IMG/VR virus record: IMGVR_UViG_3300045973_000169
Location: 142,639-206,638 of that record
DNA: 64,000 nt
Direction: 5' to 3' (one strand)
Part shown: piece after piece, positions 1 to 64,000 of the stretch
Layout of the letters: every line of letters starts with the position of its first letter
Position numbering within the stretch: the stretch's first letter is position 1
Position numbers and translations under genes: made by a program
The notes under the pieces: model-generated
Database searches by the model: none
Told to the model about the DNA's origin: nothing
The model's input: only the letters and a program-made list of their open reading frames with translations

Positions 1-469
1 ACTTAAATTGTTTTTGCTTTTTAAAGTATCCAGGGAATTGAAAAGATGTAGTAAATATATCTATCGAATTAATATCAAAATCACTGTCAAGAACACATAA
101 ATATTTATCTAGACTCTTTTCTGTAGTTTTAAATATTCTATTAACTGACCAACTAGTAATATCTTTATGAACTGTTAAATCTCCGCCATTGAATACTGGT
201 ATCTTTTTCCCTGATTTATCTAATATAGAATTAAGAGAAAGTTTCCCTGTACTAGTTATCCCAGATACAATAAAATGATCAGGTACACAATTCATATTAT
301 TGAAATTAGATGTATTAATTGATCCTTTATTTTGATTTAATGATACAGCTTTTATATCATACTTCATTGGGGTCAAAGATGAGCTATCAGAATAAAGTAA
401 ATCTGATAATTTATCTAACCCTTTTTGTCCTAAGAAATTAATTATATTAAACTCTAGATCAAATTTCAT
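1..469 (-). CDS. Hypothetical protein, 3'-truncated by the window edge (MKFDLEFNIINFLGQKGLDKL...)
   Basis: Not in the ORF track. I translated it by hand: the ATG at 467-469 overlaps the TAA of the upstream gene (TAATG) and the frame stays open to base 1. Confidence 0.8.
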   Translation of the reverse strand, partial: MKFDLEFNIINFLGQKGLDKLSDLLYSDSSSLTPMKYDIKAVSLNQNKGSINTSNFNNMNCVPDHFIVSGITSTGKLSLNSILDKSGKKIPVFNGGDLTVHKDITSWSVNRIFKTTEKSLDKYLCVLDSDFDINSIDIFTTSFQFPGYFKKQKQFK

Positions 470-1152
470 TATTTTATATACCTAAAATATTTATTATTAT
501 CTATCTTAAATACCTGAATTATTGGAGCAAGAAGATTTGACTTATTGCATTTTGTATTTTTACTAAATTGTATTCCTGAGTATGTTTCTATTTGTGGAGC
601 TGCACCAGATAAAAAACTTGAACTATCTATATTATAATAAAAAGTATATTGTGTAACGCCTAATAGAATAACTGATAAGTATGCACTATAAGGTATCATT
701 AAACCAAGAATCCCATATCCAGAATTAACATAACTAAATTGAGATGTATCTTTACTAACAGATACTTGCAAGTTTATATCAGGATCTTTTGATTGGACAG
801 TAGCCATTATACTATAGGCTTGTTGTCTTCTAGGATTTGGTGATATGATCACATATTCATCTTCATAATTCTCTGCAAGGAAATCAACATCAAATGATGT
901 GGTCGCTGTAGACCCATGAGTGTCTGTAAAGGTTACCTCAACTAATGTCTGCCCGTCATAGAGATCGGAGAAGATTATAAGGACTTCCCATATACCATCT
1001 GTTGCGAAATTGTTGAATGTAGAATAACCGCCTACAGAAACAGAAATTGTTCCGCTATCATTAGAGGTCCCAGATAGGATATAATTATTAGTTGTAATTT
1101 GAGAAGGCAATGGATTAACATTGACTACAGCAGGGGGCGCACTATAAGCCAT
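469..1152 (-). CDS. Hypothetical virion-associated protein with N-terminal bacterial Ig-like domain
   Basis: The N-terminus 'PPAVVNVNP..ITTNNYILSGT...ISVSVGG...DGIWEV...LYDGQTLVEVTFTDTHG' fits a Big-type Ig-like pattern. It is coupled to both neighbours by TAATG overlaps. Confidence 0.6.
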   Translation of the reverse strand: MAYSAPPAVVNVNPLPSQITTNNYILSGTSNDSGTISVSVGGYSTFNNFATDGIWEVLIIFSDLYDGQTLVEVTFTDTHGSTATTSFDVDFLAENYEDEYVIISPNPRRQQAYSIMATVQSKDPDINLQVSVSKDTSQFSYVNSGYGILGLMIPYSAYLSVILLGVTQYTFYYNIDSSSFLSGAAPQIETYSGIQFSKNTKCNKSNLLAPIIQVFKIDNNKYFRYIK

Positions 1153-2015
1153 TATATTTCCTTATCACATTTATCTTTAAATCCACAGTAAGCACATTCA
1201 AAATCGCCAAAAGGTTTTGTCTTATATGTTTCGTATCTCTTCTTAGAAACTATTCCTAACTCTACATATTTCTTTATTTGATCTTCTGGATAGGTCCCCA
1301 TGAATTCTCTGGGAGGGATCTTACCATCCTTAAGGCAGTTACCAAGAAGTTTGAAACGATCGAGCATATCATTTATAGTATAACGATAGTCAACAACTCC
1401 ATTTATTACAGGGTAGATTTTATCTTTGATTGGTTCAATGGAGATATTAAATACTTTTCTCTGTCCAGTATCTCGTCTCTGATAGTAGATTAAAAATGAA
1501 TCTATTGTCCCTCTAAATGCATAACAGTAAATAAGTGTTTGGAAAAGATTCTGCCATCTTGGAGCTGGTTTGTTCCATTGACTTCCCCAAATATCATTTA
1601 CAGTATATTGGTTATTTCCACCAACAGATTTTATTTCAAGCCCAACAAGCTTCTTATCTTTAACAATAATCCCATCTAGCTTGCCATATATGTTATATTT
1701 AACTACTTCAAATTTAAGAGCTTTGTCAACTAAGACTTTCTTTTTCTCGAGTATATCAAGAATCATCTTCTCTGTATACTCTCCTTCTAGTTGTTGTAAA
1801 GATCTATTAAGTTGTTCTTCACTATCTAGATTCGATTCTTCTTTAATCCCATTACATGCATAGTATGAGGCTCTCATGCATTTACCATGGAGTTTCTTAT
1901 ACTTACCATAATCAATATAGACTGATGCTTGAGTAGGGTATAATCGATCTTTATGTTCGAATGGTTCTCTTGTTAACAAACTTTCTTTTAAGACTTCTTC
2001 TATGAAATTAAGCAT
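1152..2015 (-). CDS. Cas4-like PD-(D/E)XK exonuclease with probable Fe-S cluster (solo, phage-encoded)
   Basis: It has GKLDG...LEIKS (PD-(D/E)XK core) and QTLIY (QxxxY motif). One N-terminal Cys (KCMR) plus C-terminal CAYCGFKDKC is the 1+3 Cys layout of the Cas4/AddB family. Confidence 0.85.
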   Translation of the reverse strand: MLNFIEEVLKESLLTREPFEHKDRLYPTQASVYIDYGKYKKLHGKCMRASYYACNGIKEESNLDSEEQLNRSLQQLEGEYTEKMILDILEKKKVLVDKALKFEVVKYNIYGKLDGIIVKDKKLVGLEIKSVGGNNQYTVNDIWGSQWNKPAPRWQNLFQTLIYCYAFRGTIDSFLIYYQRRDTGQRKVFNISIEPIKDKIYPVINGVVDYRYTINDMLDRFKLLGNCLKDGKIPPREFMGTYPEDQIKKYVELGIVSKKRYETYKTKPFGDFECAYCGFKDKCDKEI

Positions 2016-2286
2016 TAATTATATCTTCTATTGTTTTTAGTTCTTTAAGTAGCGATAGTGTAAATATTTTAAATTCAAATTTATACATTGATATTATATA
2101 AGCATCTTCTACTAAGCCTCTTAGTGTTTCTAATGGAGCGTACAGAGGACTATTTTGCGTAAGTTTAGATTCTGCAATCTTAATCCTATCAATAATAATA
2201 CTTAGTGTTCTTGTCTTAACGCTATTCTCTGTTAGTTGATCTTCTGAAAGGAATGTTTGATTTATAAATTTAGCATGCTTAATCAT
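2008..2286 (-). CDS. Hypothetical protein (92 aa)
   Basis: Open frame that abuts the upstream stop and overlaps the start of the Cas4-like gene by 8 nt; no recognisable motif. Confidence 0.65.
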   Translation of the reverse strand: MIKHAKFINQTFLSEDQLTENSVKTRTLSIIIDRIKIAESKLTQNSPLYAPLETLRGLVEDAYIISMYKFEFKIFTLSLLKELKTIEDIINA

Positions 2287-4338
2287 TTATTTCACCGAAA
2301 TATAAACACTATTTATCGTTGGAGTTTTATATTTATTATCAGTAGACATTTTTATTTTAACCGAAGAGAATAAGCTATCTGAATTTAGATTATATAATAT
2401 CTGAGAGCTATATTGATTCTGGATTTTAGGTAAGATAATATACCTTTTTAGAGAAGGTGAGGAGTCTGAATTTGCTCCATCAAAACTGAATAAAGTATCA
2501 TCAGTTTGTAAGCTATTTATATCTGCAAATGTTAATAACCTATTAAACATAATGCCTACAGGTCTCCTATTTGACTGAGCAGCTATATAAGAAGCAGTGA
2601 TGTACTTTACAGTTCCAATAGGATTAATCCTTAGTCGTCCAGTGAATGGCTCTATTGTATACGTCCCTTGGAGATTTGGAGTTGAACTTAATGTTAAGGA
2701 ATATTCATTCCCATAGTTATCTAAGATAATCTCTGTTAATGGAATGAATGACTCTCCAAATTCAATTGTATTAGTTGAGCTTATATCGAATGATTTCGTT
2801 TTTCTTTCATCTATAGTCAATTTATTCTGAGCATTATATGCAGGTAACCCAGAAAATAAATAGGCAAAGTTATATTGGTTCCTTGTAGTATCTCCATCAA
2901 ATAGATCTATATTAAAATCCATATTCATCTGATGAACTTGTATCACAGAAAAGCCAATTGGGATTTTGATATTACCAGTATACTCTTTATTATTAATTAA
3001 ACATTTTAAACTACCTATATTAACATAAACATTATCATAATAATTTAACAAGAATGTTGTATAATAATTTCCAGAAAGAGTCCAGTTATTATATCTACTT
3101 CCACTAGCCGAGAAACTTAAATAGTCTTTATTCAATCCATATATAATGGATGACTTCTTATAATTCATGTCCCACTTCTGATCTGTTGATCCTATCTCTA
3201 ACGAATAAAAATCTTTGCCAGAGATTGTCTTAGTTACAAGATCAGTCTCTTTGAATCCAAATGCATACTTAAGTCTATAAGATGTTACATCTAAGTCATC
3301 ATCTTTATAAACATTATTATAACTGGTTACATCTTTATTCGAAGATATAGATAGCATTGAATTTATATTATTGAAATTATATCCTAATGCATTATATGAA
3401 AGCGATAGGCGAGATATCTCTTTAGTAAGTCCTATCTCTGTATTCTTTGATTCGAATAATCCAAATCTTGAGAATTGGATATCTTTAAATATATGGATAT
3501 CTTCAATTTGAATAGATGAAGGTTTATCTGTATTCGTATTCACTGTAGATAGTTCGATTATAATAGTATCACAATCTATTTGGTCAAATGTAAATAGTAT
3601 CTCATTAGAGTCTAGTAACGATGAGTATTGAGTTACTCCTAGTTTACTATAAGTTACTATTATCTTATTTATATTAGCAGAAGCCTTAAAATAAATCGCA
3701 TTAGTCTTAATCGCATTAACTAAAGATAATGTCATTCTATAACTTATAGATGGATTTTTACTCTTTATTTTTATTGATGGATTAGTTATAAGAGGTAATT
3801 TAGTTATAAGTCCAATATTTGAAAACTGGATTTCATCCGATGAATATTCTGTTATTGTTAAATTGTCATTATATAAGGAAGCAGAACTAATGAAAAATGG
3901 TAGGGTTATATACTTCCCTATCTTACCACAAAAGCTTTCTTTTGTTTGGTTAGAAAATCCATTATCAATATTTATACATGTATAGCCTAATAAGTTACTG
4001 ATAATATCCTTCGCGTATGGAAGCCTAGTCTTGATTCTTTCATATACAATGTTATAAACATCAACTAAGTTTTTGTTAATTAAGTATGCATTATTCGCAG
4101 AATTATATATAGATGATATGCATGAGATTATTCTTGATGCATTCTCTGTAGAGTCAGATGATTTTAAATCAGATTTATATGCAGTGGATGGAATATTCTC
4201 AGGAGAAAATATCTTGTTAATCCAGATCTCATCAGAAGCATAGATAGATGATAGTGAATTCAAGACTCTCTTATTTACAATCCCATTAAGTAAATCTGTT
4301 TTAACTAATTCATTTAGAATATCATTTTTTAGGCTCAT
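2287..4338 (-). CDS. Large hypothetical protein, probably baseplate/virion structural (683 aa)
   Basis: Long Asn/Ser/Ile-rich ORF with an ATGA overlap upstream, lying downstream of baseplate genes. Function is inferred from context only. Confidence 0.6.
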   Translation of the reverse strand: MSLKNDILNELVKTDLLNGIVNKRVLNSLSSIYASDEIWINKIFSPENIPSTAYKSDLKSSDSTENASRIISCISSIYNSANNAYLINKNLVDVYNIVYERIKTRLPYAKDIISNLLGYTCINIDNGFSNQTKESFCGKIGKYITLPFFISSASLYNDNLTITEYSSDEIQFSNIGLITKLPLITNPSIKIKSKNPSISYRMTLSLVNAIKTNAIYFKASANINKIIVTYSKLGVTQYSSLLDSNEILFTFDQIDCDTIIIELSTVNTNTDKPSSIQIEDIHIFKDIQFSRFGLFESKNTEIGLTKEISRLSLSYNALGYNFNNINSMLSISSNKDVTSYNNVYKDDDLDVTSYRLKYAFGFKETDLVTKTISGKDFYSLEIGSTDQKWDMNYKKSSIIYGLNKDYLSFSASGSRYNNWTLSGNYYTTFLLNYYDNVYVNIGSLKCLINNKEYTGNIKIPIGFSVIQVHQMNMDFNIDLFDGDTTRNQYNFAYLFSGLPAYNAQNKLTIDERKTKSFDISSTNTIEFGESFIPLTEIILDNYGNEYSLTLSSTPNLQGTYTIEPFTGRLRINPIGTVKYITASYIAAQSNRRPVGIMFNRLLTFADINSLQTDDTLFSFDGANSDSSPSLKRYIILPKIQNQYSSQILYNLNSDSLFSSVKIKMSTDNKYKTPTINSVYISVK

Positions 4339-6182
4339 TGTAATTTAACCTTATAACTATTACAAATTGGAGTATAGTATTTCATTTTTAGTTTATCATT
4401 TGTATTTGCATATTTGTATCTAAAACAAATCTGGCTCTCTGGTACGTCTATCAAAGACTGAGCATTAATTTCTGTAGTCGTAATATTAGGAGGAAGAGCA
4501 TTGCTTATATCCACTAATGGATAATAAGATATACTATAAACTATATCTGGCGCATATGCTTTATTATTAATATGTATCTTAGTCTCTTGCAATGTATCAA
4601 CTATTTCGAAGTCAGTACTGTTTAATGTAACTGTATTACCATTTTTACTTGCAGTAATTATAAAGCCATCTTTCGATAAGATAAATGATCTTTGTGGCAA
4701 CTGGATTTCTTGACTGCCTGAAGCTGATAAAGAATTATATGTTGCAGATAATGTCCCTTGGCTTGGAGTCAATGCTGTATTTTTAATTGCAAGGATACTA
4801 TGTTCAGGAGAAGAAGCTGGAAGTATATCATAAGTATCTCTGCTATTTCTAACTTTAGCATTATTTAAAGTTAAAGCCAGACTATCTACTAGAGTATCCG
4901 AGTAAGGAATATAGAATAATTGAATTGTCCCATAAATCCCGTCTACAGGAGTTTCAAGAATTGAAGTATCGATGATATCAATATTCTTTGTATTGATTAT
5001 ATAATGGACCATAGGCCCATAGGATATATGTTTTCCGTAATACATTTCAATTGATAATGGTACCTGGGATAAATAGTACTTCCCTAGGTTATTTATAGAA
5101 GTAAACTCTTCAGTAGGAATAGTCCCTATTGTTAGATTAGTTTTATCAATTGACACAAATACTTTTATTGATGTTATATCAGAATCTGCTCTAACCCCCA
5201 TTTTATCATTATATAATATAAGTGTTTCTGCATCATGGACTCTAACTAACTTAGTCCCATTATTAGCAGATATATAATAGTTTACATTCCCAGTATCTTC
5301 ACTATTGAATGCAACAGATGAAATTGTTTTATTGTTTGTAAATGGGATTGATATATATTGTCCTGCATTATCATATATTGTTTTCTTGACAGAAATTTGC
5401 CTGATACCAATTAAGTATTTATATCTTATCCCAAACCCAGTATTAGTTCCAGTGTAAGTAGATTGTGAGAACCTTAATCTAACAAATCTTGTAAACTCTG
5501 GACTGAATCTAATATAGTGGTCGGACTTATTAATTTCATATGTGTAATTTACTTTAGTGTAAGTTTCTCCATCACTTGAAACTTCAACCATCTCTATGTT
5601 AGGATATTGTGTATTGTTATCTGTATAGAGTTGTAAATAAAGCCCATTTACTATATCTAAAGACTCTGTTTTAAGAGTAACGGTTAAAAATAGATCAGAC
5701 AGATTTAGCACATTAGATATCTTCTCGTACTGGAACAATGAAGATGAATCTCCAGATAAAATCGATGATATATTATTATTCTCTACCGGAGATATACTAC
5801 CATTAGAATCTGATTCAATTATAATCCCAGTGACTGTAACAGTGGAAGTATTCACTATTGGAAGAGTCAAATCCCCATTTTGAATATCTATATTAAGATT
5901 CTTGTCTAAAGGGAACTTAGAATCAAAGTAATCTTGTGATAAAAATGATTCAATTATTATATTACTTTTATTGTTACTAGTTATTGCTTTAGCAGAATTA
6001 AATATTGATAAGAAATCATTCAATACCATATCTTCCGATATAGAAGATTCTCCATATAACATATTTATTTTATCAAATATATTAGATACTTGACTATGTA
6101 CCATTGATATATTAGCACCAATGCTAATCCCTTGAGATGCTAAATCAATAAAGTTTACTAATTTATTTTTATAAATATTCAT
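4335..6182 (-). CDS. Large hypothetical structural protein with discoidin/F5-8 type C-like segment (615 aa)
   Basis: 'VEVSSDGETYTKV...FSPEFTRFVRLRFSQ' matches the S-x-DG...aRyvrl pattern of discoidin-like jelly-roll domains. Confidence 0.55.
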   Translation of the reverse strand: MNIYKNKLVNFIDLASQGISIGANISMVHSQVSNIFDKINMLYGESSISEDMVLNDFLSIFNSAKAITSNNKSNIIIESFLSQDYFDSKFPLDKNLNIDIQNGDLTLPIVNTSTVTVTGIIIESDSNGSISPVENNNISSILSGDSSSLFQYEKISNVLNLSDLFLTVTLKTESLDIVNGLYLQLYTDNNTQYPNIEMVEVSSDGETYTKVNYTYEINKSDHYIRFSPEFTRFVRLRFSQSTYTGTNTGFGIRYKYLIGIRQISVKKTIYDNAGQYISIPFTNNKTISSVAFNSEDTGNVNYYISANNGTKLVRVHDAETLILYNDKMGVRADSDITSIKVFVSIDKTNLTIGTIPTEEFTSINNLGKYYLSQVPLSIEMYYGKHISYGPMVHYIINTKNIDIIDTSILETPVDGIYGTIQLFYIPYSDTLVDSLALTLNNAKVRNSRDTYDILPASSPEHSILAIKNTALTPSQGTLSATYNSLSASGSQEIQLPQRSFILSKDGFIITASKNGNTVTLNSTDFEIVDTLQETKIHINNKAYAPDIVYSISYYPLVDISNALPPNITTTEINAQSLIDVPESQICFRYKYANTNDKLKMKYYTPICNSYKVKLQ

Positions 6183-6191
6183 TATTTAACC

Positions 6192-8150
6192 TTAATTAAA
6201 TATAAGTGTATGTTCGTATACCATCGGAGAAATATATGGAAGGTCAACTGATTTCATTGTAATAGACAAATAACAATCTCCAGAGAAATGAACAGCTTTA
6301 CCATTAAGTATATTCCTTAATGCTATACAGTCTTTCCCTTTTATATCTTTATAATAGATATAGCAAATGTTATTATTTTTATTCCATTTCGTATTTGTTA
6401 TTAAGTCATTATCAATTATATCAGCGAAAGAATATTCTTTTATTGTATATTCTATTACATAGTTAATATTGTTTCTGTAATTTTCAAATGAAATATATTC
6501 ATCACTTGTTCCAGATGCAGAAATACTTGTAATATTAATTATTGTTTTATCATAAAGATTATATATTTTTACTGGTTTAGTTAAGTCGATAGGGAATCTA
6601 GTCTTTACTTTAGCAATATTCCCAGTAGAGATTGAGACCGGAGTTATATACTCTAGTGAATTTCTATTCTGTATACCACTATTTAATATTGGGATTTCCA
6701 CTCTGTCTGAATTACTTTGGACATAAATGCTATTTTCAATAAACATACTTTGAGTTATGAAATCATTATGAGGATATTGCTGTTCGCCTTTTAGTGAATA
6801 ATTTAACTGAAGACTAACATTATTTATATTGTCTAATTTTATAGTATCGAAAGCTATTGATCCAGATGATGCATATTCATTTAATACAGAAGTTAAATTA
6901 TAGATTCTGTAGTCAAAGTTATATGACATTAACCCATTTTGATTAGCGACGTATGGTTCATCTTGTACTGCTGAGATTTTAAGTGTATCTATTTTAGAAT
7001 GAATAGGCACAATGAAACTCATATCATCAGTAAACCATTGAGAGCATAAATCGTAGTTATTGTACTTAATATCCTTGAAGCTAATGTTTTCTATTGCTAA
7101 TGGAAATTTACTAACATCATCAAACTTAATATAAGAAACTTGTTCTAATAATGAGAAGTCTGTATTAGAAGTTATTGTTGGGTTATCTATTTGGATTGTT
7201 TTTATATTTATCTTCCATGTATCATATTGCTTTAAACCATTATTATCATGAAGAATTATTGAAAGCCCAGTATTGCTATTATCTTCTATTTTAATTGGAG
7301 TTAGTTCAGAAGGAGTTATCTTATAAACATCAGACCATGCCAAACTATCTGTACTACCCTTTATATTTATATCTTTAATTGTTCTGTCTGCATTATAATC
7401 TATACTATCAATAGAGACATAGATATGCTCTCCTACATAGCCGAAGATAGTTCCTTGTACATCTGGCATTAGTGAATAAGAAACACCAGCCTTAGCGGTT
7501 AATATGGGACCACAGACACCTATCTTAGAGAATTGAGTACGAGCTATTATATAATCAAGATTAGACTGAGTGCTATTGTTTAAAGTCAGGTGAATTGATC
7601 TGTCATTATCGGATACAATAGATGACCTAGGGTTTATATTCCTAGTCTTAACTATAGGTAAAGTCAATGCATCTGTTACTCCTAGTATTTCATTCGTGTC
7701 TTTGCTATAAACTACTGATTGAGATATAGGAATATTAATATAATTTGGGTTTAAATAATTAGTATATTGGACTAATATATTTTCTTTTAACCCTGTCTTT
7801 TCCTTTATTAATGCGAATGTTGCTCTGTAGAGAGAGAATATGTATAAGTATTTATTTAAAGCAGATGCTTGTAAGTTATTAAAAATCACATAATTTGATA
7901 GTACTATAATATAGAGTGCATAAAAATCAAGATATGAAAGCAAATAGATTGCACTTATTTGCGATGAAGATATAATATCATATCTAAAAGAATATAAATT
8001 CAGTAAAGAATCAAATGTTGTGGTATTCGATTTTAAATCTGAAAGTATGTCATTTTTAATATATGGGAAGTTGATATTGATATTACTTAGAATTGTACTT
8101 AGTGCTTGTTTCTTAGATTGACTAAGTAATGATTGTATATTGATTGACAT
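6192..8150 (-). CDS. Large hypothetical protein, probably baseplate/virion structural (652 aa)
   Basis: Long ORF with an AGGAG RBS. It contains 'IKGSTDSLAWSDV', weakly similar to the S-x-D motif of the neighbouring gene. Confidence 0.6.
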   Translation of the reverse strand: MSINIQSLLSQSKKQALSTILSNININFPYIKNDILSDLKSNTTTFDSLLNLYSFRYDIISSSQISAIYLLSYLDFYALYIIVLSNYVIFNNLQASALNKYLYIFSLYRATFALIKEKTGLKENILVQYTNYLNPNYINIPISQSVVYSKDTNEILGVTDALTLPIVKTRNINPRSSIVSDNDRSIHLTLNNSTQSNLDYIIARTQFSKIGVCGPILTAKAGVSYSLMPDVQGTIFGYVGEHIYVSIDSIDYNADRTIKDINIKGSTDSLAWSDVYKITPSELTPIKIEDNSNTGLSIILHDNNGLKQYDTWKINIKTIQIDNPTITSNTDFSLLEQVSYIKFDDVSKFPLAIENISFKDIKYNNYDLCSQWFTDDMSFIVPIHSKIDTLKISAVQDEPYVANQNGLMSYNFDYRIYNLTSVLNEYASSGSIAFDTIKLDNINNVSLQLNYSLKGEQQYPHNDFITQSMFIENSIYVQSNSDRVEIPILNSGIQNRNSLEYITPVSISTGNIAKVKTRFPIDLTKPVKIYNLYDKTIINITSISASGTSDEYISFENYRNNINYVIEYTIKEYSFADIIDNDLITNTKWNKNNNICYIYYKDIKGKDCIALRNILNGKAVHFSGDCYLSITMKSVDLPYISPMVYEHTLIFN

Positions 8151-8158
8151 TTATTCTC

Positions 8159-8722
8159 CTAGGTTCCACCATAAGGGCCTGACCCAAAGCCACCAGCTCC
8201 GAAACCGAAGGTTGAGTTATTTTCATTTATATCTGTAATAGACATACTACTATTAAAATCACTTCTATAGTAAATAGCATTTATAACTAATCTTGTATTA
8301 TCAAATATATGCTTTAGTAGTGTAGGATCTTCTATATTTGTAAAGTCTAAGTTTAGGTCTACATGATCATCTAATGTTCTTTCATTCAAACCACTAGCCC
8401 AAGTATTTCCGAATGGGCTATTATCAGATCCTACTATTAACCCTATAATCTTATCACTTATATTATGTATCTTTATTTTAGATCTCGATATTGGTCTCTC
8501 AAACTTTATTGGGTTTAAAGATGATTCTCCAAAGTTATCTCTTGATATAATAAATTCTTCAGTGTCAAGGGTTAGTGTTGGAGTCGAGTCTAATAGTTTA
8601 TTATATACATCGCTTGATTCACATGATAGATAGACTTCAACCCCTTTTAATGGAGAGGTCGTAAGATTATAAACTTTAGCAATCACATTTTGGTTTTTAA
8701 ATTCAGATAGATTAACTAACAT
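8159..8722 (-). CDS. Hypothetical structural protein with C-terminal Gly/aromatic tail (187 aa)
   Basis: Ends in FGFGAGGFGSGPYGGT; located in the baseplate region. Confidence 0.6.
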   Translation of the reverse strand: MLVNLSEFKNQNVIAKVYNLTTSPLKGVEVYLSCESSDVYNKLLDSTPTLTLDTEEFIISRDNFGESSLNPIKFERPISRSKIKIHNISDKIIGLIVGSDNSPFGNTWASGLNERTLDDHVDLNLDFTNIEDPTLLKHIFDNTRLVINAIYYRSDFNSSMSITDINENNSTFGFGAGGFGSGPYGGT

Positions 8723-8723
8723 C

Positions 8724-9503
8724 TTAGCCCCAAACTTTATCGTTTAAAACATATTCTAATTGCTCTATGAACTCATCTGTGAAACCATATTTACAATAAT
8801 TATTTAATGGGATTAGGTTAATATCAGTAGACTCTAAACAGAATGAATCATCATAGTATTTATAATTAATAAAGCCACCAGTAAAATCATTCTGTAAGAA
8901 TTCAATATAACCTAACTTATAGTCAACAAAAAAATCTCCAGTGATCTTAAGTCCATCAAGAGCTTCTTTTTCATTCTTTAAAGTGATAAGCTCTTTAGCT
9001 TTTACTGAACCAAATAATAGATTCTTATTATCTAATCTAAATTTATTAGAAGCTATATACTCATCTACAGTTTTAATGTTAGTATTTCTTATCAAGAACT
9101 TACATGGTAATTCAATGGCTGACTCATCATAAAGTTTATAAGTGAATGTATTTGAATTCTCTATTGCTGTTAATATCTTAGATAGTTTGCAGTCTTTAGC
9201 CCCAATGAAAACCCTAATAGACTCCTGACTGTTATTAAGAGTAAAATATTCCCAATCAATTTTACATGTATAGTTTGTATCTCTCCCAAAATTACTTAGT
9301 GAAGATATCTTAACTAAATTATTTGTTTCTAATGCAAGTTGCAAAGGGATAGAATGAACCTGAGTATAATAATCAGTCCTATATTTCCATCTCCCAAACT
9401 GTCTTATACGGTTATAGAAAGACTCGTTCGTTTCCGAATCAAGTCTTTCTAATCCCAAGTATAAAGCAATCTCATCTAAATTATTCCAGATATTGAATGC
9501 CAT
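8724..9503 (-). CDS. Putative baseplate wedge protein (gpI/T4 gp7-like N-terminal motif)
   Basis: 'LDEIALYLGLERLDSETNESFYNRI' matches the LD..G...gl.R...E.d..yr.RI motif typical of wedge proteins that partner baseplate J. Confidence 0.6.
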   Translation of the reverse strand: MAFNIWNNLDEIALYLGLERLDSETNESFYNRIRQFGRWKYRTDYYTQVHSIPLQLALETNNLVKISSLSNFGRDTNYTCKIDWEYFTLNNSQESIRVFIGAKDCKLSKILTAIENSNTFTYKLYDESAIELPCKFLIRNTNIKTVDEYIASNKFRLDNKNLLFGSVKAKELITLKNEKEALDGLKITGDFFVDYKLGYIEFLQNDFTGGFINYKYYDDSFCLESTDINLIPLNNYCKYGFTDEFIEQLEYVLNDKVWG

Positions 9504-9513
9504 TTAATATCCC

Positions 9514-12474
9514 TTATATCAAACTATATGTTGCAGTTACTGTATGTGTAGTACTTATATTAACTAAAGTTATTTCGTGTTTATTCGGATAAATTACAGG
9601 ATCAACAGGTAATGTTTGAACAACTCCATCTAAAGTAATTGATTCTATTTTATATCCACTATTAGGCTTTACTCTTATAATCGGACTACTACCCCAAAGT
9701 GGTGCAGATACTGGAACTTGTGAAATTACCCCTCCAGATGTTTGTGTTTTAGTTATTGGAAGCGGAATTCCACTAAATATAATTGCAATAATTATATTAG
9801 TTTGAATGTTTAATATATCAAAAGTAAATGGATTATAGGATGGAGTATACGTTAGCCCTGGTGCTGATAATGTCGAGATATAGTATCCAGTATCTGGAGT
9901 TACTGTGATAGTCTTATTTTCGCCTGGCGTAATACCACCAAAACCACCTGGTGTTGTCGCAGTACCTTTATGTTGTCCAATTATATTAACAGTAATACCT
10001 ACCCAGCCTTCTGATAATAAAGCCCTTTTCCATTGATTCTGAGCAGTACAAATATATAAATATGAATCTGAAATTCTTATTGAACCAGCTTTCCCATCAG
10101 ATGTAGGTGATAAAGGAATGTTATTTATTGAACTTCCAGAAATTTGGAATCCATTAACTGCATCAAGTACCATATTACATGAATTACTTACCCCATCGTC
10201 AACAGAAGTTGACATAACCGATGGTCTCATATTTATATAAGCACTTCCATCTAAACCGGTACCTAAAGCATTTGTCCCAATATCTATACTATTATCATAA
10301 GTATACATGTACGTTTGAGCTTGAGACCCATCACCAGGGAGAGTATCTGAGAAAAATCCAAGGGACCCAATCTCATTCACCATTCTATTTCTAATAAATG
10401 TATCAGATGATAAAACTTCACCAGAAGGTTTATTATTTAATTGTGTTTGAATAGATGAAGTTACTCCATCCAAAGCCGTTAACTCATTAGATGTAATTGT
10501 TGCCCCTGCTATCTTAAGCGACATAGATGGAGCTGCTAGTTCAAGATTATTGTCTTGGAACTTTACTGATGCTTCAGTTGTTATATTAGTCAAACTTGTT
10601 TCTTTTAAAGTAATAGATTCTTTTGTAGTTTCTATCTTCTTTACAGGTATTTTAGTTAATTGTTTTTCATACACACAAGATTCAGGTATGTTTTGTCCGA
10701 TCAATGTTTCATCGACAAATTGTAACGATATAAGTGTATCACTACCAATAGTTCTAACAATAAAACTCATTTTACCTGTATTGCCATATCCTGCAGGCCA
10801 TGTAACTAATATAGTGTCACCAAGAGTAAATACTTGGGTAAAGTTCGTGCCTGTACCTATTGCATTAAAGAATATATCTATAGTCCCTAATACAATTGTT
10901 CCAGTTGGTTCAAATACCTCTAATGGCTGAATAGTCAATGTATCAATAGCAACTGGGTTTAATTTATTAAGTTTTTCTCCACCAGAAGTTAGTGAATTTA
11001 ATTGGTCTGTTGTGACTAAGGTATTCCCAACTTTTAATGCTGTTATAGCAGAAGAACCTAGAGTTACAGTATTAGACCCAGCTCCTTTTGCTTGATACCC
11101 TATCACTATCTCATTAGTGGACTGATCCATCTGTGCTCTTGTAGATGTTCCAATAAAGATACTGTTATTTGATTGCACTAATGGACCTTCACCATAGGTC
11201 TCATCATCTGCACTACCATAATAGTTCCCAGAATCCTCTCCAATGGCTATTGTGTAAGTTCCATCATTATTACTTAAAGCATTGTTACCGAGAGCAATAG
11301 AGTACATACTATGCCCAGCCAAACCAGCACGATAACCAATATATGTATTGCCATACCCCGTAACTTTATCCCTAGCGACTTCAGTCCCAATGGCAATATT
11401 ATTACCATAGTTCCCACCCATAGTATATGCAAGTAAGGCACTTGTCCCGATTGCAATATTTCCTACTGGTTGAGTAGCAGTCTTTAATGAATCAGTCCCA
11501 ATAGCAATATTATTATTTGTATAATAAACAGCAGACATAATAGCATTATACCCTAATGCTATATTTCCTAGAGAGTTACTTTTAAGAGCAGTAAGGGCAC
11601 TTGTCCCGATTGCTATACATTTTGAATATCCAGAGTTTAATACGCCACCAGATAAAATCCCTGATAAGGTAGCATCACCGATTGCAATATTATCATTCTT
11701 AGCAACACTTGAGTATTTAAATGCATTATTTCCAATAGCTATATTTCTAGCACCTACAGTTAAGGCATTCCCTGCATAATTTCCAATAGCTACATTATTA
11801 GTTCCAGTTGTACGAGAAGCTAAAGCTGACTTGCCAAAGATGATATTATCGATCCCTGCTCCAGTCCCTTGTCCAATAGTAATCCCACCAAGGTTGATAT
11901 CCTTAATAAGACTAAGGACTCCAGTCCCTGAAAGTGACATTAGACTAATAGCATTACTTACTACGTTTAGGAAGTTGCCTGAATAAGTTGCCCCTTCTCC
12001 AACAATAGAAAATAGATCAGCTCCAGTTAAAGATCCAGTTGCTAGTTTAAGTATCGAGCCACTTGTTATATTATCGCCTCTTACGCTTAATACATTCCCA
12101 GATGTAACTCCAGCCCCAACAAATAATCCAGAAGTGAATCTTAACATATCCCCATAGACAGTCCCTGTAAATACAGGAGACTCTAATCCAGCAGTACCCC
12201 CTGATCCAACAGGATTACCCATGTAGTTAAGTACTCCATTATTATCACTTAGTCCATCAAGCATACCTTTATTAGTATGAGTATGATGGATAGATGCATT
12301 GGCAATATGAGCTAGTAGATCTGTCCTTAATCCTTCAGGGTCTACTGCTGCCATAATCCCATTAAATATATTAGCTAATGAAATTTTATATGTTTTATTG
12401 CTATGCCAAATAGGAAGATAATCTTGATTTATATAAGAAGATATCTCAGTAAGTCCATTAATTGTTTTATTCAT
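9514..12474 (-). CDS. Tail fibre / receptor-binding protein with YadA-like head repeats and C-terminal InlB-B-repeat-like domains (986 aa)
   Basis: About 15 N-x-A-I-G repeats, a coiled-coil 'ELTALDGVTSSIQTQLNNK', the fibre motif 'DGKAGSIRISDSYLYICTAQNQWKR', and two 'VTPDTGY / VKPNSGYKIESITLDG' modules. Confidence 0.75.
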   Translation of the reverse strand: MNKTINGLTEISSYINQDYLPIWHSNKTYKISLANIFNGIMAAVDPEGLRTDLLAHIANASIHHTHTNKGMLDGLSDNNGVLNYMGNPVGSGGTAGLESPVFTGTVYGDMLRFTSGLFVGAGVTSGNVLSVRGDNITSGSILKLATGSLTGADLFSIVGEGATYSGNFLNVVSNAISLMSLSGTGVLSLIKDINLGGITIGQGTGAGIDNIIFGKSALASRTTGTNNVAIGNYAGNALTVGARNIAIGNNAFKYSSVAKNDNIAIGDATLSGILSGGVLNSGYSKCIAIGTSALTALKSNSLGNIALGYNAIMSAVYYTNNNIAIGTDSLKTATQPVGNIAIGTSALLAYTMGGNYGNNIAIGTEVARDKVTGYGNTYIGYRAGLAGHSMYSIALGNNALSNNDGTYTIAIGEDSGNYYGSADDETYGEGPLVQSNNSIFIGTSTRAQMDQSTNEIVIGYQAKGAGSNTVTLGSSAITALKVGNTLVTTDQLNSLTSGGEKLNKLNPVAIDTLTIQPLEVFEPTGTIVLGTIDIFFNAIGTGTNFTQVFTLGDTILVTWPAGYGNTGKMSFIVRTIGSDTLISLQFVDETLIGQNIPESCVYEKQLTKIPVKKIETTKESITLKETSLTNITTEASVKFQDNNLELAAPSMSLKIAGATITSNELTALDGVTSSIQTQLNNKPSGEVLSSDTFIRNRMVNEIGSLGFFSDTLPGDGSQAQTYMYTYDNSIDIGTNALGTGLDGSAYINMRPSVMSTSVDDGVSNSCNMVLDAVNGFQISGSSINNIPLSPTSDGKAGSIRISDSYLYICTAQNQWKRALLSEGWVGITVNIIGQHKGTATTPGGFGGITPGENKTITVTPDTGYYISTLSAPGLTYTPSYNPFTFDILNIQTNIIIAIIFSGIPLPITKTQTSGGVISQVPVSAPLWGSSPIIRVKPNSGYKIESITLDGVVQTLPVDPVIYPNKHEITLVNISTTHTVTATYSLI
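11437..11613. repeat. 18-nt exact direct repeat (ggcacttgtcccgattgc) at 11437-11454 and 11596-11613 inside the fibre repeat region
   Basis: Read directly; both copies encode AIGTSA. Confidence 0.85.
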
Positions 12475-12486
12475 TGTATTCTCCCG

Positions 12487-14172
12487 TTATATAATAACAA
12501 ATGAATTGTTATCTTCATCAACCAGTTGTTCACCAATTTCATCTGCTAAGAAATCAAAATTATCACTTCTTATATTTGTTATTGTATCTGATGTTATTAT
12601 TGTATTTGTAAATTCATCATAGTTAAACGTATCAAAGATGTTTATTATCTCATATCCATTAAGTAAGATGTTTGCTTTTGTAGATAATTTAGTTAGAGTA
12701 AAGTCATTTATCCCAATATCTCCAGTAAGCGTTTGTAAGTAATTAGTATTTCTACTTGTGATATATGATGTAGAGAAACTTGAAGCATTCTCTGGTTGTC
12801 CAAATACTGGGATAGTAGTAAGATCTTTTATATATAGGTGTTCAAGAGTAGGATTACAAACATAAATTGGGCAATTACAATAATCTAATCCATAAGTTTT
12901 AAACTCGATTATTGCTTCGTCTGTATCTATGAATATATCTCTATAAGGAATAACTATTCTATTAGTTTCAATATTAGATCTATATAAGTCAAGAAGTAAA
13001 TCTGATTGGTATTCTTCACCATTAATAAAGATAGACATTGACTCTATATCATTTGTCTTACTTGATGGGAATATGTAAAATGAATATTCTTTTGCGATAC
13101 AATCATCATTATATTCTATATTTACTGACTGATAAAATGTCTTCAATGAATCTAGTTTATTACTATATTTAATAGGTATAATCAATGGGAAGCAATATAA
13201 TCTAGCTATAGATGTTGTTATATATAATAGTTTATTTGATCTATCTATAAAGTATGAATTAATATCTTCTTCTCCACCAATAGAAAGAGGGACTATTTTA
13301 AATTGCTCGTTATGGATTGGGAACTCTGTCTTATTATCTTTAACTATATTAAATATAAGATTCTTATTTGGCATATCTACTGTCATAAAAGTAGGGAAGA
13401 TCTCAAACATTTCTCTTTCTATAATGTCATTATCCCATTTCTCATACTCACCATTTATATAAGGGAAAACAAATATAGAAACTGAAGACATTGAACCTAT
13501 CATTCTTATTGTTTCTATAGATGTGAACTGTCCTTTAGATTTGTAGTCAATATATGAATTAATACTTATGTCTTCTTTTATTCTTTCACCAGTTAAACCG
13601 AATCCTTCAATTGTAATTGTAACTGTATTTGAGATCATGCTTATTGAATTAAGCCCAGAATAAGGACGAATGGTTATACTGCTTTTATTAACTGTTTTGT
13701 CTATAGTAGTTCTTATATTTGGATATAGAACAAATGATTCTTTTTCGCCTATTGTAACCAGTTTTTCAAAGAAACAATCACATGGGAAAGAATGTCTTAC
13801 AAAGTCTGTATTGTTTGGGATCTCTTTTAAGATATACTCTGATTGAGTAAACTCAGAGAATCCAATTAATGAATTATTGCATATAGTATCTGTTTGATCT
13901 TTAGTTAAAATTACGTTTGGGATATTATCTAATCTAAACCCATTGAATCTATCTATAGTAAGAAAATCAATTTCTCTTATATTGAATCTCGGCTTATAAA
14001 CTAAGTCTTCCAAGATATCCTGGGAAGTATCTATAGCAGCTCCAAGAAATCTTAATGCAGAACTTGAATCATTATTATACTTAAGTGTATTGATAAAAAT
14101 ATCAAGATACATATTATAAGTAAAGCTATCAATTGTTTTTACTGTAGTTGCTTTGTGTGGATAAATTAACAT
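12487..14172 (-). CDS. Hypothetical baseplate-region protein (561 aa)
   Basis: Long ORF between baseplate J and the fibre; ends in the acidic motif 'LADEIGEQLVDEDNN'. Confidence 0.6.
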   Translation of the reverse strand: MLIYPHKATTVKTIDSFTYNMYLDIFINTLKYNNDSSSALRFLGAAIDTSQDILEDLVYKPRFNIREIDFLTIDRFNGFRLDNIPNVILTKDQTDTICNNSLIGFSEFTQSEYILKEIPNNTDFVRHSFPCDCFFEKLVTIGEKESFVLYPNIRTTIDKTVNKSSITIRPYSGLNSISMISNTVTITIEGFGLTGERIKEDISINSYIDYKSKGQFTSIETIRMIGSMSSVSIFVFPYINGEYEKWDNDIIEREMFEIFPTFMTVDMPNKNLIFNIVKDNKTEFPIHNEQFKIVPLSIGGEEDINSYFIDRSNKLLYITTSIARLYCFPLIIPIKYSNKLDSLKTFYQSVNIEYNDDCIAKEYSFYIFPSSKTNDIESMSIFINGEEYQSDLLLDLYRSNIETNRIVIPYRDIFIDTDEAIIEFKTYGLDYCNCPIYVCNPTLEHLYIKDLTTIPVFGQPENASSFSTSYITSRNTNYLQTLTGDIGINDFTLTKLSTKANILLNGYEIINIFDTFNYDEFTNTIITSDTITNIRSDNFDFLADEIGEQLVDEDNNSFVII

Positions 14173-15365
14173 TACTTAATCCTTATAGTTATAGGATTCG
14201 CAATTGGTTCAATTACAAGCTTCTCTTGAGCAGCTAATATGATTGTTTGATTTTCTCCATTAGAGACAGGGATAGATATTGGGTACCTAAATGATTCAGT
14301 CCCAAGGTATTTATTAACTAAGTTAAAGCTAATTGAAAGAACATCATTATTTATACCTTCAATCATTCTAATTATATCTAATATATAGAAAGTATTATCA
14401 AGAAAATTATTTACATAACTTGATATTCTACTTTGGACTAATGCTATAAATGCAGTATTAGATGTATATAGTTCTGGGTTCTTCATTGTCATAGTAAGAT
14501 CTAATTGTAACCCTACATAATTAGGCTTAAGAACTTTATATTCTGCCCAAGGCGGTACAATTGTACTTATAATATCATGGACTTCATTGATTAAAGTATC
14601 TGGAGTTATTGGATTAATTGACTGGACATATATAGCAAAAGTTCCTCCGCCATTATATGATGGTACAATATCTACATATGAAACTCCAGGTACACCAGAT
14701 GCTACATTAAAGATCCCTGCAGTATTTGTAGTTGCAAATGATCTCTGTCCATTGAACAAACGATACCTATAGTTCTGATCAGTCTCATCTGGACGACCAG
14801 TTGATAGCATTGTAGGGTTAGTTATTAATAATGCTCCAGTGGTTGATTGAGCATAGTTTGTAAAGTAATGTCTATTAATAGTATTGATTGGAAGGACATC
14901 TGTCTTTCCTTGTATTAATTCTGCTGATATAAAACATTCTGAATCGTTTTTGCTTAGAGTGATTTGTACAGTAGTAGCTAATCTTACAAGAGTCCCATCT
15001 GATAATGTTCCTTCAACCATAGTCCCTTGTGGAATAAGAATACTATTCCCGTTATTAATATCACCAAATTTTCCTGATGATACATAAAATTTTAATGATT
15101 TCATTGTACTAGTAACTTCTGTAGGGAGAGCAAGTCTTTTCTCAATTCCAAAGAAAGATCCTATCGTAGCTAACTTATCACCAGTTGAATTTAATAGACT
15201 GTTATCGGTGCTATCTTTTTCTAATAGTAATTCAACCTGTAATTGTTCATAGGCTATAGATTGTAAGATTTGATATGATTTAGTACCAGGGATTACATTA
15301 GATAATCCAGTACGTTGCTCTATTGCTTTTATTAATCTATCTAATCTATTTTGGTAATCTGCCAT
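14172..15365 (-). CDS. Baseplate J-like wedge protein
   Basis: 'STGDKLATIGSFFGIEKR', 'GRPDETDQNYRYRL' and 'GVPGVSYVDIVPSYNGGGTFAIYV' are characteristic baseplate J motifs. Confidence 0.9.
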   Translation of the reverse strand: MADYQNRLDRLIKAIEQRTGLSNVIPGTKSYQILQSIAYEQLQVELLLEKDSTDNSLLNSTGDKLATIGSFFGIEKRLALPTEVTSTMKSLKFYVSSGKFGDINNGNSILIPQGTMVEGTLSDGTLVRLATTVQITLSKNDSECFISAELIQGKTDVLPINTINRHYFTNYAQSTTGALLITNPTMLSTGRPDETDQNYRYRLFNGQRSFATTNTAGIFNVASGVPGVSYVDIVPSYNGGGTFAIYVQSINPITPDTLINEVHDIISTIVPPWAEYKVLKPNYVGLQLDLTMTMKNPELYTSNTAFIALVQSRISSYVNNFLDNTFYILDIIRMIEGINNDVLSISFNLVNKYLGTESFRYPISIPVSNGENQTIILAAQEKLVIEPIANPITIRIK

Positions 15366-15367
15366 TT

Positions 15368-15766
15368 CTATCCCCTATAAATTCTTTGATTCTCTATATC
15401 AACGACTAGTTTAAATGTATCAGCGCCATCTAGTCGATTTGAGAACTTAATTATTAGATTGATATGTCTATCATTTGTTTCACTTATGAGTATTTTATAA
15501 TCATTCGGAGATAATAAGCCATTAGTCTGTAATGCATTATTGATTGCAGACATAATGTTATCTTTTGTATAGGAAGTTTTGGTTTGGAAAATGAAAGAGT
15601 CTAACCCTGCAGCAATATTATCAAGAATAAAGTCCTCATTTCTAGCGACTAATCTTCTTTCAACTGTATGCATAGTTGACTTTTGAGTACTGTCTTCTAT
15701 GATTATATCATCCAGAAGAATTATATCATCTGAATTATCTACTTTAAAATCAATTATCCCTAGCAT
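15368..15766 (-). CDS. Baseplate wedge subunit, gp25/GpW-like
   Basis: Size (132 aa), position directly before baseplate J, and the D-F...D-I-I-L...AGLDSFI...I..AL pattern. Confidence 0.7.
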   Translation of the reverse strand: MLGIIDFKVDNSDDIILLDDIIIEDSTQKSTMHTVERRLVARNEDFILDNIAAGLDSFIFQTKTSYTKDNIMSAINNALQTNGLLSPNDYKILISETNDRHINLIIKFSNRLDGADTFKLVVDIENQRIYRG

Positions 15767-15781
15767 GTTTGTTATTAACCT

Positions 15782-16183
15782 CTATCCTAAGCTTGATATT
15801 AATCCTACTATCTTTTGAATATATTTAACGTTTGGTGGCTCTTTAAAGACTAAAGTTGGGAGCGGTGTATAATTAGTACTAGGGAGACAAGTCATTAGTT
15901 TATCATTGAATATCCAGAATCCACCTATTCTTAAATCAGATGGTGGTCGACCAAGACTGATCTTCCCATCAAGAGAAGTCCCATACTCATCTACTGTAAG
16001 CCCATTGGCTTTATTCATTACAACTATACCATTAAGTGAAAGGAATATCTCAGCATCTCCACCTTCAATATTAAACTTTCTATGACCTAACTCAGCTTTC
16101 ATCTTATGTTCTGGAGCTTTGTCTTTGCTCTCATGGCTTGCCATACCAAAGCTAGACATTTCATTATTTGTAGCTATTGCCAT
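15782..16183 (-). CDS. Putative central spike (beta-strand) protein
   Basis: Short beta-repeat-like stretch 'AEIFLSLNGIVVMNKANGLTVDEYGTSLDGKISL' and a Pro-rich end 'LPSTNYTPLP'; lies between hub and gp25. Confidence 0.45.
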   Translation of the reverse strand: MAIATNNEMSSFGMASHESKDKAPEHKMKAELGHRKFNIEGGDAEIFLSLNGIVVMNKANGLTVDEYGTSLDGKISLGRPPSDLRIGGFWIFNDKLMTCLPSTNYTPLPTLVFKEPPNVKYIQKIVGLISSLG

Positions 16184-16186
16184 ATC

Positions 16187-16675
16187 TTATCCTTTTACTG
16201 CTGGTTGAACATGCGTAAACTTTTCTCTACCAGAGAAGAAGTTACAGAAGTTTTCATAGATAGATGTTACTTGGTTTTCATTATTATATTTAGTATTATC
16301 AAATCTAAACTCATAGCCACCAGCCACTGCTAGTCTTTTATTCAGCTCAAGGTCTGAGAATGGATCACATTTATCTTGGATAATACAATAAGAACTATCT
16401 TTCTTATGAGTAACATATACAATATCTTCAGCAACTAAGTTACCATGATTATTGAAATATTCTTTAGTCTTCCCAAGCATCGCCTCTGCAATTCTCTTAT
16501 CATCTTGAAGCTCAACACGATATAAGCCTTTATCTTTATCAAAGGATATAACCCTGGCCTTCTGACCAGGGTCTATCTGTTTTAATAAATCATAAACCAT
16601 ACTAAGTAAAGCAGAATTATTTTCTTGAGTTTGTAAATTCTCTCTTTGTTTCCCTGTAGATATACCTGTATCCAT
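16187..16675 (-). CDS. Putative baseplate OB-fold protein (gpV/gp5 N-terminal-like)
   Basis: 'KARVISFDKDKGLYRVEL...LVAEDIVYV' resembles the OB-fold strand pattern; directly follows the hub protein. Confidence 0.45.
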   Translation of the reverse strand: MDTGISTGKQRENLQTQENNSALLSMVYDLLKQIDPGQKARVISFDKDKGLYRVELQDDKRIAEAMLGKTKEYFNNHGNLVAEDIVYVTHKKDSSYCIIQDKCDPFSDLELNKRLAVAGGYEFRFDNTKYNNENQVTSIYENFCNFFSGREKFTHVQPAVKG

Positions 16676-16677
16676 AA

Positions 16678-19600
16678 TTAAACCTTACCTAATTCTTTTT
16701 TAAATTGCCAATAGTAACTTAGTACTGCATTTATGTGATCTGTATTTTTCATAAATTGAGGTCCATGTCCTGCATTGTATGCTGATACTGCTCTAGACAC
16801 ATCCCCATTTTCAGTTTGTATTAAATCAAATAAATACTTAACTCCATAGTCTATATTTGTTTTAGGATCAAATGGATCTTTACCATGGGTTCCATCCATA
16901 GAAGGATGAGCTTTCCCATTTATTTGCATTAAGCCTCTATCATTCTTGTCCTGTACCCCTATTGCTTTTGGGTTCCATCCACTCTCTCTTTGTATCAATC
17001 CATAGACAACTTCTGGCTCAAGTATATATTTCTTTGTTCCATTTAGTTTACTTAATGCTTCATCAACCATAGGCTTTAACTGGTTAAACATACTATCTTG
17101 TCTTACTATTTCTTCTGTGATCGAATATGATTTTAGTTTCATAGATCCACTAGGTGTTGATGCAAAAGCATTACCAGTAAATTGTATCCCTGGATCCAAT
17201 ATATCAGCAGCAAGTTTAACTGGTTCATAATCACTGAGAGAACTATATGCTTCATTAAATGCATCTTTAGCATTTATAACCATACCCTTCATATGCATCC
17301 ACATGTCATTATTTCTATAACCTTCAAGACCCGGCATTAACATAGAATCTTTAAACCAGATTGGCGAAATAACTACGATGTTTCCTTTTGTAGCAGCTTC
17401 TATTGCAAACATCTCAACTATAGATGGGAGTTCCATTACAACACTGAGAGCTAATAGCATTGATACATTCCTTGCTAATGGTCCACCTAATAATTTCTTT
17501 CCACCTTCAATAAGTTTCGATCCAACAGCTTTTGTACCAGCAGAATATTTACCACCAAATAAACCTTTAGGCTTCATCTTATTTAATAATACTTCATACT
17601 CTTTTTCTGTATTAACATTTATCTTAGTGTCTTTTAAAAGATCTTTCTGTGATTTTGATAAATCTTTCCAAGCTGTTTCTTTCTTCGCTAATATCTTTTC
17701 CATCGAAGCTATTACTTGCTTATCTACAATAGTCTCGGCGGCAAGTGCTGCATCTACTGCAGCAGCCTTAAGTTCTCTTGTGTAATCGGCGGTCTGTGTA
17801 GCCCATCTATTTAAGAAGTCAGGCACTTTCTTAGGCATTAAGTTAGATAGATATTCTCCTGGAGTTATCCTTCTGAATACAGTTTTTACTGCTCCAGCAA
17901 AAACATCAGAGAAAACATATCTTCCACTTTGAACGACTGAATTACCAGCGGCAACAAGTCCTCTTTTTGCTCCACTTGATCCAACAACTGCTGCTGTTTT
18001 ACCAGCATAAGCAAGTGCTGTATCTGCATAAACAGAATATTTCCATTCGACTACATTCTCTGCCCAGTTAAATTTATTAAGAGCATCTAGTGTATCAGTA
18101 GGTAAGCCATTGTATTTATTTACAAATGTCTCATTTTCTCTTGCTTGTGCAAAATGTTTATTTGCTTCAAGTAATCCATTAGCTACAAGTGAGAATCCTA
18201 ATGATGTCCAAGGACCTGTTGTTGCTCCAAGGACTAATGATGTAGCATCTATTGCTAATCCTGCAGCTCCTCGTTCATTCCAATAGTTACTTACCTTACC
18301 AATTATATATTTACGTCTTAAATCACCAGCAGTTGAGTAAGCTGTATCATTTATCTTACAAACCATATTAGGGACAATATGAGTAGTGAAACCCATTTCA
18401 GAATCAAACTTATGGATTACAGTTTCTACTTGAACCCAACCATACATCTTAGATACTTTATCACAAATATAAATCTTATCATAAGGTTCAATCTTCGAGT
18501 TTCCTCTAAGAATAAGTGTCCCGCCATATAGACGTTCTACTCCTTCCTTAAGTAATCCAAGTGCATATTGTTGAGATAGTCTTTCATCATTTGTCCAGTC
18601 AATAACTGCGAACTTCCTTCTTAAGGCATGATTAAATATATCTGCATTAGCAACATACTCTTCTGGCTTACCAGACCCATCAGACGATTTTGAAATTACA
18701 ACTGAATTCCATCCTCTTTCTGGAGTTGCTCTTACTCCATTATAAATTATATTATCCCATGATGTTGCTATATGATGTTTCTGGAAAGGAACCATTGGTA
18801 AGATTCCAGTAGATAAAGTCTCAGGATCTATATTCCCTAGTGTGTCTCTTCTAGGACTATAGTCCATAATAGCTTTTCTGTATCTATCATTGTTATTTCC
18901 AGACTCTCTTGTTGCATCTGATCTCTCAATAAATGAAGGAGCCATTGCAAGAAGTGGATCATCTGTTCTGAAATAATGGAAGTCGGGATCTCCTAAGAAC
19001 AATGTAGACCTAGAGCCATAAGGTCTTACATCTAAAGCATATCCAGGATAGATCCTTTGGATGTCTCTTAGCACATCCCAAACAGTCCTTTGGTTATTTG
19101 CTTTAAGTGTTACATTAGATCCAGAAGCACTTGCCCATATATCAAAAGCGAATATATTTGCATCTATGGGATTATGTCCATTCTCAAGAGTGTCAGCCAT
19201 ATGTCTAAATAATTGAGTTGTAGCTTTATCTGCATTAAATAAATCTCCACGAAGTCTACCATAAAGATTGCTAAATGTAGTCGAGAATCTTTCATTCCCT
19301 TTACATGACTCTCTGAATAAAGTCATTTTCCCAGCCTCAATCATCTTTCTACCATAATCACCTTCGGCTCCAAATGATGCATAGGCTAATGCTCCAACGC
19401 TTGTCCCGACTGCCGCTGCCGCTAAAGGAGATGCACCTATCATCCCAATAGCTGCTGCCCCAGCGAATGTTCCACCAGTGACTAATGCACTTGTACCCGT
19501 TCCAATAAGCCCAGTAATATTAGCTCTTGACATAATGAAGTTCATCAGGTTCTTATTTCTTCTGGAGAACTGTTCTATATGTGAACCAAACATTCTACCG

Positions 19601-22600
19601 AAATGGATAATGCTTGGATTGCTTCTTAACATCTGGCTAATTAAGTCACTAAAGTTTGAACCTGATAGTGATGAATTCTGAATAGATGAAGGTGTTGCTA
19701 ATTCTCTTCCATCGCCTCTGCCTTCAATTTCATACATACCCATACCAGCAGCAGATAGATTAGTTATAGTCCCAATGAACACTGTATCTAAATATCTTGG
19801 ATCAGAGTGATATCCTAGCTTAACACAGATTCTCATCCCTTGACGTAATGGACTTCTTCCACCCATAAAGGAATACATTTCTTCTGTATTAATCTTAGAT
19901 TCATCATCTTGGTTTCTAGTCTCAGTTATCATCTGAGGTTGACCAGTAACCTGATTAACTCCTTTATAACCATAGCGGCTATCATACATTGCTGAGGTTG
20001 TAGTCTTCCTTGGATCAACCACAACTCTACATTTTAGTATATGTGCAGGATTATTTCTATCTCTGATAACCATTAGGTCTTGGAGTAATCTAAAATCCCA
20101 GTAATCATCTAGTGCTTTATATTTATAGTCAGTTAAATTGTCATGTATGATATAAATCTTATATGTTGGATATGCATTCTGGATACCAATAGTTATAGCC
20201 TCTGAGTTATATACTTGTTGTAGTAGATAGTTTTCAGTTGATTCATCTATTTCTTCTCCTGCAGTTTCAATATAGTTTGCAGGGAGTGTATCAGAAATAC
20301 CAGTTGTATTATATTTTGCTCTTAAGGCAATAAGTTTTGCATTATTTTCTTTCCATAATTTGGTGTCATTTACTGACTCATGCATTGCAAGTAATATCTT
20401 TTTCTCTTCTAGTTTAGCCCATTGCTTTTCGTTACTAATAGATGGAGTTACTGATTTTGGCTTTACAGAAGGAGTTACATCAGGAGCATTAACATCTTTA
20501 TATGAAGCCCCTGTCACTCCACCTGGCTTACTAGAAATTGTCTTATGACAAATCTGTGCACTTAAAAACTTCTTAGCGTAGTCTTCTTGTTTTTCATTTA
20601 CTTTCTGGTTTGATAATGGAGCATGTAAATTCTTCATGCTTGTTGCAGATGGTTTGTGTAGAATACCATCAGATGTTAAGACACCCATTGATCTTCCATT
20701 ATCATCATAGACACTTGAAATCCTACTCCCCATATTATTGTCAAATACATCAGTAGGGTCATATGGATTTTTAAGAGAATTTACATTGCCTGCAAATGAC
20801 TCTTTCATATATTTAACAATAGCAGGGTCACCTTTAAAATGATGCTCATTAAACATACATGTAGAGAATTTATTTAAAGCAAAGTCTTTCGTTACAGGTT
20901 GTCCATCATTTTTAAGGATAGGGTAAAATAAACCAGCTCTATTCCCACTTTTATCATTAATCGGATTTCTACTATCAGATGCGAATGATGTTGTATCTTT
21001 TCTCATCGAAGGGATAGCAAGAGTACGTCCTATATTAAGACAACTATTCTCTTTCCCAATCATTTCTTCTTGGAGACCTCTCCAGGTATCTTTAATATAG
21101 ACAGTTTTATATGCATCTGTATCTGTCATATAGTCACCAATGAAATCCATCTCAGTCTTAAGCGTAGATACTTCATCTCCCATCATTCTTAATCTATTCT
21201 GAGAATACCAGTAACCTACTGAATTACTAAACATTTTATTATATGATATAAAGTTATCAACTCTATTAAACCATCTATGAGCTGCATAAGGTTTAGCTAA
21301 AAGAACTCCAGCTTGAAGATCTACTTTTATCTTCTCTCTCATTTTCTCGGTTATAACTTTATCTAATACAGCAGTGCTTGTAACTGTTTCTTTTGTTAAA
21401 GCATTTACGTCTGCTGGCATTTTACTTACACTTAATTGTTTGCTATCCCCTCCAACCTTAAATCCTCTTTTTAAAAACTCACCTTTTAAGAACTCAAGTT
21501 CTCCTAGAGAAATACCATTCAAATCAAATGTAGCTACATATCCATTAACTAACATATAATATGTATTAAAGTTAGATAAGACCTTTTTAAGTCTACCTTT
21601 ATCTGATTCTGATTTAACAACTAATGAAGTTAAGTCTAGTTCTATTTGAACTTCTCCAGGAGCTGAATATACTAACCCTGGATGTTCGGCTTCCCACTTC
21701 TTCTGCAATGCATTAAAATTCGATACAACATTATTTACGAATGCTCCATCAATTCCATCTGCACTATTGGATATAGACTCAGCAAGTTTTGCTTGTTTCC
21801 ATTGTAATCTATCGACTGCATGCTGTCCATTTACATTCTGAGTTACTGAATCTCTACTTTCATAAAATGACTTAGGAGTCTCTGTTGTCTGCATTCCTTT
21901 TGTTTTAGATATTTCATCTAAAGCTTTATTTAGATCAGCAGCAAATCTTTGAGATAGGCCATCAATATCTACGCTAGCAGAATTTCTTACTTTATAAAGC
22001 ATTGAGTCTTTACGTTCTAACTTCTCCATATCCTTAGCCATGTCTTGATACTCAGGCATATCTAACAGATGAGTTATACGTTTTAAACCCCAGTAGTTAT
22101 CAAACTTAACTGGGTCATTATCAGCTCTTGCTATAGATTCAAATATAGTCTTAGAGAATATTAAATTAACATCTGATAGATGTGGCTTCCCATCTACACT
22201 AGAGACTACAAGATTCTGTATAGTTAAAATATTAGCATCAGCAAGATCAAGGATAGGTGTCTGTACTAAGAATCTATTCTCAAAGTTACCAAATCTATCT
22301 GGAGTAATTGATTCTTTATATGATCTTAAAACCTGTCTTACTGCTTCAATGTCAGTTGTCTTAAAGTTAACAGAGACTTGTGTCTCACCAGGTCCAATGA
22401 ATTGAGCTGTTGGGATAGCATGCTCAAGAACAGGAGTCCAAGCAAAGTTATTAGAGTAAGACAAGGATACACTATGAGCATTTTCAGTTATACTACTTGC
22501 AGCTATAAGTTGGATACAGTCATTTTCTGTAAATCTTTTCCCTGCCGACTGTTGCATCAATTCCCAATGTTTATCGGAGAATGGATTATCTATCTTAAAT

Positions 22601-24279
22601 ATATTTATTTCAGATGGAGCATTATGATTAACATTATAAGCATGTAATTGTTTCTCATGTTCAATCATAAAATTATATGGATGAACTGATTCTTCTAAGT
22701 CAAATGTAGGATCAAATGCAGAGTCATCATCTTTTTTAGACTTCATTCTTATTACATCTCTTACTTTAGCCATATCACCAAGAGTAGTAACTGCTTGGAT
22801 TTCTTCATGATATCTAATATACTGTATCTTTTCAGAAGAGTTATTATGGAAGTAAGGCATAGGATTAAATAGAGACATCTCAAGACTACAACCAATACAT
22901 CCTGGGTGTCCTTCTATTGTATAAAGAGTATAAGTATCCATAGTAACAGGGACACAGTATCCTGATAATGATTCATGTCCACTGCCATATTGAGTAGCAA
23001 GGAACTTATTCTCTTTGCTTAGTTTATGAAATATATCTTTAGATCTTATGATATTAATTGGTACATATTTGAACTGTTGTAAGATCCTAAATAGATTATC
23101 ATTTATTCCATGTTCGCCTTGGAATATTAAGTTAAGTTTTATAATTGTTCTGTTAGTGATAGAAGTCATTTGTGGTCTTGACTCCATACCTAATAGTGGA
23201 ACATTTTGCGATGATCTTAACTGAGATATAAGTAAATGAGTTGGAGGAATATCAAGCCATACATCACCAATCTTAACCTTGTCAGCATTATCAGGATTAC
23301 TTAAGTCATATTGTGTCTGCCCTCTCTTCTTGTTGAAGATAGGTTTTAGTTGAGATAGGTGATTATAAAGTAAGTCAGACATATTTGTTTTAGCATCTTC
23401 GAATGCTTTAACTCTTGTCTGTACTTCTTGTGTATGAACTCCAAACCCTTTTTGCCCTGCACATTCTTGTGCTCTACGGAATGCATCTTGAGTCATGGAA
23501 CTATCCCTGTCAGGGTTATTCCAGTTAACATGGTGCATAAGCACAGCACCAGTTTTAACCTGTAGAGCTTCCAAGTCAATCGCAGGGTTACCAAGGCCAA
23601 AGTCGATTTTATAACTTTGTACAGGACGTGGACCTATATCGTCATAGCCTAAATCACTAGGAATAATTTTAGGGTATCCATTAGGATATACATCATTAGT
23701 GTTTCTTAGTGCCTGAGCATTAAGTAACATTTTCTCTGTAATTCTAGCTTGTATATTAGAATAAGGATCAGACTGTCTAATGATTAGATAATCTTTATCA
23801 CCTTCATGTCCAGCTTCATAATAGTATTCATTTTCATCACCCATTAAGGCTTTACTATTCTTATAAGCTTTCCCTGTCTCAAAGGCATCGATTTTTCTTA
23901 AACGACCTTCATCAAAACGAGTTATTCTACCAGTAGAATCTTTTACACCACCAGGAGAGTCACCGTCCTTAATCCATATCATTTCTTTTACTGCCTGTCC
24001 TTGCTCATTAACAATATCTCTGTCTAATGTAATAAGAGGAATATTAAACTTATTATCATAAGTAGGAAGATAGTTATCACCATAAGCTAATACAGGATCA
24101 CTAATTCTAGGGTCACCAAATCTTTGGATAGCATCAAATTCACTTTTTTTATTATCTTTTAGATTGGCTAACTTTTTATCATAATCATCAAAGTTAAACC
24201 CAAGTTTTTCTTTATCAAAAAATGGGATATTACTTATCAGTAAAAGTTCTTCTGTAGAAAGTCCATCGCAAGCTGACAT
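16678..24279 (-). CDS. Giant baseplate hub / tail-associated lysin: N-terminal thermonuclease-like domain, hub-like core, hydrophobic segments, C-terminal SLT lytic transglycosylase (2533 aa)
   Basis: SLT: 'IQRESGWNPKA' (catalytic E2432), 'RGLMQIN', 'FDPKTNIDYGVKYL', 'AVSAYNAG'. Hub-like: 'LRQGMRICVKLGY...TVFIGTITNL'. SNase: DGD105-107, R126, D131, E134. Confidence 0.8.
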   Translation of the reverse strand: MSACDGLSTEELLLISNIPFFDKEKLGFNFDDYDKKLANLKDNKKSEFDAIQRFGDPRISDPVLAYGDNYLPTYDNKFNIPLITLDRDIVNEQGQAVKEMIWIKDGDSPGGVKDSTGRITRFDEGRLRKIDAFETGKAYKNSKALMGDENEYYYEAGHEGDKDYLIIRQSDPYSNIQARITEKMLLNAQALRNTNDVYPNGYPKIIPSDLGYDDIGPRPVQSYKIDFGLGNPAIDLEALQVKTGAVLMHHVNWNNPDRDSSMTQDAFRRAQECAGQKGFGVHTQEVQTRVKAFEDAKTNMSDLLYNHLSQLKPIFNKKRGQTQYDLSNPDNADKVKIGDVWLDIPPTHLLISQLRSSQNVPLLGMESRPQMTSITNRTIIKLNLIFQGEHGINDNLFRILQQFKYVPINIIRSKDIFHKLSKENKFLATQYGSGHESLSGYCVPVTMDTYTLYTIEGHPGCIGCSLEMSLFNPMPYFHNNSSEKIQYIRYHEEIQAVTTLGDMAKVRDVIRMKSKKDDDSAFDPTFDLEESVHPYNFMIEHEKQLHAYNVNHNAPSEINIFKIDNPFSDKHWELMQQSAGKRFTENDCIQLIAASSITENAHSVSLSYSNNFAWTPVLEHAIPTAQFIGPGETQVSVNFKTTDIEAVRQVLRSYKESITPDRFGNFENRFLVQTPILDLADANILTIQNLVVSSVDGKPHLSDVNLIFSKTIFESIARADNDPVKFDNYWGLKRITHLLDMPEYQDMAKDMEKLERKDSMLYKVRNSASVDIDGLSQRFAADLNKALDEISKTKGMQTTETPKSFYESRDSVTQNVNGQHAVDRLQWKQAKLAESISNSADGIDGAFVNNVVSNFNALQKKWEAEHPGLVYSAPGEVQIELDLTSLVVKSESDKGRLKKVLSNFNTYYMLVNGYVATFDLNGISLGELEFLKGEFLKRGFKVGGDSKQLSVSKMPADVNALTKETVTSTAVLDKVITEKMREKIKVDLQAGVLLAKPYAAHRWFNRVDNFISYNKMFSNSVGYWYSQNRLRMMGDEVSTLKTEMDFIGDYMTDTDAYKTVYIKDTWRGLQEEMIGKENSCLNIGRTLAIPSMRKDTTSFASDSRNPINDKSGNRAGLFYPILKNDGQPVTKDFALNKFSTCMFNEHHFKGDPAIVKYMKESFAGNVNSLKNPYDPTDVFDNNMGSRISSVYDDNGRSMGVLTSDGILHKPSATSMKNLHAPLSNQKVNEKQEDYAKKFLSAQICHKTISSKPGGVTGASYKDVNAPDVTPSVKPKSVTPSISNEKQWAKLEEKKILLAMHESVNDTKLWKENNAKLIALRAKYNTTGISDTLPANYIETAGEEIDESTENYLLQQVYNSEAITIGIQNAYPTYKIYIIHDNLTDYKYKALDDYWDFRLLQDLMVIRDRNNPAHILKCRVVVDPRKTTTSAMYDSRYGYKGVNQVTGQPQMITETRNQDDESKINTEEMYSFMGGRSPLRQGMRICVKLGYHSDPRYLDTVFIGTITNLSAAGMGMYEIEGRGDGRELATPSSIQNSSLSGSNFSDLISQMLRSNPSIIHFGRMFGSHIEQFSRRNKNLMNFIMSRANITGLIGTGTSALVTGGTFAGAAAIGMIGASPLAAAAVGTSVGALAYASFGAEGDYGRKMIEAGKMTLFRESCKGNERFSTTFSNLYGRLRGDLFNADKATTQLFRHMADTLENGHNPIDANIFAFDIWASASGSNVTLKANNQRTVWDVLRDIQRIYPGYALDVRPYGSRSTLFLGDPDFHYFRTDDPLLAMAPSFIERSDATRESGNNNDRYRKAIMDYSPRRDTLGNIDPETLSTGILPMVPFQKHHIATSWDNIIYNGVRATPERGWNSVVISKSSDGSGKPEEYVANADIFNHALRRKFAVIDWTNDERLSQQYALGLLKEGVERLYGGTLILRGNSKIEPYDKIYICDKVSKMYGWVQVETVIHKFDSEMGFTTHIVPNMVCKINDTAYSTAGDLRRKYIIGKVSNYWNERGAAGLAIDATSLVLGATTGPWTSLGFSLVANGLLEANKHFAQARENETFVNKYNGLPTDTLDALNKFNWAENVVEWKYSVYADTALAYAGKTAAVVGSSGAKRGLVAAGNSVVQSGRYVFSDVFAGAVKTVFRRITPGEYLSNLMPKKVPDFLNRWATQTADYTRELKAAAVDAALAAETIVDKQVIASMEKILAKKETAWKDLSKSQKDLLKDTKINVNTEKEYEVLLNKMKPKGLFGGKYSAGTKAVGSKLIEGGKKLLGGPLARNVSMLLALSVVMELPSIVEMFAIEAATKGNIVVISPIWFKDSMLMPGLEGYRNNDMWMHMKGMVINAKDAFNEAYSSLSDYEPVKLAADILDPGIQFTGNAFASTPSGSMKLKSYSITEEIVRQDSMFNQLKPMVDEALSKLNGTKKYILEPEVVYGLIQRESGWNPKAIGVQDKNDRGLMQINGKAHPSMDGTHGKDPFDPKTNIDYGVKYLFDLIQTENGDVSRAVSAYNAGHGPQFMKNTDHINAVLSYYWQFKKELGKV

Positions 24280-24282
24280 TAA

Positions 24283-27200
24283 TTAACCTCTGTATTGGTG
24301 CATATCTGATTTATAAGGATCAGTCCCATCCGAACGAACAGAGACTGTATTGTTAAGTCGTCCACCGAAAGCAGCGGAGATAGATGAAATTGAATCATTA
24401 TGGTTTTCTCGTCTGTCTGTTAATAAACCCATGTGCATATTATTCCCCATAGATGATCCCATCTGTCTTGGTGTTCCCATATATCCTCTATGTGAATCTC
24501 CAAATGATGGATTAGATACAGAAGGAAGATCATTTATATCTTCTGGAGTCCCATCCCCACCAAGTACATTTAGTGCAGTCATTGCAACTAAACCTGCTCC
24601 AAGAGCAAGTCCAACTTTCCCTGGAGTAATTTTACCCATAAGATTTCTTACTTGCTCTGCTCCATAAATTTCTCTCTTAGATATCCCTTTTACAATAGAT
24701 CCATGTAGTTCAGGATTAATAAATGACTCATGACCTAAGTGTCTCTGTAAGTTTGAGTCTCCAAGAAGACCTTTAAAGAATCCTTCTTCGCTATCTCTAT
24801 GTTGTCTTATAACTGCATCATAGCTTTCAGAAGCAGAGAAGTGACCTGTCTTCTTTAGGTCTTCTATAAAGTCGAAATAACTATGAGATGTAGTATATCC
24901 CATATTCTTAAAAGCTTCGGTTTCATTTGTGAATGTCATTCCTTTTGTCTTCTCTACATAAGCAGCAGCTCTAGTCTTAGCTAGTTCTGGAGTAAACCCT
25001 GGAAGTAACTTTAATGCATTCTCTACCTCAGTTGCTCCTTCACGCTTAAACATTGTATGTATATTAGTTAATGTTTCGAATTCTTTCTTAACGTTATTCT
25101 TTGACCCTTCACGTAAGAAAGCAGGAACTTCACCATTCCTATTCTGTACTGCATTTAATGTATTGTATAGATGTAATGCACCAACTTCACCTTGTAACTC
25201 TGCAAACCCAGTTAGAGCTTTCTCTTTAGTTAGCTCTCCCATGTTGGCAACCATGTGATCTATTTTGTTGGTTACACCAAGCATCTTCTCTACGTGCTTT
25301 GAAGATATAGACCCCTGGACAATTTCTTTAGCAGGGATATCTATTGCATGAATCATTGCATTCATCTGTTGTTCTTCAGATAGAGATGAATTTCCAATAA
25401 TCTTGCTCATCATTGCATTAGTCATCTCTTTGGTTCTTACATGCGCTGAACCAGTAGTTCGTTTAGTTAACCAAGCTGCAGTAACAGATTCTTTTTCAGA
25501 ATATGCCATAGCCTTAGTCAAATCATCTAATCTGTCTGCATGTGGGAGGAAGTAATTCTTAGATTCATTATTGAAAATAGCCTGTAATGAATTCTTCTTA
25601 TTTTCTTTTATCGCATTGATAACATCATGTGACATGCTTTGTTCTTTTAAGATTCTATCATATACATTAGATCTGTTTTGAGTATGGAATAAGAATTTAG
25701 CAAATGCAATATCACCGTCATTATCAGCATTCATTAATGTTCTTAGGCGATGTCCGAATGCTATAAACTTACCACCTTCGACATATCCTTTATCTGTAGC
25801 AAATGTGAAAGATAAAGCTTTAGAAGAAGAATAGATATTAGGGAAACGGTCTACAAATGTAGACTGTCCCGCTCTCTCTATTAATGAAGCTGCTTTATCA
25901 TGTTGTCCACTTTGGACTAACGAATGTAATAAGTCATAATCTTTAACAGATTGTTGAGCTATACTATGACCTACTTGTTTAAATTTATCTCCTGAAGCTA
26001 TATCAGCATAATGCTTTTCGAATATATTCCCTTTACCAAATCTATCTTCTAAGAAAGAACTAATTGTTTTATTATTATCCTTAGCTGTTATATATGATTT
26101 CTGTAATTCATCAGCGATAGAAGATGCATATGTTTCTTTGTCAATTACAGTAGTGTTACCAAATAGATGGTCTAGCTTAGATCCTTCTTCAATACTGCCA
26201 ATTAATTCTTTATTATTAATAAGATGAGTATCGGCAAATACTTTATCTAGTGAAGCTCCCTCAACTTGGAAAGCGCCTCTTCTTAAGTATCCTTCTTTAG
26301 ATGCCATATTACCAGTCGCTCTAATATCAATTAGCTTCTGATAGTTACTACTGCTAATCACTCCACCATTATTCTTTGCATCAACTAATATCTGTGTTTC
26401 TAATCTAACATCTCTAGAAACAGCTAACCTTTCTTCGTCATCTAAGTATTGTGACTTCTGATAAAAATCTCCAGATCCGAAATAAGCTAATCTCCCATCT
26501 TCAGTTGCAACACCAAATCCTTTGGCATTAACATCTGGGTTAAGAAATGATTTAGTCATTAAATAAGGATCATCTATATTGCCGCCTTTGATTATCTTAC
26601 CATCGGCAAGCATCTCTTCAAGCCCTTCTTTATTCAGGACTTTAACTCCAGTCTTCTCCATCTGTCCAGCTAACTTAGGATCTTTCATGAAGTTCATATA
26701 CATCTGACCTTCAGATAGAATCTTCCTTGAATCAGTTAAACTACTTCCTGCAAGCTCTTCCATTACTTTACTTGGAAGCAGATATGGCATATCATTGACA
26801 CCCATTCTATAAACATTATGTCCTATCCCTTGAGTATATAAACTCTCTTGAGGAAATATAGTTGACATGATATGGAACTGATTTATATTCTTAGTTTTAT
26901 CACCAAGGCTCTGTAAATGATCTGTCATTAAATCAGCAGCATCATTATAAGAGATATCTTGTGAGCCGCCTCTCATATGTCCTAGTAATCTAGTCATTAA
27001 GTTTATCTGTTCTTTCATCGGGCCAGCCCCTTGGTCGAACTGTAATCTCCCTTGTCGTGCTAGCTGAGTAAGATTCCCAGTAAATCCTCCTACATATTTA
27101 GATAAACTTTTTGTAAGGTTCTCATTTAATACAACATCTTTTTCTGCAGCATAAGCGTGTCCAGCTACCATTGACTGTAATGTAGTTAACATACTCCCTG

Positions 27201-29262
27201 CGCCTTTACCTGCAATTATACCATCAATCCCATCTTTACCTATAGATGAAGGAAATACTTTCTTGAAGAAATCGAGAGACATATCGAAACTAACATTCTT
27301 GCCATACAGAGCAGCTGTTTCTTGTGGCATTAATTGAGCAGCACTTCTTAGATCATGATAAGTTCCTACTTTAGTAAGGGCCTCAACACTTTGACCATAG
27401 AATGTTTTCTCAATTGTTCCTTCTCCGAATCCTCTTAATGTTCTTGCAATATCTTCTTTAGTCTGGATAACCTTAGTATTTGTTGTAACTAAACCATTAG
27501 AATGAGACATAGCTCTATCATATGAAGCAGCAGTATCTATCTGATTATTGGCAGTACCTAACCCAACTACAGTCCCAGGTCTTAGTTCGATCCTTTCAAC
27601 TTGGCTTAATGTTTTTGTATCATTATATAGGTCAAATAGAGTCTTATCACTGTGTGATTCTCCACCGATTATATATGTAGGATTCATTAATTTAGTCATA
27701 GCCTGTTTTTCACTTGGTAATCCACCCCAAGTATATCCAGTCTTTGCTTTCATCTCTATGGCTCTAGAAACCCTCATATTATCTTTTAAACCAGGGGCGA
27801 ATTGGATAACCTCTTCTGTATGTGGATTTATTACCCCTAGCATTGTTGCATGCCCTTGGTCATAAACCTGTCCATAAGCTAAAGGATTAGTCCCTTGAGC
27901 TAAATGACTCCAAACTAAAGGTAGGTTCTTATCAATATTTTCACCAAAACGTCCATGGAATTTAAAGTCTTTCATAGATTTGAGTGAGTCGATACCATTC
28001 CCTTTAGTCATGGTTGGGAAGAATGTAGATGTCCACATAGCCCCTTGACTCTGAGAAACATTATATCCAATGAATTCATTTATCTGTTGTTGTATTGGAG
28101 AATGGATACCTCTAAATTTATTATTAGCATTACCTCTTGCTACTTCATTCATTCCAGCTACTGCATTAATGGCTTCTGGTTCTATTGAGTGTAGACTATT
28201 TAATGAAACATTAGACTCCATCGCTCCCCTAAGTCCAGCATTTTCCATTTCATGTAAACCATAGATATCATTCTTTACTGTACGCCCTAACCTTTGGATC
28301 TTCGCCGGTGAGTTCCCTTCTGCCCACAATAGATGACTGCTAAGGTTTTTAAATAGTTGTTTGATGCCATGCATCTCATGGAAATCTTTAACTATTCTTT
28401 CAGCATTAGTCTTGCTCTCAATCATCTTTACATGAGCAGCAGCATCTTTCCCTTTAGTCCCTTTTCTTATAATATCATCATAATGGAGAACATCTCTTAC
28501 ATCTCTGGCATTCCCAGAGTTAGCTGTAATTAATGCTTTCTGATTATTAGAAATCATATCTAAGACATATTCATTATAAGACATGAATTCAGATCCAACT
28601 ACATTCTTACCTTCAAGTGTTGGTCTCCTAAAGTAAGGAGCCACATAATGTGCTCCTTCTTTATTTCTTACAATCCAAGCTCCAGTCTCTTCGTCGAATT
28701 TTGCTAAAGGAACTTCTACGCTATGATTACCTATCTTTACACTTAAAGATGTACTAGCTCCAACAGCATCTTCTCTCGTAGCTGTAATCCCTAGTTTCTT
28801 TAAGTTTTCTAATACCTTAGACTGGACATCTACATTATCAATAGAATAGACACCTTTGTTTAGGTTAACTCCATGGACAGTAGATCCATTAGAGAATCTT
28901 GCTATTTCTTCAGCGGTTATATCAATTCCAGTCTCTTTGAGTCCAACACTGTTTATGCTATTAATCTTCTCAATCATAGAAGTGTCTCTATGAGCATAAG
29001 TAGCTTTCTTCATCTCCATCCCACGCTTTAAGCCTGTGTCTATAGAGTCTGCTATATTAGATATACGTCTCTGTAATGGGGTTTGACTTGGGTTAGTTAA
29101 TGGCATAACCTTATCTAATATATTAGTTAGTTGCCCACCTAACCAACCTTCTGGCTCTCTATTAACTTTATATAAAGTATATGCTGAAGCACCTAGTATC
29201 CCAGTCATCCCTATCTTCGGGACGATTGAATCATTGTATTGTTCATAAGGTCTATTAGACAT
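24283..29262 (-). CDS. Putative single-chain two-barrel (DPBB) RNA polymerase, probably virion-packaged (1659 aa)
   Basis: NADNDGD (aa 1178-1184, nt 25711-25731) is preceded by R1139-F-P, KEGYLR (aa 989-994) and a beta-like K631-VGTY-H636-DL-R639. The motifs occur in beta-then-beta' order. Confidence 0.75.
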   Translation of the reverse strand: MSNRPYEQYNDSIVPKIGMTGILGASAYTLYKVNREPEGWLGGQLTNILDKVMPLTNPSQTPLQRRISNIADSIDTGLKRGMEMKKATYAHRDTSMIEKINSINSVGLKETGIDITAEEIARFSNGSTVHGVNLNKGVYSIDNVDVQSKVLENLKKLGITATREDAVGASTSLSVKIGNHSVEVPLAKFDEETGAWIVRNKEGAHYVAPYFRRPTLEGKNVVGSEFMSYNEYVLDMISNNQKALITANSGNARDVRDVLHYDDIIRKGTKGKDAAAHVKMIESKTNAERIVKDFHEMHGIKQLFKNLSSHLLWAEGNSPAKIQRLGRTVKNDIYGLHEMENAGLRGAMESNVSLNSLHSIEPEAINAVAGMNEVARGNANNKFRGIHSPIQQQINEFIGYNVSQSQGAMWTSTFFPTMTKGNGIDSLKSMKDFKFHGRFGENIDKNLPLVWSHLAQGTNPLAYGQVYDQGHATMLGVINPHTEEVIQFAPGLKDNMRVSRAIEMKAKTGYTWGGLPSEKQAMTKLMNPTYIIGGESHSDKTLFDLYNDTKTLSQVERIELRPGTVVGLGTANNQIDTAASYDRAMSHSNGLVTTNTKVIQTKEDIARTLRGFGEGTIEKTFYGQSVEALTKVGTYHDLRSAAQLMPQETAALYGKNVSFDMSLDFFKKVFPSSIGKDGIDGIIAGKGAGSMLTTLQSMVAGHAYAAEKDVVLNENLTKSLSKYVGGFTGNLTQLARQGRLQFDQGAGPMKEQINLMTRLLGHMRGGSQDISYNDAADLMTDHLQSLGDKTKNINQFHIMSTIFPQESLYTQGIGHNVYRMGVNDMPYLLPSKVMEELAGSSLTDSRKILSEGQMYMNFMKDPKLAGQMEKTGVKVLNKEGLEEMLADGKIIKGGNIDDPYLMTKSFLNPDVNAKGFGVATEDGRLAYFGSGDFYQKSQYLDDEERLAVSRDVRLETQILVDAKNNGGVISSSNYQKLIDIRATGNMASKEGYLRRGAFQVEGASLDKVFADTHLINNKELIGSIEEGSKLDHLFGNTTVIDKETYASSIADELQKSYITAKDNNKTISSFLEDRFGKGNIFEKHYADIASGDKFKQVGHSIAQQSVKDYDLLHSLVQSGQHDKAASLIERAGQSTFVDRFPNIYSSSKALSFTFATDKGYVEGGKFIAFGHRLRTLMNADNDGDIAFAKFLFHTQNRSNVYDRILKEQSMSHDVINAIKENKKNSLQAIFNNESKNYFLPHADRLDDLTKAMAYSEKESVTAAWLTKRTTGSAHVRTKEMTNAMMSKIIGNSSLSEEQQMNAMIHAIDIPAKEIVQGSISSKHVEKMLGVTNKIDHMVANMGELTKEKALTGFAELQGEVGALHLYNTLNAVQNRNGEVPAFLREGSKNNVKKEFETLTNIHTMFKREGATEVENALKLLPGFTPELAKTRAAAYVEKTKGMTFTNETEAFKNMGYTTSHSYFDFIEDLKKTGHFSASESYDAVIRQHRDSEEGFFKGLLGDSNLQRHLGHESFINPELHGSIVKGISKREIYGAEQVRNLMGKITPGKVGLALGAGLVAMTALNVLGGDGTPEDINDLPSVSNPSFGDSHRGYMGTPRQMGSSMGNNMHMGLLTDRRENHNDSISSISAAFGGRLNNTVSVRSDGTDPYKSDMHQYRG

Positions 29263-29264
29263 TG

Positions 29265-32200
29265 TTAATACCCATAACTAAACTGTGAGTGGATTAGATC
29301 ACCATATTGAGACTGTGATCTTTGTAAGTAATCTGCATGTCCATTTGTTTCGATATCTATACTTGTCATAGTATTCGGTGACATGGTTGGGAACATCTGT
29401 ATATTTGAAGCTCTATCATCTTGTATTATATATGAAACTATTCTGTTAATAGTTGAATTTGTTGTTGATCCTGCTGACTTTAATTGGTGTGATGCTAAAT
29501 TAGCACCATGATCAAATACTGCTTCTCTCAATTTATTATCAAAGAAACCATAATCTTGTATATTCTCTCCACCTTCTTTAAGTGCTAATAACTCTACATT
29601 TTCAATATTAACATCAGGGGAATAGCCTATCCAATCTTCTTTAGGCATATCATGAGACTTCATATATTCTCTTACATACCTAGCTCTTATCCAATCAGCT
29701 TTATTAGCATTTCCTCCAGTTTCATTCATATACATCTTACTCTCTTGACCTGACATTCCCCAACCTTCGGTTTCCTGTAGGTTCATATAAGCTTGTTGTA
29801 CATTTATATCATCTGAAGATTCAGCTAACTTCTTGCTCCATATTGCATTGTATAATCTTCTAGCACCTCTAGGGATATACTTCATGATCTTCCCGCGTTT
29901 CTTTGGGTCAGGCTCATTAGCAAATCTAGAGTAATAAGCTCTTTCATTTTCAGGCAAAGCAGCTAATTCATCTCTTGTATTATCATCAGTTGGGTCAGCC
30001 CCTATCATTGTAGAACGCCACATATTATGATAGTAAGTTGCATCTTCTTCATTGCCAGTTTTAGATGCTTGTACTGCTAACATCTTATATTTGACATATT
30101 TAAGAATATCCCAATACTCTTGGTTTTGTCTTCTTTCAACAGTGAATCCTGGTAGGTGATCTACACCAAACCATTGGTGCATAAAAGAAGATATAGCAGG
30201 AGCCAATAGATGTTGGATAGGGTGTGACCATAACTTAACTTCACGGTTAAATACTTGGTTAGTTAAGTAATTATCTAAATAGTCTTTTTTAGGGATTAAC
30301 TTATTAGCCCAGAAGGTCTGGTCATTAGAAATAGTCCCCCAGTATTTAGCCATTGCTCTCCCAGCATATCCAACTTCATCCTGTTGCATATTGAATTCTG
30401 AAAGATTTCCAGTATTAGTTCTTGCTGCTCCTGCTTCTATTAGATCTGAACTAAGATCTCCTATTAATGCTTCAGTCCCAGATTCAGAATTATTCATCTG
30501 ATCTGCAGATGGAGCTTGAAAAGAAATACTCTGACCAATGCCAATACGTGATGCTATAATTTGTGATGTCCTTGCTCTTGCCTCTTCTGCTGCTCTTGCT
30601 AATTCTGATGTTGAACTAAACTTTTCTTTTAATAGTAAATTAGCTCTTATATCCGCTTCTGAGGTTGAAACACCAGCGATCCTATAGCGAGTATCATCAC
30701 CTTCAAGAGTAAAGCTTCCTGACTCATCTACGGAGCTTACAGTGCCATTAACTGTATCAGTATTTAGTCTATAGTCGTACTCTGATTTAGATGTATAAAG
30801 TTTATCTTTGAGTTGTCTTACTTGGTCTAATGTTTCATAGAATCTTTGCTCATCGCCTAAAGATAATTGGTCTTGTAATGTTTGATGCATTACTTTATGA
30901 GATTGATTTCTAAACTCTTGTGTAAATGGAGCTATGGACTGTAATATCTCTAGCTTTTCAGGATCAGGATATTGTTCTAGTTCTTTCCCTTTTAATTCTG
31001 GGTAAAGATTCTCCCAACCTTTTCTTGTAGAATATAACCATCCTAAAGGAGTATTATCAAATGTAGTCCCATGAGTTACATCATTAGTATATCTTTTAAA
31101 TGCATCTTTCTTAGTGCTTTCTTGAGGGATCCAAGATACACCATTAAGTTCATTTGGTAAGTCATTGATTTTCCAATCCTTCATAGGATATGGGAATATA
31201 CGTCTTAAGAATTCTCCACCTACTCCAGAAATATCTCCTAGCTTCCATCCCCACATCTGTTGAGCTGGGTTATAGAACTCTCCTGCATTTTCTTTATAAG
31301 GAACAAACTGATCTGTAGATTCACCAGTTATATATTGTTTCGCAGTCTCATATGCGAATCCAGTGAAACCAATTAAGTCATGGTATTGTCTAGACCATCT
31401 ATCCATAAGATCTTTATTAGATCCTTCTGACTGCATCCCAATAGCTCTAGCTAATTCCATATTAGATGCACCAGCGCCCCTCATCCCAATTGTAGTAGGA
31501 GTATAAGGTTGAGGTTGTGTCCCTTGACTAGTTAGTTCATGATATACTCTAGTTGGTTTAATTAAACGTCCTATTGTTGCTGCTATAGGTTGACCAATTA
31601 AAGGGATGTTTGCCCCAAGTGGAGCTGACTCATATACTGGCTGATCTAACTTATGATAATTCTCTAAGATGTATGGTTTATATAATCCAAATGTTGCATT
31701 ATGTAAAGCTCTCTCCCAATAGTTAGGATATACAACTCCTCTATTCTCATAGTCAGATTCAATTACACTAAACATATGCTTTCTAAATTGGATAGGAGTT
31801 CCACCCTCATAAGGAGAAGAAGACAATAACCAACCTCTATACTTACGAACTGCTACTTCCTTATCACCAGCATACTCAGCTTTTCTTTCTTGATATGTTT
31901 TATTAGAACCTAAAACCCCAGGGAGAAATGGTAACATTGGTACCATCATAGCTGCGAAAATAGCCTTCTTAGGATTTCTTAGTGCCCAACCTGCATATCT
32001 TTCAAAGTGAGTTTTAGTTAAAGCACCAGCATAAGCTTCTGTTCTTAGAGCATTTTTTATGAAACTATTCTTACCGAACCTAGTCCCAACATTTCTTAGA
32101 TATTGCTTTATACCAACTGGGCCTTTATTGTAAAGGTATTCTCCAATTTTAAAGAATGAAGTTGCTGTTAGTGCAGGAGCTAATATGCCTAACCTAGTAG

Positions 32201-35111
32201 ATCCTGGAGCCACTTTTTCTTGCTTCTTTGTCAGTCTTGTGAATCCAGTTATATCTGATATCTTACTATAAAGTAATGTAGCTCCTTCGAAAGCTTTGAT
32301 AGGCCCCATAGTTAAAGGTCCACGACCAGTAGGACTCATTGTTATTGCACCTAGTAAATGGTCAGTAAGTCTGAAAGCTTCCCATGCAGCCATTACAGGC
32401 AGTGCACGTTTAAGCCCAAACTTAACTCCATACTCTAAGAAGCCCATATTATGAGTATAAGTTGCTAATCCTAAATGAGGTCTATTGATAACTCCAAGAG
32501 CTTTACCCGCTAATCCTTTGATAAGACTATTTGATGACTTTAATTTAGATGCAACCTTATCAAGTTTATTGCTATCAATCCCAAAGAATCCAAGTTCAAA
32601 AGGAGATTCCATAAACCTATTCCATCTATCAAGCATGAACGTTCTAGTAGGAACACCTATCTCTCTATATCTATTTTTTATATTCTGATATGTATGTCCT
32701 GGAAGAAGTATCTGATCTACTTGAGCCAAGGTTTTTGTATTAGCTGAACCTTTAGGCATCCAGTCACTAAATATATTAGCGCTCTCTCCTACACCTTTGG
32801 GTCCTAACTCAAGATTAAATTGGGTTTTCTTATACATACTCCAGAGCCATTTCCACTCTGGGTTATTTTTAATAGATGCAGGTATCTCTTGTTTCTTCAT
32901 CCATTCAGCACTAGAAGGCCAAACTGCTCTTCCTGATTTAATTTGTTGATGTTGCATTTCCCAATAAGTAGTTGGATTTGTTATATGATTTTCACCATAT
33001 CCTTTCCCGAATCTATTTATTGAGTTAACTCCTGACATGTTAGCATGTCTTGTATTCCTTAGCTTAAATGTAAATGGCAGAGTTAGTTGTTCAGTTTTTT
33101 GTAATACTCCACCTTCAAGTGTGTCTTGAGCATAAACAATCATTGCTCCATTATCTGCTGTAGCAAATCTTATTTCTTTAGAAACAATCTTCTTGGCACT
33201 TGAACTTATTTGGTCTTTCGGTGTAAGCCAAGACTCAAGTTTATTATAATCCTGTTCTGGTATTAGTCTTTTCGAGTTCTCTAATATATCAGTAAAGTCA
33301 ACTCCATGGACATAATCTCTTGTCCCATCTATCCCAATAGATTTGCCATCTCTGATTGTTTTGAAGACCTTATCATATTTTCTAATCTTCCCTTCAATAG
33401 CGGCTCCTTTTTTATCACCACGGAACCAATCTATAGTACCACCTACCTGTAAGACTCTAGTGATATTATGAGAACCTTCGATTGTCTTAAGTCCTCTAAA
33501 CATAGTATCAGTGATATTCTTTCTTGAGAAATCAAATGTTGCTTTATTGTTTAAAAGTCTTGGAGACATGATCTTACTATAAGCTCCAACTCCATATAAA
33601 AATGCACCAACCCCAGTTACTCCTTTAGCAATCGTAGCAACCTGAACAAATGAGTTATGTTTATCTTCAAAGAATGTACTGTAATTAGGAGCATGTGGGA
33701 GCCCAAGATTGTTAATCTTCATCTTATCAGAGAAAGGACTTAATGAATCGTCCCCTCTTAATCCATAGGTAGCTAACAGTCCTAGCCCTACTATGGTACC
33801 CATTGCACCCCATCTTAACTTATTAGCCCCTTTAAAGGCTTCAGTCATCTGACCTGCCATTTTAGAACCTTCAAACATAGATGGATATTTTGAGTAAGAT
33901 TCTAGTATTGGCTTTAATTGGTGAGTTAGATCTTCTATTATTGGGCTAAGTTTATTTTCTGATTGTAATAATTTAGATAAGTTGCCATGAACATCGCCTT
34001 TAATTATCTGGTCAACAGTTATTCCTGCCTTATTTAACTGGCTAAGAATAGCTTTCTCTATTTGTTTCTCAGTACTTACATCTAGTCCTGCAGCATGGCC
34101 TTGGACTAAATCTTTTCCAAAGTGTTTAGATACAATAGCAGCAGCCTTCTCCGCACTATATCCACCAGCATACTGGAACTCTTCAAAATTTAAAGGTACA
34201 CGTCCAGGTCTCCCTGTCGCTGCAGCAGCAACTGGATTATATCCAATCCTAAACATATTACCAAGCTCAGGATTCTCTTTCCCAAGCTGGTATAAGAATG
34301 CTTTGTATGCTCTCTCAACCTCATCTGTTTGGATTATCCCTTGCTGATATGCAGTATAAAGAGCTTTAGCTTCATCAGCAGCTCCCATCTTAACTAGCTC
34401 TGACATATATAAGTTAATATCGAAATAAGGATTCCATGCTCCTAATCTAACTGGAGCTTCCTTAGTTCCCATCTTAAGCATATTAACTACATTCTTCTTT
34501 AAGAATCCTTGGAACTGTTCATATGTAAAGTCACCAGCATACTCGACGCCTTCTTTCTTAAAGATGCCTTCTAGTGCTCCAGCTTTACTCTTTATTAATT
34601 TACCATCTTTCACACTAAAGTCTTTAGATTTTAATCCTAAGTCTAAGTTTCCTTTAGCAATAAATATATGCCCACCATTCTCAGTAGGGAGTTTAAATAG
34701 AGCATCCATTTGAGATACTTGGCTTGGCAGTATTCTCTTCTTATACCAATCTAATTTCCCACCCTGTAACTTAGACCAAGATGCACCAAATAAACTTTCT
34801 AGATCTCGCTCTGAATGTTTTGGAATTAGATAAGATTCTACCTGTCCGAACCCTTTAAGATGTCTTACATACTTAGAGTCTGGATTAACAAAGTCTGGGA
34901 GTTTATGTCTATTATTAAAATCAATCCCATAATGTTTAATAGTATTAGTCTGACCATCATGAATAGCAAACTGAGTTACATCAACGTGACCGAAGTGTAA
35001 GAATGCATCAGTAGGATTTAATACAGTTGTACGACCAAGCTTATCATAAGCCTTAGTTAAACCAGTATTTAATCCTATTGTTTCAAAGTCTACTATTAAT
35101 CTTCTAGACAT
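29265..35111 (-). CDS. Tape-measure-like / ejection protein with N-terminal DEDDh 3'-5' exonuclease and a degenerate thermonuclease domain (1948 aa)
   Basis: ExoI VD8FE10TIG, ExoII WNPYFD231, ExoIII H339AAGLD344. Several Gly/Ala hydrophobic segments. It directly follows the tail chaperones, the usual tape-measure position. Confidence 0.7.
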   Translation of the reverse strand: MSRRLIVDFETIGLNTGLTKAYDKLGRTTVLNPTDAFLHFGHVDVTQFAIHDGQTNTIKHYGIDFNNRHKLPDFVNPDSKYVRHLKGFGQVESYLIPKHSERDLESLFGASWSKLQGGKLDWYKKRILPSQVSQMDALFKLPTENGGHIFIAKGNLDLGLKSKDFSVKDGKLIKSKAGALEGIFKKEGVEYAGDFTYEQFQGFLKKNVVNMLKMGTKEAPVRLGAWNPYFDINLYMSELVKMGAADEAKALYTAYQQGIIQTDEVERAYKAFLYQLGKENPELGNMFRIGYNPVAAAATGRPGRVPLNFEEFQYAGGYSAEKAAAIVSKHFGKDLVQGHAAGLDVSTEKQIEKAILSQLNKAGITVDQIIKGDVHGNLSKLLQSENKLSPIIEDLTHQLKPILESYSKYPSMFEGSKMAGQMTEAFKGANKLRWGAMGTIVGLGLLATYGLRGDDSLSPFSDKMKINNLGLPHAPNYSTFFEDKHNSFVQVATIAKGVTGVGAFLYGVGAYSKIMSPRLLNNKATFDFSRKNITDTMFRGLKTIEGSHNITRVLQVGGTIDWFRGDKKGAAIEGKIRKYDKVFKTIRDGKSIGIDGTRDYVHGVDFTDILENSKRLIPEQDYNKLESWLTPKDQISSSAKKIVSKEIRFATADNGAMIVYAQDTLEGGVLQKTEQLTLPFTFKLRNTRHANMSGVNSINRFGKGYGENHITNPTTYWEMQHQQIKSGRAVWPSSAEWMKKQEIPASIKNNPEWKWLWSMYKKTQFNLELGPKGVGESANIFSDWMPKGSANTKTLAQVDQILLPGHTYQNIKNRYREIGVPTRTFMLDRWNRFMESPFELGFFGIDSNKLDKVASKLKSSNSLIKGLAGKALGVINRPHLGLATYTHNMGFLEYGVKFGLKRALPVMAAWEAFRLTDHLLGAITMSPTGRGPLTMGPIKAFEGATLLYSKISDITGFTRLTKKQEKVAPGSTRLGILAPALTATSFFKIGEYLYNKGPVGIKQYLRNVGTRFGKNSFIKNALRTEAYAGALTKTHFERYAGWALRNPKKAIFAAMMVPMLPFLPGVLGSNKTYQERKAEYAGDKEVAVRKYRGWLLSSSPYEGGTPIQFRKHMFSVIESDYENRGVVYPNYWERALHNATFGLYKPYILENYHKLDQPVYESAPLGANIPLIGQPIAATIGRLIKPTRVYHELTSQGTQPQPYTPTTIGMRGAGASNMELARAIGMQSEGSNKDLMDRWSRQYHDLIGFTGFAYETAKQYITGESTDQFVPYKENAGEFYNPAQQMWGWKLGDISGVGGEFLRRIFPYPMKDWKINDLPNELNGVSWIPQESTKKDAFKRYTNDVTHGTTFDNTPLGWLYSTRKGWENLYPELKGKELEQYPDPEKLEILQSIAPFTQEFRNQSHKVMHQTLQDQLSLGDEQRFYETLDQVRQLKDKLYTSKSEYDYRLNTDTVNGTVSSVDESGSFTLEGDDTRYRIAGVSTSEADIRANLLLKEKFSSTSELARAAEEARARTSQIIASRIGIGQSISFQAPSADQMNNSESGTEALIGDLSSDLIEAGAARTNTGNLSEFNMQQDEVGYAGRAMAKYWGTISNDQTFWANKLIPKKDYLDNYLTNQVFNREVKLWSHPIQHLLAPAISSFMHQWFGVDHLPGFTVERRQNQEYWDILKYVKYKMLAVQASKTGNEEDATYYHNMWRSTMIGADPTDDNTRDELAALPENERAYYSRFANEPDPKKRGKIMKYIPRGARRLYNAIWSKKLAESSDDINVQQAYMNLQETEGWGMSGQESKMYMNETGGNANKADWIRARYVREYMKSHDMPKEDWIGYSPDVNIENVELLALKEGGENIQDYGFFDNKLREAVFDHGANLASHQLKSAGSTTNSTINRIVSYIIQDDRASNIQMFPTMSPNTMTSIDIETNGHADYLQRSQSQYGDLIHSQFSYGY

Positions 35112-35683
35112 TATAAGTATCCATTCTCGTCATCACTCTTCTGTAATGCAATTTTAAGAGACTCAAGCATTTCTTTAGTAATACCTTTAACCCCAGTTTT
35201 AATCTTAGGATTACTTTTTACATTTTCTTGTTTAATATGTTCTCTTAATTTAGTTGTATCTATTAGTGGTTGATGGTCTACCATCTCTGCAAATGCTAAT
35301 AGCTCAAGTAACTCATTAAGAGTCTTAAGCTTTAGTTCATCTAATCTATAATTTGGTTGGGTAGAAACGATCTTTGCATAAATAGGATAATATGTATTAG
35401 ATGTTAGAGTCTTACGGATATTATCTATCTCATCAGGAAACTGTTCTTTCTTTAATATTACTCCGGATAACTTAAATGAAGTATAAACTATTAATGGAAT
35501 AGTCCCTGCAGAAAGATCTTTATCTGCATATTTATTATCTGTTATTAGATTAAATATATATTCTTCTAGATAAGGATTACTTTCTTGTTTAAGAGCAAAG
35601 TAGAACCTGTCTGCTTCTTCAGCAGATATAGTCCTAAACTCTATATCTAGATTATCTATAGTAGGAATTTTAAAATATTTCAT
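35111..35683 (-). CDS. Putative tail assembly chaperone (paralogue 2)
   Basis: Shares 'FRTISAEE...AGTIPLIVYTSFKLS' with 'FKKLSWAE...AGVALTLVYQILVMS' of 36465-36869; directly precedes the tape-measure-like gene. Confidence 0.6.
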   Translation of the reverse strand: MKYFKIPTIDNLDIEFRTISAEEADRFYFALKQESNPYLEEYIFNLITDNKYADKDLSAGTIPLIVYTSFKLSGVILKKEQFPDEIDNIRKTLTSNTYYPIYAKIVSTQPNYRLDELKLKTLNELLELLAFAEMVDHQPLIDTTKLREHIKQENVKSNPKIKTGVKGITKEMLESLKIALQKSDDENGYL

Positions 35684-35697
35684 GAATGGCTATATCC

Positions 35698-36423
35698 TTA
35701 TTGAATATCTTTTAGTATTAGTTCTATATTTTTCATTTCCCAATAAGGAATTTCTAATAACTTAATATTGTTATCTTTACAATACTGCTTTTTAGTACTA
35801 TCTCTTTGTTGTAAACTTACAAGAGCCTCATTACCTCCCCAGTATTTAACAGACCTATAATGTTGCATCCCATTAAACTCTATACAAACCTTATGGTTTG
35901 GTAGGTAGAAGTCAAATCTCAATGGGAGCCTTTGGTCTTTAAAGAATAAATTATCAAATGTTTTTTGCTGAATATAATCAATGTAATTATTCTCTAGCCA
36001 TTTTTTAATTCTTATTTCGCCTTTTGAAATATTACACTTAGGACATCCTTGTCCTTTTAAGTGATCATTTGGGGTTTGCCAAAAACTCCCATGCTTATGG
36101 CATATAATACAAACCTTAATTTTGCTTTGTTTGTATTCAACTAAAGAATAATCAAATTTATTTTCATGGATAGTTTTTGCTTTTCCTAAGAACTCAGGCT
36201 TAGACATTTTTGAACTATTCCCAATTATAGAATAATAACACTTTGGGCAACCATTTCCTTTTAAATGATTCTCAGGGGCCTGTTCAAATTCTCCATGCAA
36301 ATTACAAACAATAAGAACTTTTGTTTTATTATTTATATATTCAACCTTAGAGTAGTCATATTTAAAATTATGGATTTGATTAGCTTTATCAATAAGGTCA
36401 TTAGCAGTTAATCTTTTAGGCAT
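35698..36423 (-). mobile_element. Free-standing homing endonuclease-like gene (two zinc-ribbon repeats plus Vsr-like PD-(D/E)XK nuclease domain)
   Basis: Two repeats 'YDYS.VEY....KV.I.C..HG.F.Q.P..HL.G.GCPKC', then 'SKGE..I..WL', 'RFDFYLP...IEFNGMQHY'. Confidence 0.85.
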
Positions 36424-36447
36424 AGATAGAACCTCCTTGGTCTATCT
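36424..36447 (-). promoter_or_regulatory. RBS-sequestering hairpin directly upstream of the homing endonuclease start
   Basis: Minus strand reads AGATAGA-CCAAGGAGGT-TCTATCT-ATG: a perfect 7-bp stem enclosing the AAGGAGG Shine-Dalgarno sequence. Confidence 0.75.
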
Positions 36448-36464
36448 GTTAATAACCAAAGTGA

Positions 36465-36869
36465 TTAACCTTTTACCTCAAGAATCAACTCTAATGCTTT
36501 TGCAGGATCTTTGAAGAAATTTGACATTACAAGGATTTGATATACTAAAGTAAGCGCAACTCCAGCCTCTAAAGTATTTAGTGCGATTGGGTCCATCTTA
36601 GGCCATACGATACATGTGTTAAGAATATAATCATGGGTCATATCTTTATCTAGTTTCTTTGCTCTGATATCTCTGAACTCAGCCCAAGAAAGTTTTTTAA
36701 ACATATAAAAGGAATAATCATCTTCATTACCTAAAAATGTAGCATAAAGCTTTTCATTTCTAGCTTTAAGTTTTTCGAATGTAGCTCTATCTAATTTGTT
36801 ATAAGTAACCTTTTCCCAGTTGATATCTCCATAAAAATCATGAGTAGCTACTGCTGGTGTATCTTCCAT
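36465..36869 (-). CDS. Putative tail assembly chaperone (paralogue 1)
   Basis: 134 aa, follows the tube-like genes, and carries the 'FKKLSWAEFRDI...CIVWP...AGVALTL' pattern. Confidence 0.6.
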   Translation of the reverse strand: MEDTPAVATHDFYGDINWEKVTYNKLDRATFEKLKARNEKLYATFLGNEDDYSFYMFKKLSWAEFRDIRAKKLDKDMTHDYILNTCIVWPKMDPIALNTLEAGVALTLVYQILVMSNFFKDPAKALELILEVKG

Positions 36870-36906
36870 TATTTACCTCTAAGCTTTTATTTTATTACAA
36901 TTGTTA

Positions 36907-38301
36907 TTAAACTATCTTTCTTGCAATAAAGTTATACTGTTCTTTGACTGGAACACCAGATACTGCTAATGCATGACTATGACCAGTTAACTCACAGCTT
37001 TCTAATATCTTATGTGTATTCCCATTATAGTCGAACATAATATTGAATTTACCAAAGTCTTCAGGTCTCCAATCTCTCTTCGTTAATTCTCCTCTAAGAT
37101 TATTAGCAGATCCCATAGTGTCTAATTGGGCAGCAAGATCCATTCCTGATTGTTTTTCTTTTTCTTTCAATGCAGCGATCTCTTTTTTAATTGTCTCTAT
37201 CGAAGTTTTAGATGTATCAACTTTCTCTTTTTGGGTTTTTATTGCAGCAAGATTCTTTGTCTTCTCTCCTTGGATATCTAATGTAGGAGTGCTTTCTAAA
37301 AACTTAACTTGATCTGTTTGTACTCTAGCAAGAGTGGTATCGAAACTAATAGCCTTTTTAAGATTAGAGTCACCATCTAACATTCCTTTTAACTGATTAC
37401 TATTTTGTGTAATAGCAGAGTTAAACTGTTGTGTAGTTTCATCTCTTAATGTTAATAGATTGTCAACCACTAGATTATTGTCATCTATTCTTTTCTGTAC
37501 TTCATTTATACCATTAGTATAGTTAAATCTATTAGCATCAGATAGCACTGGTTCATTTTGTCCAGGTGATAACAATGACTGTAAGTTAGAAAGGGTTGTT
37601 TGTAAATCACTTACTTCTTGGTTTATTCTATTTAGTTCATCATTTATACTCTTTAAATTATCTTCATGTTGTTTATTTAACTGGACTAACCCTCCACTGG
37701 CTTGAGGATCATTGATGCCTTCATTAAATGTTTTAAGTTTCATCCTAAGAGCTTCTTGCTCTGTGTCTCCAAGCCCGTTTATAAATGAGTCCTTATCTGA
37801 CTGTATATTATTAATCTTTACTTTAAAGTTATTAGTCTGAGCTAATTTCTCTTGGTCTTGTATCACTAGATTTGCATCTATTTCTTTACCATAAGATTGT
37901 AATTCAGCAAGCTTTCTCTTATCATCTTGAAGAGTTTGTTGTAATTTCTTATAAGCAATAAGTTTATTTTTAAAGTTTTGAGCTGCTTTGCTATTTTCTG
38001 CCTGCCTATCAATCGACTTTTGTGCTGATTCTCCAGGTTGTAGGTTCTTTAATATAGCCCATAGATATTTATCATGCTTATAGTTAATTGTAAAACTGCC
38101 ATATATAATAACTTGACCTGGGAGGATAGCATCAAAATGCTTAGAGTTATATCCATAGATAGGCTCTTTTGATTCCTGATATGTATATTGGATATCATAG
38201 CATTCATCTAATAAGATCCCTCCTATATAAATCCTACCTTGGGCAGCAGTTACATAGTCTACTTTAATCTTCTTATCTGATATAATAGGATACTCTACCA
38301 T
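36907..38301 (-). CDS. Tail-tube-like paralogue (probable tube initiator) with long coiled-coil insertion
   Basis: N-terminal 'QESKEPIYGYNSKHFDAILPGQVIIYGSFTINY' aligns with the tube's 'REAGPLYVMGKKSPIAIPKGKRGIGGSFIL'. It ends in 'YNFIARKI' and has ~300 aa of Q/K/N/L heptads in between. Confidence 0.65.
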   Translation of the reverse strand: MVEYPIISDKKIKVDYVTAAQGRIYIGGILLDECYDIQYTYQESKEPIYGYNSKHFDAILPGQVIIYGSFTINYKHDKYLWAILKNLQPGESAQKSIDRQAENSKAAQNFKNKLIAYKKLQQTLQDDKRKLAELQSYGKEIDANLVIQDQEKLAQTNNFKVKINNIQSDKDSFINGLGDTEQEALRMKLKTFNEGINDPQASGGLVQLNKQHEDNLKSINDELNRINQEVSDLQTTLSNLQSLLSPGQNEPVLSDANRFNYTNGINEVQKRIDDNNLVVDNLLTLRDETTQQFNSAITQNSNQLKGMLDGDSNLKKAISFDTTLARVQTDQVKFLESTPTLDIQGEKTKNLAAIKTQKEKVDTSKTSIETIKKEIAALKEKEKQSGMDLAAQLDTMGSANNLRGELTKRDWRPEDFGKFNIMFDYNGNTHKILESCELTGHSHALAVSGVPVKEQYNFIARKIV

Positions 38302-38303
38302 AA

Positions 38304-39569
38304 TTAGTTACCACCTAAGTCATTTAACATACTGTCAAGTAATGTACTTCCTGTAATGTCTGTATTATAATTTATATTACTTCCATACTTCCCATTGGAG
38401 TAAGAACTCTCTATTGAGCTAACAGAACTAACAAGAACCGTTTTCTGGTTCCATTTCTCTACTTCATTCATAGGGATAAGGTCCTGTGCAACCCAGTTTA
38501 CCTTATTAATTATATTAGGTTGTTGAGTCCCTTGATATTGGTTTTCATCTATAATAGAAACATTCTTAATCATAAACTTACTGAAGATTCCATTTTCATT
38601 CGTTCCCATGCAAAGAATATGGAACAAAGGTAAGTCATCTAGTAATTGTACTTTATTTGATATAGCAGAATAAGCTTGTTTCTGTTGTAGCCATTCATCA
38701 TAGCGTCTATCTACATCAGCAGAAGCAGCTCTACTTTGAGGCTTATAACTATCAAAGCTAGCTTCTATTTGGCTGACTTCTTCTGATATTCTTCCTCTAA
38801 GATACTGAAGAATATCTTTAGTAAATACTCCAAATGCGATATGTCCAGATATAGTACGAATACCTCTAGTCATAGCTCTAGGGTTAATCTCACCTAATAC
38901 ACGGACTGGATATCTTTCTCTAATAGTAGAATAACTTAAACTTAAAGCATTCTCCATTTCAATAGTTAATATCTCTTTTTTCTGGATTGCCTCTGGAAGT
39001 CCAAGATCTGATGCAGTTGTAACTTCCATTATCATAAATAAAGAAAGGTCAGAACCACCTATTGTTTCATATAGTTCAGTAGTTGCATTCTTGTTTGGGT
39101 TAACTCCAGAGTAAGGATTTATTAAAGGCCCATCAACTGGGATCTTAGTTTTATAAGAATACCCTTCAACAACATTAGGGTCAGATATAGACTTTATTTC
39201 CTGTATAACAGGAATCTGTTCCATATAAGGTTCGCCTAATATTTGAGCTTTCTCTTGTGTTGTTTCATTACCGACTTGAAATGGATACTTTGGGCCATAG
39301 TCAATAACAGTTCCTGTGTCTCCATTAACAAGTAAGCCAGATTGATTTGGATCAATCTTAGGAGCGTTATTTGCAAATGACTGTAGCCCATCTTGCTCTG
39401 TGCCGTCTTGCTTTGATTTAATAAAAGCAGCTACTGCATCTGGGCCCTGTCTATCAGAGACTTGTTTTTCTGTAAGATTGGCTATATAAGAAATTGAAGG
39501 AGATGTATCAGATACTTGATATACGAATTGATATCCAGAGTCTGTTGGAGAAACTATTATTTTACTCAT
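38304..39569 (-). CDS. Tail-tube-like paralogue (probable tube initiator) with N-terminal extension
   Basis: 'GGSDLSLF' and 'RERYPVRVLGEINPRAMTRGIRTISGHIAF' align with tube motifs 'FSGADTVV' and 'RE..PLYVMG..SP....KG.RGIGGSFI'. Confidence 0.65.
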   Translation of the reverse strand: MSKIIVSPTDSGYQFVYQVSDTSPSISYIANLTEKQVSDRQGPDAVAAFIKSKQDGTEQDGLQSFANNAPKIDPNQSGLLVNGDTGTVIDYGPKYPFQVGNETTQEKAQILGEPYMEQIPVIQEIKSISDPNVVEGYSYKTKIPVDGPLINPYSGVNPNKNATTELYETIGGSDLSLFMIMEVTTASDLGLPEAIQKKEILTIEMENALSLSYSTIRERYPVRVLGEINPRAMTRGIRTISGHIAFGVFTKDILQYLRGRISEEVSQIEASFDSYKPQSRAASADVDRRYDEWLQQKQAYSAISNKVQLLDDLPLFHILCMGTNENGIFSKFMIKNVSIIDENQYQGTQQPNIINKVNWVAQDLIPMNEVEKWNQKTVLVSSVSSIESSYSNGKYGSNINYNTDITGSTLLDSMLNDLGGN

Positions 39570-39591
39570 TGATTGTCACCTATACAAAACT

Positions 39592-39623
39592 AAAGCCCAA
39601 GCCACATAATGGCACTGGGCTTT
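39592..39623 (-). terminator. Probable intrinsic terminator after the tail tube gene
   Basis: Minus strand AAAGCCCAGTGCCA-TTATG-TGGCTTGGGCTTT, followed by AGTTTTG. Confidence 0.65.
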
Positions 39624-39658
39624 ATTTGTTAAAGTTGAATTTTTAAATTGAAAGAGAA

Positions 39659-40291
39659 TTAGGCTTCTAGTTTCATCATTCTTGAAGCAGCAGTTGCAAC
39701 ATAAGTATAACGTTTTTCAATGTTAAGCTCATCAATTGAAACTCCGATTCCGTCATTAAGAATCTGAAGACCCATTACTCTCCATGCCATTTTGTCACCT
39801 TGTTCGTTTGTACCAACAACAGTAACATTGAATGGTGGAATTTGGTCAGCATAGAAAGGAGTAGTAGCGGCCCATAAATCTTGCTTTGCTAATAGAGCAG
39901 CTTGTGTAGTTGTGGCGGTTGCACCAGCAGCAGTTGTATTAGGATTGCTATATTCATTTCTTGTACTACCAGTTACTTGCTGAACAATCTCATCTTTACG
40001 AACCCAAATTTGTTGACGTGCTGGATTTGTTTGAATACTAGAAACATACTCAAGCAAAGCATCATATCCTAATTGAGCTAGAATAAATGATCCGCCGATT
40101 CCCCTTTTACCTTTAGGGATTGCGATTGGACTTTTCTTACCCATTACATAAAGTGGGCCAGCTTCTCTATTGATACCAAGAGTGAAAGACATACACTCTC
40201 CGACATATTCGTCACCGAAGATAACTACGGTGTCTGCTCCAGAGAAAACAGTTGAAAGTCCGGTTTTAGAATTATACAGATCTGTTGCCAT
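39659..40291 (-). CDS. Tail tube protein
   Basis: 210 aa directly after the sheath, with a GGAGG RBS. Carries the 'FSGAD...RE..PLYVMG..SP...KGKRGIGGS' motif I associate with jumbo myophage tubes. Confidence 0.85.
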   Translation of the reverse strand: MATDLYNSKTGLSTVFSGADTVVIFGDEYVGECMSFTLGINREAGPLYVMGKKSPIAIPKGKRGIGGSFILAQLGYDALLEYVSSIQTNPARQQIWVRKDEIVQQVTGSTRNEYSNPNTTAAGATATTTQAALLAKQDLWAATTPFYADQIPPFNVTVVGTNEQGDKMAWRVMGLQILNDGIGVSIDELNIEKRYTYVATAASRMMKLEA

Positions 40292-40311
40292 TGTAAAACC
40301 TCCGTGATATT

Positions 40312-40333
40312 AGGGGGTAGTTACCTACCCCCT
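40312..40333. other. Perfect 9-bp GC-rich hairpin between sheath and tube genes
   Basis: agggggtag-ttac-ctaccccct; no U-tract follows on the coding (minus) strand. Confidence 0.7.
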
Positions 40334-40345
40334 TTACCTTACTTT

Positions 40346-42856
40346 TTAGATTGCAGTTCTTTCGATTACAGCATCTATATCAACTTGTGTTAACTCTAGT
40401 GCTGGGTTTAGACTACATGTTAATAAGAACTTACCGATTGCATTTGCAGATTGAACAATCTGAAGATCCCATTTTGCATTTGAAGCTAGGTAACCTTGAG
40501 CAACATCGGTTGTGAATGATTCAGCAAGACGTGTTCTAGCTGCTTCGTAAAGTAAACGTGAAACAGGTTTACCGATAAAGTTAACTAGGATTGAACGCTT
40601 ACCTTCGATGATATACTTAATGGTTCTTGTAGTAGAAATTAAGAAGTATGCAGAGTTGCTTCTTGCTACAGCATTTGCATTATTAATAACCCAACCAAGA
40701 CCTTTTTCTCTAGTGATAACAATAAACTTAGCAGCAGCTAGGTCATTGTATAATGCTCTTGTAACAACAACACTTACAGTAGCATTTGAAGTAGTACCAA
40801 TCTTAGAGAATGATAGCCCTTCATTGTGTGGCTTACCTGCTAACATACCTAATGCATAAATACCACAACTATCAATATAAGCGTTACCTGCACCCTTATT
40901 TGAGAAAGTAATTAGACCAGCTCCAACACAAAGGAACTTACCTAAATCAATTACTTTATTGTATGTATCAATAGCTTCGATACCATCAACAAATCCTTCA
41001 TCTGTCATTAACAGACCAAGTGCTGGATCAGCATATTGGTTAGTAGTTGTATCGGTTAGATAGCAACGATTATAATGAGCAGACCCTGTTAAAGTAGCTT
41101 CACCTAATAGACCAGTTCCACTAGCAGTAACATCAGTGATATTACCATTAACATCAGATTTATATGTAGGCAATGTTCCTGCCCAAGCCTTAATTGCTCC
41201 ACGACTAAAGTTAGCTGCTTTTAAAGCACTAATGTCTACATTCATACCAGCCAGTGGAGTGTTATATCCAACAGCAGCATTATTACAGAAATTAGCAAAC
41301 ATATAACCGAAGTGAGCTAGATAGAATCCAGGTTGTTTTGTATCAGACCATGAGTAAACAAAGTTGTCGCCTGCATCAACTTCTTTAACATAACCAATAC
41401 CAAGTTCACGATTCTCTATTTTATTAAAGATAGCAGTCACAGTTGTAATATTAGCAATTGCAGGAGCAAGAACTTTTTGTAAGCTCGGAGCACTCTGATC
41501 GCCAATAGAAAGGGCTGTAGTCAATAGGATTGTTTTATTAGTTACATCAACTGAACTATAGAAGTAAGTTCCTGTTCCAATTGTTACATATCCAGAAGTA
41601 AGTAGTCCTGTAGTTCCAACTACACCAATTAATTTATTTGCATTTGCTCCAGAAGCAGCAACTGAAGTAATATTAATAACTGGCTTTGCAACTGTTAACC
41701 TATAGTCTACTCCGTAAGGAACTAGATCAGTATAGGTCATGAAGTTGTGGTCAGTCCCATCAAAGATATCAACTGTACCAGTGATAGGCCATGTAGCAGC
41801 AGCATCAACTACGATTGAAGAATCGCCAACCTGTACATTTGCCTTTAGTAAAGTCGATTCAATGTATTGTTTAGCATAGGTATCAGTAGCATTATAATTA
41901 ACACCACCAGCAGCAATATAGTCAGGAGTATACATTTCGATGTCTAGTAATGCATTTCTCATCTTACCGTAAAGTTCACGGTTAGTTAAGTTGAGTTGTG
42001 AATCACCAGCGACTAAAGTAGACCCAACCAGAGTAGCTGTCGAGTTAGTTGAGAAAGAAGTTCCAAGAGGCTCAGTTAATGCAAATGTTCTAGCCGTTAC
42101 ATTAGCTGCCTGATTTGAATAATTAACAAAAGAAACTGTAGTAATTGCTCCAGTAACTTCTGCAACTTTTAACTTTCCTTTTAGTGGAAATGAAGCAATT
42201 GAATCAACAACTGCAAGGACAGTATCATTACCAGCCACAGGAGCTGCTAACTCAAGACCTACCCCAATTACATCCTGTAGAACAATCTCACCCATGCTAA
42301 TAGGATTAGCAAGAGGATCATTATCAATATCAACACCATAAAGAGAAAGCTCATCGCCATCGCCAGCAGGAGTTGAATTAACAATAAAGTAACCAGCGTC
42401 TAATCCAGTAAATGAACTATAAACAAGTCTTTTATTCTTATCCCAAATCTTTACACCAGCACGATTAATTCCAGTATCTGCTGGTTGGTTATTTGCATAA
42501 ATAAAGAAATCATTTTCAATCCCATCATATGCATCAATAGTTTCAAGTGAAAGTCCATAAGAAGTAATAAGTGAGGCTGGTACGCCACCTACTCTTAGAG
42601 TAACGAACTTAACGGTATTTTTCTTTCCTGCATCCATATATCCATCATAGAATTCAAATACGGATTTCATTAAAGGATTATCAGTACCATAAATAGCAGT
42701 AGCACCATCAACTGTATTTAACTGGACTGGAATCCTAGGCCCTTTGGTAGCTTGTCCAAGGAAGACAGCAAGCTCACCATCAGATGATCTGGTAGTAATG
42801 TCGTCTCCAAGGAAGACCGATACCCCAGATAGGTATCTAGGCGCAACTTTAAACAT
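40346..42856 (-). CDS. Contractile tail sheath protein (836 aa)
   Basis: N-terminal 'AVFLGQATKGPRIPV...YG..NPL', C-terminal 'ISTTRTIKYII...FIGKP...A.L...L...V..GYL...L.P.LEL..V'; precedes the tube gene. Confidence 0.9.
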   Translation of the reverse strand: MFKVAPRYLSGVSVFLGDDITTRSSDGELAVFLGQATKGPRIPVQLNTVDGATAIYGTDNPLMKSVFEFYDGYMDAGKKNTVKFVTLRVGGVPASLITSYGLSLETIDAYDGIENDFFIYANNQPADTGINRAGVKIWDKNKRLVYSSFTGLDAGYFIVNSTPAGDGDELSLYGVDIDNDPLANPISMGEIVLQDVIGVGLELAAPVAGNDTVLAVVDSIASFPLKGKLKVAEVTGAITTVSFVNYSNQAANVTARTFALTEPLGTSFSTNSTATLVGSTLVAGDSQLNLTNRELYGKMRNALLDIEMYTPDYIAAGGVNYNATDTYAKQYIESTLLKANVQVGDSSIVVDAAATWPITGTVDIFDGTDHNFMTYTDLVPYGVDYRLTVAKPVINITSVAASGANANKLIGVVGTTGLLTSGYVTIGTGTYFYSSVDVTNKTILLTTALSIGDQSAPSLQKVLAPAIANITTVTAIFNKIENRELGIGYVKEVDAGDNFVYSWSDTKQPGFYLAHFGYMFANFCNNAAVGYNTPLAGMNVDISALKAANFSRGAIKAWAGTLPTYKSDVNGNITDVTASGTGLLGEATLTGSAHYNRCYLTDTTTNQYADPALGLLMTDEGFVDGIEAIDTYNKVIDLGKFLCVGAGLITFSNKGAGNAYIDSCGIYALGMLAGKPHNEGLSFSKIGTTSNATVSVVVTRALYNDLAAAKFIVITREKGLGWVINNANAVARSNSAYFLISTTRTIKYIIEGKRSILVNFIGKPVSRLLYEAARTRLAESFTTDVAQGYLASNAKWDLQIVQSANAIGKFLLTCSLNPALELTQVDIDAVIERTAI

Positions 42857-42883
42857 AATGAGTTTCCTCCATAATTATAACCT

Positions 42884-43615
42884 TTAGCTTTCTAAGCCAT
42901 ATTGTACTACAATTTGTTCTAAATTCTTTTCTCTAAAATCTCTTACCTCAGAGAATCGAATTTGGTAATCTTGAGTTTTGAATTTTCGTACACTTGTTTC
43001 ACGATACATTATATCTTCATAACTCCCTGTCCAGATTATATCTCTTAGTCCTTTATGTTTAAAATACCATATGTTAGTATCTATGATCTCTTTTAGCATG
43101 TTAGCCCTTGGACGTATATCTTGAAAGAATTTTCCCCACACTTTGAACTTTATGTTTGCTTCTACGTCCCTGGTATATCTGATAATAGAATAACCCGTAT
43201 ACTCTGGGTCATCATATGTTCCTGCATATTTCCATTTTAAATTTTTGAATCTACTTTCATTAATCTGATGTTGCCCTAAATTCCCATGGGTTTCACTAAC
43301 TGTATAGGTAGCTATTCTCATATCTGGCAAGTAGTTATTTATGTATAACTGTATATTTTCATCATACAAATTATTATTCAGTGTTGGGATTTCGCTTGCT
43401 TCTATTTCTTCTGAAAAGATAATTTGTTTATTCTGAGGGATTTGAAATACTTTATTGTATGTATCATTTGCTTCTATTACTAATGTCATAAATCCATCAA
43501 CTGTTTTGATTATACCCTCATTCAAAGCAGGTTCAGCTATTCGAACAGGCATATTAAGTGGCCCGTCTAGCAGTTCAAAAAAAACTTTTTTTGCGAATGA
43601 TTTTGTCTCTGACAT
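42884..43615 (-). CDS. Putative tail terminator / completion protein
   Basis: Position directly before the sheath, size 243 aa, 'IKFKVWG' strand pattern; mainly synteny. Confidence 0.5.
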   Translation of the reverse strand: MSETKSFAKKVFFELLDGPLNMPVRIAEPALNEGIIKTVDGFMTLVIEANDTYNKVFQIPQNKQIIFSEEIEASEIPTLNNNLYDENIQLYINNYLPDMRIATYTVSETHGNLGQHQINESRFKNLKWKYAGTYDDPEYTGYSIIRYTRDVEANIKFKVWGKFFQDIRPRANMLKEIIDTNIWYFKHKGLRDIIWTGSYEDIMYRETSVRKFKTQDYQIRFSEVRDFREKNLEQIVVQYGLES

Positions 43616-43650
43616 TATCTAACCTTAGTCTATTTTATTGTTATTAACCG

Positions 43651-44088
43651 CTATCTTGTGGAAGGTTGTTTTATAGCTTCTATTTTCATAAAATGAGGAA
43701 TATGATCCATGGATTGTGGTGGAGTAACTCTTTCTACAATCCATCTATTTCTCTTTAATATATTATCTCCAAGCTTTGGTTCTTTCAGAAACCCACCATG
43801 TTCATCTACCCAAATCTCAAATAACAAATCACCTTTTCTTATATAGTAAGTATCTGAATCAATTGAGCAATAGAATTTCATAACATCATTATCGAACTTA
43901 AATGTCTTCCCTTTCTTAATCCATTCTTGGAAGACAAATCCTCCACCTAAACAATTAGGACAGTTAGGGTCTGGAGTGGCTGTTTCTTTTCTCCAGCAGT
44001 GACAATGAGTAGTTGTATTATGTCTGATTAGCATAATGTCATGGTCTTTGCCAATAAACTTATTGAATTCTTTAGTAAGATCAATCAT
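43651..44088 (-). CDS. Putative head-closure / neck protein with CxC...CxxC motif
   Basis: 'HCHCW......DPNCPNCLGGGF' in a 145-aa protein at the neck position. Confidence 0.6.
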   Translation of the reverse strand: MIDLTKEFNKFIGKDHDIMLIRHNTTTHCHCWRKETATPDPNCPNCLGGGFVFQEWIKKGKTFKFDNDVMKFYCSIDSDTYYIRKGDLLFEIWVDEHGGFLKEPKLGDNILKRNRWIVERVTPPQSMDHIPHFMKIEAIKQPSTR

Positions 44089-45497
44089 TAGTACATTGTC
44101 TCCTGTTGTTCAGTCCAAGCTCCAATTGAAGGGAATGTTGCATGTGAGTTAAGATCAGCTCCACTACTTCCGAAGTTACTTGAGTAGTATCCTAATCTCC
44201 ATCTATAAGCAATAGTACGTGTTCCTTTAATCTCTATCTGTCTTCCTTCTTCATCAGTCATAACTCTATTATAACTGGACTCATTAACCCAAGGATAGTA
44301 ATCAGATACATCTAAGTTAGATCTACTTGTCTGAGGTCTATTAGGATCATAGATACCCTTAACAAATGTCTTAGATACATAAGGAGTATCTAGACCACCA
44401 GCTAATATAATAAGTTCATAGAACTTTAAGTTTTCATTAATATATCTATGGATACCAGAATTTAGATCCCTATCATATTGTTTATAGATCTTAAATCCTT
44501 CAAGGTCTTTACTCTCTGCACTAACATCTAATGGACCAGATGATAAGAACATATAAGCAGTCGTATATGCTACCCAGTTCTTAACTGCATTCCAGTATCT
44601 CTCTGGAGATGCTAATTTATTAGGTCGTAAATGTCTATCAACATTAGTTGAGAAGTCTACTATATTGTCTGCAATAACGAATGGATCAATAGTAGATAAA
44701 TATTCAGGATGGATATCAATGACATCAGCAAGACCACAATAGAATGGACTTAACTCTGATGTAAAACTAAATGTAGTACTAGGAGATACACTTCCATTTG
44801 TAGCTTCAACCCCATCTAGTGTAATCTCATACCTACAATTTAACTTTACTACATCTTCTAGTTTTCTATTAACCGAAAAACCAAACTGCATTAAACCATC
44901 AGGAAATACCCAATTATCAGTTAATGTATATAAAGATAAGTCAGGTGATGCATCGGTAACACCAACTACATTATATAATTTATGTAAAGAGAATGGTACT
45001 TTCCATTCGGTTATATAAATATCATTTACTAGATCAGCTTCTAATGTTGCTATTAGATTCCCAAATATATCTTTTATTTCTACAGGGATAGTTAATCCAA
45101 GTGCTAGTATGTCAGTTGAATCTACACGTAGAGCTAAATCTATTGTGTCTCCAATATCATAAACTGCTACTGTATTTATAATAGATCCTTCATCTAACTT
45201 TTGTCCATAGAATGAAGTCTTCGTTATCGCTGGTTGTCTAGGAGTTAGTATAAATCCAAATGGGTTAATAGTCCCATCAGCACTTTCAGTAACGATTTTA
45301 TGATACTTAGTTGGATCAGCTAATATAGATGCCCAAGTATATTTCCCTGCTAAGTCTACATATAGAGCAGATAGTAATGTAGTATCAACAGGTACAGCAT
45401 CCCATATTTTACCATCTACTGATTGATACCAGAGAACCATAAAGACTGGTTGCATATCAACCTGTGATGGTATTGAAAATAAAATTGTTTCACCCAT
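44088..45497 (-). CDS. Putative head-tail adaptor with N-terminal Ig-like extensions (469 aa)
   Basis: C-terminal adaptor-like region 'PFYCGLADV...SKDLEGFKI'; position before the closure protein. Confidence 0.5.
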   Translation of the reverse strand: MGETILFSIPSQVDMQPVFMVLWYQSVDGKIWDAVPVDTTLLSALYVDLAGKYTWASILADPTKYHKIVTESADGTINPFGFILTPRQPAITKTSFYGQKLDEGSIINTVAVYDIGDTIDLALRVDSTDILALGLTIPVEIKDIFGNLIATLEADLVNDIYITEWKVPFSLHKLYNVVGVTDASPDLSLYTLTDNWVFPDGLMQFGFSVNRKLEDVVKLNCRYEITLDGVEATNGSVSPSTTFSFTSELSPFYCGLADVIDIHPEYLSTIDPFVIADNIVDFSTNVDRHLRPNKLASPERYWNAVKNWVAYTTAYMFLSSGPLDVSAESKDLEGFKIYKQYDRDLNSGIHRYINENLKFYELIILAGGLDTPYVSKTFVKGIYDPNRPQTSRSNLDVSDYYPWVNESSYNRVMTDEEGRQIEIKGTRTIAYRWRLGYYSSNFGSSGADLNSHATFPSIGAWTEQQETMY

Positions 45498-45509
45498 TAA
45501 TTTACTCCA

Positions 45510-47378
45510 TTATTCATATGATGCATTTATTGTTAGAGGATATTTGGTCCTATTGTTAATAAGTGGACTTGCCAGTTCAACTTTATCTATTTGAATACTT
45601 TGTTCTTTATTTTCACTCTTTAATGATACTTCTGATATTGTAACCATTAAAGTTTCAGTATTATTAGGAGTCACGAGACAGTTATTTATTAAACCTTGAG
45701 TTATTATTGACTCATTAAAATAATCAATAATTGCTATATCATTTGGATAAGGACTAAATTTAATTTCTTCTATTATGAATGGGAAGCTAACTGAAGCTCC
45801 ACCACAAACTGATCCACCAGACCCAATCAATATAAAATTGATTAACTCTACCCAAGATGGATTGCTTTCACCATTTACAACTGCTCCACCATCTGGATAA
45901 AAATCGGAGTTGAATGTAAAATCAGCATCACCATTTATTATAGCTCCATCTTCTGAAGAAACTATAAATAATGCAAGTGGAGTTATCTCTGATATACCAG
46001 AAATAATAGCTCCACCTAAAGTATCATTAACCGATTCAAAGCTAAACTGAGTTTCAGAACTTACTACTGATCCACCAACTGCTGACACTATAAAACTATT
46101 TAGAAAGTCCGCACTGCCAGAAACTATTGTCCCACCAGAAGCTGATATACTAAAAGTAGCATTTGGGATTATAGTTGCTGTACCACCAGTTATCGATCCA
46201 CCAATAAATAATGGATTAAACTCAGCCTTAATAGATCCATTACTTCCTACTGTAGATCCACCAGATACAGCAACTGTAAACATTTGAATCCCTGACATTG
46301 CAATAGTTGCATTGCCTGAAATTACAACTCCACCATTCGCAATGATTGATAGGTTCTTGTTAACAGATATTGTAGAACTACCAGATACTACGGCACCACC
46401 AATTGAGACCTCAGAGAAACCTTCAAGTTCTAATGAATCACCAGAGGCAACACATCCACCAGCTCCGACTAAGTTAAAATTCTTAGTAAAATTAACATTA
46501 GTTATACCACCAGTAATACTTCCACCTGAAGGTGTTACTGTAAAGTTATTTATTTTGGTAATTGATGCAGTTGCACCAATGACTGCTCCACCAGTTTGGA
46601 TTAAGGAAGTATTAAAGTTAGGGATTATATCATAAGAACTATTTGAGGAAATAGCTCCACCTACTGATATAACATTCTTTCCTGATATGATAGGAGAAGA
46701 TCCACCTAGTATTGCTCCATTTGCTGGAGTAATAGAAAGTGTCTTAGTAAAAGATATATCAGCAGAGCCACTACTTATAGCTCCAGATGTTGGAGTTACA
46801 TTCAGATTATGTGCAAAACTGATAGTAGGTGAACCACTAGATACAGATCCACCAGAAGATACAAGAGTTGTATTAAAGTTTGCTGCTAGAGTAGATAGAC
46901 CTCCAGTTAAGCATCCTCCGGTCCCAGTAATTGGGAATGTATAAGTATAAGCAAAAGTAGAGGTTCCGCTAGCAACTGCTCCTCTATCAGGTAAGAATAT
47001 AAAGTTAAGTGGAATTAAGATTGCTGCTTGACCACCTACTAAAGCTCCACCAGATGCTGTGAATGAGAAGTTTTGGTTAAACGTTATTGTAGCATTCCCA
47101 CCAATAGTTGTCCCACCAGTTGGAATTATTGTTGAATTATAATTTGGAGTAAAAGATGCACTGCCACTACAAACACTACCATTCGTAGAAGAAATTGATA
47201 TAGTTGAAGTCTGAGCAATAGTAGAGTTCCCACCAACGATAGAGCCACTATCCCCTATTATTGAGAACGTAGCATTACCAGTAATAATGGCGGACCCACC
47301 AAAGACAGATCCGCCATTTCCGTTGACAGTTAAATTACTACTAGTTGCTTGATTGGTTAATGCAAGCAGTAGTGACAT
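45510..47378 (-). CDS. Repeat protein with ~24 tandem 20-24 aa 'xxGG-x-(V/I)-x-G' units (622 aa)
   Basis: Counted by eye, e.g. PTGGTTIGGNATITFNQNFSFT / ASGGALVGGQAAILIPLNFIFL / SSGGSVSSGSPTISFAHNLNVT. Confidence 0.75.
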   Translation of the reverse strand: MSLLLALTNQATSSNLTVNGNGGSVFGGSAIITGNATFSIIGDSGSIVGGNSTIAQTSTISISSTNGSVCSGSASFTPNYNSTIIPTGGTTIGGNATITFNQNFSFTASGGALVGGQAAILIPLNFIFLPDRGAVASGTSTFAYTYTFPITGTGGCLTGGLSTLAANFNTTLVSSGGSVSSGSPTISFAHNLNVTPTSGAISSGSADISFTKTLSITPANGAILGGSSPIISGKNVISVGGAISSNSSYDIIPNFNTSLIQTGGAVIGATASITKINNFTVTPSGGSITGGITNVNFTKNFNLVGAGGCVASGDSLELEGFSEVSIGGAVVSGSSTISVNKNLSIIANGGVVISGNATIAMSGIQMFTVAVSGGSTVGSNGSIKAEFNPLFIGGSITGGTATIIPNATFSISASGGTIVSGSADFLNSFIVSAVGGSVVSSETQFSFESVNDTLGGAIISGISEITPLALFIVSSEDGAIINGDADFTFNSDFYPDGGAVVNGESNPSWVELINFILIGSGGSVCGGASVSFPFIIEEIKFSPYPNDIAIIDYFNESIITQGLINNCLVTPNNTETLMVTISEVSLKSENKEQSIQIDKVELASPLINNRTKYPLTINASYE

Positions 47379-47383
47379 TTATC

Positions 47384-48841
47384 TTATACCCACTTACCAT
47401 CGAAAGTAACTATATAAGTAATGAGTCCAGTTGTACCAGAAAAGATAGTACCGGCTAAAAATTTAGCTACTATTGCAATATATTCTCCAGGCATTACTGC
47501 AATTGGTACAGTGAAAGGCATATAGATAGTAGGGTTAGTTGCTCCAATAGCAGCAGTAGCAGCAAATGTATCCAGACCTAATGCTATACGTCTTGGAGCC
47601 TTAGTTGGTGTATTAATATTTTCAGTTGTTGCTAATGATAAAGCACTATGACCATATGCTAATGAATAAGCAATTACTCCTGGTCCGCCTGTTAAAGCTG
47701 CAGTAACCATTCCTTGTATTTTAACCCCAGATATTAATAAAACTTTCGCTGGGACTGTAGCCGTTGGTGTGGTATTTACGAATGAACATAAAATACCATC
47801 TGTCCCAGCGGCTAAAGTTGGCTGAATAGTAAACTGTCCACCTAAACCAGTATAAACTGAAGTTGTGTTTGTTAATACTGCTCCTGCCCCCAATACCATA
47901 CTGTTTGAAAAATAAGCTGTAGAACCTGTTGCCTGCCCAGTTTGTCCTTGAGTTAAACTTTTCCCTGCAATAGATGCTAACTCGTTTTGAGATAATCCTA
48001 ATCCAATAGAATCTTGACATCCGATACAAACATATCCTACTTTAATTATATTAGCTAATGAAGGGACTCCGTTATTATATGTTCTAATAGAGAATGGTTG
48101 TGTTCCAGCATTCATCGGCATACCAGCATCACCTGCTGAACTTATAGTAGCTACACATATCCCATTAATATAGTATAATACTCTATCATTTTCGCAAATA
48201 ATTTTATACTTATGCATTACTCCAGGAGCAGGTATAGTATAAGCTTGACCAGTCACATAGTGGGTAGGGGAAATAGTCATTGACTGTTCAGTCCCCTGAT
48301 TTGATAAAACTGCCTGTAGTGTTCCACCAGAAGTTGAATATCTAAAGAATGCCCCATCAGTTGGAGCAGTAGTTGAAATGCACTGGAAAAATCCAGCCTC
48401 TGTTACACAGTTAGCTTGATGTGTTTGTGTGTGTAACATTTCCCAAACAGCAAATGTTGATAAGTCACATAGGAAAGGGAAGAAAGCAACGGTAGTCATC
48501 CTAGCAACGTTAGTAGAAGCTGTAGCTAAACCAGCATTTAAGTTAATTGTATTTGTCCCTGCAACTATCGTCATAGTTCCTGTAGGCAATACCCAATCAT
48601 TTGAAAATGGTAATGATCCACTAAAAATTGAGTTTAAAAGAATAATAGGCGACCCTACTCCTAATCTTCCTTGAGCAGAGGTTCTAATATCATTAACTAT
48701 TCTTCCTACTGGATCTGTTGGTTCTGCTAATTCCCCAGACAGCATAGCATACCCAGCCTGAGTAGATACTGTTGGTAAATTAGTTTTTATATTATTATAA
48801 GTATCAAGATTAGTTCCTGTTACTAGTACGTCCATTGCCAT
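47384..48841 (-). CDS. Hypothetical virion protein with concanavalin A-like (lectin) domain (485 aa)
   Basis: 'DGAFFRY...MHKYKIICENDRVLYYINGICVATI' matches the H.Y.I......V.fyiDG pattern of ConA-like beta-sandwiches. Confidence 0.55.
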   Translation of the reverse strand: MAMDVLVTGTNLDTYNNIKTNLPTVSTQAGYAMLSGELAEPTDPVGRIVNDIRTSAQGRLGVGSPIILLNSIFSGSLPFSNDWVLPTGTMTIVAGTNTINLNAGLATASTNVARMTTVAFFPFLCDLSTFAVWEMLHTQTHQANCVTEAGFFQCISTTAPTDGAFFRYSTSGGTLQAVLSNQGTEQSMTISPTHYVTGQAYTIPAPGVMHKYKIICENDRVLYYINGICVATISSAGDAGMPMNAGTQPFSIRTYNNGVPSLANIIKVGYVCIGCQDSIGLGLSQNELASIAGKSLTQGQTGQATGSTAYFSNSMVLGAGAVLTNTTSVYTGLGGQFTIQPTLAAGTDGILCSFVNTTPTATVPAKVLLISGVKIQGMVTAALTGGPGVIAYSLAYGHSALSLATTENINTPTKAPRRIALGLDTFAATAAIGATNPTIYMPFTVPIAVMPGEYIAIVAKFLAGTIFSGTTGLITYIVTFDGKWV

Positions 48842-48853
48842 AAAAATCTCCCT

Positions 48854-49147
48854 TTAGTCAGCCCAAACCCAACGTAATGTAAACTGTCCAGTTAGTTTTT
48901 GAGATGATCTTGCATATATGGTAAAGCCATTCCCAGCAGTTGGTGTCCCACATGTAAGTCCACAGAATGCTGATAAGTATCTATGGTCATTAGCAGTATG
49001 ATCAACTGAAGTGTCATCAGCCATAATAAAAGCCTCAGCTTTACTTGTTGCTGAAATGGTTGCTTCTCCAGTAACAGTAACCTGGGCCTCATTTGACCCA
49101 GGCGCTGTACCAAAATTAATTGTTGTAGTCCCTTGTGATGATGCCAT
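48854..49147 (-). CDS. Small hypothetical virion protein (97 aa)
   Basis: Compact beta-rich ORF with RBS and 'DHTANDH' motif, closely spaced (12 nt) with the 485-aa gene. Confidence 0.65.
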   Translation of the reverse strand: MASSQGTTTINFGTAPGSNEAQVTVTGEATISATSKAEAFIMADDTSVDHTANDHRYLSAFCGLTCGTPTAGNGFTIYARSSQKLTGQFTLRWVWAD

Positions 49148-49156
49148 TAGTTATCC

Positions 49157-49603
49157 TTAAGCTGCTGGAACGCCCCAAGACATTTGGAACTTAGGAGTAA
49201 TCTTATATGTATCGCCGTTGTTAGCAGGAGTAAAAGGACCAGAAGCTTTCTCAGCCCAAATAAGAATCCCATCAGCATCAACTACATAATATCCATAGAT
49301 ATCTTTAGCGGTAGATGTAAGAGGCCCAGTAAATGTAAATGTCTGTTGTGCATACACTGCATCTGAAGGATCATTAGCTGGAGTAACTGTCCAAGAACCA
49401 GCAGTTAAAGTTATAGCTGCATATCCTGGGCCTGCTGCTTCTGCTGCATTATAAGCTGCTGCTGTATCTCCACCGTTTGGGTTAGGAGTAATATTAGTTG
49501 TATAAAGCTTTAATGTTAAGTTATTCCCACCAACAGGTTGTGATTTATTAAAGTAAGATTTTAGGATTTGATCTGCACCTAAATCAGATAGTACTAATGC
49601 CAT
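49157..49603 (-). CDS. Small beta-rich virion protein, family member D (148 aa)
   Basis: 'LKLYT...EAAGPGYAAITLT..SW...QTFTFTG...IYGYYV...GDTYKITP' is a widespread phage pattern; AGGAG RBS. Confidence 0.7.
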   Translation of the reverse strand: MALVLSDLGADQILKSYFNKSQPVGGNNLTLKLYTTNITPNPNGGDTAAAYNAAEAAGPGYAAITLTAGSWTVTPANDPSDAVYAQQTFTFTGPLTSTAKDIYGYYVVDADGILIWAEKASGPFTPANNGDTYKITPKFQMSWGVPAA

Positions 49604-49614
49604 TGTATTGCTCC

Positions 49615-50571
49615 TTATTTAGATACTGATAAAAGAAAAATCTTTAACGTATCATTGTTTATTTTATAATAAAAATTAATATCTCTCTTTTGGTCTAAGA
49701 TCATATCTATTCTTTTGATTTTAATCTTATCCATTAATTCTTGTGGAGATTTTATTGGTCTATTAAACTTAATTGTTATTGGATTATATTTAACGTTATT
49801 AAACGTTACATTATCTGGAATAGTTTTTACTATTCTCATTGGATTCTGTAATTGATCTAGTATATTCCCAGGGGGAACAGTTAAACTAGTTGACTCTGGA
49901 GTAAGTGTATTATATTTACTTGTTTCAAAAGTTGTCTTATATATAGAAGTAAGCCCACTCGCCTTAAATACATCAATAGAGATAGAGTCTCCAATATCAA
50001 AACTCCCGGAGAATGAGACTTTAAGTTCTCCAAGATCTACTTCTTGTAATTGTTGATATGTGAATTCTCCTACATAAATAGCGCCTTTAGTCACATCTAT
50101 TCTGTTTCCAGATAATATATCAATAACAAATGTATCGTTAGTGTTCCCAGTATATGAACTTACAATTTCTAATGTTCCACTAGCAGAAGCACTTCTTAAA
50201 TATATAGGTTCTGATACAGTTACAGATGATATAAACCTAGAAGTGTCATCTCCAGGAAAGATAGAGATATAATGTTGTCGTTCAGGGACTAATGATGAAG
50301 TTGGCTTAATAAATAATTGGTTACCATTAAGAGTATAATTAAATTGATATTGGATAAACTCATCTGGACTATTATCAAGACTATTTGAAGAAGTATCTAA
50401 TATAGCAAGATCTGGACCTGTCCATAAGCCTGTAGATATAGTATAAAGACTAATGCCATTCTTTACTGTGAATGGGTCTATTGGGCTATCAAACTCAATC
50501 AAAAAAGTTGAATCTAGTGGAAGGTTGATGCTTCCATCTACAGGTGTCATATTAAGTACAGAAAGACTCAT
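49615..50571 (-). CDS. Ig-like (Big_5/SbsA-type) domain protein (318 aa)
   Basis: Two 'V....P.dg..n.......i.i.F..pi' starts: 'VLNMTPVDGSINLPLDSTFLIEFDSPI' and 'IVKTIPDNVTFNNVKYNPITIKFNRPI'. Confidence 0.7.
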   Translation of the reverse strand: MSLSVLNMTPVDGSINLPLDSTFLIEFDSPIDPFTVKNGISLYTISTGLWTGPDLAILDTSSNSLDNSPDEFIQYQFNYTLNGNQLFIKPTSSLVPERQHYISIFPGDDTSRFISSVTVSEPIYLRSASASGTLEIVSSYTGNTNDTFVIDILSGNRIDVTKGAIYVGEFTYQQLQEVDLGELKVSFSGSFDIGDSISIDVFKASGLTSIYKTTFETSKYNTLTPESTSLTVPPGNILDQLQNPMRIVKTIPDNVTFNNVKYNPITIKFNRPIKSPQELMDKIKIKRIDMILDQKRDINFYYKINNDTLKIFLLSVSK

Positions 50572-50599
50572 GCCTTACCTCTTTATTTATTTATACTTC

Positions 50600-50613
50600 T
50601 TAGTGTTATTAAC
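50600..50613 (-). promoter_or_regulatory. GTTAATAACACTAA promoter-like motif just downstream of a terminator
   Basis: Intergenic copy identical over 14 nt to the copies at 60794-60807 and 62820-62833. Confidence 0.6.
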
Positions 50614-50629
50614 TAAAAATTCTAAGTAA

Positions 50630-50650
50630 GGGGAGAGAGTTACTCTCCCC
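50630..50650 (-). terminator. Probable terminator hairpin after the 151-aa gene
   Basis: 8-bp stem ggggagag/ctctcccc; weak U-tract (TTACTTAGAATTTTT) on the minus strand. Confidence 0.55.
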
Positions 50651-50658
50651 ATATTAGA

Positions 50659-51114
50659 TTAAGATGATAAAGGAATGGTTGCTAGAACAGTTGCTGCAGG
50701 GAAGGAAATTTTACCACCGCCGTTAGCTGTCTGTCCTGTCCCGCTATTAGCTGCAGACTGGTCATCAGTACTTAGAAGACTTGCTCCTACAATTGCATTA
50801 GCTGAGTTAACCCAAATACAGCAATACTTTGCTGTTAAAGCATTCGCTGATCCATCTTGAGTCCAAGCAACCTCTGCAGATGTTCTAATTTCTCTTGTAT
50901 TCCCATTTAGGGCCGATATAACAGGAACGGTCTTAGTAGCCCTTGTGTAACCATATTGTGTTGCTAACTCACCTTTAAATCCTGCTGCTGTAAAAGTATC
51001 AGAACCAGATGGTGCTGCTACTGATCCATCATGTAATGTAGCGAAGTAAAAATATGCTGCTGCTGATGTTGCTTGTAAATCTCTAAATCCTGTTGATGCT
51101 GTAAAATCTGCCAT
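50659..51114 (-). CDS. Small beta-rich virion protein, family member C (151 aa)
   Basis: 'GELATQYGYTRAT...VAWT...AKYCCIW...GGKISFPA' parallels 'E..G.GY...' and the C-terminus of 49157-49603. Confidence 0.7.
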   Translation of the reverse strand: MADFTASTGFRDLQATSAAAYFYFATLHDGSVAAPSGSDTFTAAGFKGELATQYGYTRATKTVPVISALNGNTREIRTSAEVAWTQDGSANALTAKYCCIWVNSANAIVGASLLSTDDQSAANSGTGQTANGGGKISFPAATVLATIPLSS

Positions 51115-51126
51115 TTGAATGACTCC

Positions 51127-51756
51127 TTATATTATGTTGCTAAATTTATATGGTTCTCCAGTTATCCTTCTTAAATCTAATGGTTTCCCATCTGGGGCCC
51201 TTATTGCATTTATTATTTTCATCCCCTCTAACGTTGGAGGACTTACTAGTCTAGGCGTAGATAGAACTGTTGATGGTAAAAATAAACCACTTACTTTACC
51301 TGTTACATCTAATGAAACTATTGTTTGTTGTGATCTTACTGTTGACGGAGATAAAGTTCCATTTACTAATGTTATTACACCATTTGTTCCAATTATTTTA
51401 ACTGCATTAACAGTTATTAATGATTGAATAGTAGATATATAAATTAGTCCATCTGAAATTATTACATTACCAGAAATATTAATCTGTTCAATGGTCTGTA
51501 AACTATCAACTGAAGAAATATTTAAGTATCCACTTTGTACTCCAGATACTTCTGCCTCAACTGTTATTAAGTTAGGAGCATATACAGCTCTATTATTCCC
51601 TAATACAGTAGGGATACTTAGGCTTGCACTATTAAGATCAATTGTATATTGTCTTGTTTGTAAAGGTTCTACATTTCCATCTTCATCAATAGAGAAAAAT
51701 TTAATCTCTGTGTCTTGAGTTAGAATTATAGGACCAGTATATAGGATAGTAGCCAT
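51127..51756 (-). CDS. Repeat protein beginning with the C-terminal half of an Fn3-associated/chitobiase-C-like domain (209 aa)
   Basis: Starts 'LYTGPIILTQDTEIKFFSIDEDGNVEPLQTRQYTI', followed by ~5 repeats related to those of 55622-58063. Confidence 0.7.
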   Translation of the reverse strand: MATILYTGPIILTQDTEIKFFSIDEDGNVEPLQTRQYTIDLNSASLSIPTVLGNNRAVYAPNLITVEAEVSGVQSGYLNISSVDSLQTIEQINISGNVIISDGLIYISTIQSLITVNAVKIIGTNGVITLVNGTLSPSTVRSQQTIVSLDVTGKVSGLFLPSTVLSTPRLVSPPTLEGMKIINAIRAPDGKPLDLRRITGEPYKFSNII

Positions 51757-51785
51757 TTATTCCCATCACTAGATAGTAAGATATT

Positions 51786-52178
51786 TTAGTTTACTGTTGC
51801 TACACTTATAGTAAATTCTGCTGGAGTATAATACGTTCCTGCAGACAAAGAAGTATTCCCTGTATCAATTAGCTTGATAACTCCATCTGTTGCTCCACCC
51901 ATTGTTTTTAATATAATTGTATTAGCGATACCGCTAATGTTACACAATATCTGTGTTCCAGCTAAAACTTTAATACTAGACCCAGAGGTCAACTGGAATG
52001 AAGCTGGCGTTACAGTTCTAGATGCTAGTACATTGGTGATCATACTAGCTTGCAAGACTCCATTGCCATCAATTGGCTGTGATATCATATTACAATAAAG
52101 AATTGTTGTAGTAGTATCTATAATATTTTGTAGCATTAAATCAATAACTGCTTTATTTATTGCTTTTGATGTTGCCAT
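51786..52178 (-). CDS. Small beta-rich virion protein, family member B (130 aa)
   Basis: Similar size and pattern to the adjacent 131-aa gene (L..I....T.I..C..QP; C-terminal P.F.I); AGGAG RBS. Confidence 0.7.
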   Translation of the reverse strand: MATSKAINKAVIDLMLQNIIDTTTTILYCNMISQPIDGNGVLQASMITNVLASRTVTPASFQLTSGSSIKVLAGTQILCNISGIANTIILKTMGGATDGVIKLIDTGNTSLSAGTYYTPAEFTISVATVN

Positions 52179-52193
52179 AGAAAAACTCCTTAA

Positions 52194-52589
52194 TTAGATC
52201 GGATCTGCTATTACTAAATTAAATGCTGGACTATCCCATATCTGTGAGGTCGTTACTGATTGTCCCGAAGGGAAGTTAACACTTGTCCCAGCTAGAATAT
52301 TAACTCCATCTGTAAGTACAACATAGGTAATAATCCCATTCCCTGATGGTGTATTCCCTGTTGTTGCATTAATTGTTAATGTAGCCTTATTTGAATTACC
52401 TGTATCATCAAATGGCCCAGTATAATTTGCAGAAGTTAAACCTGTCTTATTAATTAATACTCTTCCAGAGGTTGCTAAGTCTGCATAATTAGTTGGTTGT
52501 TGATTACAAAAAGCTATCCTTGTTGCTGAGTTCTTAATTACATTCAATGCTGGATAAAGCACTAATGCATGATTAATATATTTTGCCAT
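52194..52589 (-). CDS. Small beta-rich virion protein, family member A (131 aa)
   Basis: 'ALNVIKNSATRIAFCNQQPTNY...WDSPAFNLVIADP' is a widespread phage pattern; AAGGA RBS. Confidence 0.7.
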   Translation of the reverse strand: MAKYINHALVLYPALNVIKNSATRIAFCNQQPTNYADLATSGRVLINKTGLTSANYTGPFDDTGNSNKATLTINATTGNTPSGNGIITYVVLTDGVNILAGTSVNFPSGQSVTTSQIWDSPAFNLVIADPI

Positions 52590-52601
52590 AATATTTCCTT
52601 T

Positions 52602-55600
52602 TTATTGTAATGGTATTGCTATACTATCAATACTTACTCCAGTATCATAACCATCACCTGTAGAATATGCTGTAATTGTTACTAAACCATTTGTTACAGA
52701 AGATGGTGTTGTAAATGTATATACTCCAGAATATGAACATCCAAACCATGAAATACCATTCACATCGACTGATGCAATTACCGAATCAACTCCTTCATCA
52801 GTTACCGTATCAGCATATCCACCACTTACTGCTATTATGAAGTCTTGCCCTCCACTTATATTTAATGTCTTACTCATTGAGACACTTGTATAATTTCCCG
52901 TACTAAAATTACCTAATGGGAGTGGATTTCCACCTGCCCCTTCTAAAATAGTCCAACCAGCGCTCCCTAGATCTTGCCTTAATCCAGGAGGATAGATCTC
53001 GATTAAAGGTAGATCAGTAGTAATATTTAAATCTTCTATAAATAATGATCCACCCGTTAATACTGCAGAGACATCAGGAATAGATATATTAGTGTCTAAA
53101 TTGCCAAGAGTGAATATATTTGGATTAATTAGATTAATAGATTTTATATAAGTATCTATATTAAAACTGTCTATTTTAATAGGCATTTTAATTGGGACTG
53201 AGATATTATCTATTGTTAATTGGCTAACAGTCGTACTCGCACATATCTCAATTAAATGACTACCTGAAGAAATAGGACATGAGAAAGTTTGGTTTATATT
53301 CCTATTTAAATCAACTGGAGCATTATAGACAACTCCATCGACTCTTATAAATATTGGGAATGTATTTAAAGTCCAGTATCCCTTTAATAAAATAGAGATA
53401 TTCCCTTCCCCAGTTATTATTGTTTTAGATAACACTGCTCTCCAGTTAGAGAAACTATTATTTGCTACTAGTGAATATGTACCATTTATTGGAGTAGTAT
53501 TACTGACAGTCCACATATCAAAAGTACTTAAATAGTTTCTATTTGTCACCCAACCATCTAAAGTTCCACTTTCGAAGTTAGTTATAGTACATACATAAGA
53601 AGGATCTGTGTTGTCTAACTCTATCTGTGCATTCATATTATCAATAGTGATTATTCCGCCACCAAATCCTATAATAAAATCAATATCATTAGCCTCTACT
53701 ATAACTGAGTTAAAATCAAATTCTGCTTCAGTCATTGAAATATTAGCTAATAAATTATCGGCATTTATCCACCATAATGTAGCAGGAGTCATTGAGATAT
53801 TAAACAATATGTCTTTCACAGCTATAACTGGGAATCCAGCAGAGGTCATACTGATATTAAGTTTTACAGACTTAGCAGCAACAACATTTGGAGCGGATCC
53901 ATCAGTTGAATAATATATTGCAGATGGCTTATAAGTTGATAAAGTGACTGGTGTCCCTTGAGTGATAGTCATACTTGGGAGTGGGTAAGGATCAGTATGT
54001 AAATAGTTAATCGCCTTTCTTACTGCTGCCCCAGCATTAGCTAACCCATAAGTAAACCATTTTTTATCACCTGGGATACTTCCAGTCGTAGGTTTGTAAT
54101 TGACAGATGTATCTCCTGTTGAGAATATACAATCAAGTACTTGTGCATTTGTTAAACTTGGATTAGCTGACCAAACTAAAGCAGCGATAGCTGCTGCATT
54201 TGGAGATGCAAATGATGTTCCACTCCCACCAGTAGCAACATATCCTGTATAGAAGTTAGCATTTACTGTCCCGCTTTGCTTTGCAGCATAAGACATCTTT
54301 ACTTCCCACATTGACTGCGGTACTCTATCGTTCGGAATAATCATGGTATAGTCTTCAACATATCCGGTACATTTAATAGAGCGAGAAACTAAATTATCAG
54401 ATGGTTCACTCATTAATCTTACATACTTACTCCCGGCAGTGAATATAACGCTGAATGTTTTAGTAGTAACTAGCGCGGCATTATTTAATGGGGCGAGAGA
54501 CCAATGTGATTCTGATTCTGCTCCTATTAAAACATGTGAACCATAATTTGAGTTACCTACTAATACGCCATTTATTGTACTCCCAACCTGAACAGCATGA
54601 CGTCCTGCTAATATATTCATTAAATTTTTTTCATCATTACCAGATGCAACGAATCCAAGTTTGCCATTATTCCACATTTGATCCCAACATAATTCTAATG
54701 TTCTATCATAAAACTCAACTTCATTAAAATTATTCATATCTCCTAATGGATCACTATCATAGAAGAAAATATCAAATGTTGTTTTCCCACCAGAATATGT
54801 CGCAGAAGTAGCTAACCCATATACTGGTCTTAAAGGAGAGTTCGTATTTGTACATAAGACTCCCATATTAGTGAATGTAGCAATAGCCCCAACTATTTTA
54901 AACCTAGTTGAATATAATATATTTTCTTGCAATACAGGATATTTCTGTCCATAAATTACAGTACCAAAACTCATAGAGAGTATCTTAATAGATGGATTAG
55001 TTGAGGCTGCTACTAATGCCACTGTCCCAGCAATTGAATTCCCAAAATGACCATCTGTAGAATTAGCTTTTATAGGGAATAATGTACACCCACTTGCAAT
55101 GCCTTCGATAGGGTACCCATTTGCCACAATTGATGAACACATAGTCCCATGTTGTTCATTGTCTGTTAGCATCTCTTGATGGTTAGCGGTTCCCCATAAC
55201 CATGAAGGATACCCCCATGTAGAATGTATTTTACCAGCAAACCCTGGATGTAAAGCATCTATCCCAGAGTCAAATATCCCAATAAGTAAATTTGGGTCAC
55301 CTTTAGTTATGGTCCATGCTATATCAATTCCCATACGCTCATAGGCAGTTCTCTGTTGCATATTATATAATGGAGCATCAGATACTATCCCAATTGTACA
55401 ATTTTTATGAGGTAATACGAATCCAGCAAAGTTAACATGAGGAGAGTCATCAAGTTCATCCATGAATTCAAGAGAAGCATATTCGTCTATTTCAACGATA
55501 TAGATATCTAAGTTAGTCAATTTCTCTATTAACTTAGCTCCATGTTTTTCTAATATGAAATGGAATTCGCTAAGGTCATGACCAGGAGCCATGTGTATAT

Positions 55601-55631
55601 TCATTTGTCTAGTAGCCATAATTAAACCCAA
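52602..55631 (-). CDS. Subtilisin-family (S8) serine protease with prodomain and C-terminal repeat/jelly-roll modules (1009 aa; start may be 55619)
   Basis: Catalytic triad IFD121SG, QH161GT, GTS473FASP; oxyanion ASGN332; 'AAIAALVWSANPSLTNAQV'. Confidence 0.9.
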   Translation of the reverse strand: MGLIMATRQMNIHMAPGHDLSEFHFILEKHGAKLIEKLTNLDIYIVEIDEYASLEFMDELDDSPHVNFAGFVLPHKNCTIGIVSDAPLYNMQQRTAYERMGIDIAWTITKGDPNLLIGIFDSGIDALHPGFAGKIHSTWGYPSWLWGTANHQEMLTDNEQHGTMCSSIVANGYPIEGIASGCTLFPIKANSTDGHFGNSIAGTVALVAASTNPSIKILSMSFGTVIYGQKYPVLQENILYSTRFKIVGAIATFTNMGVLCTNTNSPLRPVYGLATSATYSGGKTTFDIFFYDSDPLGDMNNFNEVEFYDRTLELCWDQMWNNGKLGFVASGNDEKNLMNILAGRHAVQVGSTINGVLVGNSNYGSHVLIGAESESHWSLAPLNNAALVTTKTFSVIFTAGSKYVRLMSEPSDNLVSRSIKCTGYVEDYTMIIPNDRVPQSMWEVKMSYAAKQSGTVNANFYTGYVATGGSGTSFASPNAAAIAALVWSANPSLTNAQVLDCIFSTGDTSVNYKPTTGSIPGDKKWFTYGLANAGAAVRKAINYLHTDPYPLPSMTITQGTPVTLSTYKPSAIYYSTDGSAPNVVAAKSVKLNISMTSAGFPVIAVKDILFNISMTPATLWWINADNLLANISMTEAEFDFNSVIVEANDIDFIIGFGGGIITIDNMNAQIELDNTDPSYVCTITNFESGTLDGWVTNRNYLSTFDMWTVSNTTPINGTYSLVANNSFSNWRAVLSKTIITGEGNISILLKGYWTLNTFPIFIRVDGVVYNAPVDLNRNINQTFSCPISSGSHLIEICASTTVSQLTIDNISVPIKMPIKIDSFNIDTYIKSINLINPNIFTLGNLDTNISIPDVSAVLTGGSLFIEDLNITTDLPLIEIYPPGLRQDLGSAGWTILEGAGGNPLPLGNFSTGNYTSVSMSKTLNISGGQDFIIAVSGGYADTVTDEGVDSVIASVDVNGISWFGCSYSGVYTFTTPSSVTNGLVTITAYSTGDGYDTGVSIDSIAIPLQ

Positions 55632-58063
55632 TGTACCTGAGCAGATCCATAAATCTGGATAGTGTTACCATTGACTACAGGGAATGAAGCAACAGGGTCC
55701 CCAGTAATTGAAGCTCCCGAACCACCATAGCCACCATTTCCTTCCCATGCAGAAGAACCTTCTCCACCGCCACCGGTAACACCAGGGGTTACTAATGTTC
55801 CAGTAATAGGAGCGATGGTCCAACCTGTCCCACCAGCTCCATCAACAGGGCCAAAGCCGCCAGCTCCGCCGCCACCAGCAAATGCTATTGTTGTTCCATT
55901 AAGAGTCAGATAAGAATTTTCCCCTGCTGTACCCTCAGTGCTATCTGCCCCTGTCCCATCTCCGCCTGTTATATAGTCTATAACAACAGTTTTAGAACTA
56001 GTAAATGTATATGGTCCACTAGTTAGTATATAAGCAGTTGTAGTTAATGCTGTATCAGTTGCGCTCCATGGAGATGTCAATGTAAAGCCAGCCCCAGTAG
56101 CCCTTATCTTAAAGTGATACGTGGTAGATATGTCTAGTCCAGTAAACGTATGTCTTGTGGTTGCCTGTGAAGGTATATTTATAATTCCTAATTCATAACT
56201 AGTTGTCTTACCATACTCGATATCATAACCAGTAGCATAAGTAATTGCATCCCAGTTTAAGTCAATCTCAGTTGCTCTTGTTGCCATTTCTCCAGCGAAA
56301 CCAAGAGTAGGGGCAGATAATGTTCCTCTAGTTAAAACATTAAATGTCTTAGGAGACCCATTAACTAAGGCTCCACATGTTACTGTAGTTAAGTTGCTTG
56401 TTGATGATAGACCTCTACATTTTAAAGTATCTCCATTTGCTATTGTTTTATTTCCACTAGCACTTGTAACCCAAGGGCCACCAGAGATCGATATTTGTGA
56501 TTGTGTTAAATAGGCACCTACATTAATGCTTGTATTTAAACCACTGATAGTTACTGTATTAGATTCAACATATGAGTTCTGTAATGCATCAGTGATATCT
56601 GAGAATACTATTGCATCAGGTGCATTGTCTTTACTGCCAGTATTAACTTTAGTTATATTCCAAGTATCACTTACTCCATTAATGGTTAATGTGAATGTAC
56701 GTGCTCCGACTGTTGTTTCAGAACAACTAAATTCTACTTGGTCACCAGCATTTAATGTTAAATTAGTAGATGGGTTGAGTAAGTTACTTGGGATACCGCC
56801 ATTTACATAGACAAAGCCTTGAGCATTATTAGCTAGTCCAGTCCTTGTAACGACTCCAGTTACAGTAGTGTCAATCCCAGTAATTAAAACTTTATTTGAA
56901 TGTACATCATCTGCATACCAAGCATTAGCTATATCAGTAAATGAGAATGCATTAGGAACTATATCTGCCATACCAGATACTATAATATCGAATTGTCCAA
57001 CAGTTATAGCACTATTATAAGAAGACGGGCTCAATAGTCCATTAGTAACTGATGTAATCGTAGGAGCAAATACGCCTCTTAAGGTTGGTGTCACTGAAGA
57101 AATAGACATTAGTCCAGAACAGAAACCTACTAAAGAAGGAGCATTAATAGTTCTAGTTACATTACCATAAGTAATACTTAGTGGTCCGTTAGTTACGGAT
57201 GGACCATAAGCTGCAATGTTTATTTGAGTTACTGCTTGTAAACTATTAACAGAAGATATATTTAATACTCCTGACATTACGCCTACAATAGAAGGAGCGA
57301 ATATACTTCTTATGCCTCCTACTGAAGAAATACCAAATAATCCATTATCAACTCCAGGGATATGACCAACAATCTTAGAGGCATAAATAGATGATGTATA
57401 TGTTACCCGAGATAAACTTAATAGCCCAGAACATTTACCTAAAATAGATGGAGCATTAATTGTATAGGGAGAATTTAAGGCAGATAAACTTAATAGTCCA
57501 TTTATTTTTTCAATTACTAGATCAGTACAATCCCAAACAATAGCCCAGTCAGGCCATCCAAGGTCTAACAATGCCTGTATCGCATTACGTGTAGTATCAT
57601 TAGGAAGAGTTCCATTTGAACTTTTACCTCTTACCCAAACACGTTCCCCAAGGTTAGCTCTCTGTTCTGCTGTAAGAGGATTGTTTATTACAACTGTTAG
57701 GTTACCATTAGAATCAGGAGCATTGCCATTTACAGACTTAACTACGCCTATTACTTGGCTAGCATTATGAATATGAGTAGAGGGAGTAAATGTTGTTGGT
57801 TTACCTTGGACAGATGCCCAATCAGTATTAACTGTAATCCCTTGTGTAGTATTGTTAATATCCATTATATCGGATATAGAATGTTTGTGGAATGAAGGTG
57901 GGAAGAAAGTAGGGACCTCTGCTATATTAGACCATTTAACATTTGAGGTTGCTAAAGTAATAGTGGTCTGGTCTGGCGTAAAGTCAGGTGCAGTCTTCTG
58001 TAATATCACTTGTAATTCTTGTAAAGTTGATAGTCCTGTTGGAACCCTATAAGACTTAGCCAT
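55622..58063 (-). CDS. Fibre-like repeat protein with HxH motifs, ~7 tandem repeats, Ig-like and fibronectin type III domains, Gly-rich end (813 aa from the revised start)
   Basis: Start moved from 58096 to 58063 (GGAGG RBS before MAKSYR). Two 'W....xxPT.F.PS.HxH' units, 'VKSVNGNAPDSNGN', and FN3 'IDLNWDAITYATGYDIEY...TYHFKIRA'. Confidence 0.75.
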   Translation of the reverse strand: MAKSYRVPTGLSTLQELQVILQKTAPDFTPDQTTITLATSNVKWSNIAEVPTFFPPSFHKHSISDIMDINNTTQGITVNTDWASVQGKPTTFTPSTHIHNASQVIGVVKSVNGNAPDSNGNLTVVINNPLTAEQRANLGERVWVRGKSSNGTLPNDTTRNAIQALLDLGWPDWAIVWDCTDLVIEKINGLLSLSALNSPYTINAPSILGKCSGLLSLSRVTYTSSIYASKIVGHIPGVDNGLFGISSVGGIRSIFAPSIVGVMSGVLNISSVNSLQAVTQINIAAYGPSVTNGPLSITYGNVTRTINAPSLVGFCSGLMSISSVTPTLRGVFAPTITSVTNGLLSPSSYNSAITVGQFDIIVSGMADIVPNAFSFTDIANAWYADDVHSNKVLITGIDTTVTGVVTRTGLANNAQGFVYVNGGIPSNLLNPSTNLTLNAGDQVEFSCSETTVGARTFTLTINGVSDTWNITKVNTGSKDNAPDAIVFSDITDALQNSYVESNTVTISGLNTSINVGAYLTQSQISISGGPWVTSASGNKTIANGDTLKCRGLSSTSNLTTVTCGALVNGSPKTFNVLTRGTLSAPTLGFAGEMATRATEIDLNWDAITYATGYDIEYGKTTSYELGIINIPSQATTRHTFTGLDISTTYHFKIRATGAGFTLTSPWSATDTALTTTAYILTSGPYTFTSSKTVVIDYITGGDGTGADSTEGTAGENSYLTLNGTTIAFAGGGGAGGFGPVDGAGGTGWTIAPITGTLVTPGVTGGGGEGSSAWEGNGGYGGSGASITGDPVASFPVVNGNTIQIYGSAQVHWV

Positions 58064-58098
58064 TAAAAATCCTCCAAACTTCATATACAGATACACCT

Positions 58099-58107
58099 GT
58101 TAATAAC
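58099..58107 (-). promoter_or_regulatory. GTTATTAAC(A) promoter-like motif downstream of the capsid terminator
   Basis: Lies in the gap between the terminator (58116-58146) and the next RBS. Confidence 0.55.
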
Positions 58108-58115
58108 TCTTTAAC

Positions 58116-58146
58116 AAAAAGAAAGGGTCCTCTTTCAAGGACCCTT
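58116..58146 (-). terminator. Rho-independent terminator after the major capsid gene
   Basis: Minus strand AAGGGTCCT-TGAAAG-AGGACCCTT followed by TCTTTTT. Confidence 0.85.
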
Positions 58147-58175
58147 CTATTACATTATAGTATTTAAAATATTTC

Positions 58176-59372
58176 TTATACCATTTTGTCGCTAACGGTA
58201 AGATCTTCTGACCACTTAACATCAGCAGCCTGTGCATTAACGTTTGTAACACCGAATTCAGCGAAACGGTTAGGTACAACTTTAACATTTTTCACGACAC
58301 CAACTCCACGACCCTCGTTCAGGATTGCAATACCATACTTCTCACGAAGCTTGATATTCTGGATATCACGCTCTGGATCACTCCATTGATGCTGATTAAT
58401 TTCTTCAGCTTGAACGATAGCTCCTGCATTACCTGAGTCTACAAAGTAGATAGAGGTTAATTTATTGACCGGATCAAACGGAACCTGTGGGGAAACCATC
58501 ACGCGGAATGGAATCTGTGCCCAAGCAGGAAGAACCGGAGTACCTTTAAAGTCGACAGGTGAAGTTTCACCAGGACGTGCACCTTTTCCAGCCATACCTT
58601 GACCTTCGAAGAAGGAATCACGGGAAACACCTTGAACGTCATATCCACCAATAAGTGGTCCGCCGCCATGTCTCCATGCGAATACTTTTAAGAACGGGTC
58701 TTTTGCCCAGATTGCCCAAGACAGAGGATGCATAACAATCGTGTCAGGAGCATAACCTTCTACAAGCATCGAAGCATAGATATCGAAGAAGTCTTCTGAT
58801 CCAAAGCTGTAGTTAAGTGCCCCAGTACCATCTTTACCAGACAGAGGACGTCCAATAACCGAAGCTGCTGGATTCTTGTTGTCTGCTAAAGTCAGACCCT
58901 GTTTTTCGAATAAACGGAAACAGATGTGATTTTTTCTACGAGCAAAAGCTTTACCAGCAGCTTTCAGCCATAGTGCGATAACGTCATACTGAGACTGATC
59001 AATCATTTCTTCAGTAAGGGAGAGTTTGATACCGTATTTACGGATGTCAACACGGATAACAGATCCTCCACCCATTGTGATTTCTTCAGTTCCGTATTCA
59101 GCACCAGGAGCGATCTCATCGATCATTTCCATTGCGCCTTCAGCAGGAAGAGTAATATAAATACCCTCTTTCTGAGAAATTTTTGTAAATAGTTGGTTTG
59201 CGATCAGAAGAGGTTCAGAAGCTTGACGAACGACCTCACTAATTGCGATTGGCAGATACTTAGAAAGATCACCATGATTTAAGATGTCTCTAAGTTTTAG
59301 ACTTTCTTTATTAGCATCAGTAAGCTTTAGCTCCTGACCAATTGCTAATAGTTGTTTTTCTAATTCACTCAT
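58176..59372 (-). CDS. Major capsid protein (HK97 fold, 398 aa)
   Basis: 'ISEVVRQASEP', 'EIAPGAEY', 'IRKYGIKLSLTEEMIDQSQYDVI...AAGKAFAR', 'IKLREKYGIAILN'; strong GGAGG RBS, terminator downstream. Confidence 0.9.
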   Translation of the reverse strand: MSELEKQLLAIGQELKLTDANKESLKLRDILNHGDLSKYLPIAISEVVRQASEPLLIANQLFTKISQKEGIYITLPAEGAMEMIDEIAPGAEYGTEEITMGGGSVIRVDIRKYGIKLSLTEEMIDQSQYDVIALWLKAAGKAFARRKNHICFRLFEKQGLTLADNKNPAASVIGRPLSGKDGTGALNYSFGSEDFFDIYASMLVEGYAPDTIVMHPLSWAIWAKDPFLKVFAWRHGGGPLIGGYDVQGVSRDSFFEGQGMAGKGARPGETSPVDFKGTPVLPAWAQIPFRVMVSPQVPFDPVNKLTSIYFVDSGNAGAIVQAEEINQHQWSDPERDIQNIKLREKYGIAILNEGRGVGVVKNVKVVPNRFAEFGVTNVNAQAADVKWSEDLTVSDKMV

Positions 59373-59409
59373 TGTTAATATTCCTCCATGCCTAATAGCA
59401 TTTTAATTT

Positions 59410-60594
59410 TTAGAATGATGGTACGTTGAAGTTAACTGCGATTCTAGCAATATACTTTGGAGCATTAGCGATTGATAGGATAGCGTTACGTCCATCAGTT
59501 GCAGAACCTGGAGCTTCCTGCCATAGGCCGAAGTCACGGAAATAAGTTCTTACTAGGGCTAGATCTTTAGAAGAACCTTCTTTAAGGTCTAGGATACGTC
59601 CAATTTTGTGTGTTGACACACCAGATGCACCAGTCAAACCAAAGTTTGATTCAGTATCAAATCCAACTTGTTTCATGATAAAGTCTTTCAGACCTTTAGC
59701 ACTGTTAGTACCAAGAGCATTGTTGATAGAAATATCAGCTCCGTTATCTGATTTTAAGCAGGTAAATGGAAGGTTGATAGTAGGGGTATAAGTAACAGTC
59801 CAAGTAGCAGTATCAAGTGGCGCATTGAAGAAAATAGTACGACCAACAACTGAGTACTGAGTAGGCTCTGCTCCAGAAGCTGGTAAGCTAAACAGGTTAG
59901 CTGAAGCTAATGCAGTAAGAGATTTAGTTGTTACACCTTTTTTGAATACATAAGTTCCACCGTAAAGACCAACACGGTAAGAAGTTACTGCTTGTGGAAT
60001 TGCTTCTGCACGAGGATTGATTTCTACGACAGGAACCTGAACGTATGCCCAACGTGTGAATGCTCTTGCTCCACCTGTGTCATATGCATGACGGTAGAAT
60101 GTTGACGGGTCGCTAGGATCAGTACCTGGAGCCATCAGTGCTGAATAACGGATCAGACCGACTGGATCAGCAGGGAAATCAATACCAGCAGCAATTGCTT
60201 TAGTTACAACTTTGTCTCCAGCAACAGCACGGGTACCATCAGCAGTTACAACACCAGCACCTTCATCGTTAGCTGTGTAAACATTCTTACGTGAGCCATC
60301 AGCAACAGCTTTATCAAGAATATATCCAGCAGGAACTAGACGTTTAGTGGTGTCAAGTGTAACTACCTTACCTGGCATAAGAACGAACCAAGATCCGACA
60401 GTGTTAGAAATTCTGTTCTCAGAAATCTGTACATTTAGATAGCCAGCAGGGAAGTAATCACCAGGTGGGTTATTACCTTCTCCGACTTCTATGTTGTACA
60501 TAGGAGTTCCTTGAATGTTTTGTGGTGCGGCAATATGATTACCAAAGTAGTTTACGCCTTGGGTAGAGCCACTTACGTTAAAATCTGTAGCCAT
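59410..60594 (-). CDS. Putative capsid decoration/cement protein (394 aa)
   Basis: Lies between scaffold and capsid genes, has a GGAGG RBS, a codon style like the capsid gene (many C-ending codons), and the 'PGKVVTLD...LVPAG' motif. Confidence 0.6.
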   Translation of the reverse strand: MATDFNVSGSTQGVNYFGNHIAAPQNIQGTPMYNIEVGEGNNPPGDYFPAGYLNVQISENRISNTVGSWFVLMPGKVVTLDTTKRLVPAGYILDKAVADGSRKNVYTANDEGAGVVTADGTRAVAGDKVVTKAIAAGIDFPADPVGLIRYSALMAPGTDPSDPSTFYRHAYDTGGARAFTRWAYVQVPVVEINPRAEAIPQAVTSYRVGLYGGTYVFKKGVTTKSLTALASANLFSLPASGAEPTQYSVVGRTIFFNAPLDTATWTVTYTPTINLPFTCLKSDNGADISINNALGTNSAKGLKDFIMKQVGFDTESNFGLTGASGVSTHKIGRILDLKEGSSKDLALVRTYFRDFGLWQEAPGSATDGRNAILSIANAPKYIARIAVNFNVPSF

Positions 60595-60627
60595 TGTTTA
60601 TTTCCTCCGAAATTTGTGTCTCTTAAA

Positions 60628-62523
60628 TTATACTCTAGAAAATGCTCTTCGTAGAGCTGAAACTATTTCTGCATCAGAGAGTGCTTTTTCTTCTTTTTGT
60701 TCGTCAACAATCTTAATATCGGAACTTGCAGAAGTGTCACTATCGTCTAATGCATCCTGTAGTGTGGGGTCGTTTACGGATTTAATATCCTCTTTAGTGT
60801 TATTAACGTCCTGTACTTTAAACTTAGCTTTTAGCTGTCTAAAGTCACTAACTTGTCCTACTAATACATTGTATGGATGAGAAAGTAATTTAGCTCTTTC
60901 TTCTTCTACACTATCAGTAAGTAATCCTAAAGTTTGTTTTAAATCAATGATTTCATCTACTTTAGATTGTCTAATCTGAACATTAAGATCACGATTAAGC
61001 TCATCAAGTAGAGTTACTTCTTCTTTTGCTTCTTGTAATTCATCTTGTAGTGAAACAAGATTATCTAATCCAGATAGTTGCTCTGTAGTAGCTACGCCTT
61101 GTCCTTTACCACTTAAGTAAGAACCGATACTTGCATCTAATGCTTCACCAACGAATTTAGAATCTAGTCCAATAACCATATCAAAGATACGAGTAACAGG
61201 AGATTTACCTTCATCATCAGTTAGTTTAGTAGGGTCAAGAGATTCTACCATAGTTTTTAATTCAGTGATAACTTCATCAATACTTCTTACAGTTTGATCA
61301 GTACCTTCTGCATCAGCAATCTTTACTTCTTCTTTTACTTCCTTCTCAAAGTTAGCTTCAATTCCGAGTTTCTTAGCAGCTTTACCAATTGATGATTGAG
61401 CTTTAATAACTTCAGCAGGAGTAAGATCTTCTGCACAGTCTAATAGTTCAATAGCAAGTTTTACATTAAGTTCATCATGTAAAGGAAATCTACGTTTAAT
61501 CTCATCTTCTGTCTTCTGAACAATAGCAAACTGGGAATCCTTCATGTCATCTTCAAGAGTTAACTTACCTTGATCTTCTTCAGTAAGCTCTGCATCTTGA
61601 ATCTTAATTTCCTTTAGTTTGTCTCCAAATTCATTGACATAAGATAAAGAAGTTACTTTCTTGTCTTCTGCCTTACGTGCCATTATAGCCTCCCTGTTAA
61701 CTATCTTACAAATGTTATCGCAACACACGATTGTTTTAGTTTCATCTGCAAGTTTAAAAAAGTCTCTCTTATTGATAAAATCCATTTCAATTAAGAGGTT
61801 TTCTACTTCATACTCAATTTCTTCAACTATACCATCATGTATCTTAGTAATCTTACCATGTGGATCAGCAGCTTTCTTATTTCTTAGGAATGATAGTTCT
61901 TCATACTCTAAGTCTTCAGCTAGCATGAAACCACCAGCTCTATGATGAAAGTGGTCACATATACCATCAGCTACTTGGTCTTGTAAACAATGGGAACAAA
62001 TAAGTCTCTTAGGATCTGCACCAATAGAAACAGTTGCAAACTCTTTAGCTAGTACTCGTCTAATACCTTCTTCATCATTAAGCATACCTACAGTTTCAAC
62101 ATATCCAAGACCATTGAACTTACTATCTTTCCTTTGGTGCGGGATAAGAAGATCATTACACATAGAGATATACTCTTCTGTAGTTAAGTCTTCTAGTTTG
62201 TTAAATGCAGAAAATTTATTATAATAATCTGTTAGTTTATAATCGACAGCTATAATACTACCAAATCTCTTAGATACTTTAGGTCTATGATTTTCAATAA
62301 TAGGTTTAGGAGCTGGATGAATAAATGTACCGATATTATCTTTTACTGTATCATGACGATAAACTACAACATTACCATTAAGCATACCAAAATGAGAAGC
62401 ATCAATAGTAACAAGAAGTTCTTCTTTCTTTCTTACTCCATCTTCTAATCTAATAAGAGCTTGTTCTGATAAATTAAAATTATGTACTTCTCGTATTTTT
62501 AATACACTATTATGAAATATCAT
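60628..62523 (-). CDS. Prohead protease fused to acidic coiled-coil scaffold (631 aa)
   Basis: 'KPIIENH79' and 'TVS166IG' fit the His/Ser of herpes/HK97-type head proteases. Adjacent 'CSHC...CDH' cluster; acidic helical C-terminus. Confidence 0.8.
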   Translation of the reverse strand: MIFHNSVLKIREVHNFNLSEQALIRLEDGVRKKEELLVTIDASHFGMLNGNVVVYRHDTVKDNIGTFIHPAPKPIIENHRPKVSKRFGSIIAVDYKLTDYYNKFSAFNKLEDLTTEEYISMCNDLLIPHQRKDSKFNGLGYVETVGMLNDEEGIRRVLAKEFATVSIGADPKRLICSHCLQDQVADGICDHFHHRAGGFMLAEDLEYEELSFLRNKKAADPHGKITKIHDGIVEEIEYEVENLLIEMDFINKRDFFKLADETKTIVCCDNICKIVNREAIMARKAEDKKVTSLSYVNEFGDKLKEIKIQDAELTEEDQGKLTLEDDMKDSQFAIVQKTEDEIKRRFPLHDELNVKLAIELLDCAEDLTPAEVIKAQSSIGKAAKKLGIEANFEKEVKEEVKIADAEGTDQTVRSIDEVITELKTMVESLDPTKLTDDEGKSPVTRIFDMVIGLDSKFVGEALDASIGSYLSGKGQGVATTEQLSGLDNLVSLQDELQEAKEEVTLLDELNRDLNVQIRQSKVDEIIDLKQTLGLLTDSVEEERAKLLSHPYNVLVGQVSDFRQLKAKFKVQDVNNTKEDIKSVNDPTLQDALDDSDTSASSDIKIVDEQKEEKALSDAEIVSALRRAFSRV

Positions 62524-62801
62524 AGTTTTACCTTTTGTAAGTTATCCTTTTTGAAGATAACATTAGTGCCATTAGCCAATTGGATTGTTGCATTATTCTT
62601 GTCGTCAATAGATAAAAGTTTGCCTTTCATTCCATTAAGACCACGAACATAAAAGTTTATAACACTAAGCTCTTCGCCTATATCAAAGATAACCTCATCA
62701 ATAAGCTCTTCGATAGCATCCATAGTTTCAGATACTTCTTCAGCAATAGTATCAATAACTTCAACTGCTTCTTCTATAATTTTAGCTTTTTTCTTAGCCA
62801 T
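62520..62801 (-). CDS. Small hypothetical protein: acidic N-terminus plus SH3/KOW-like C-terminus (93 aa)
   Basis: 'GMKGKLLSIDDKNNATIQLANGTNVIFKKDNLQKV'; ATGA and TAATG overlaps with both neighbours. Confidence 0.65.
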   Translation of the reverse strand: MAKKKAKIIEEAVEVIDTIAEEVSETMDAIEELIDEVIFDIGEELSVINFYVRGLNGMKGKLLSIDDKNNATIQLANGTNVIFKKDNLQKVKL

Positions 62802-64000
62802 TATTTATCATCCTCTATTTTAGTGTTATTAACGCATTTTAGTGTAAGGTTACTATTAGGATGGAAAGGAGGAATAACTTCAAGTATATTCTCTCTTGTT
62901 ACACTTATTTCTTTCCCTAATAATTCTGTCCCTTCACTAGATAGGCTATCTGCCATTGTGCAAATAACAAACTTATTAATGTTATTTTCTAAACACGCTA
63001 GGCTATACCCATAATTATAAGCTCTAGACTGTTCTGTCTTATTTGTTATAGCTAATCTATTAGCTCCTTTATTTACATAAGAGCTATCTTTGCTTAACTT
63101 CTCTGATACATCGTCTCTTAGTTTGTCTAGTGGACTGAATATATCATGTTGGATTTTTATATTAGAATAGTCTAAACCAAGATCAGTATAAGCATCTTCT
63201 ATCCCTTGGTATAGTTTATCTTTCATATTACTCTTGATCTCATCATAAGCAGACTTAGTAGCGAACATTATCCCAAGTTTATTAACCGACTTATTCTCAT
63301 CCTTAAGCCCATTGATTGCGAAAGTAAATCTATCTTTAATCCCTTGAGCTTGTTGAGCATCTGTTAATTCAAGTGAGTCTTGAGCTTTCTTTTTAACTAT
63401 ATTGGAATTAGTACCAGCACTCTTTATAGAGTCTCTCTTAGCAGCAGATCCAGTAGACTTAGCATGTCCAGGGACAATAGGCTTAGTATGTGTTTTCTTA
63501 GCTGGGGCTCCAGGTTGACTAGTCTTTGTAACGGTTTCTACTGTTGTAGCATGAGCAACCTTACCTTCTTGTTGAGCATACTTATCTCCATATTCAGTAT
63601 CAAGTAATGTCTTATGTGGAGGTGTAGCCCCAAATAGAGCTGGGTGAGTATACATTAAATCTTCATCAGATAGAGTCTTATCTCCACGCTTATTACGAAC
63701 TTCATGTATTGTCTTAGTTCCTTTAGAGAATAGATCTGCCTCATGGTTCTCTTGTCTAATCTTCCATTCGATATCAATCTCTTGGAATAATAACTTAGCC
63801 CTATTTTCTGGAGCAAAGTCAGCACTGAATGGTGATTGTAAGAATAGTTCAGTTAGAACTTGTTCTTCGAATTGTCTTGATAATTCTTGTTGTAGGAATT
63901 TAACTGTATCCATTAAAGCTTTAGAAGCTTCTTGAGCCTGAGCTTCTCCACCACCTGAATCAGCTACAGCCATATCAGCAGGAGATACACCTAACCCAAC
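62801..64000 (-). CDS. Portal protein C-terminal part (5'-truncated) fused to a Mu-F/SPP1 gp7-like domain
   Basis: The frame is open to the window edge (VGLGVSPAD precedes the track Met). Portal-like 'LGVSP', 'LFSKGTKTIHEVRNKRG'; then 'KTEQSRAYNYG' and 'PPFHPN'. Confidence 0.75.
   Translation of the reverse strand, partial: VGLGVSPADMAVADSGGGEAQAQEASKALMDTVKFLQQELSRQFEEQVLTELFLQSPFSADFAPENRAKLLFQEIDIEWKIRQENHEADLFSKGTKTIHEVRNKRGDKTLSDEDLMYTHPALFGATPPHKTLLDTEYGDKYAQQEGKVAHATTVETVTKTSQPGAPAKKTHTKPIVPGHAKSTGSAAKRDSIKSAGTNSNIVKKKAQDSLELTDAQQAQGIKDRFTFAINGLKDENKSVNKLGIMFATKSAYDEIKSNMKDKLYQGIEDAYTDLGLDYSNIKIQHDIFSPLDKLRDDVSEKLSKDSSYVNKGANRLAITNKTEQSRAYNYGYSLACLENNINKFVICTMADSLSSEGTELLGKEISVTRENILEVIPPFHPNSNLTLKCVNNTKIEDDK

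What the first reader, a model, noticed from the sequence alone, without database searches (positions are those of the whole stretch)
45510..58063. 12.5 kb accessory cassette pairing small 130-150 aa proteins with tandem-repeat proteins: possible bead-on-string appendages
Seen between capsid and neck genes: four small beta-rich proteins (52194, 51786, 50659, 49157) interleaved with three kinds of ~19-28 aa repeat arrays (24 GG units in the 622-aa protein; 7 and ~5 related units in the 813- and 209-aa proteins; NISMT-type units in the protease). These chains end in lectin, FN3, Ig or protease domains. Known analogy, not shown homology: bead-chain neck fibres of Anabaena myophage A-1(L). Inference: each repeat templates a ring of a cognate small subunit, so repeat number sets fibre length and the tip displays a binding or enzymatic domain.
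Basis: inference. Interest (0 to 1): 0.62.

Follow-up and report, generated by a model that had tools for sequence, protein, structure and literature searches.

The report
Beads-on-a-rope fibre genes in jumbo phage
A 12.5 kb optional gene block in a 207 kb phage most likely encodes fibres built like those recently solved in phages GP4, Bas63 and A1002, in which small "bead" proteins clasp a repeat-bearing "rope" protein. Here one phage carries several bead and rope types, and one rope has 24 repeat units.

Summary
The window is the last 64 kb of a 206.6 kb phage record. An all-minus-strand block lies between the capsid gene and the neck/sheath genes. It holds four small proteins (131, 130, 151, 148 aa) and four repeat-bearing proteins:
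- g622: exactly 24 units of 22 aa.
- g813: 7 units.
- g209: about 5 related units.
- The S8 protease g1009: 3 units of 19 aa.

Relatives of this phage lack everything in the block except the Ig-like g318, so the block is accessory.

- The model of g148 has the fold of the Bas63/Sf14 whisker (Z 9.8 and 9.6) and of GP4 fibre I gp80 (Z 7.6). In solved virions these proteins form dimers strung on a rope protein.
- g148 relatives sit next to a "GG" repeat protein in 17 of 19 informative phage contigs. Such repeats were absent from 181 kb of control loci.
- g131 and g130 are paralogues, with weaker links to the same superfamily.
- g151 and g97 remain unassigned.

Binding itself is not shown. The complex prediction gave no verdict, and g622 alone folded with low confidence.

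Verdict: a new variant of a known kind, of moderate interest.

The parts
55622..58063 (-). g813, a multi-domain fibre protein. The N-terminus is tail-fibre-like. Seven rope-like units of 24-28 aa span residues ~180-370 (window ~56954-57526). Two weak Ig-like stretches follow, then FN3 (residues 594-667, window 56063-56284) and a Gly-rich tail.
   Evidence: PHROG tail-protein hits on residues 33-131. fn3 1.3e-7. Big_3 is weak. Unit positions are and periodicity.
52602..55631 (-). g1009, a subtilisin-like protease (S8, residues 114-506). It is followed by three 19-aa 'NISMT' units (residues ~578-640, window ~53712-53900) and an unassigned C-terminal part of about 350 aa.
   Evidence: Peptidase_S8 6.8e-23. 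Lag-19 tandem z 7.6. CBM_4_9 reaches only E 0.064. A relative contig keeps the order S8(1035 aa)-129-133-CHB_HEX_C protein.
52194..52589 (-). g131, a candidate bead protein and founder of a family of 153 representative clusters of proteins of about 120-135 aa.
   Evidence: Exhaustive search. Atlas feature score 0.96 to clusters carrying PF23140 Gp80. 2 of 104 relatives hit PF23140 and 9 of 104 hit phrog_240. Profile comparison with the g148 family is weak and collinear: E 6.9e-4, probability 27%.
51786..52178 (-). g130, a paralogue of g131 and a candidate second bead.
   Evidence: hhalign against the g131-family profile: probability 90.4%, E 1.4e-6 over 82 columns. No other relatives by word search.
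51127..51756 (-). g209, a short candidate rope: a partial CHB_HEX_C/Fn3_assoc-like N-terminus followed by about five units related to those of g813.
   Evidence: blastp against g813 1.8e-11. Pfam hits lie just under the cut-off. Units. Lag 30 and lag 24 have z 3.6 and 3.3.
50659..51114 (-). g151, a small protein of unassigned fold. It counts as bead-like by size and position only.
   Evidence: One relative at 42% identity. No profile link to either bead family.
49615..50571 (-). g318, an Ig-like (Big_5) protein and the only member of the block conserved in related phages. It is a candidate collar or capsid decoration.
   Evidence: Big_5 9.8e-10. Homologues follow the capsid gene in L004 (43% identity, after three small ORFs) and directly in L005 (38%).
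49157..49603 (-). g148, a bead protein with the whisker / GP4 fibre I fold.
   Evidence: AF2 model: pLDDT 82.8. Bas63 9mt4_K: Z 9.8, rmsd 2.4 over 105 aa. Sf14 9c39_K: Z 9.6. GP4 8jou_a: Z 7.6. 4 of 23 relatives hit PF23140. Atlas structure TM 0.82 to a Gp80 cluster.
48854..49147 (-). g97, a small protein of unknown role that travels with g148 and g485.
   Evidence: A homologue sits in the same position in L008. No family hits.
47384..48841 (-). g485, an unknown protein lying between the bead and rope genes.
   Evidence: Homologue only in L008. Proteins in this slot in other loci are unrelated. No Pfam or PHROG hit.
45510..47378 (-). g622, a candidate rope: 24 'GG' units of 22 aa (residues 20-540, window 45759-47321) plus an 82-aa C-terminal part.
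   Evidence: Unit HMM. Lag 22 z 11.1. It is the only such protein among the genome's 444 ORFs. GG-repeat proteins lie downstream of g148-type genes in 17 of 19 loci. Alone it folds with pLDDT 42.
58176..59372 (-). Major capsid protein, the upstream boundary of the block.
   Evidence: Phage_capsid_4 1.2e-12; phrog_3922.
44088..45497 (-). g469, a conserved structural gene and the downstream boundary. It is followed by g145, g243 and the tail sheath (40346-42856).
   Evidence: Homologue in L004 at 5.2e-68. Virion-structural and sheath PHROG hits for the following genes.

Best explanation
The block is an accessory fibre cassette of a jumbo contractile-tailed phage. It encodes at least one, and probably two or three, 'chain-like' fibres of the kind solved in podophages GP4 and A1002 and in the collar whiskers of myophages Bas63 and Sf14.

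In that architecture, a small protein with an incomplete beta-sandwich forms dimers. An extended 'rope' polypeptide threads through the dimers and supplies the missing strands, giving beads on a string.

Proposed roles here:
- g148 is a bead.
- g622 is its rope. Each 22-aa GG unit would be the docking site for about one dimer, so 24 units would give a fibre of roughly 60-70 nm carrying up to about 48 copies of g148.
- g131 and g130 are a second, paralogous bead pair. They would dock on the shorter arrays in g1009 (3 units), g209 (~5) and g813 (7). The fibre would then carry a subtilisin-like protease and FN3/Ig-like domains.
- g318 (Ig-like) may be the collar or capsid anchor.

Shown: the ORFs, the repeats, the fold of g148, the g130-g131 relationship, the gene linkage and the accessory status.
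Inferred: binding, stoichiometry, which bead pairs with which rope, and where the fibre attaches.
For: 1. Fold. Among 48,161 PDB representatives, the only match to the g148 model with Z >= 8 is the Sf14 whisker (Z 9.6). GP4 fibre I is next (Z 7.6). The top seven are all phage or archaeal-virus tail, neck or fibre chains, and rank 50 has Z 2.4. The Bas63 whisker scores Z 9.8 with rmsd 2.4 A over 105 of 107 residues. The model has the N-terminal helix (residues 7-19) described for whisker dimerisation (PMC12609058).
2. Family. 4 of 23 g148 relatives hit PF23140 Gp80, best 3.2e-6. Atlas neighbours carry Gp80.
3. Linkage. Nineteen g148-family loci (37-71% identity) have at least 1.3 kb of downstream DNA. 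Fifteen of them have a same-strand protein with a chain of 3 or more GG units within 2.6 kb. Two more have degenerate or variant arrays. Such chains occur in 0 of 389 ORFs of 181 kb of unrelated phage loci and in 1 of 444 ORFs of the own genome. The genes lying between bead and rope are not conserved, so the pair itself is what is kept.
4. Unit number varies from 3 to 24, and the arrays are fused to different globular domains.
5. Rope length per dimer in solved systems fits a 22-aa unit. A1002 has about 24-30 aa per dimer. The Bas63 rope domain is shorter than about 50 aa and holds two dimers.
6. In GP4 the gene next to bead gp80 encodes a Gly-rich protein with 20-aa periodicity, z 6.1.
7. g622 alone gives no confident fold: pLDDT 42.3, with no residue at 70 or above.
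8. Second module. g130 is a paralogue of g131. Both bead families touch phrog_240. g131-family genes directly follow large fibre- or enzyme-like proteins. Some of these carry 23-aa tandem units: L037 z 8.4, L042 z 4.8.
Against: - No direct evidence of binding. The one complex job gave no verdict.
- g148 itself does not reach PF23140 even at E 10. Neither the g148-family profile nor g622 finds solved beads or ropes by sequence.
- The GG-unit HMM does not match GP4 gp79. gp79 is not in the PDB by sequence, so its role as the GP4 rope is unverified.
- A 22-residue Gly-rich repeat is also typical of self-folding beta-solenoids, and a single-sequence AF2 run cannot exclude one.
- Links of g131/g130 to the bead fold are weak (probability 27%; 2 of 104 Pfam hits). 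g151 has no link.
- Several large proteins upstream of g131-type genes show no detectable repeats.
Confidence: 0.6

Rival explanations
1. The GG-repeat protein g622, and the g813/g209 arrays, fold on their own as beta-solenoid or beta-helical fibre shafts. The small proteins are separate accessory subunits, for example short whiskers, baseplate 'garland' dimers or caps. They would bind elsewhere or only at one end.
For: A 22-residue Gly-rich period is typical of parallel beta-helices (general knowledge). The weak PDB sequence hits of g622 are to beta-helical spike proteins, E 0.6-0.8. The AF2 model of g622 is made of many short strands. In phage 7-7-1 a protein of similar fold (9rkv_A, entry 'Agrobacterium phage 7-7-1 tail fibers', Z 6.7) may be one of the garland dimers that bind the tail fibres; no rope is mentioned in that paper.
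Against: No Beta_helix or other Pfam hit for g622. AF2 gives no confident solenoid: pLDDT 42, pTM 0.36. The tight bead-repeat gene linkage across divergent phages, with variable unit number, is what a docking array predicts.
Confidence: 0.2
2. The small proteins are capsid decoration (head) proteins or fibre-assembly chaperones, and the repeat proteins are ordinary head or tail fibres. The adjacency reflects only a shared late structural operon.
For: The block lies directly after the capsid gene. Some relatives of both small-protein families hit phrog_240, annotated 'head protein'.
Against: The fold match is to neck and fibre beads, not to known decoration folds. Close relatives of this phage have the same capsid gene without these proteins. 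The bead-GG pair occurs in many different genomic contexts.
Confidence: 0.1
3. An A-1(L)-type bead chain. The small proteins form trimers that polymerise head to tail by themselves, capped by a larger tip protein, with no template.
For: A-1(L) shows that rope-less bead chains exist: about 14 gp81 trimers between gp82 and gp80 (PMC10966104).
Against: g148 matches the dimeric, rope-bound beads. This model leaves the conserved linkage to repeat proteins unexplained.
Confidence: 0.05

Closest known systems
Collar-whisker complex of Felixounavirus myophages Bas63 and Sf14 (PDB 9mt4, 9c39; PMC12609058)
   Same: Best structural match of g148 (Z 9.8 and 9.6). A contractile-tailed phage. The beads are dimers strung 'like beads on a string' on a rope, and an Ig-like protein belongs to the system. 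Here the block contains the Ig-like g318.
   Different: In Bas63 the rope is a short N-terminal extension of the collar protein and holds only two dimers of one bead type. Here the candidate ropes are separate proteins with 3 to 24 units, there are at least two bead families, and g318 has no N-terminal extension. No sequence similarity is detectable.
Fibre I of Ralstonia podophage GP4 (gp80 dimers on a separate rope protein; PDB 8jou; Pfam PF23140)
   Same: A separately encoded rope. The fold match is Z 7.6. Relatives of g148 hit PF23140. The gene order is bead first, then a Gly-rich periodic protein (gp80-gp79 in GP4, g148...g622 here).
   Different: GP4 is a podophage with five dimers per fibre. 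g148 itself does not reach the Pfam threshold. The identity of the GP4 rope gene could not be verified here.
Chain-like tail fibres of Pseudomonas podophage A1002 (gp40/gp41 dimers on the nozzle-rope protein gp39; PMC13730344)
   Same: Two different bead proteins of about 150 aa are encoded next to a 620-aa rope protein. Eleven dimers dock by beta-sheet augmentation, and the rope ends in an Ig-like domain. This parallels g131/g130 and the multi-domain repeat proteins.
   Different: In A1002 the rope is part of the tail nozzle of a podophage. Here the host phage has a sheath, the block sits between the capsid and neck genes, and one repeat-bearing protein carries a protease.
Bead-chain neck fibre of Anabaena myophage A-1(L) (gp82-gp81-gp80; PMC10966104)
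   Same: A beaded, flexible fibre on a myophage, with a larger distal tip domain.
   Different: Its beads are trimers joined head to tail, with no template protein and no repeat array. This is an analogy of appearance only.

Membership tests
Chain-like (bead-on-rope) phage fibres: GP4 fibre I, Bas63/Sf14 whiskers, A1002 fibres | A small bead protein with the whisker/Gp80 fold (N-terminal helix plus incomplete beta-sandwich) | tested here: met
   g148: Z 9.8 (9mt4_K), 9.6 (9c39_K), 7.6 (8jou_a). It is the best match in an exhaustive scan of 48,161 chains. For g131 and g130 there are only weak links. For g151 there are none.
Chain-like (bead-on-rope) phage fibres | An extended rope protein or domain with successive docking sites for bead dimers | tested here: inconclusive
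   Repeat arrays are present and genetically linked to the bead genes. g622 alone gives no confident fold. The complex job gave no verdict. There is no sequence similarity to solved ropes.
Chain-like (bead-on-rope) phage fibres | Beads act as dimers that clasp the rope by beta-strand completion | not testable with these tools
   This needs a multimer structure or biochemistry. Only the N-terminal helix used for dimerisation in Bas63 is seen in the g148 model.
Chain-like (bead-on-rope) phage fibres | An Ig-like collar or adaptor that anchors the rope to the neck or tail | tested here: inconclusive
   g318 has a Big_5 Ig-like domain and lies inside the block. However, it is conserved in relatives that lack beads and ropes, and it has no PDB relative by sequence.
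Pfam PF23140 (Gp80) | The sequence scores above the family threshold | tested here: not met
   None of g148, g131, g130, g151 or g97 hits at E up to 10. 4 of 23 g148 relatives and 2 of 104 g131 relatives do hit. This indicates kinship at the fold or superfamily level only.
A-1(L)-type bead-chain neck fibre | Trimeric beads polymerising head to tail without a template, anchored by a gp82N-like domain to a pentadecameric neck protein | not testable with these tools
   gp81 and gp80 of A-1(L) were not modelled in the virion map (gp81 only fitted as AlphaFold models into a 6.07-A map of the recombinant fibre), so no solved gp81 or gp80 chain was available to compare. The g148 fold points to the dimeric class instead.
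Self-folding right-handed beta-solenoid | A confident stacked-coil fold of the repeat region on its own | tested here: inconclusive
   Single-sequence AF2 gives pLDDT 42.3 and pTM 0.36. No Beta_helix Pfam hit. A single-sequence model cannot exclude this fold.

The most novel reading that the evidence does not exclude
The 22-aa GG unit is a sequence-readable ruler in which one unit binds one bead dimer. Fibre length could then be read from genomes across a widespread, previously unrecognised bead-plus-GG-rope gene pair. This jumbo phage carries the longest array seen here (24 units, about 65 nm). It also carries two or three further bead/rope sets that mount a subtilisin protease and FN3/Ig domains on beaded fibres, making a modular, multi-fibre accessory armament between the head and neck genes.
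Probability: 0.3. Interest if true: 0.7.

Novelty: new variant of a known kind. Interest (0 to 1): 0.55.

Why it matters
Bead-on-rope fibres have been seen only in a handful of cryo-EM structures (2023-2026), and their ropes have no recognised sequence family. This work adds three things.

- **A genomic signature.** A Gp80/whisker-fold gene followed by a Gly-Gly repeat gene with a period of about 22 aa would let such fibres, and their likely length, be predicted from sequence in uncultured phages.
- **A wider range of phages.** The architecture would extend to a jumbo myophage.
- **Modular use.** The same docking principle may be reused to mount different enzymatic or binding domains. That is relevant to host recognition, to penetration of capsule or biofilm, and to engineering modular phage fibres.

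Tried and rejected
- **Complex prediction.** g148 x4 with g622 residues 150-219 scored 0.12 against a mark of 0.32. That is no verdict, and I do not use it as evidence either way.
- **Sequence searches against solved structures.** g148, g622, the g148-family profile and g318 found nothing relevant.
- **Cultured-phage collection.** Megablast of the block and tblastn of g148 found no match.
- **Word-based protein search.** It found one or no relatives for g131, g151 and g130. That tool sees only proteins of 0.55 to 1.75 times the query length, so fusions would be missed.
- **Pattern scans of viral contigs.** g131 and g151 found nothing. The g131-family alignments were too divergent for the locus finder.
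- **Profile comparisons.** Single-sequence comparisons of g131, g130, g151 and g97 with the g148 family gave no signal. GP4 gp80 against either bead family was not significant.
- **GP4 rope.** The GG-unit HMM does not match GP4 gp79, and gp79 is not in the PDB. The GP4 fibre paper is not held.
- **A wrong guess.** I guessed accession LC064302 for an A1002 relative. It turned out to be an unrelated phage, KPP21.
- **Genes between bead and rope.** I tested the idea that they form one family and rejected it.
- **Not needed.** No other genetic code was required, and the reads tools were not used.

Full report
**Context**

The window is the last 64 kb of a 206,638-base virus record that CheckV rates complete. 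GC content is about 0.28-0.41. All genes of the region lie on the minus strand. In the direction of transcription they are:

- a 394-aa ORF
- the major capsid protein (58176-59372; Phage_capsid_4 1.2e-12)
- g813, g1009, g131, g130, g209, g151, g318, g148, g97, g485, g622
- g469, g145 and g243 (the latter two with virion-structural PHROG hits)
- a tail sheath (40346-42856; phrog_16991)

**Check of the observation**

- A profile built from the g622 repeat finds exactly 24 units of about 22 aa between residues 20 and 540. The consensus is close to SGGSVVGGSATIAKNLNFSII. Self-similarity peaks at lag 22, z 11.1 against shuffles.
- g813 has seven units of 24-28 aa (residues ~180-370). g209 has about five. 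The two arrays are related (blastp 1.8e-11).
- g1009 has three 19-aa 'NISMT' units directly after its S8 protease domain (z 7.6).
- FN3 (g813), Big_5 (g318) and Peptidase_S8 (g1009) are confirmed. A lectin is not. The best hint is CBM_4_9 at E 0.064.

**The block is accessory**

Contigs whose capsid protein is 75% and 68% identical (L004, L005) carry the g318 homologue after the capsid gene. In L005 it follows directly; in L004 it follows three small unrelated ORFs. L004 then continues with the g469, g145, g243 and sheath homologues. None of the small proteins or repeat proteins is present. A third relative, L002 (89% identical capsid protein), carries different cargo after the capsid gene. 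A short ENA contig from a closer relative keeps the order S8 protease-129 aa-133 aa-CHB_HEX_C protein.

**What the small proteins are**

Pfam and PHROGs leave the small proteins open. Their only hit is phrog_10467 (unknown function) for g148. The ESM Atlas placed g148 and g131 next to clusters carrying PF23140, 'Podophage GP4 fiber I protein gp80'.

For g148:

- I collected 24 relatives from viral contigs (37-71% identity), aligned them (A1) and folded g148 (pLDDT 82.8).
- Foldseek's best matches are the Sf14 and Bas63 neck entries, the 7-7-1 tail-fibre entry and GP4 fibre I.
- VIA-align gives Z 9.8 (Bas63 9mt4_K, rmsd 2.4 A over 105 of 107 residues), Z 9.6 (Sf14) and Z 7.6 (GP4 8jou_a).
- A Foldseek-independent scan of 48,161 chains returns the Sf14 whisker as the only hit with Z >= 8. 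GP4 comes second. The top seven are all phage or archaeal-virus tail, neck or fibre chains, and rank 50 has Z 2.4.
- Four of the 23 relatives hit PF23140, best 3.2e-6.

For the other small proteins:

- The exhaustive search found 153 representative clusters for g131, almost all 120-135 aa.
- g130 matches that family profile (probability 90.4%, E 1.4e-6), so g131 and g130 are paralogues.
- The g131 family aligns collinearly but weakly with the g148 family (E 6.9e-4, probability 27%).
- 2 of 104 g131-family members hit PF23140. Both families touch phrog_240.
- g151 and g97 have no detectable link to either family.

**What the literature says these folds do**

[quoted passage not shown] The rope completes the incomplete whisker sandwiches (PMC12609058).
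- GP4: five gp80 dimers sit on a separately encoded rope that interlocks with an Ig-like collar.
- A1002: eleven dimers of two different ~150-aa proteins dock by beta-augmentation on the fibre-dock domain of a 620-aa nozzle-rope protein that ends in an Ig-like domain (PMC13730344).
About 14 gp81 trimers join head to tail between gp82 and gp80 without a template (PMC10966104).

The subunits in that mechanism are clasping dimers, not rings.

**Is g622 a rope?**

- *Gene linkage.* Nineteen g148-family loci have at least 1.3 kb of downstream DNA. In 15 of them a protein with a chain of three or more GG units at 17-27 aa spacing lies on the same strand within 2.6 kb. L008 has a degenerate GG protein with a g622-like N-terminus, in the same g148-g97-g485-rope order as here. 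L031 has about 17 units of a variant motif. That makes 17 of 19.
- *Background.* The same detector finds no such chain in 389 ORFs from 181 kb of unrelated phage loci. In the own genome it finds only g622 among 444 ORFs.
- *Diversity of the arrays.* The linked proteins range from 154 to 1,501 aa, and the detector counts 3-9 units in them. Some are fused to LamG-like or DUF2341/BNR domains.
- *The pair is what is conserved.* The genes between bead and rope are unrelated among loci. These loci share ancestry, so the count is not a count of independent events.
- *Unit length.* The rope length used per dimer in solved systems (about 24-30 aa in A1002; less than about 50 aa for two dimers in Bas63) agrees with one 22-aa unit per dimer. 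This is inference.
- *GP4.* In GP4 (MH638294) the gene next to gp80 encodes gp79, a 325-aa Gly-rich virion-associated protein with 20- and 10-aa periodicity (z 6.1 and 5.1). gp79 is not in the PDB by sequence, and the GG profile does not match it. That parallel therefore remains a lead.
- *g622 alone.* Folded alone it gave pLDDT 42.3 and pTM 0.36, with no residue at 70 or above. There is no confident solenoid, but this single-sequence result is weak evidence.

**The first half of the block**

g131-family genes elsewhere directly follow large fibre- or enzyme-like proteins, as g131 follows g1009 here.

- In L037 the two upstream proteins carry four and two 23-aa units (z 8.4 for the second).
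- L042 has a 1,050-aa protein with 23-aa units (z 4.8).
- Other upstream proteins show no detectable tandem array.

This fits short docking arrays embedded in cargo-bearing proteins, but it is much weaker than the g148-g622 case. Which of g813, g1009 and g209 pairs with g131 and g130, and what g151 does, remains open.

**Verdict**

- Best reading (confidence about 0.6): an accessory cassette for bead-on-rope fibres of the GP4/Bas63/A1002 kind.
- Assignments: g148 plus g622 is the best-supported pair. g131 and g130 with the shorter arrays are a plausible second set. g318 is a possible Ig-like anchor.
- Main rival (about 0.2): the repeats are self-folding beta-solenoid shafts and the beads bind elsewhere.
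- What is new: a myophage of jumbo size, several bead families in one block, a 24-unit rope, arrays in a protease-bearing protein, and a recurrent bead-plus-GG-repeat gene pair that current family libraries do not name.

That makes it a new variant of a known kind, of moderate interest. 

Noticed in passing
L002, L004, L005 (downstream of the capsid gene); window 58064-58175: The slot just after the capsid gene is a cargo hotspot in this phage clade. L004 has three small unrelated ORFs (85, 112 and 153 aa). L005 has none. L002 has a 105-aa ORF plus a >355-aa protein that looks like a beta-helix.
   Followed up: partly
L031:9187-10344: A different rope-like array lies two genes after a g148-type bead gene: about 17 units with the motif GxGQFxYSGxA. 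This suggests several rope repeat types for one bead family.
   Followed up: no
L035 (Ralstonia phage GP4, MH638294) 32948-33925: gp79, encoded next to the solved bead gp80, is Gly-rich with 20- and 10-aa periodicity (z 6.1 and 5.1). It is annotated as virion-associated but is absent from the PDB by sequence. It is a candidate for the GP4 rope.
   Followed up: partly
L010:3978-5891; L013:6509-9061: GG-repeat proteins fused to LamG-like (by eye) or DUF2341 plus BNR/sortilin-like domains. The ropes can therefore carry different globular cargo.
   Followed up: partly
window 44088-45497: g469 has about 110 extra N-terminal residues compared with its 351-aa homologue in L004.
   Followed up: no
window 55625-56062 and 57523-58063: g813 ends in a Gly-rich low-complexity tail. 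It begins with two HxH-containing motifs and has PHROG tail-protein hits, like the N-termini of trimeric tail fibres.
   Followed up: no
model of window 49157-49603: The bead fold also resembles domains inside large baseplate or tail proteins (HFTV1 9h4p_BD, Klebsiella phage KP1 9f4a, T4 5iv5_BJ, phi812 arm, Bxb1 tail tip; Z 5.6-7.3). This hints at a wider superfamily of fibre-clasping modules.
   Followed up: no
L008:8001-13237: In L008 the full g148-g97-g485-rope set lies directly upstream of a 478-aa protein that by eye resembles a ClpP/SppA-type prohead protease and a 254-aa ORF. The module therefore sits in the head region in another phage lineage as well.
   Followed up: no

What the first reader, a model, noticed from the sequence alone, without database searches (positions are those of the whole stretch)
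52602..55631. Subtilisin-family protease encoded among virion genes
Seen: full D121/H161/S473 triad, oxyanion N332, an N-terminal prodomain-like segment, two ~80-aa insertions in the catalytic domain, no obvious signal peptide, and C-terminal repeats and jelly-roll-like modules. A separate prohead protease exists, so this is not the head maturation enzyme. Inference: a particle-displayed protease for S-layer, biofilm or mucus proteins, or for appendage maturation.
Basis: partly seen in the sequence, partly recalled or inferred. Interest (0 to 1): 0.6.

Follow-up and report, generated by a model that had tools for sequence, protein, structure and literature searches.

The report
Phage subtilisin protease in a fibre cassette
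A 206-kb pond phage carries an intact, very rare subtilisin-type protease inside an optional fibre-gene cassette just behind its capsid gene, so its particles probably carry a protein-cutting enzyme, though nothing here proves that.

Summary
Window 52602-55631 (-) is one ORF, with the real start most likely the ATG at 55619 (1005 aa). It encodes a Peptidase_S8 subtilase (Pfam 6.8e-23) with D121/H161/N332/S473, a propeptide-like N-terminus, no signal peptide, two insertions and a beta-rich C-terminal half.

The genome is a complete 206,638-bp jumbo myophage from a pond metagenome. It belongs to the Bacillus phage 0305phi8-36 capsid lineage and has its own prohead protease/scaffold gene.

The S8 gene lies in a six-gene, about 7.5-kb cassette (50659-58063) between the major capsid gene and an Ig-like gene. 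That cassette is missing from the closest relatives. It starts with a tail-fibre-like 813-aa gene whose stop lies 2 nt before the S8 start.

Only two relatives share the insertions among 1.84 billion representative proteins, and both keep the catalytic residues.

Two precedents support a virion role. In 0305phi8-36 this same slot encodes virion proteins confirmed by mass spectrometry. In Agrobacterium jumbo phage Atu_ph07 a 1251-aa S8 protein next to fibre genes was detected in virions.

A virion-borne, fibre-linked protease acting on host surface proteins is the best reading (about 0.45). It is inferred, not shown. The C-terminal fold and the host are unresolved.

The parts
52602..55619 (-). 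S8 subtilase gene, 1005 aa from the ATG at 55619; the longest ORF starts at the TTG at 55631
   Evidence: the N-terminus aligns with P0005
55362..55619 (-). Propeptide-like N-terminal segment (about 90 aa) with no signal peptide
   Evidence: pLDDT 83-96 for P0002 residues 1-60. It aligns to the region of bacterial homologues that follows their hydrophobic N-terminus. Weak Fervidolysin_NPro-like hit, E 0.033.
54114..55292 (-). Peptidase_S8 catalytic domain. Codons: D121 at 55269-55271, H161 at 55149-55151, N332 at 54636-54638, S473 at 54213-54215 (TTG numbering)
54702..54950 (-). Insertion 1 (about 83 aa, beta-hairpin rich) between the SMSFG strand and the oxyanion Asn
   Evidence: Occupancy below 30% in 57 homologues but about 0.9 in P0005 and P0115; pLDDT 53-72
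54252..54428 (-). Insertion 2 (about 60-80 aa) just before the GTS serine motif
   Evidence: pLDDT below 50
53883..53978 (-). First half of a CHB_HEX_C_1 / Fn3_assoc-type domain
   Evidence: Profile positions 2-34 of 67; 25 bits on the isolated piece against a cut-off of 22; the same in P0005
53727..53864 (-). Three NISMT repeats at a 19-aa spacing
   Evidence: Read directly from the sequence
53184..53594 (-). Beta-rich module A, possibly like a carbohydrate-binding jelly roll; fold unresolved
   Evidence: CBM_4_9 E 0.0085, below the cut-off; conserved in P0005; models unusable
52605..52985 (-). Beta-rich module B; fold unresolved and only weakly conserved in P0005
55622..58063 (-). First gene of the cassette: an 813-aa fibre-like protein. 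It has an N-terminal tail-fibre motif region, about 26-aa repeats, an FN3 domain and a Gly-rich C-terminus. GGAGGA lies 7 nt before the ATG at 58063. Its TAA lies 2 nt before the S8 ATG.
   Evidence: PHROG tail, minor tail and tail fibre families, 2.5e-11 to 2e-7, on residues 44-142; fn3 1.4e-7
58122..58147 (-). Intrinsic-terminator-like hairpin (11 pairs plus a T run) between the capsid gene and the cassette
52194..52589 (-). Cassette gene p131, a small protein of a widespread phage family
   Evidence: ESM Atlas: feature score 0.96 and TM 0.80-0.86 to viral clusters, some carrying PF23140 Gp80; the HMM itself does not match
51786..52178 (-). Cassette gene p130, unknown
51127..51756 (-). Cassette gene p209. 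It has the second half of a CHB_HEX_C_1 domain, repeats homologous to those of the 813-aa fibre-like protein, and a C-terminal AIRAPDG motif shared with the C-terminus of P0115.
   Evidence: Pfam profile positions 38-66 of 67; blastp 1.7e-7 to the fibre-like protein; Smith-Waterman z 4.5-4.7, 0 of 300 shuffles, against the P0115 C-terminus
50659..51114 (-). Cassette gene p151, unknown; last gene of the insert

Best explanation
The gene encodes a catalytically competent pro-subtilase (family S8) that the phage makes in the cytoplasm late in infection, as part of an optional fibre cassette. The proposed steps are these.
1. The cassette is transcribed at a low level past the terminator that follows the capsid gene.
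2. The protease is translated in step with the preceding fibre-like protein.
3. The propeptide folds the enzyme and keeps it quiet.
4. The enzyme joins the particle as a low-copy accessory component, held through the fibre-like protein and/or the 209-aa protein, which shares modules with both.
5. On contact with a host cell, the C-terminal beta-rich modules hold it on the envelope, and the protease cuts a proteinaceous surface layer to give the tail access.

Shown here: family membership, intact and conserved catalytic residues, no signal peptide, the accessory-cassette context, and the shared modules. Inferred: transcription and translation behaviour, virion incorporation, activity and substrate.
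For: Family and fold. S8 family and fold with D/H/N/S in place.

Conservation. The catalytic residues and both insertions are kept in the only two relatives, at 32% and 23% identity. The three form one clade (support 0.99).

No secretion signal. All three lack the N-terminal hydrophobic segment seen in 52 of 60 aligned proteins.

Structural-module context. The gene lies in the late structural block between the capsid gene and the neck, sheath and tube genes.

Fibre link. The cassette begins with a protein that matches tail and tail-fibre PHROGs. That gene's stop is 2 nt from the S8 start.

Shared modules. The 209-aa protein shares repeats with the fibre-like protein (1.7e-7). It also looks like the C-terminal part of the single-chain relative P0115, which ties S8, p209 and the fibre-like protein together.

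Accessory status. Relatives with 68-75% identical capsid proteins (L007, L008, L009) do not have the six genes in the slot after the capsid gene, and the closest one (L006, 89%) carries a different cargo there.

Precedent for the slot. In 0305phi8-36 the same slot after the capsid gene is an indel that encodes curly-fibre candidates and low-copy virion proteins found by mass spectrometry (PMC2147016).

Precedent for a virion S8. Atu_ph07 gp329 is a 1251-aa S8 protein two genes from a tail-fibre gene. It was detected in virions with 3 peptides (PMC6102473).

Precedent for a stand-alone virion enzyme. [quoted passage not shown]
Against: There are no proteomic, expression or activity data for this phage.

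No recognisable virion-anchor domain was found in the S8 protein.

The C-terminal modules could not be folded, and their carbohydrate-binding assignment is below threshold.

The Atu_ph07 precedent is weak: 2% coverage from PEG-purified particles, and a protein related only at the level of the S8 fold (one search found no hit).

Every cultured-phage S8 that the sequence search recovered is a small enzyme in a replication or nucleotide-metabolism module, not a virion protein.

An accessory cassette could equally carry a non-structural cargo gene.

The host, and therefore any substrate, is unknown.
Confidence: 0.45

Rival explanations
1. It is a soluble late protein rather than a virion part. It accumulates in the cytoplasm as a zymogen and is set free at lysis. 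There it degrades extracellular matrix, surface proteins or debris-bound receptors around the burst, helping progeny spread or avoid dead cells. Alternatively it acts on host proteins inside the cell.
For: The cassette is dispensable in relatives. It lies behind a terminator. No virion-anchor domain was found. All cultured-phage S8 enzymes recovered by sequence are non-structural. Having a propeptide but no signal peptide also fits release by lysis.
Against: Close coupling to a fibre-like gene and shared modules with cassette partners. The slot holds virion proteins in 0305phi8-36. Atu_ph07 gp329 was found in virions.
Confidence: 0.25
2. It is a morphogenetic protease for the accessory appendage. 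It trims the fibre-like protein, the 209-aa protein or the giant virion proteins during assembly. It may or may not stay in the particle.
For: It is co-encoded and probably co-translated with a fibre-like protein. The phage has several very large virion-module proteins of 1659-2533 aa. Phage fibres often need proteolytic maturation (general knowledge; the S74 chaperone-peptidases are one example).
Against: About 450 aa of extra, binding-like C-terminal modules are unnecessary for an assembly protease. Relatives that lack the cassette still keep the conserved structural genes in the fetched 21-kb locus, from terminase through sheath and tube; the giant ORFs lie outside that locus. No subtilase is known to me in this role (from memory).
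Confidence: 0.15
3. The subtilase fold is used only as a binding or structural module of a fibre (a pseudo-enzyme or adhesin), or the gene is a passenger without function.
For: The cyanophage S-CAM1 'tail fiber protein' holds only a partial S8 match (profile positions 125-276) and no clear D/H motifs in the right order. So degenerate S8 modules in fibre genes appear to exist.
Against: All four catalytic residues, the GTS and HGT motif context and the propeptide are kept across three proteins that are only 23-32% identical.
Confidence: 0.08

Closest known systems
Secreted bacterial subtilases with an N-terminal propeptide (deseasin MCP-01 3VV3, thermitase 1THM, subtilisins; Armatimonadota S8 P0155)
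   Same: Same fold, the D-H-N-S catalytic set and a propeptide-like N-terminus.
   Different: This protein has no signal peptide. It has two insertions of about 60-83 aa shared by only three proteins. It carries about 450 aa of unrelated C-terminal modules and is encoded in a phage structural module.
Agrobacterium jumbo phage Atu_ph07 gp329 ('extracellular serine proteinase', 1251 aa)
   Same: A phage S8 protein of more than 1000 aa with C-terminal Ig-type modules, in a jumbo myophage, two genes from a tail-fibre gene. It was detected in the virion proteome with 3 peptides and 2.08% coverage (PMC6102473).
   Different: It is related only at the level of the S8 fold; tblastn found nothing even at E 0.1. 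Its S8 domain is compact and lacks the insertions. It has He_PIG domains instead of the modules seen here, and it belongs to a different phage lineage. Its function is equally untested.
The indel after the capsid gene in Bacillus phage 0305phi8-36 (orfs 126-134, curly-fibre candidates)
   Same: Same capsid lineage (29-35% identical capsid proteins). Same slot between the capsid gene and the gp136 homologue. It is an indel of several virion protein genes at once, confirmed by mass spectrometry.
   Different: No sequence similarity to gp129 or gp130, and no protease in that phage's slot.
Small S8 proteases of Bacillus Tsamsa-like siphophages (Thrax3, PBC2, Kirov) and of Moorella phage MTATph1
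   Same: Phage-encoded Peptidase_S8.
   Different: They are only about 290-330 aa with no extra modules, and they lie among replication and nucleotide-metabolism genes.
[quoted passage not shown]
   Same: The proposed way of working is the same: an enzyme carried on the particle that opens the host envelope. Gp255 is a separate polypeptide bound to the baseplate (PMC4870245).
   Different: Those enzymes cut glycans or peptidoglycan, whereas this one would cut protein. There is no beta-helix or trimeric spike signature. Incorporation is not shown here.
Prohead maturation proteases (HK97 gp4 / T4 gp21 type)
   Same: A serine protease encoded near head genes.
   Different: The fold and family differ. 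The phage has its own protease/scaffold gene of the 0305phi8-36 gp123 type at 60628-62523.

Membership tests
Peptidase S8 (subtilase) | Profile match above the curated threshold | tested here: met
   PF00082: 81.8 bits against a cut-off of 21.8, E 6.8e-23; six-frame search 3.3e-24
Peptidase S8 (subtilase) | Catalytic Asp, His and Ser in that order within DSG, HGT and GTS motifs, plus the oxyanion Asn | tested here: met
   D121, H161, N332, S473; the columns are conserved in 57-59 of 60 sequences
Peptidase S8 (subtilase) | Subtilisin alpha/beta fold | tested here: met
   AlphaFold2 core pLDDT mostly 80-97. Foldseek against the PDB gives E 1e-14 to 1e-11, with TM by target 0.68-0.85 among the first five matches, to deseasin, thermitase and subtilisins
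Peptidase S8 (subtilase) | N-terminal propeptide (I9 or fervidolysin type) acting as intramolecular chaperone and inhibitor | tested here: inconclusive
   Confident fold for residues 1-60. It aligns to the region before the catalytic domain in homologues. The Pfam Fervidolysin_NPro-like hit is only E 0.033. Processing cannot be tested.
Peptidase S8 (subtilase) | Proteolytic activity | not testable with these tools
   Needs expression and assay
Secreted bacterial pre-pro-subtilases | N-terminal signal peptide | tested here: not met
   Maximum 12-residue hydrophobicity 0.78, against 2.0 or more in 52 of 60 aligned proteins
Prohead maturation protease | Homology to HK97 gp4 / T4 gp21 / 0305phi8-36 gp123-type proteases, encoded between the portal and capsid genes | tested here: not met
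   This protein has the S8 fold instead. The gp123-type gene is a separate ORF at 60628-62523.
Virion-associated enzyme (fibre- or spike-borne depolymerase) | Encoded within the structural module next to fibre genes | tested here: met
Virion-associated enzyme (fibre- or spike-borne depolymerase) | Physical presence in the particle | not testable with these tools
   Metagenome-only phage seen in a single DNA run, with no RNA or proteome
Virion-associated enzyme (fibre- or spike-borne depolymerase) | Recognisable N-terminal particle-anchor domain or trimeric beta-helix | tested here: not met
   No such Pfam or PHROG hit. The N-terminus is a propeptide.
Tail-fibre chaperone peptidase S74 | C-terminal Peptidase_S74 domain | tested here: not met
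   No hit in the Pfam scans

The most novel reading that the evidence does not exclude
This would be a 'protein depolymerase' fibre. In this reading, a rare, insertion-bearing subtilase is mounted on a jumbo-phage particle through a split architecture. An ancestral single-chain protein (S8, then a CHB_HEX_C domain, then repeats, then a tail, as in P0115) has been interrupted. Its two parts (S8 and p209) now assemble with a fibre protein that shares the same repeats. The virion could then digest a proteinaceous host surface layer in the way tailspikes digest polysaccharide.
Probability: 0.3. Interest if true: 0.7.

Novelty: new variant of a known kind. Interest (0 to 1): 0.5.

Why it matters
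Characterised particle-borne phage enzymes cut sugars or peptidoglycan. A protease carried on a virion to breach protein layers such as S-layers, sheaths or pili has hardly been documented. The only trace I found is three peptides of an unrelated S8 protein in Atu_ph07 virions.

If this enzyme is on the particle and active, it would define a second chemical route for envelope penetration. It would also give a self-contained, cytoplasmically produced subtilase with a built-in targeting region.

The comparison with relatives also shows that the slot behind the capsid gene in the 0305phi8-36 lineage is an exchange site for whole sets of accessory genes.

Tried and rejected
Searches for relatives
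- tblastn of the whole protein against 50,697 phage records found nothing at 1e-5. At E 0.1 only small non-structural S8 enzymes appeared.
- The word-index search found only the protein itself plus generic S8 hits. The C-terminal part alone found nothing.
- Pattern scans of IMG/VR and GTDB genomes with the S8 alignments found no relatives.
- The capsid protein found no prophage or host genome, and in the metagenome collection it found only duplicates.
- Comparison with 0305phi8-36 gp129 and gp130 showed no homology.

C-terminal fold
- The full-length model has pLDDT below 50 after residue 534. The cropped model has mean pLDDT 32.7.
- The ESM Atlas feature and structure searches gave scores of at most 0.78 and TM of at most 0.39 by the query, so they yielded no usable lead.

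Complex prediction
- S8 residues 525-665 with the 209-aa protein scored 0.13 against a mark of 0.34. That is no verdict, and it is not evidence either way.

Context of relatives
- The neighbours of P0115 on L003 have no PHROG hits and no significant similarity to the cassette proteins.
- The contig that holds P0005 has no DNA on file, so its cassette could only be compared by gene lengths and Pfam flags.

Other checks
- Promoter-like sites are no more frequent than in shuffled sequence.
- The PF23140 (Gp80) HMM does not match the genome.
- P0155, the strongest hit of the word-index profile search after the query itself (628 aa, E 5.3e-29), is an ordinary chromosomal gene of an Armatimonadota bacterium.
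- Read laying was not used: the only run that holds the sequence is the probable source DNA run.
Full report
What is there

The window is the last 64 kb of a single 206,638-bp contig. It has 33.8% G+C, and its first 20 bases repeat at the end, which indicates a circular assembly. It is an IMG/VR virus record that CheckV rates 100% complete. It was found in one DNA run of a pond metagenome. It carries 19 tRNA genes, and about half of its ORFs have a Shine-Dalgarno-like motif.

Nearly all window genes lie on the minus strand and form the late structural block. Reading in the direction of transcription:
- portal (62801-64000);
- a 631-aa protein whose residues 32-195 match the protease part of Bacillus phage 0305phi8-36 gp123 protease/scaffold (7.5e-12);
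- a 394-aa protein;
- the major capsid protein (58176-59372), 29-35% identical to the capsid proteins of 0305phi8-36, KLEB27-3, WH1, Edson and Moorella phage MTATph1;
- further on, a tail sheath, three tube paralogues and three giant ORFs.

So this is a jumbo myophage of the 0305phi8-36 capsid lineage, and it has its own head-maturation protease.

The protease itself

The ORF at 52602-55631 (-) exists as described. Its likely start is the ATG at 55619, 2 nt after the TAA of the upstream gene. From that ATG the N-terminus aligns position for position with the relative P0005.

Family and fold:
- Pfam Peptidase_S8 matches at 6.8e-23 over residues 114-506.
- D121, H161, N332 and S473 (TTG numbering; D117, H157, N328, S469 from the ATG) sit in DSG, HGT, SGN and GTS motifs.
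- A 60-sequence alignment gave an AlphaFold2 model with high confidence for the first 60 residues and for the S8 core.
- Foldseek places deseasin MCP-01, thermitase and subtilisins first.

Insertions: two segments, P0002 215-297 and 389-447, are absent from 57 aligned homologues.

Signal peptide: the protein has no hydrophobic N-terminus, whereas 52 of the 60 aligned proteins have one. Their alignments to the query begin 40-80 residues in.

After the catalytic domain come:
- the first half of a CHB_HEX_C_1/Fn3_assoc-type domain;
- three NISMT repeats;
- two beta-rich modules, for which the only family hint is a sub-threshold CBM_4_9 match.
Their fold could not be resolved.

How rare it is

An exhaustive phmmer search of 1.84 billion representative proteins found 4871 S8 hits but only one full-length relative. 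That is P0005 (1035 aa, 5e-75, 33% identity), on a 4.9-kb metagenome contig. One further protein, P0115 (725 aa), shares both insertions.

The three form a clade in a tree of the S8 core (support 0.99). All keep the four catalytic residues. That conservation argues for selection on catalysis.

On its contig, P0005 is followed by ORFs of 129 and 133 aa and then by one with a weak CHB_HEX_C_1 flag. This echoes the order S8, p131, p130, p209 seen here. The DNA is not on file, so this rests on gene lengths and Pfam flags only.

The cassette

Relatives with 68-75% identical capsid proteins (L007, L008, L009) show the same gene order, but the six genes are missing from the slot right after the capsid gene. 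In L008 a small ORF and then the homologue of the 318-aa Big_5 protein (49615-50571) follow the capsid gene. In L009 the Big_5 homologue follows directly. The short L007 contig shows only the small ORF.

The six genes between them here are absent from that slot in those relatives. They are:
- the 813-aa fibre-like gene (55622-58063);
- the S8 gene;
- p131, p130, p209 and p151, running down to 50659.

The closest relative (L006, capsid protein 89% identical) carries yet another cargo in the slot. It includes an ORF of at least 355 aa that looks like a parallel beta-helix by eye but has no family hit.

A strong terminator-like hairpin separates the capsid gene from the cassette. The first cassette gene has a GGAGGA ribosome-binding site. 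Its N-terminal 100 residues match several PHROG tail, minor-tail and tail-fibre families.

The 209-aa protein links the components:
- Its repeats are homologous to those of the fibre-like protein (1.7e-7).
- Its first 40 residues are the second half of the CHB_HEX_C_1 domain whose first half sits in the S8 protein.
- Both its N-terminus and its C-terminal AIRAPDG motif match, in the same order, the C-terminal 170 residues of P0115. P0115 has the whole domain in one chain.

The simplest reading is that a P0115-type gene was interrupted by about 2.2 kb. That piece would encode the present S8 C-terminal modules plus p131 and p130. The direction of the event is not established. Either way the fused form in P0115 suggests, but does not prove, that S8 and p209 work together. 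A complex prediction gave no verdict.

Precedents

Hardies et al. (PMC2147016) describe the genes right after the capsid gene of 0305phi8-36 (orfs 126-134) as an indel relative to BtI1. It encodes curly-fibre candidates and six low-copy virion proteins. The GenBank record marks these proteins as found by mass spectrometry. So in this lineage the slot is a place where sets of virion proteins are swapped.

A fold search of viral models found large phage S8 proteins. Atu_ph07 gp329 has 1251 aa: an S8 domain followed by He_PIG Ig domains. It lies two genes from the tail-fibre gene gp327. It is listed in that phage's virion proteome with 3 peptides and 2.08% coverage (PMC6102473).

Cyanophage S-CAM1 has a 'tail fiber protein' with a partial S8 match.

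In contrast, the S8 genes of Bacillus Tsamsa-like phages and of Moorella phage MTATph1 are small and lie in replication or nucleotide-metabolism modules.

My ten searches of open-access full texts found no paper that describes a functionally characterised virion subtilase.

Interpretation

I commit to a low-copy, fibre-linked virion protease that acts on protein components of the host envelope (confidence 0.45). Family, intact catalytic set, missing signal peptide, cassette context and module sharing are shown. Incorporation, activity and substrate are inferred.

The rivals are:
- a soluble enzyme released at lysis (0.25);
- an assembly protease for the accessory appendage (0.15);
- a non-catalytic or passenger role (0.08).

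Verdict

This is a real and well-described feature. It is a member of a known enzyme family in an unusual, very rare form and context, with one weak proteomic precedent elsewhere. I rate it a new variant of a known kind, of moderate interest, and directly testable by expression and proteomics.

Noticed in passing
window 35698-36423 (-); paralogues at genome 129451-130203, 92129-92893 and 67853-68626: An HNH homing endonuclease (phrog_559, 2.9e-61) is present in four copies in the genome. In relative L006 a homologue sits between the portal and prohead-protease genes, which suggests mobile endonuclease genes moving within this phage group.
   Followed up: partly
window 16678-24279 (-), 24283-29262 (-), 29265-35111 (-): Three consecutive giant ORFs of 2533, 1659 and 1948 aa. 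The 2533-aa one ends in an SLT lytic transglycosylase domain (3.5e-20), so it is probably a tape-measure-type protein carrying a peptidoglycan-cutting enzyme. The other two have no family match.
   Followed up: partly
L006 6857-8301 (IMGVR_UViG_3300002026_001113; the same sequence as JFJP01042810.1): The closest relative (capsid protein 89% identical) has different genes in the slot after the capsid gene: a 105-aa ORF and an ORF of at least 355 aa. The latter looks like a parallel beta-helix by eye, but no Pfam or PHROG hit supports that. The slot appears to be an exchange site for accessory genes.
   Followed up: partly
window 52194-52589 (-): The 131-aa cassette protein has a confident ESM Atlas model (pLDDT 0.78). 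It lies next to several viral clusters of 118-142 aa, some of whose members carry Pfam PF23140 (Gp80), with feature score 0.96 and TM 0.80-0.86. The PF23140 HMM does not match it.
   Followed up: partly
window 58122-58147 (-): A strong intrinsic-terminator-like hairpin (11 pairs plus a T run) lies directly after the major capsid gene. This fits high capsid expression and low read-through into the accessory cassette.
   Followed up: no
window 45510-49603 (-): Four more genes (148, 97, 485 and 622 aa) between the Big_5 gene and the 469-aa gene have no counterpart in relative L008 and no family match. This is a second lineage-specific block in the same head-to-tail region.
   Followed up: no
window 4335-6182 (-) and 9514-12474 (-): A 615-aa protein has a near-threshold F5/8 type C (discoidin) match (27 bits against a cut-off of 28.2), and a 986-aa protein has an InlB B-repeat-like match. 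Both lie at the distal end of the structural block and are candidate receptor-binding proteins.
   Followed up: no
genome 23720-91311 (outside the window): 19 tRNA genes, 17 of them between 86.2 and 91.3 kb. The contig's first 20 bases equal its last 20, which indicates a circular assembly.
   Followed up: partly
L005 (Bacillus phage vB_BanS-Thrax3) 7914-8774; L004 (Moorella phage MTATph1) 5821-6807: Cultured phages encode small stand-alone S8 proteases (about 290-330 aa) among nucleotide-metabolism, RNA-repair and replication genes. This is a separate, uncharacterised use of subtilases by phages.
   Followed up: partly
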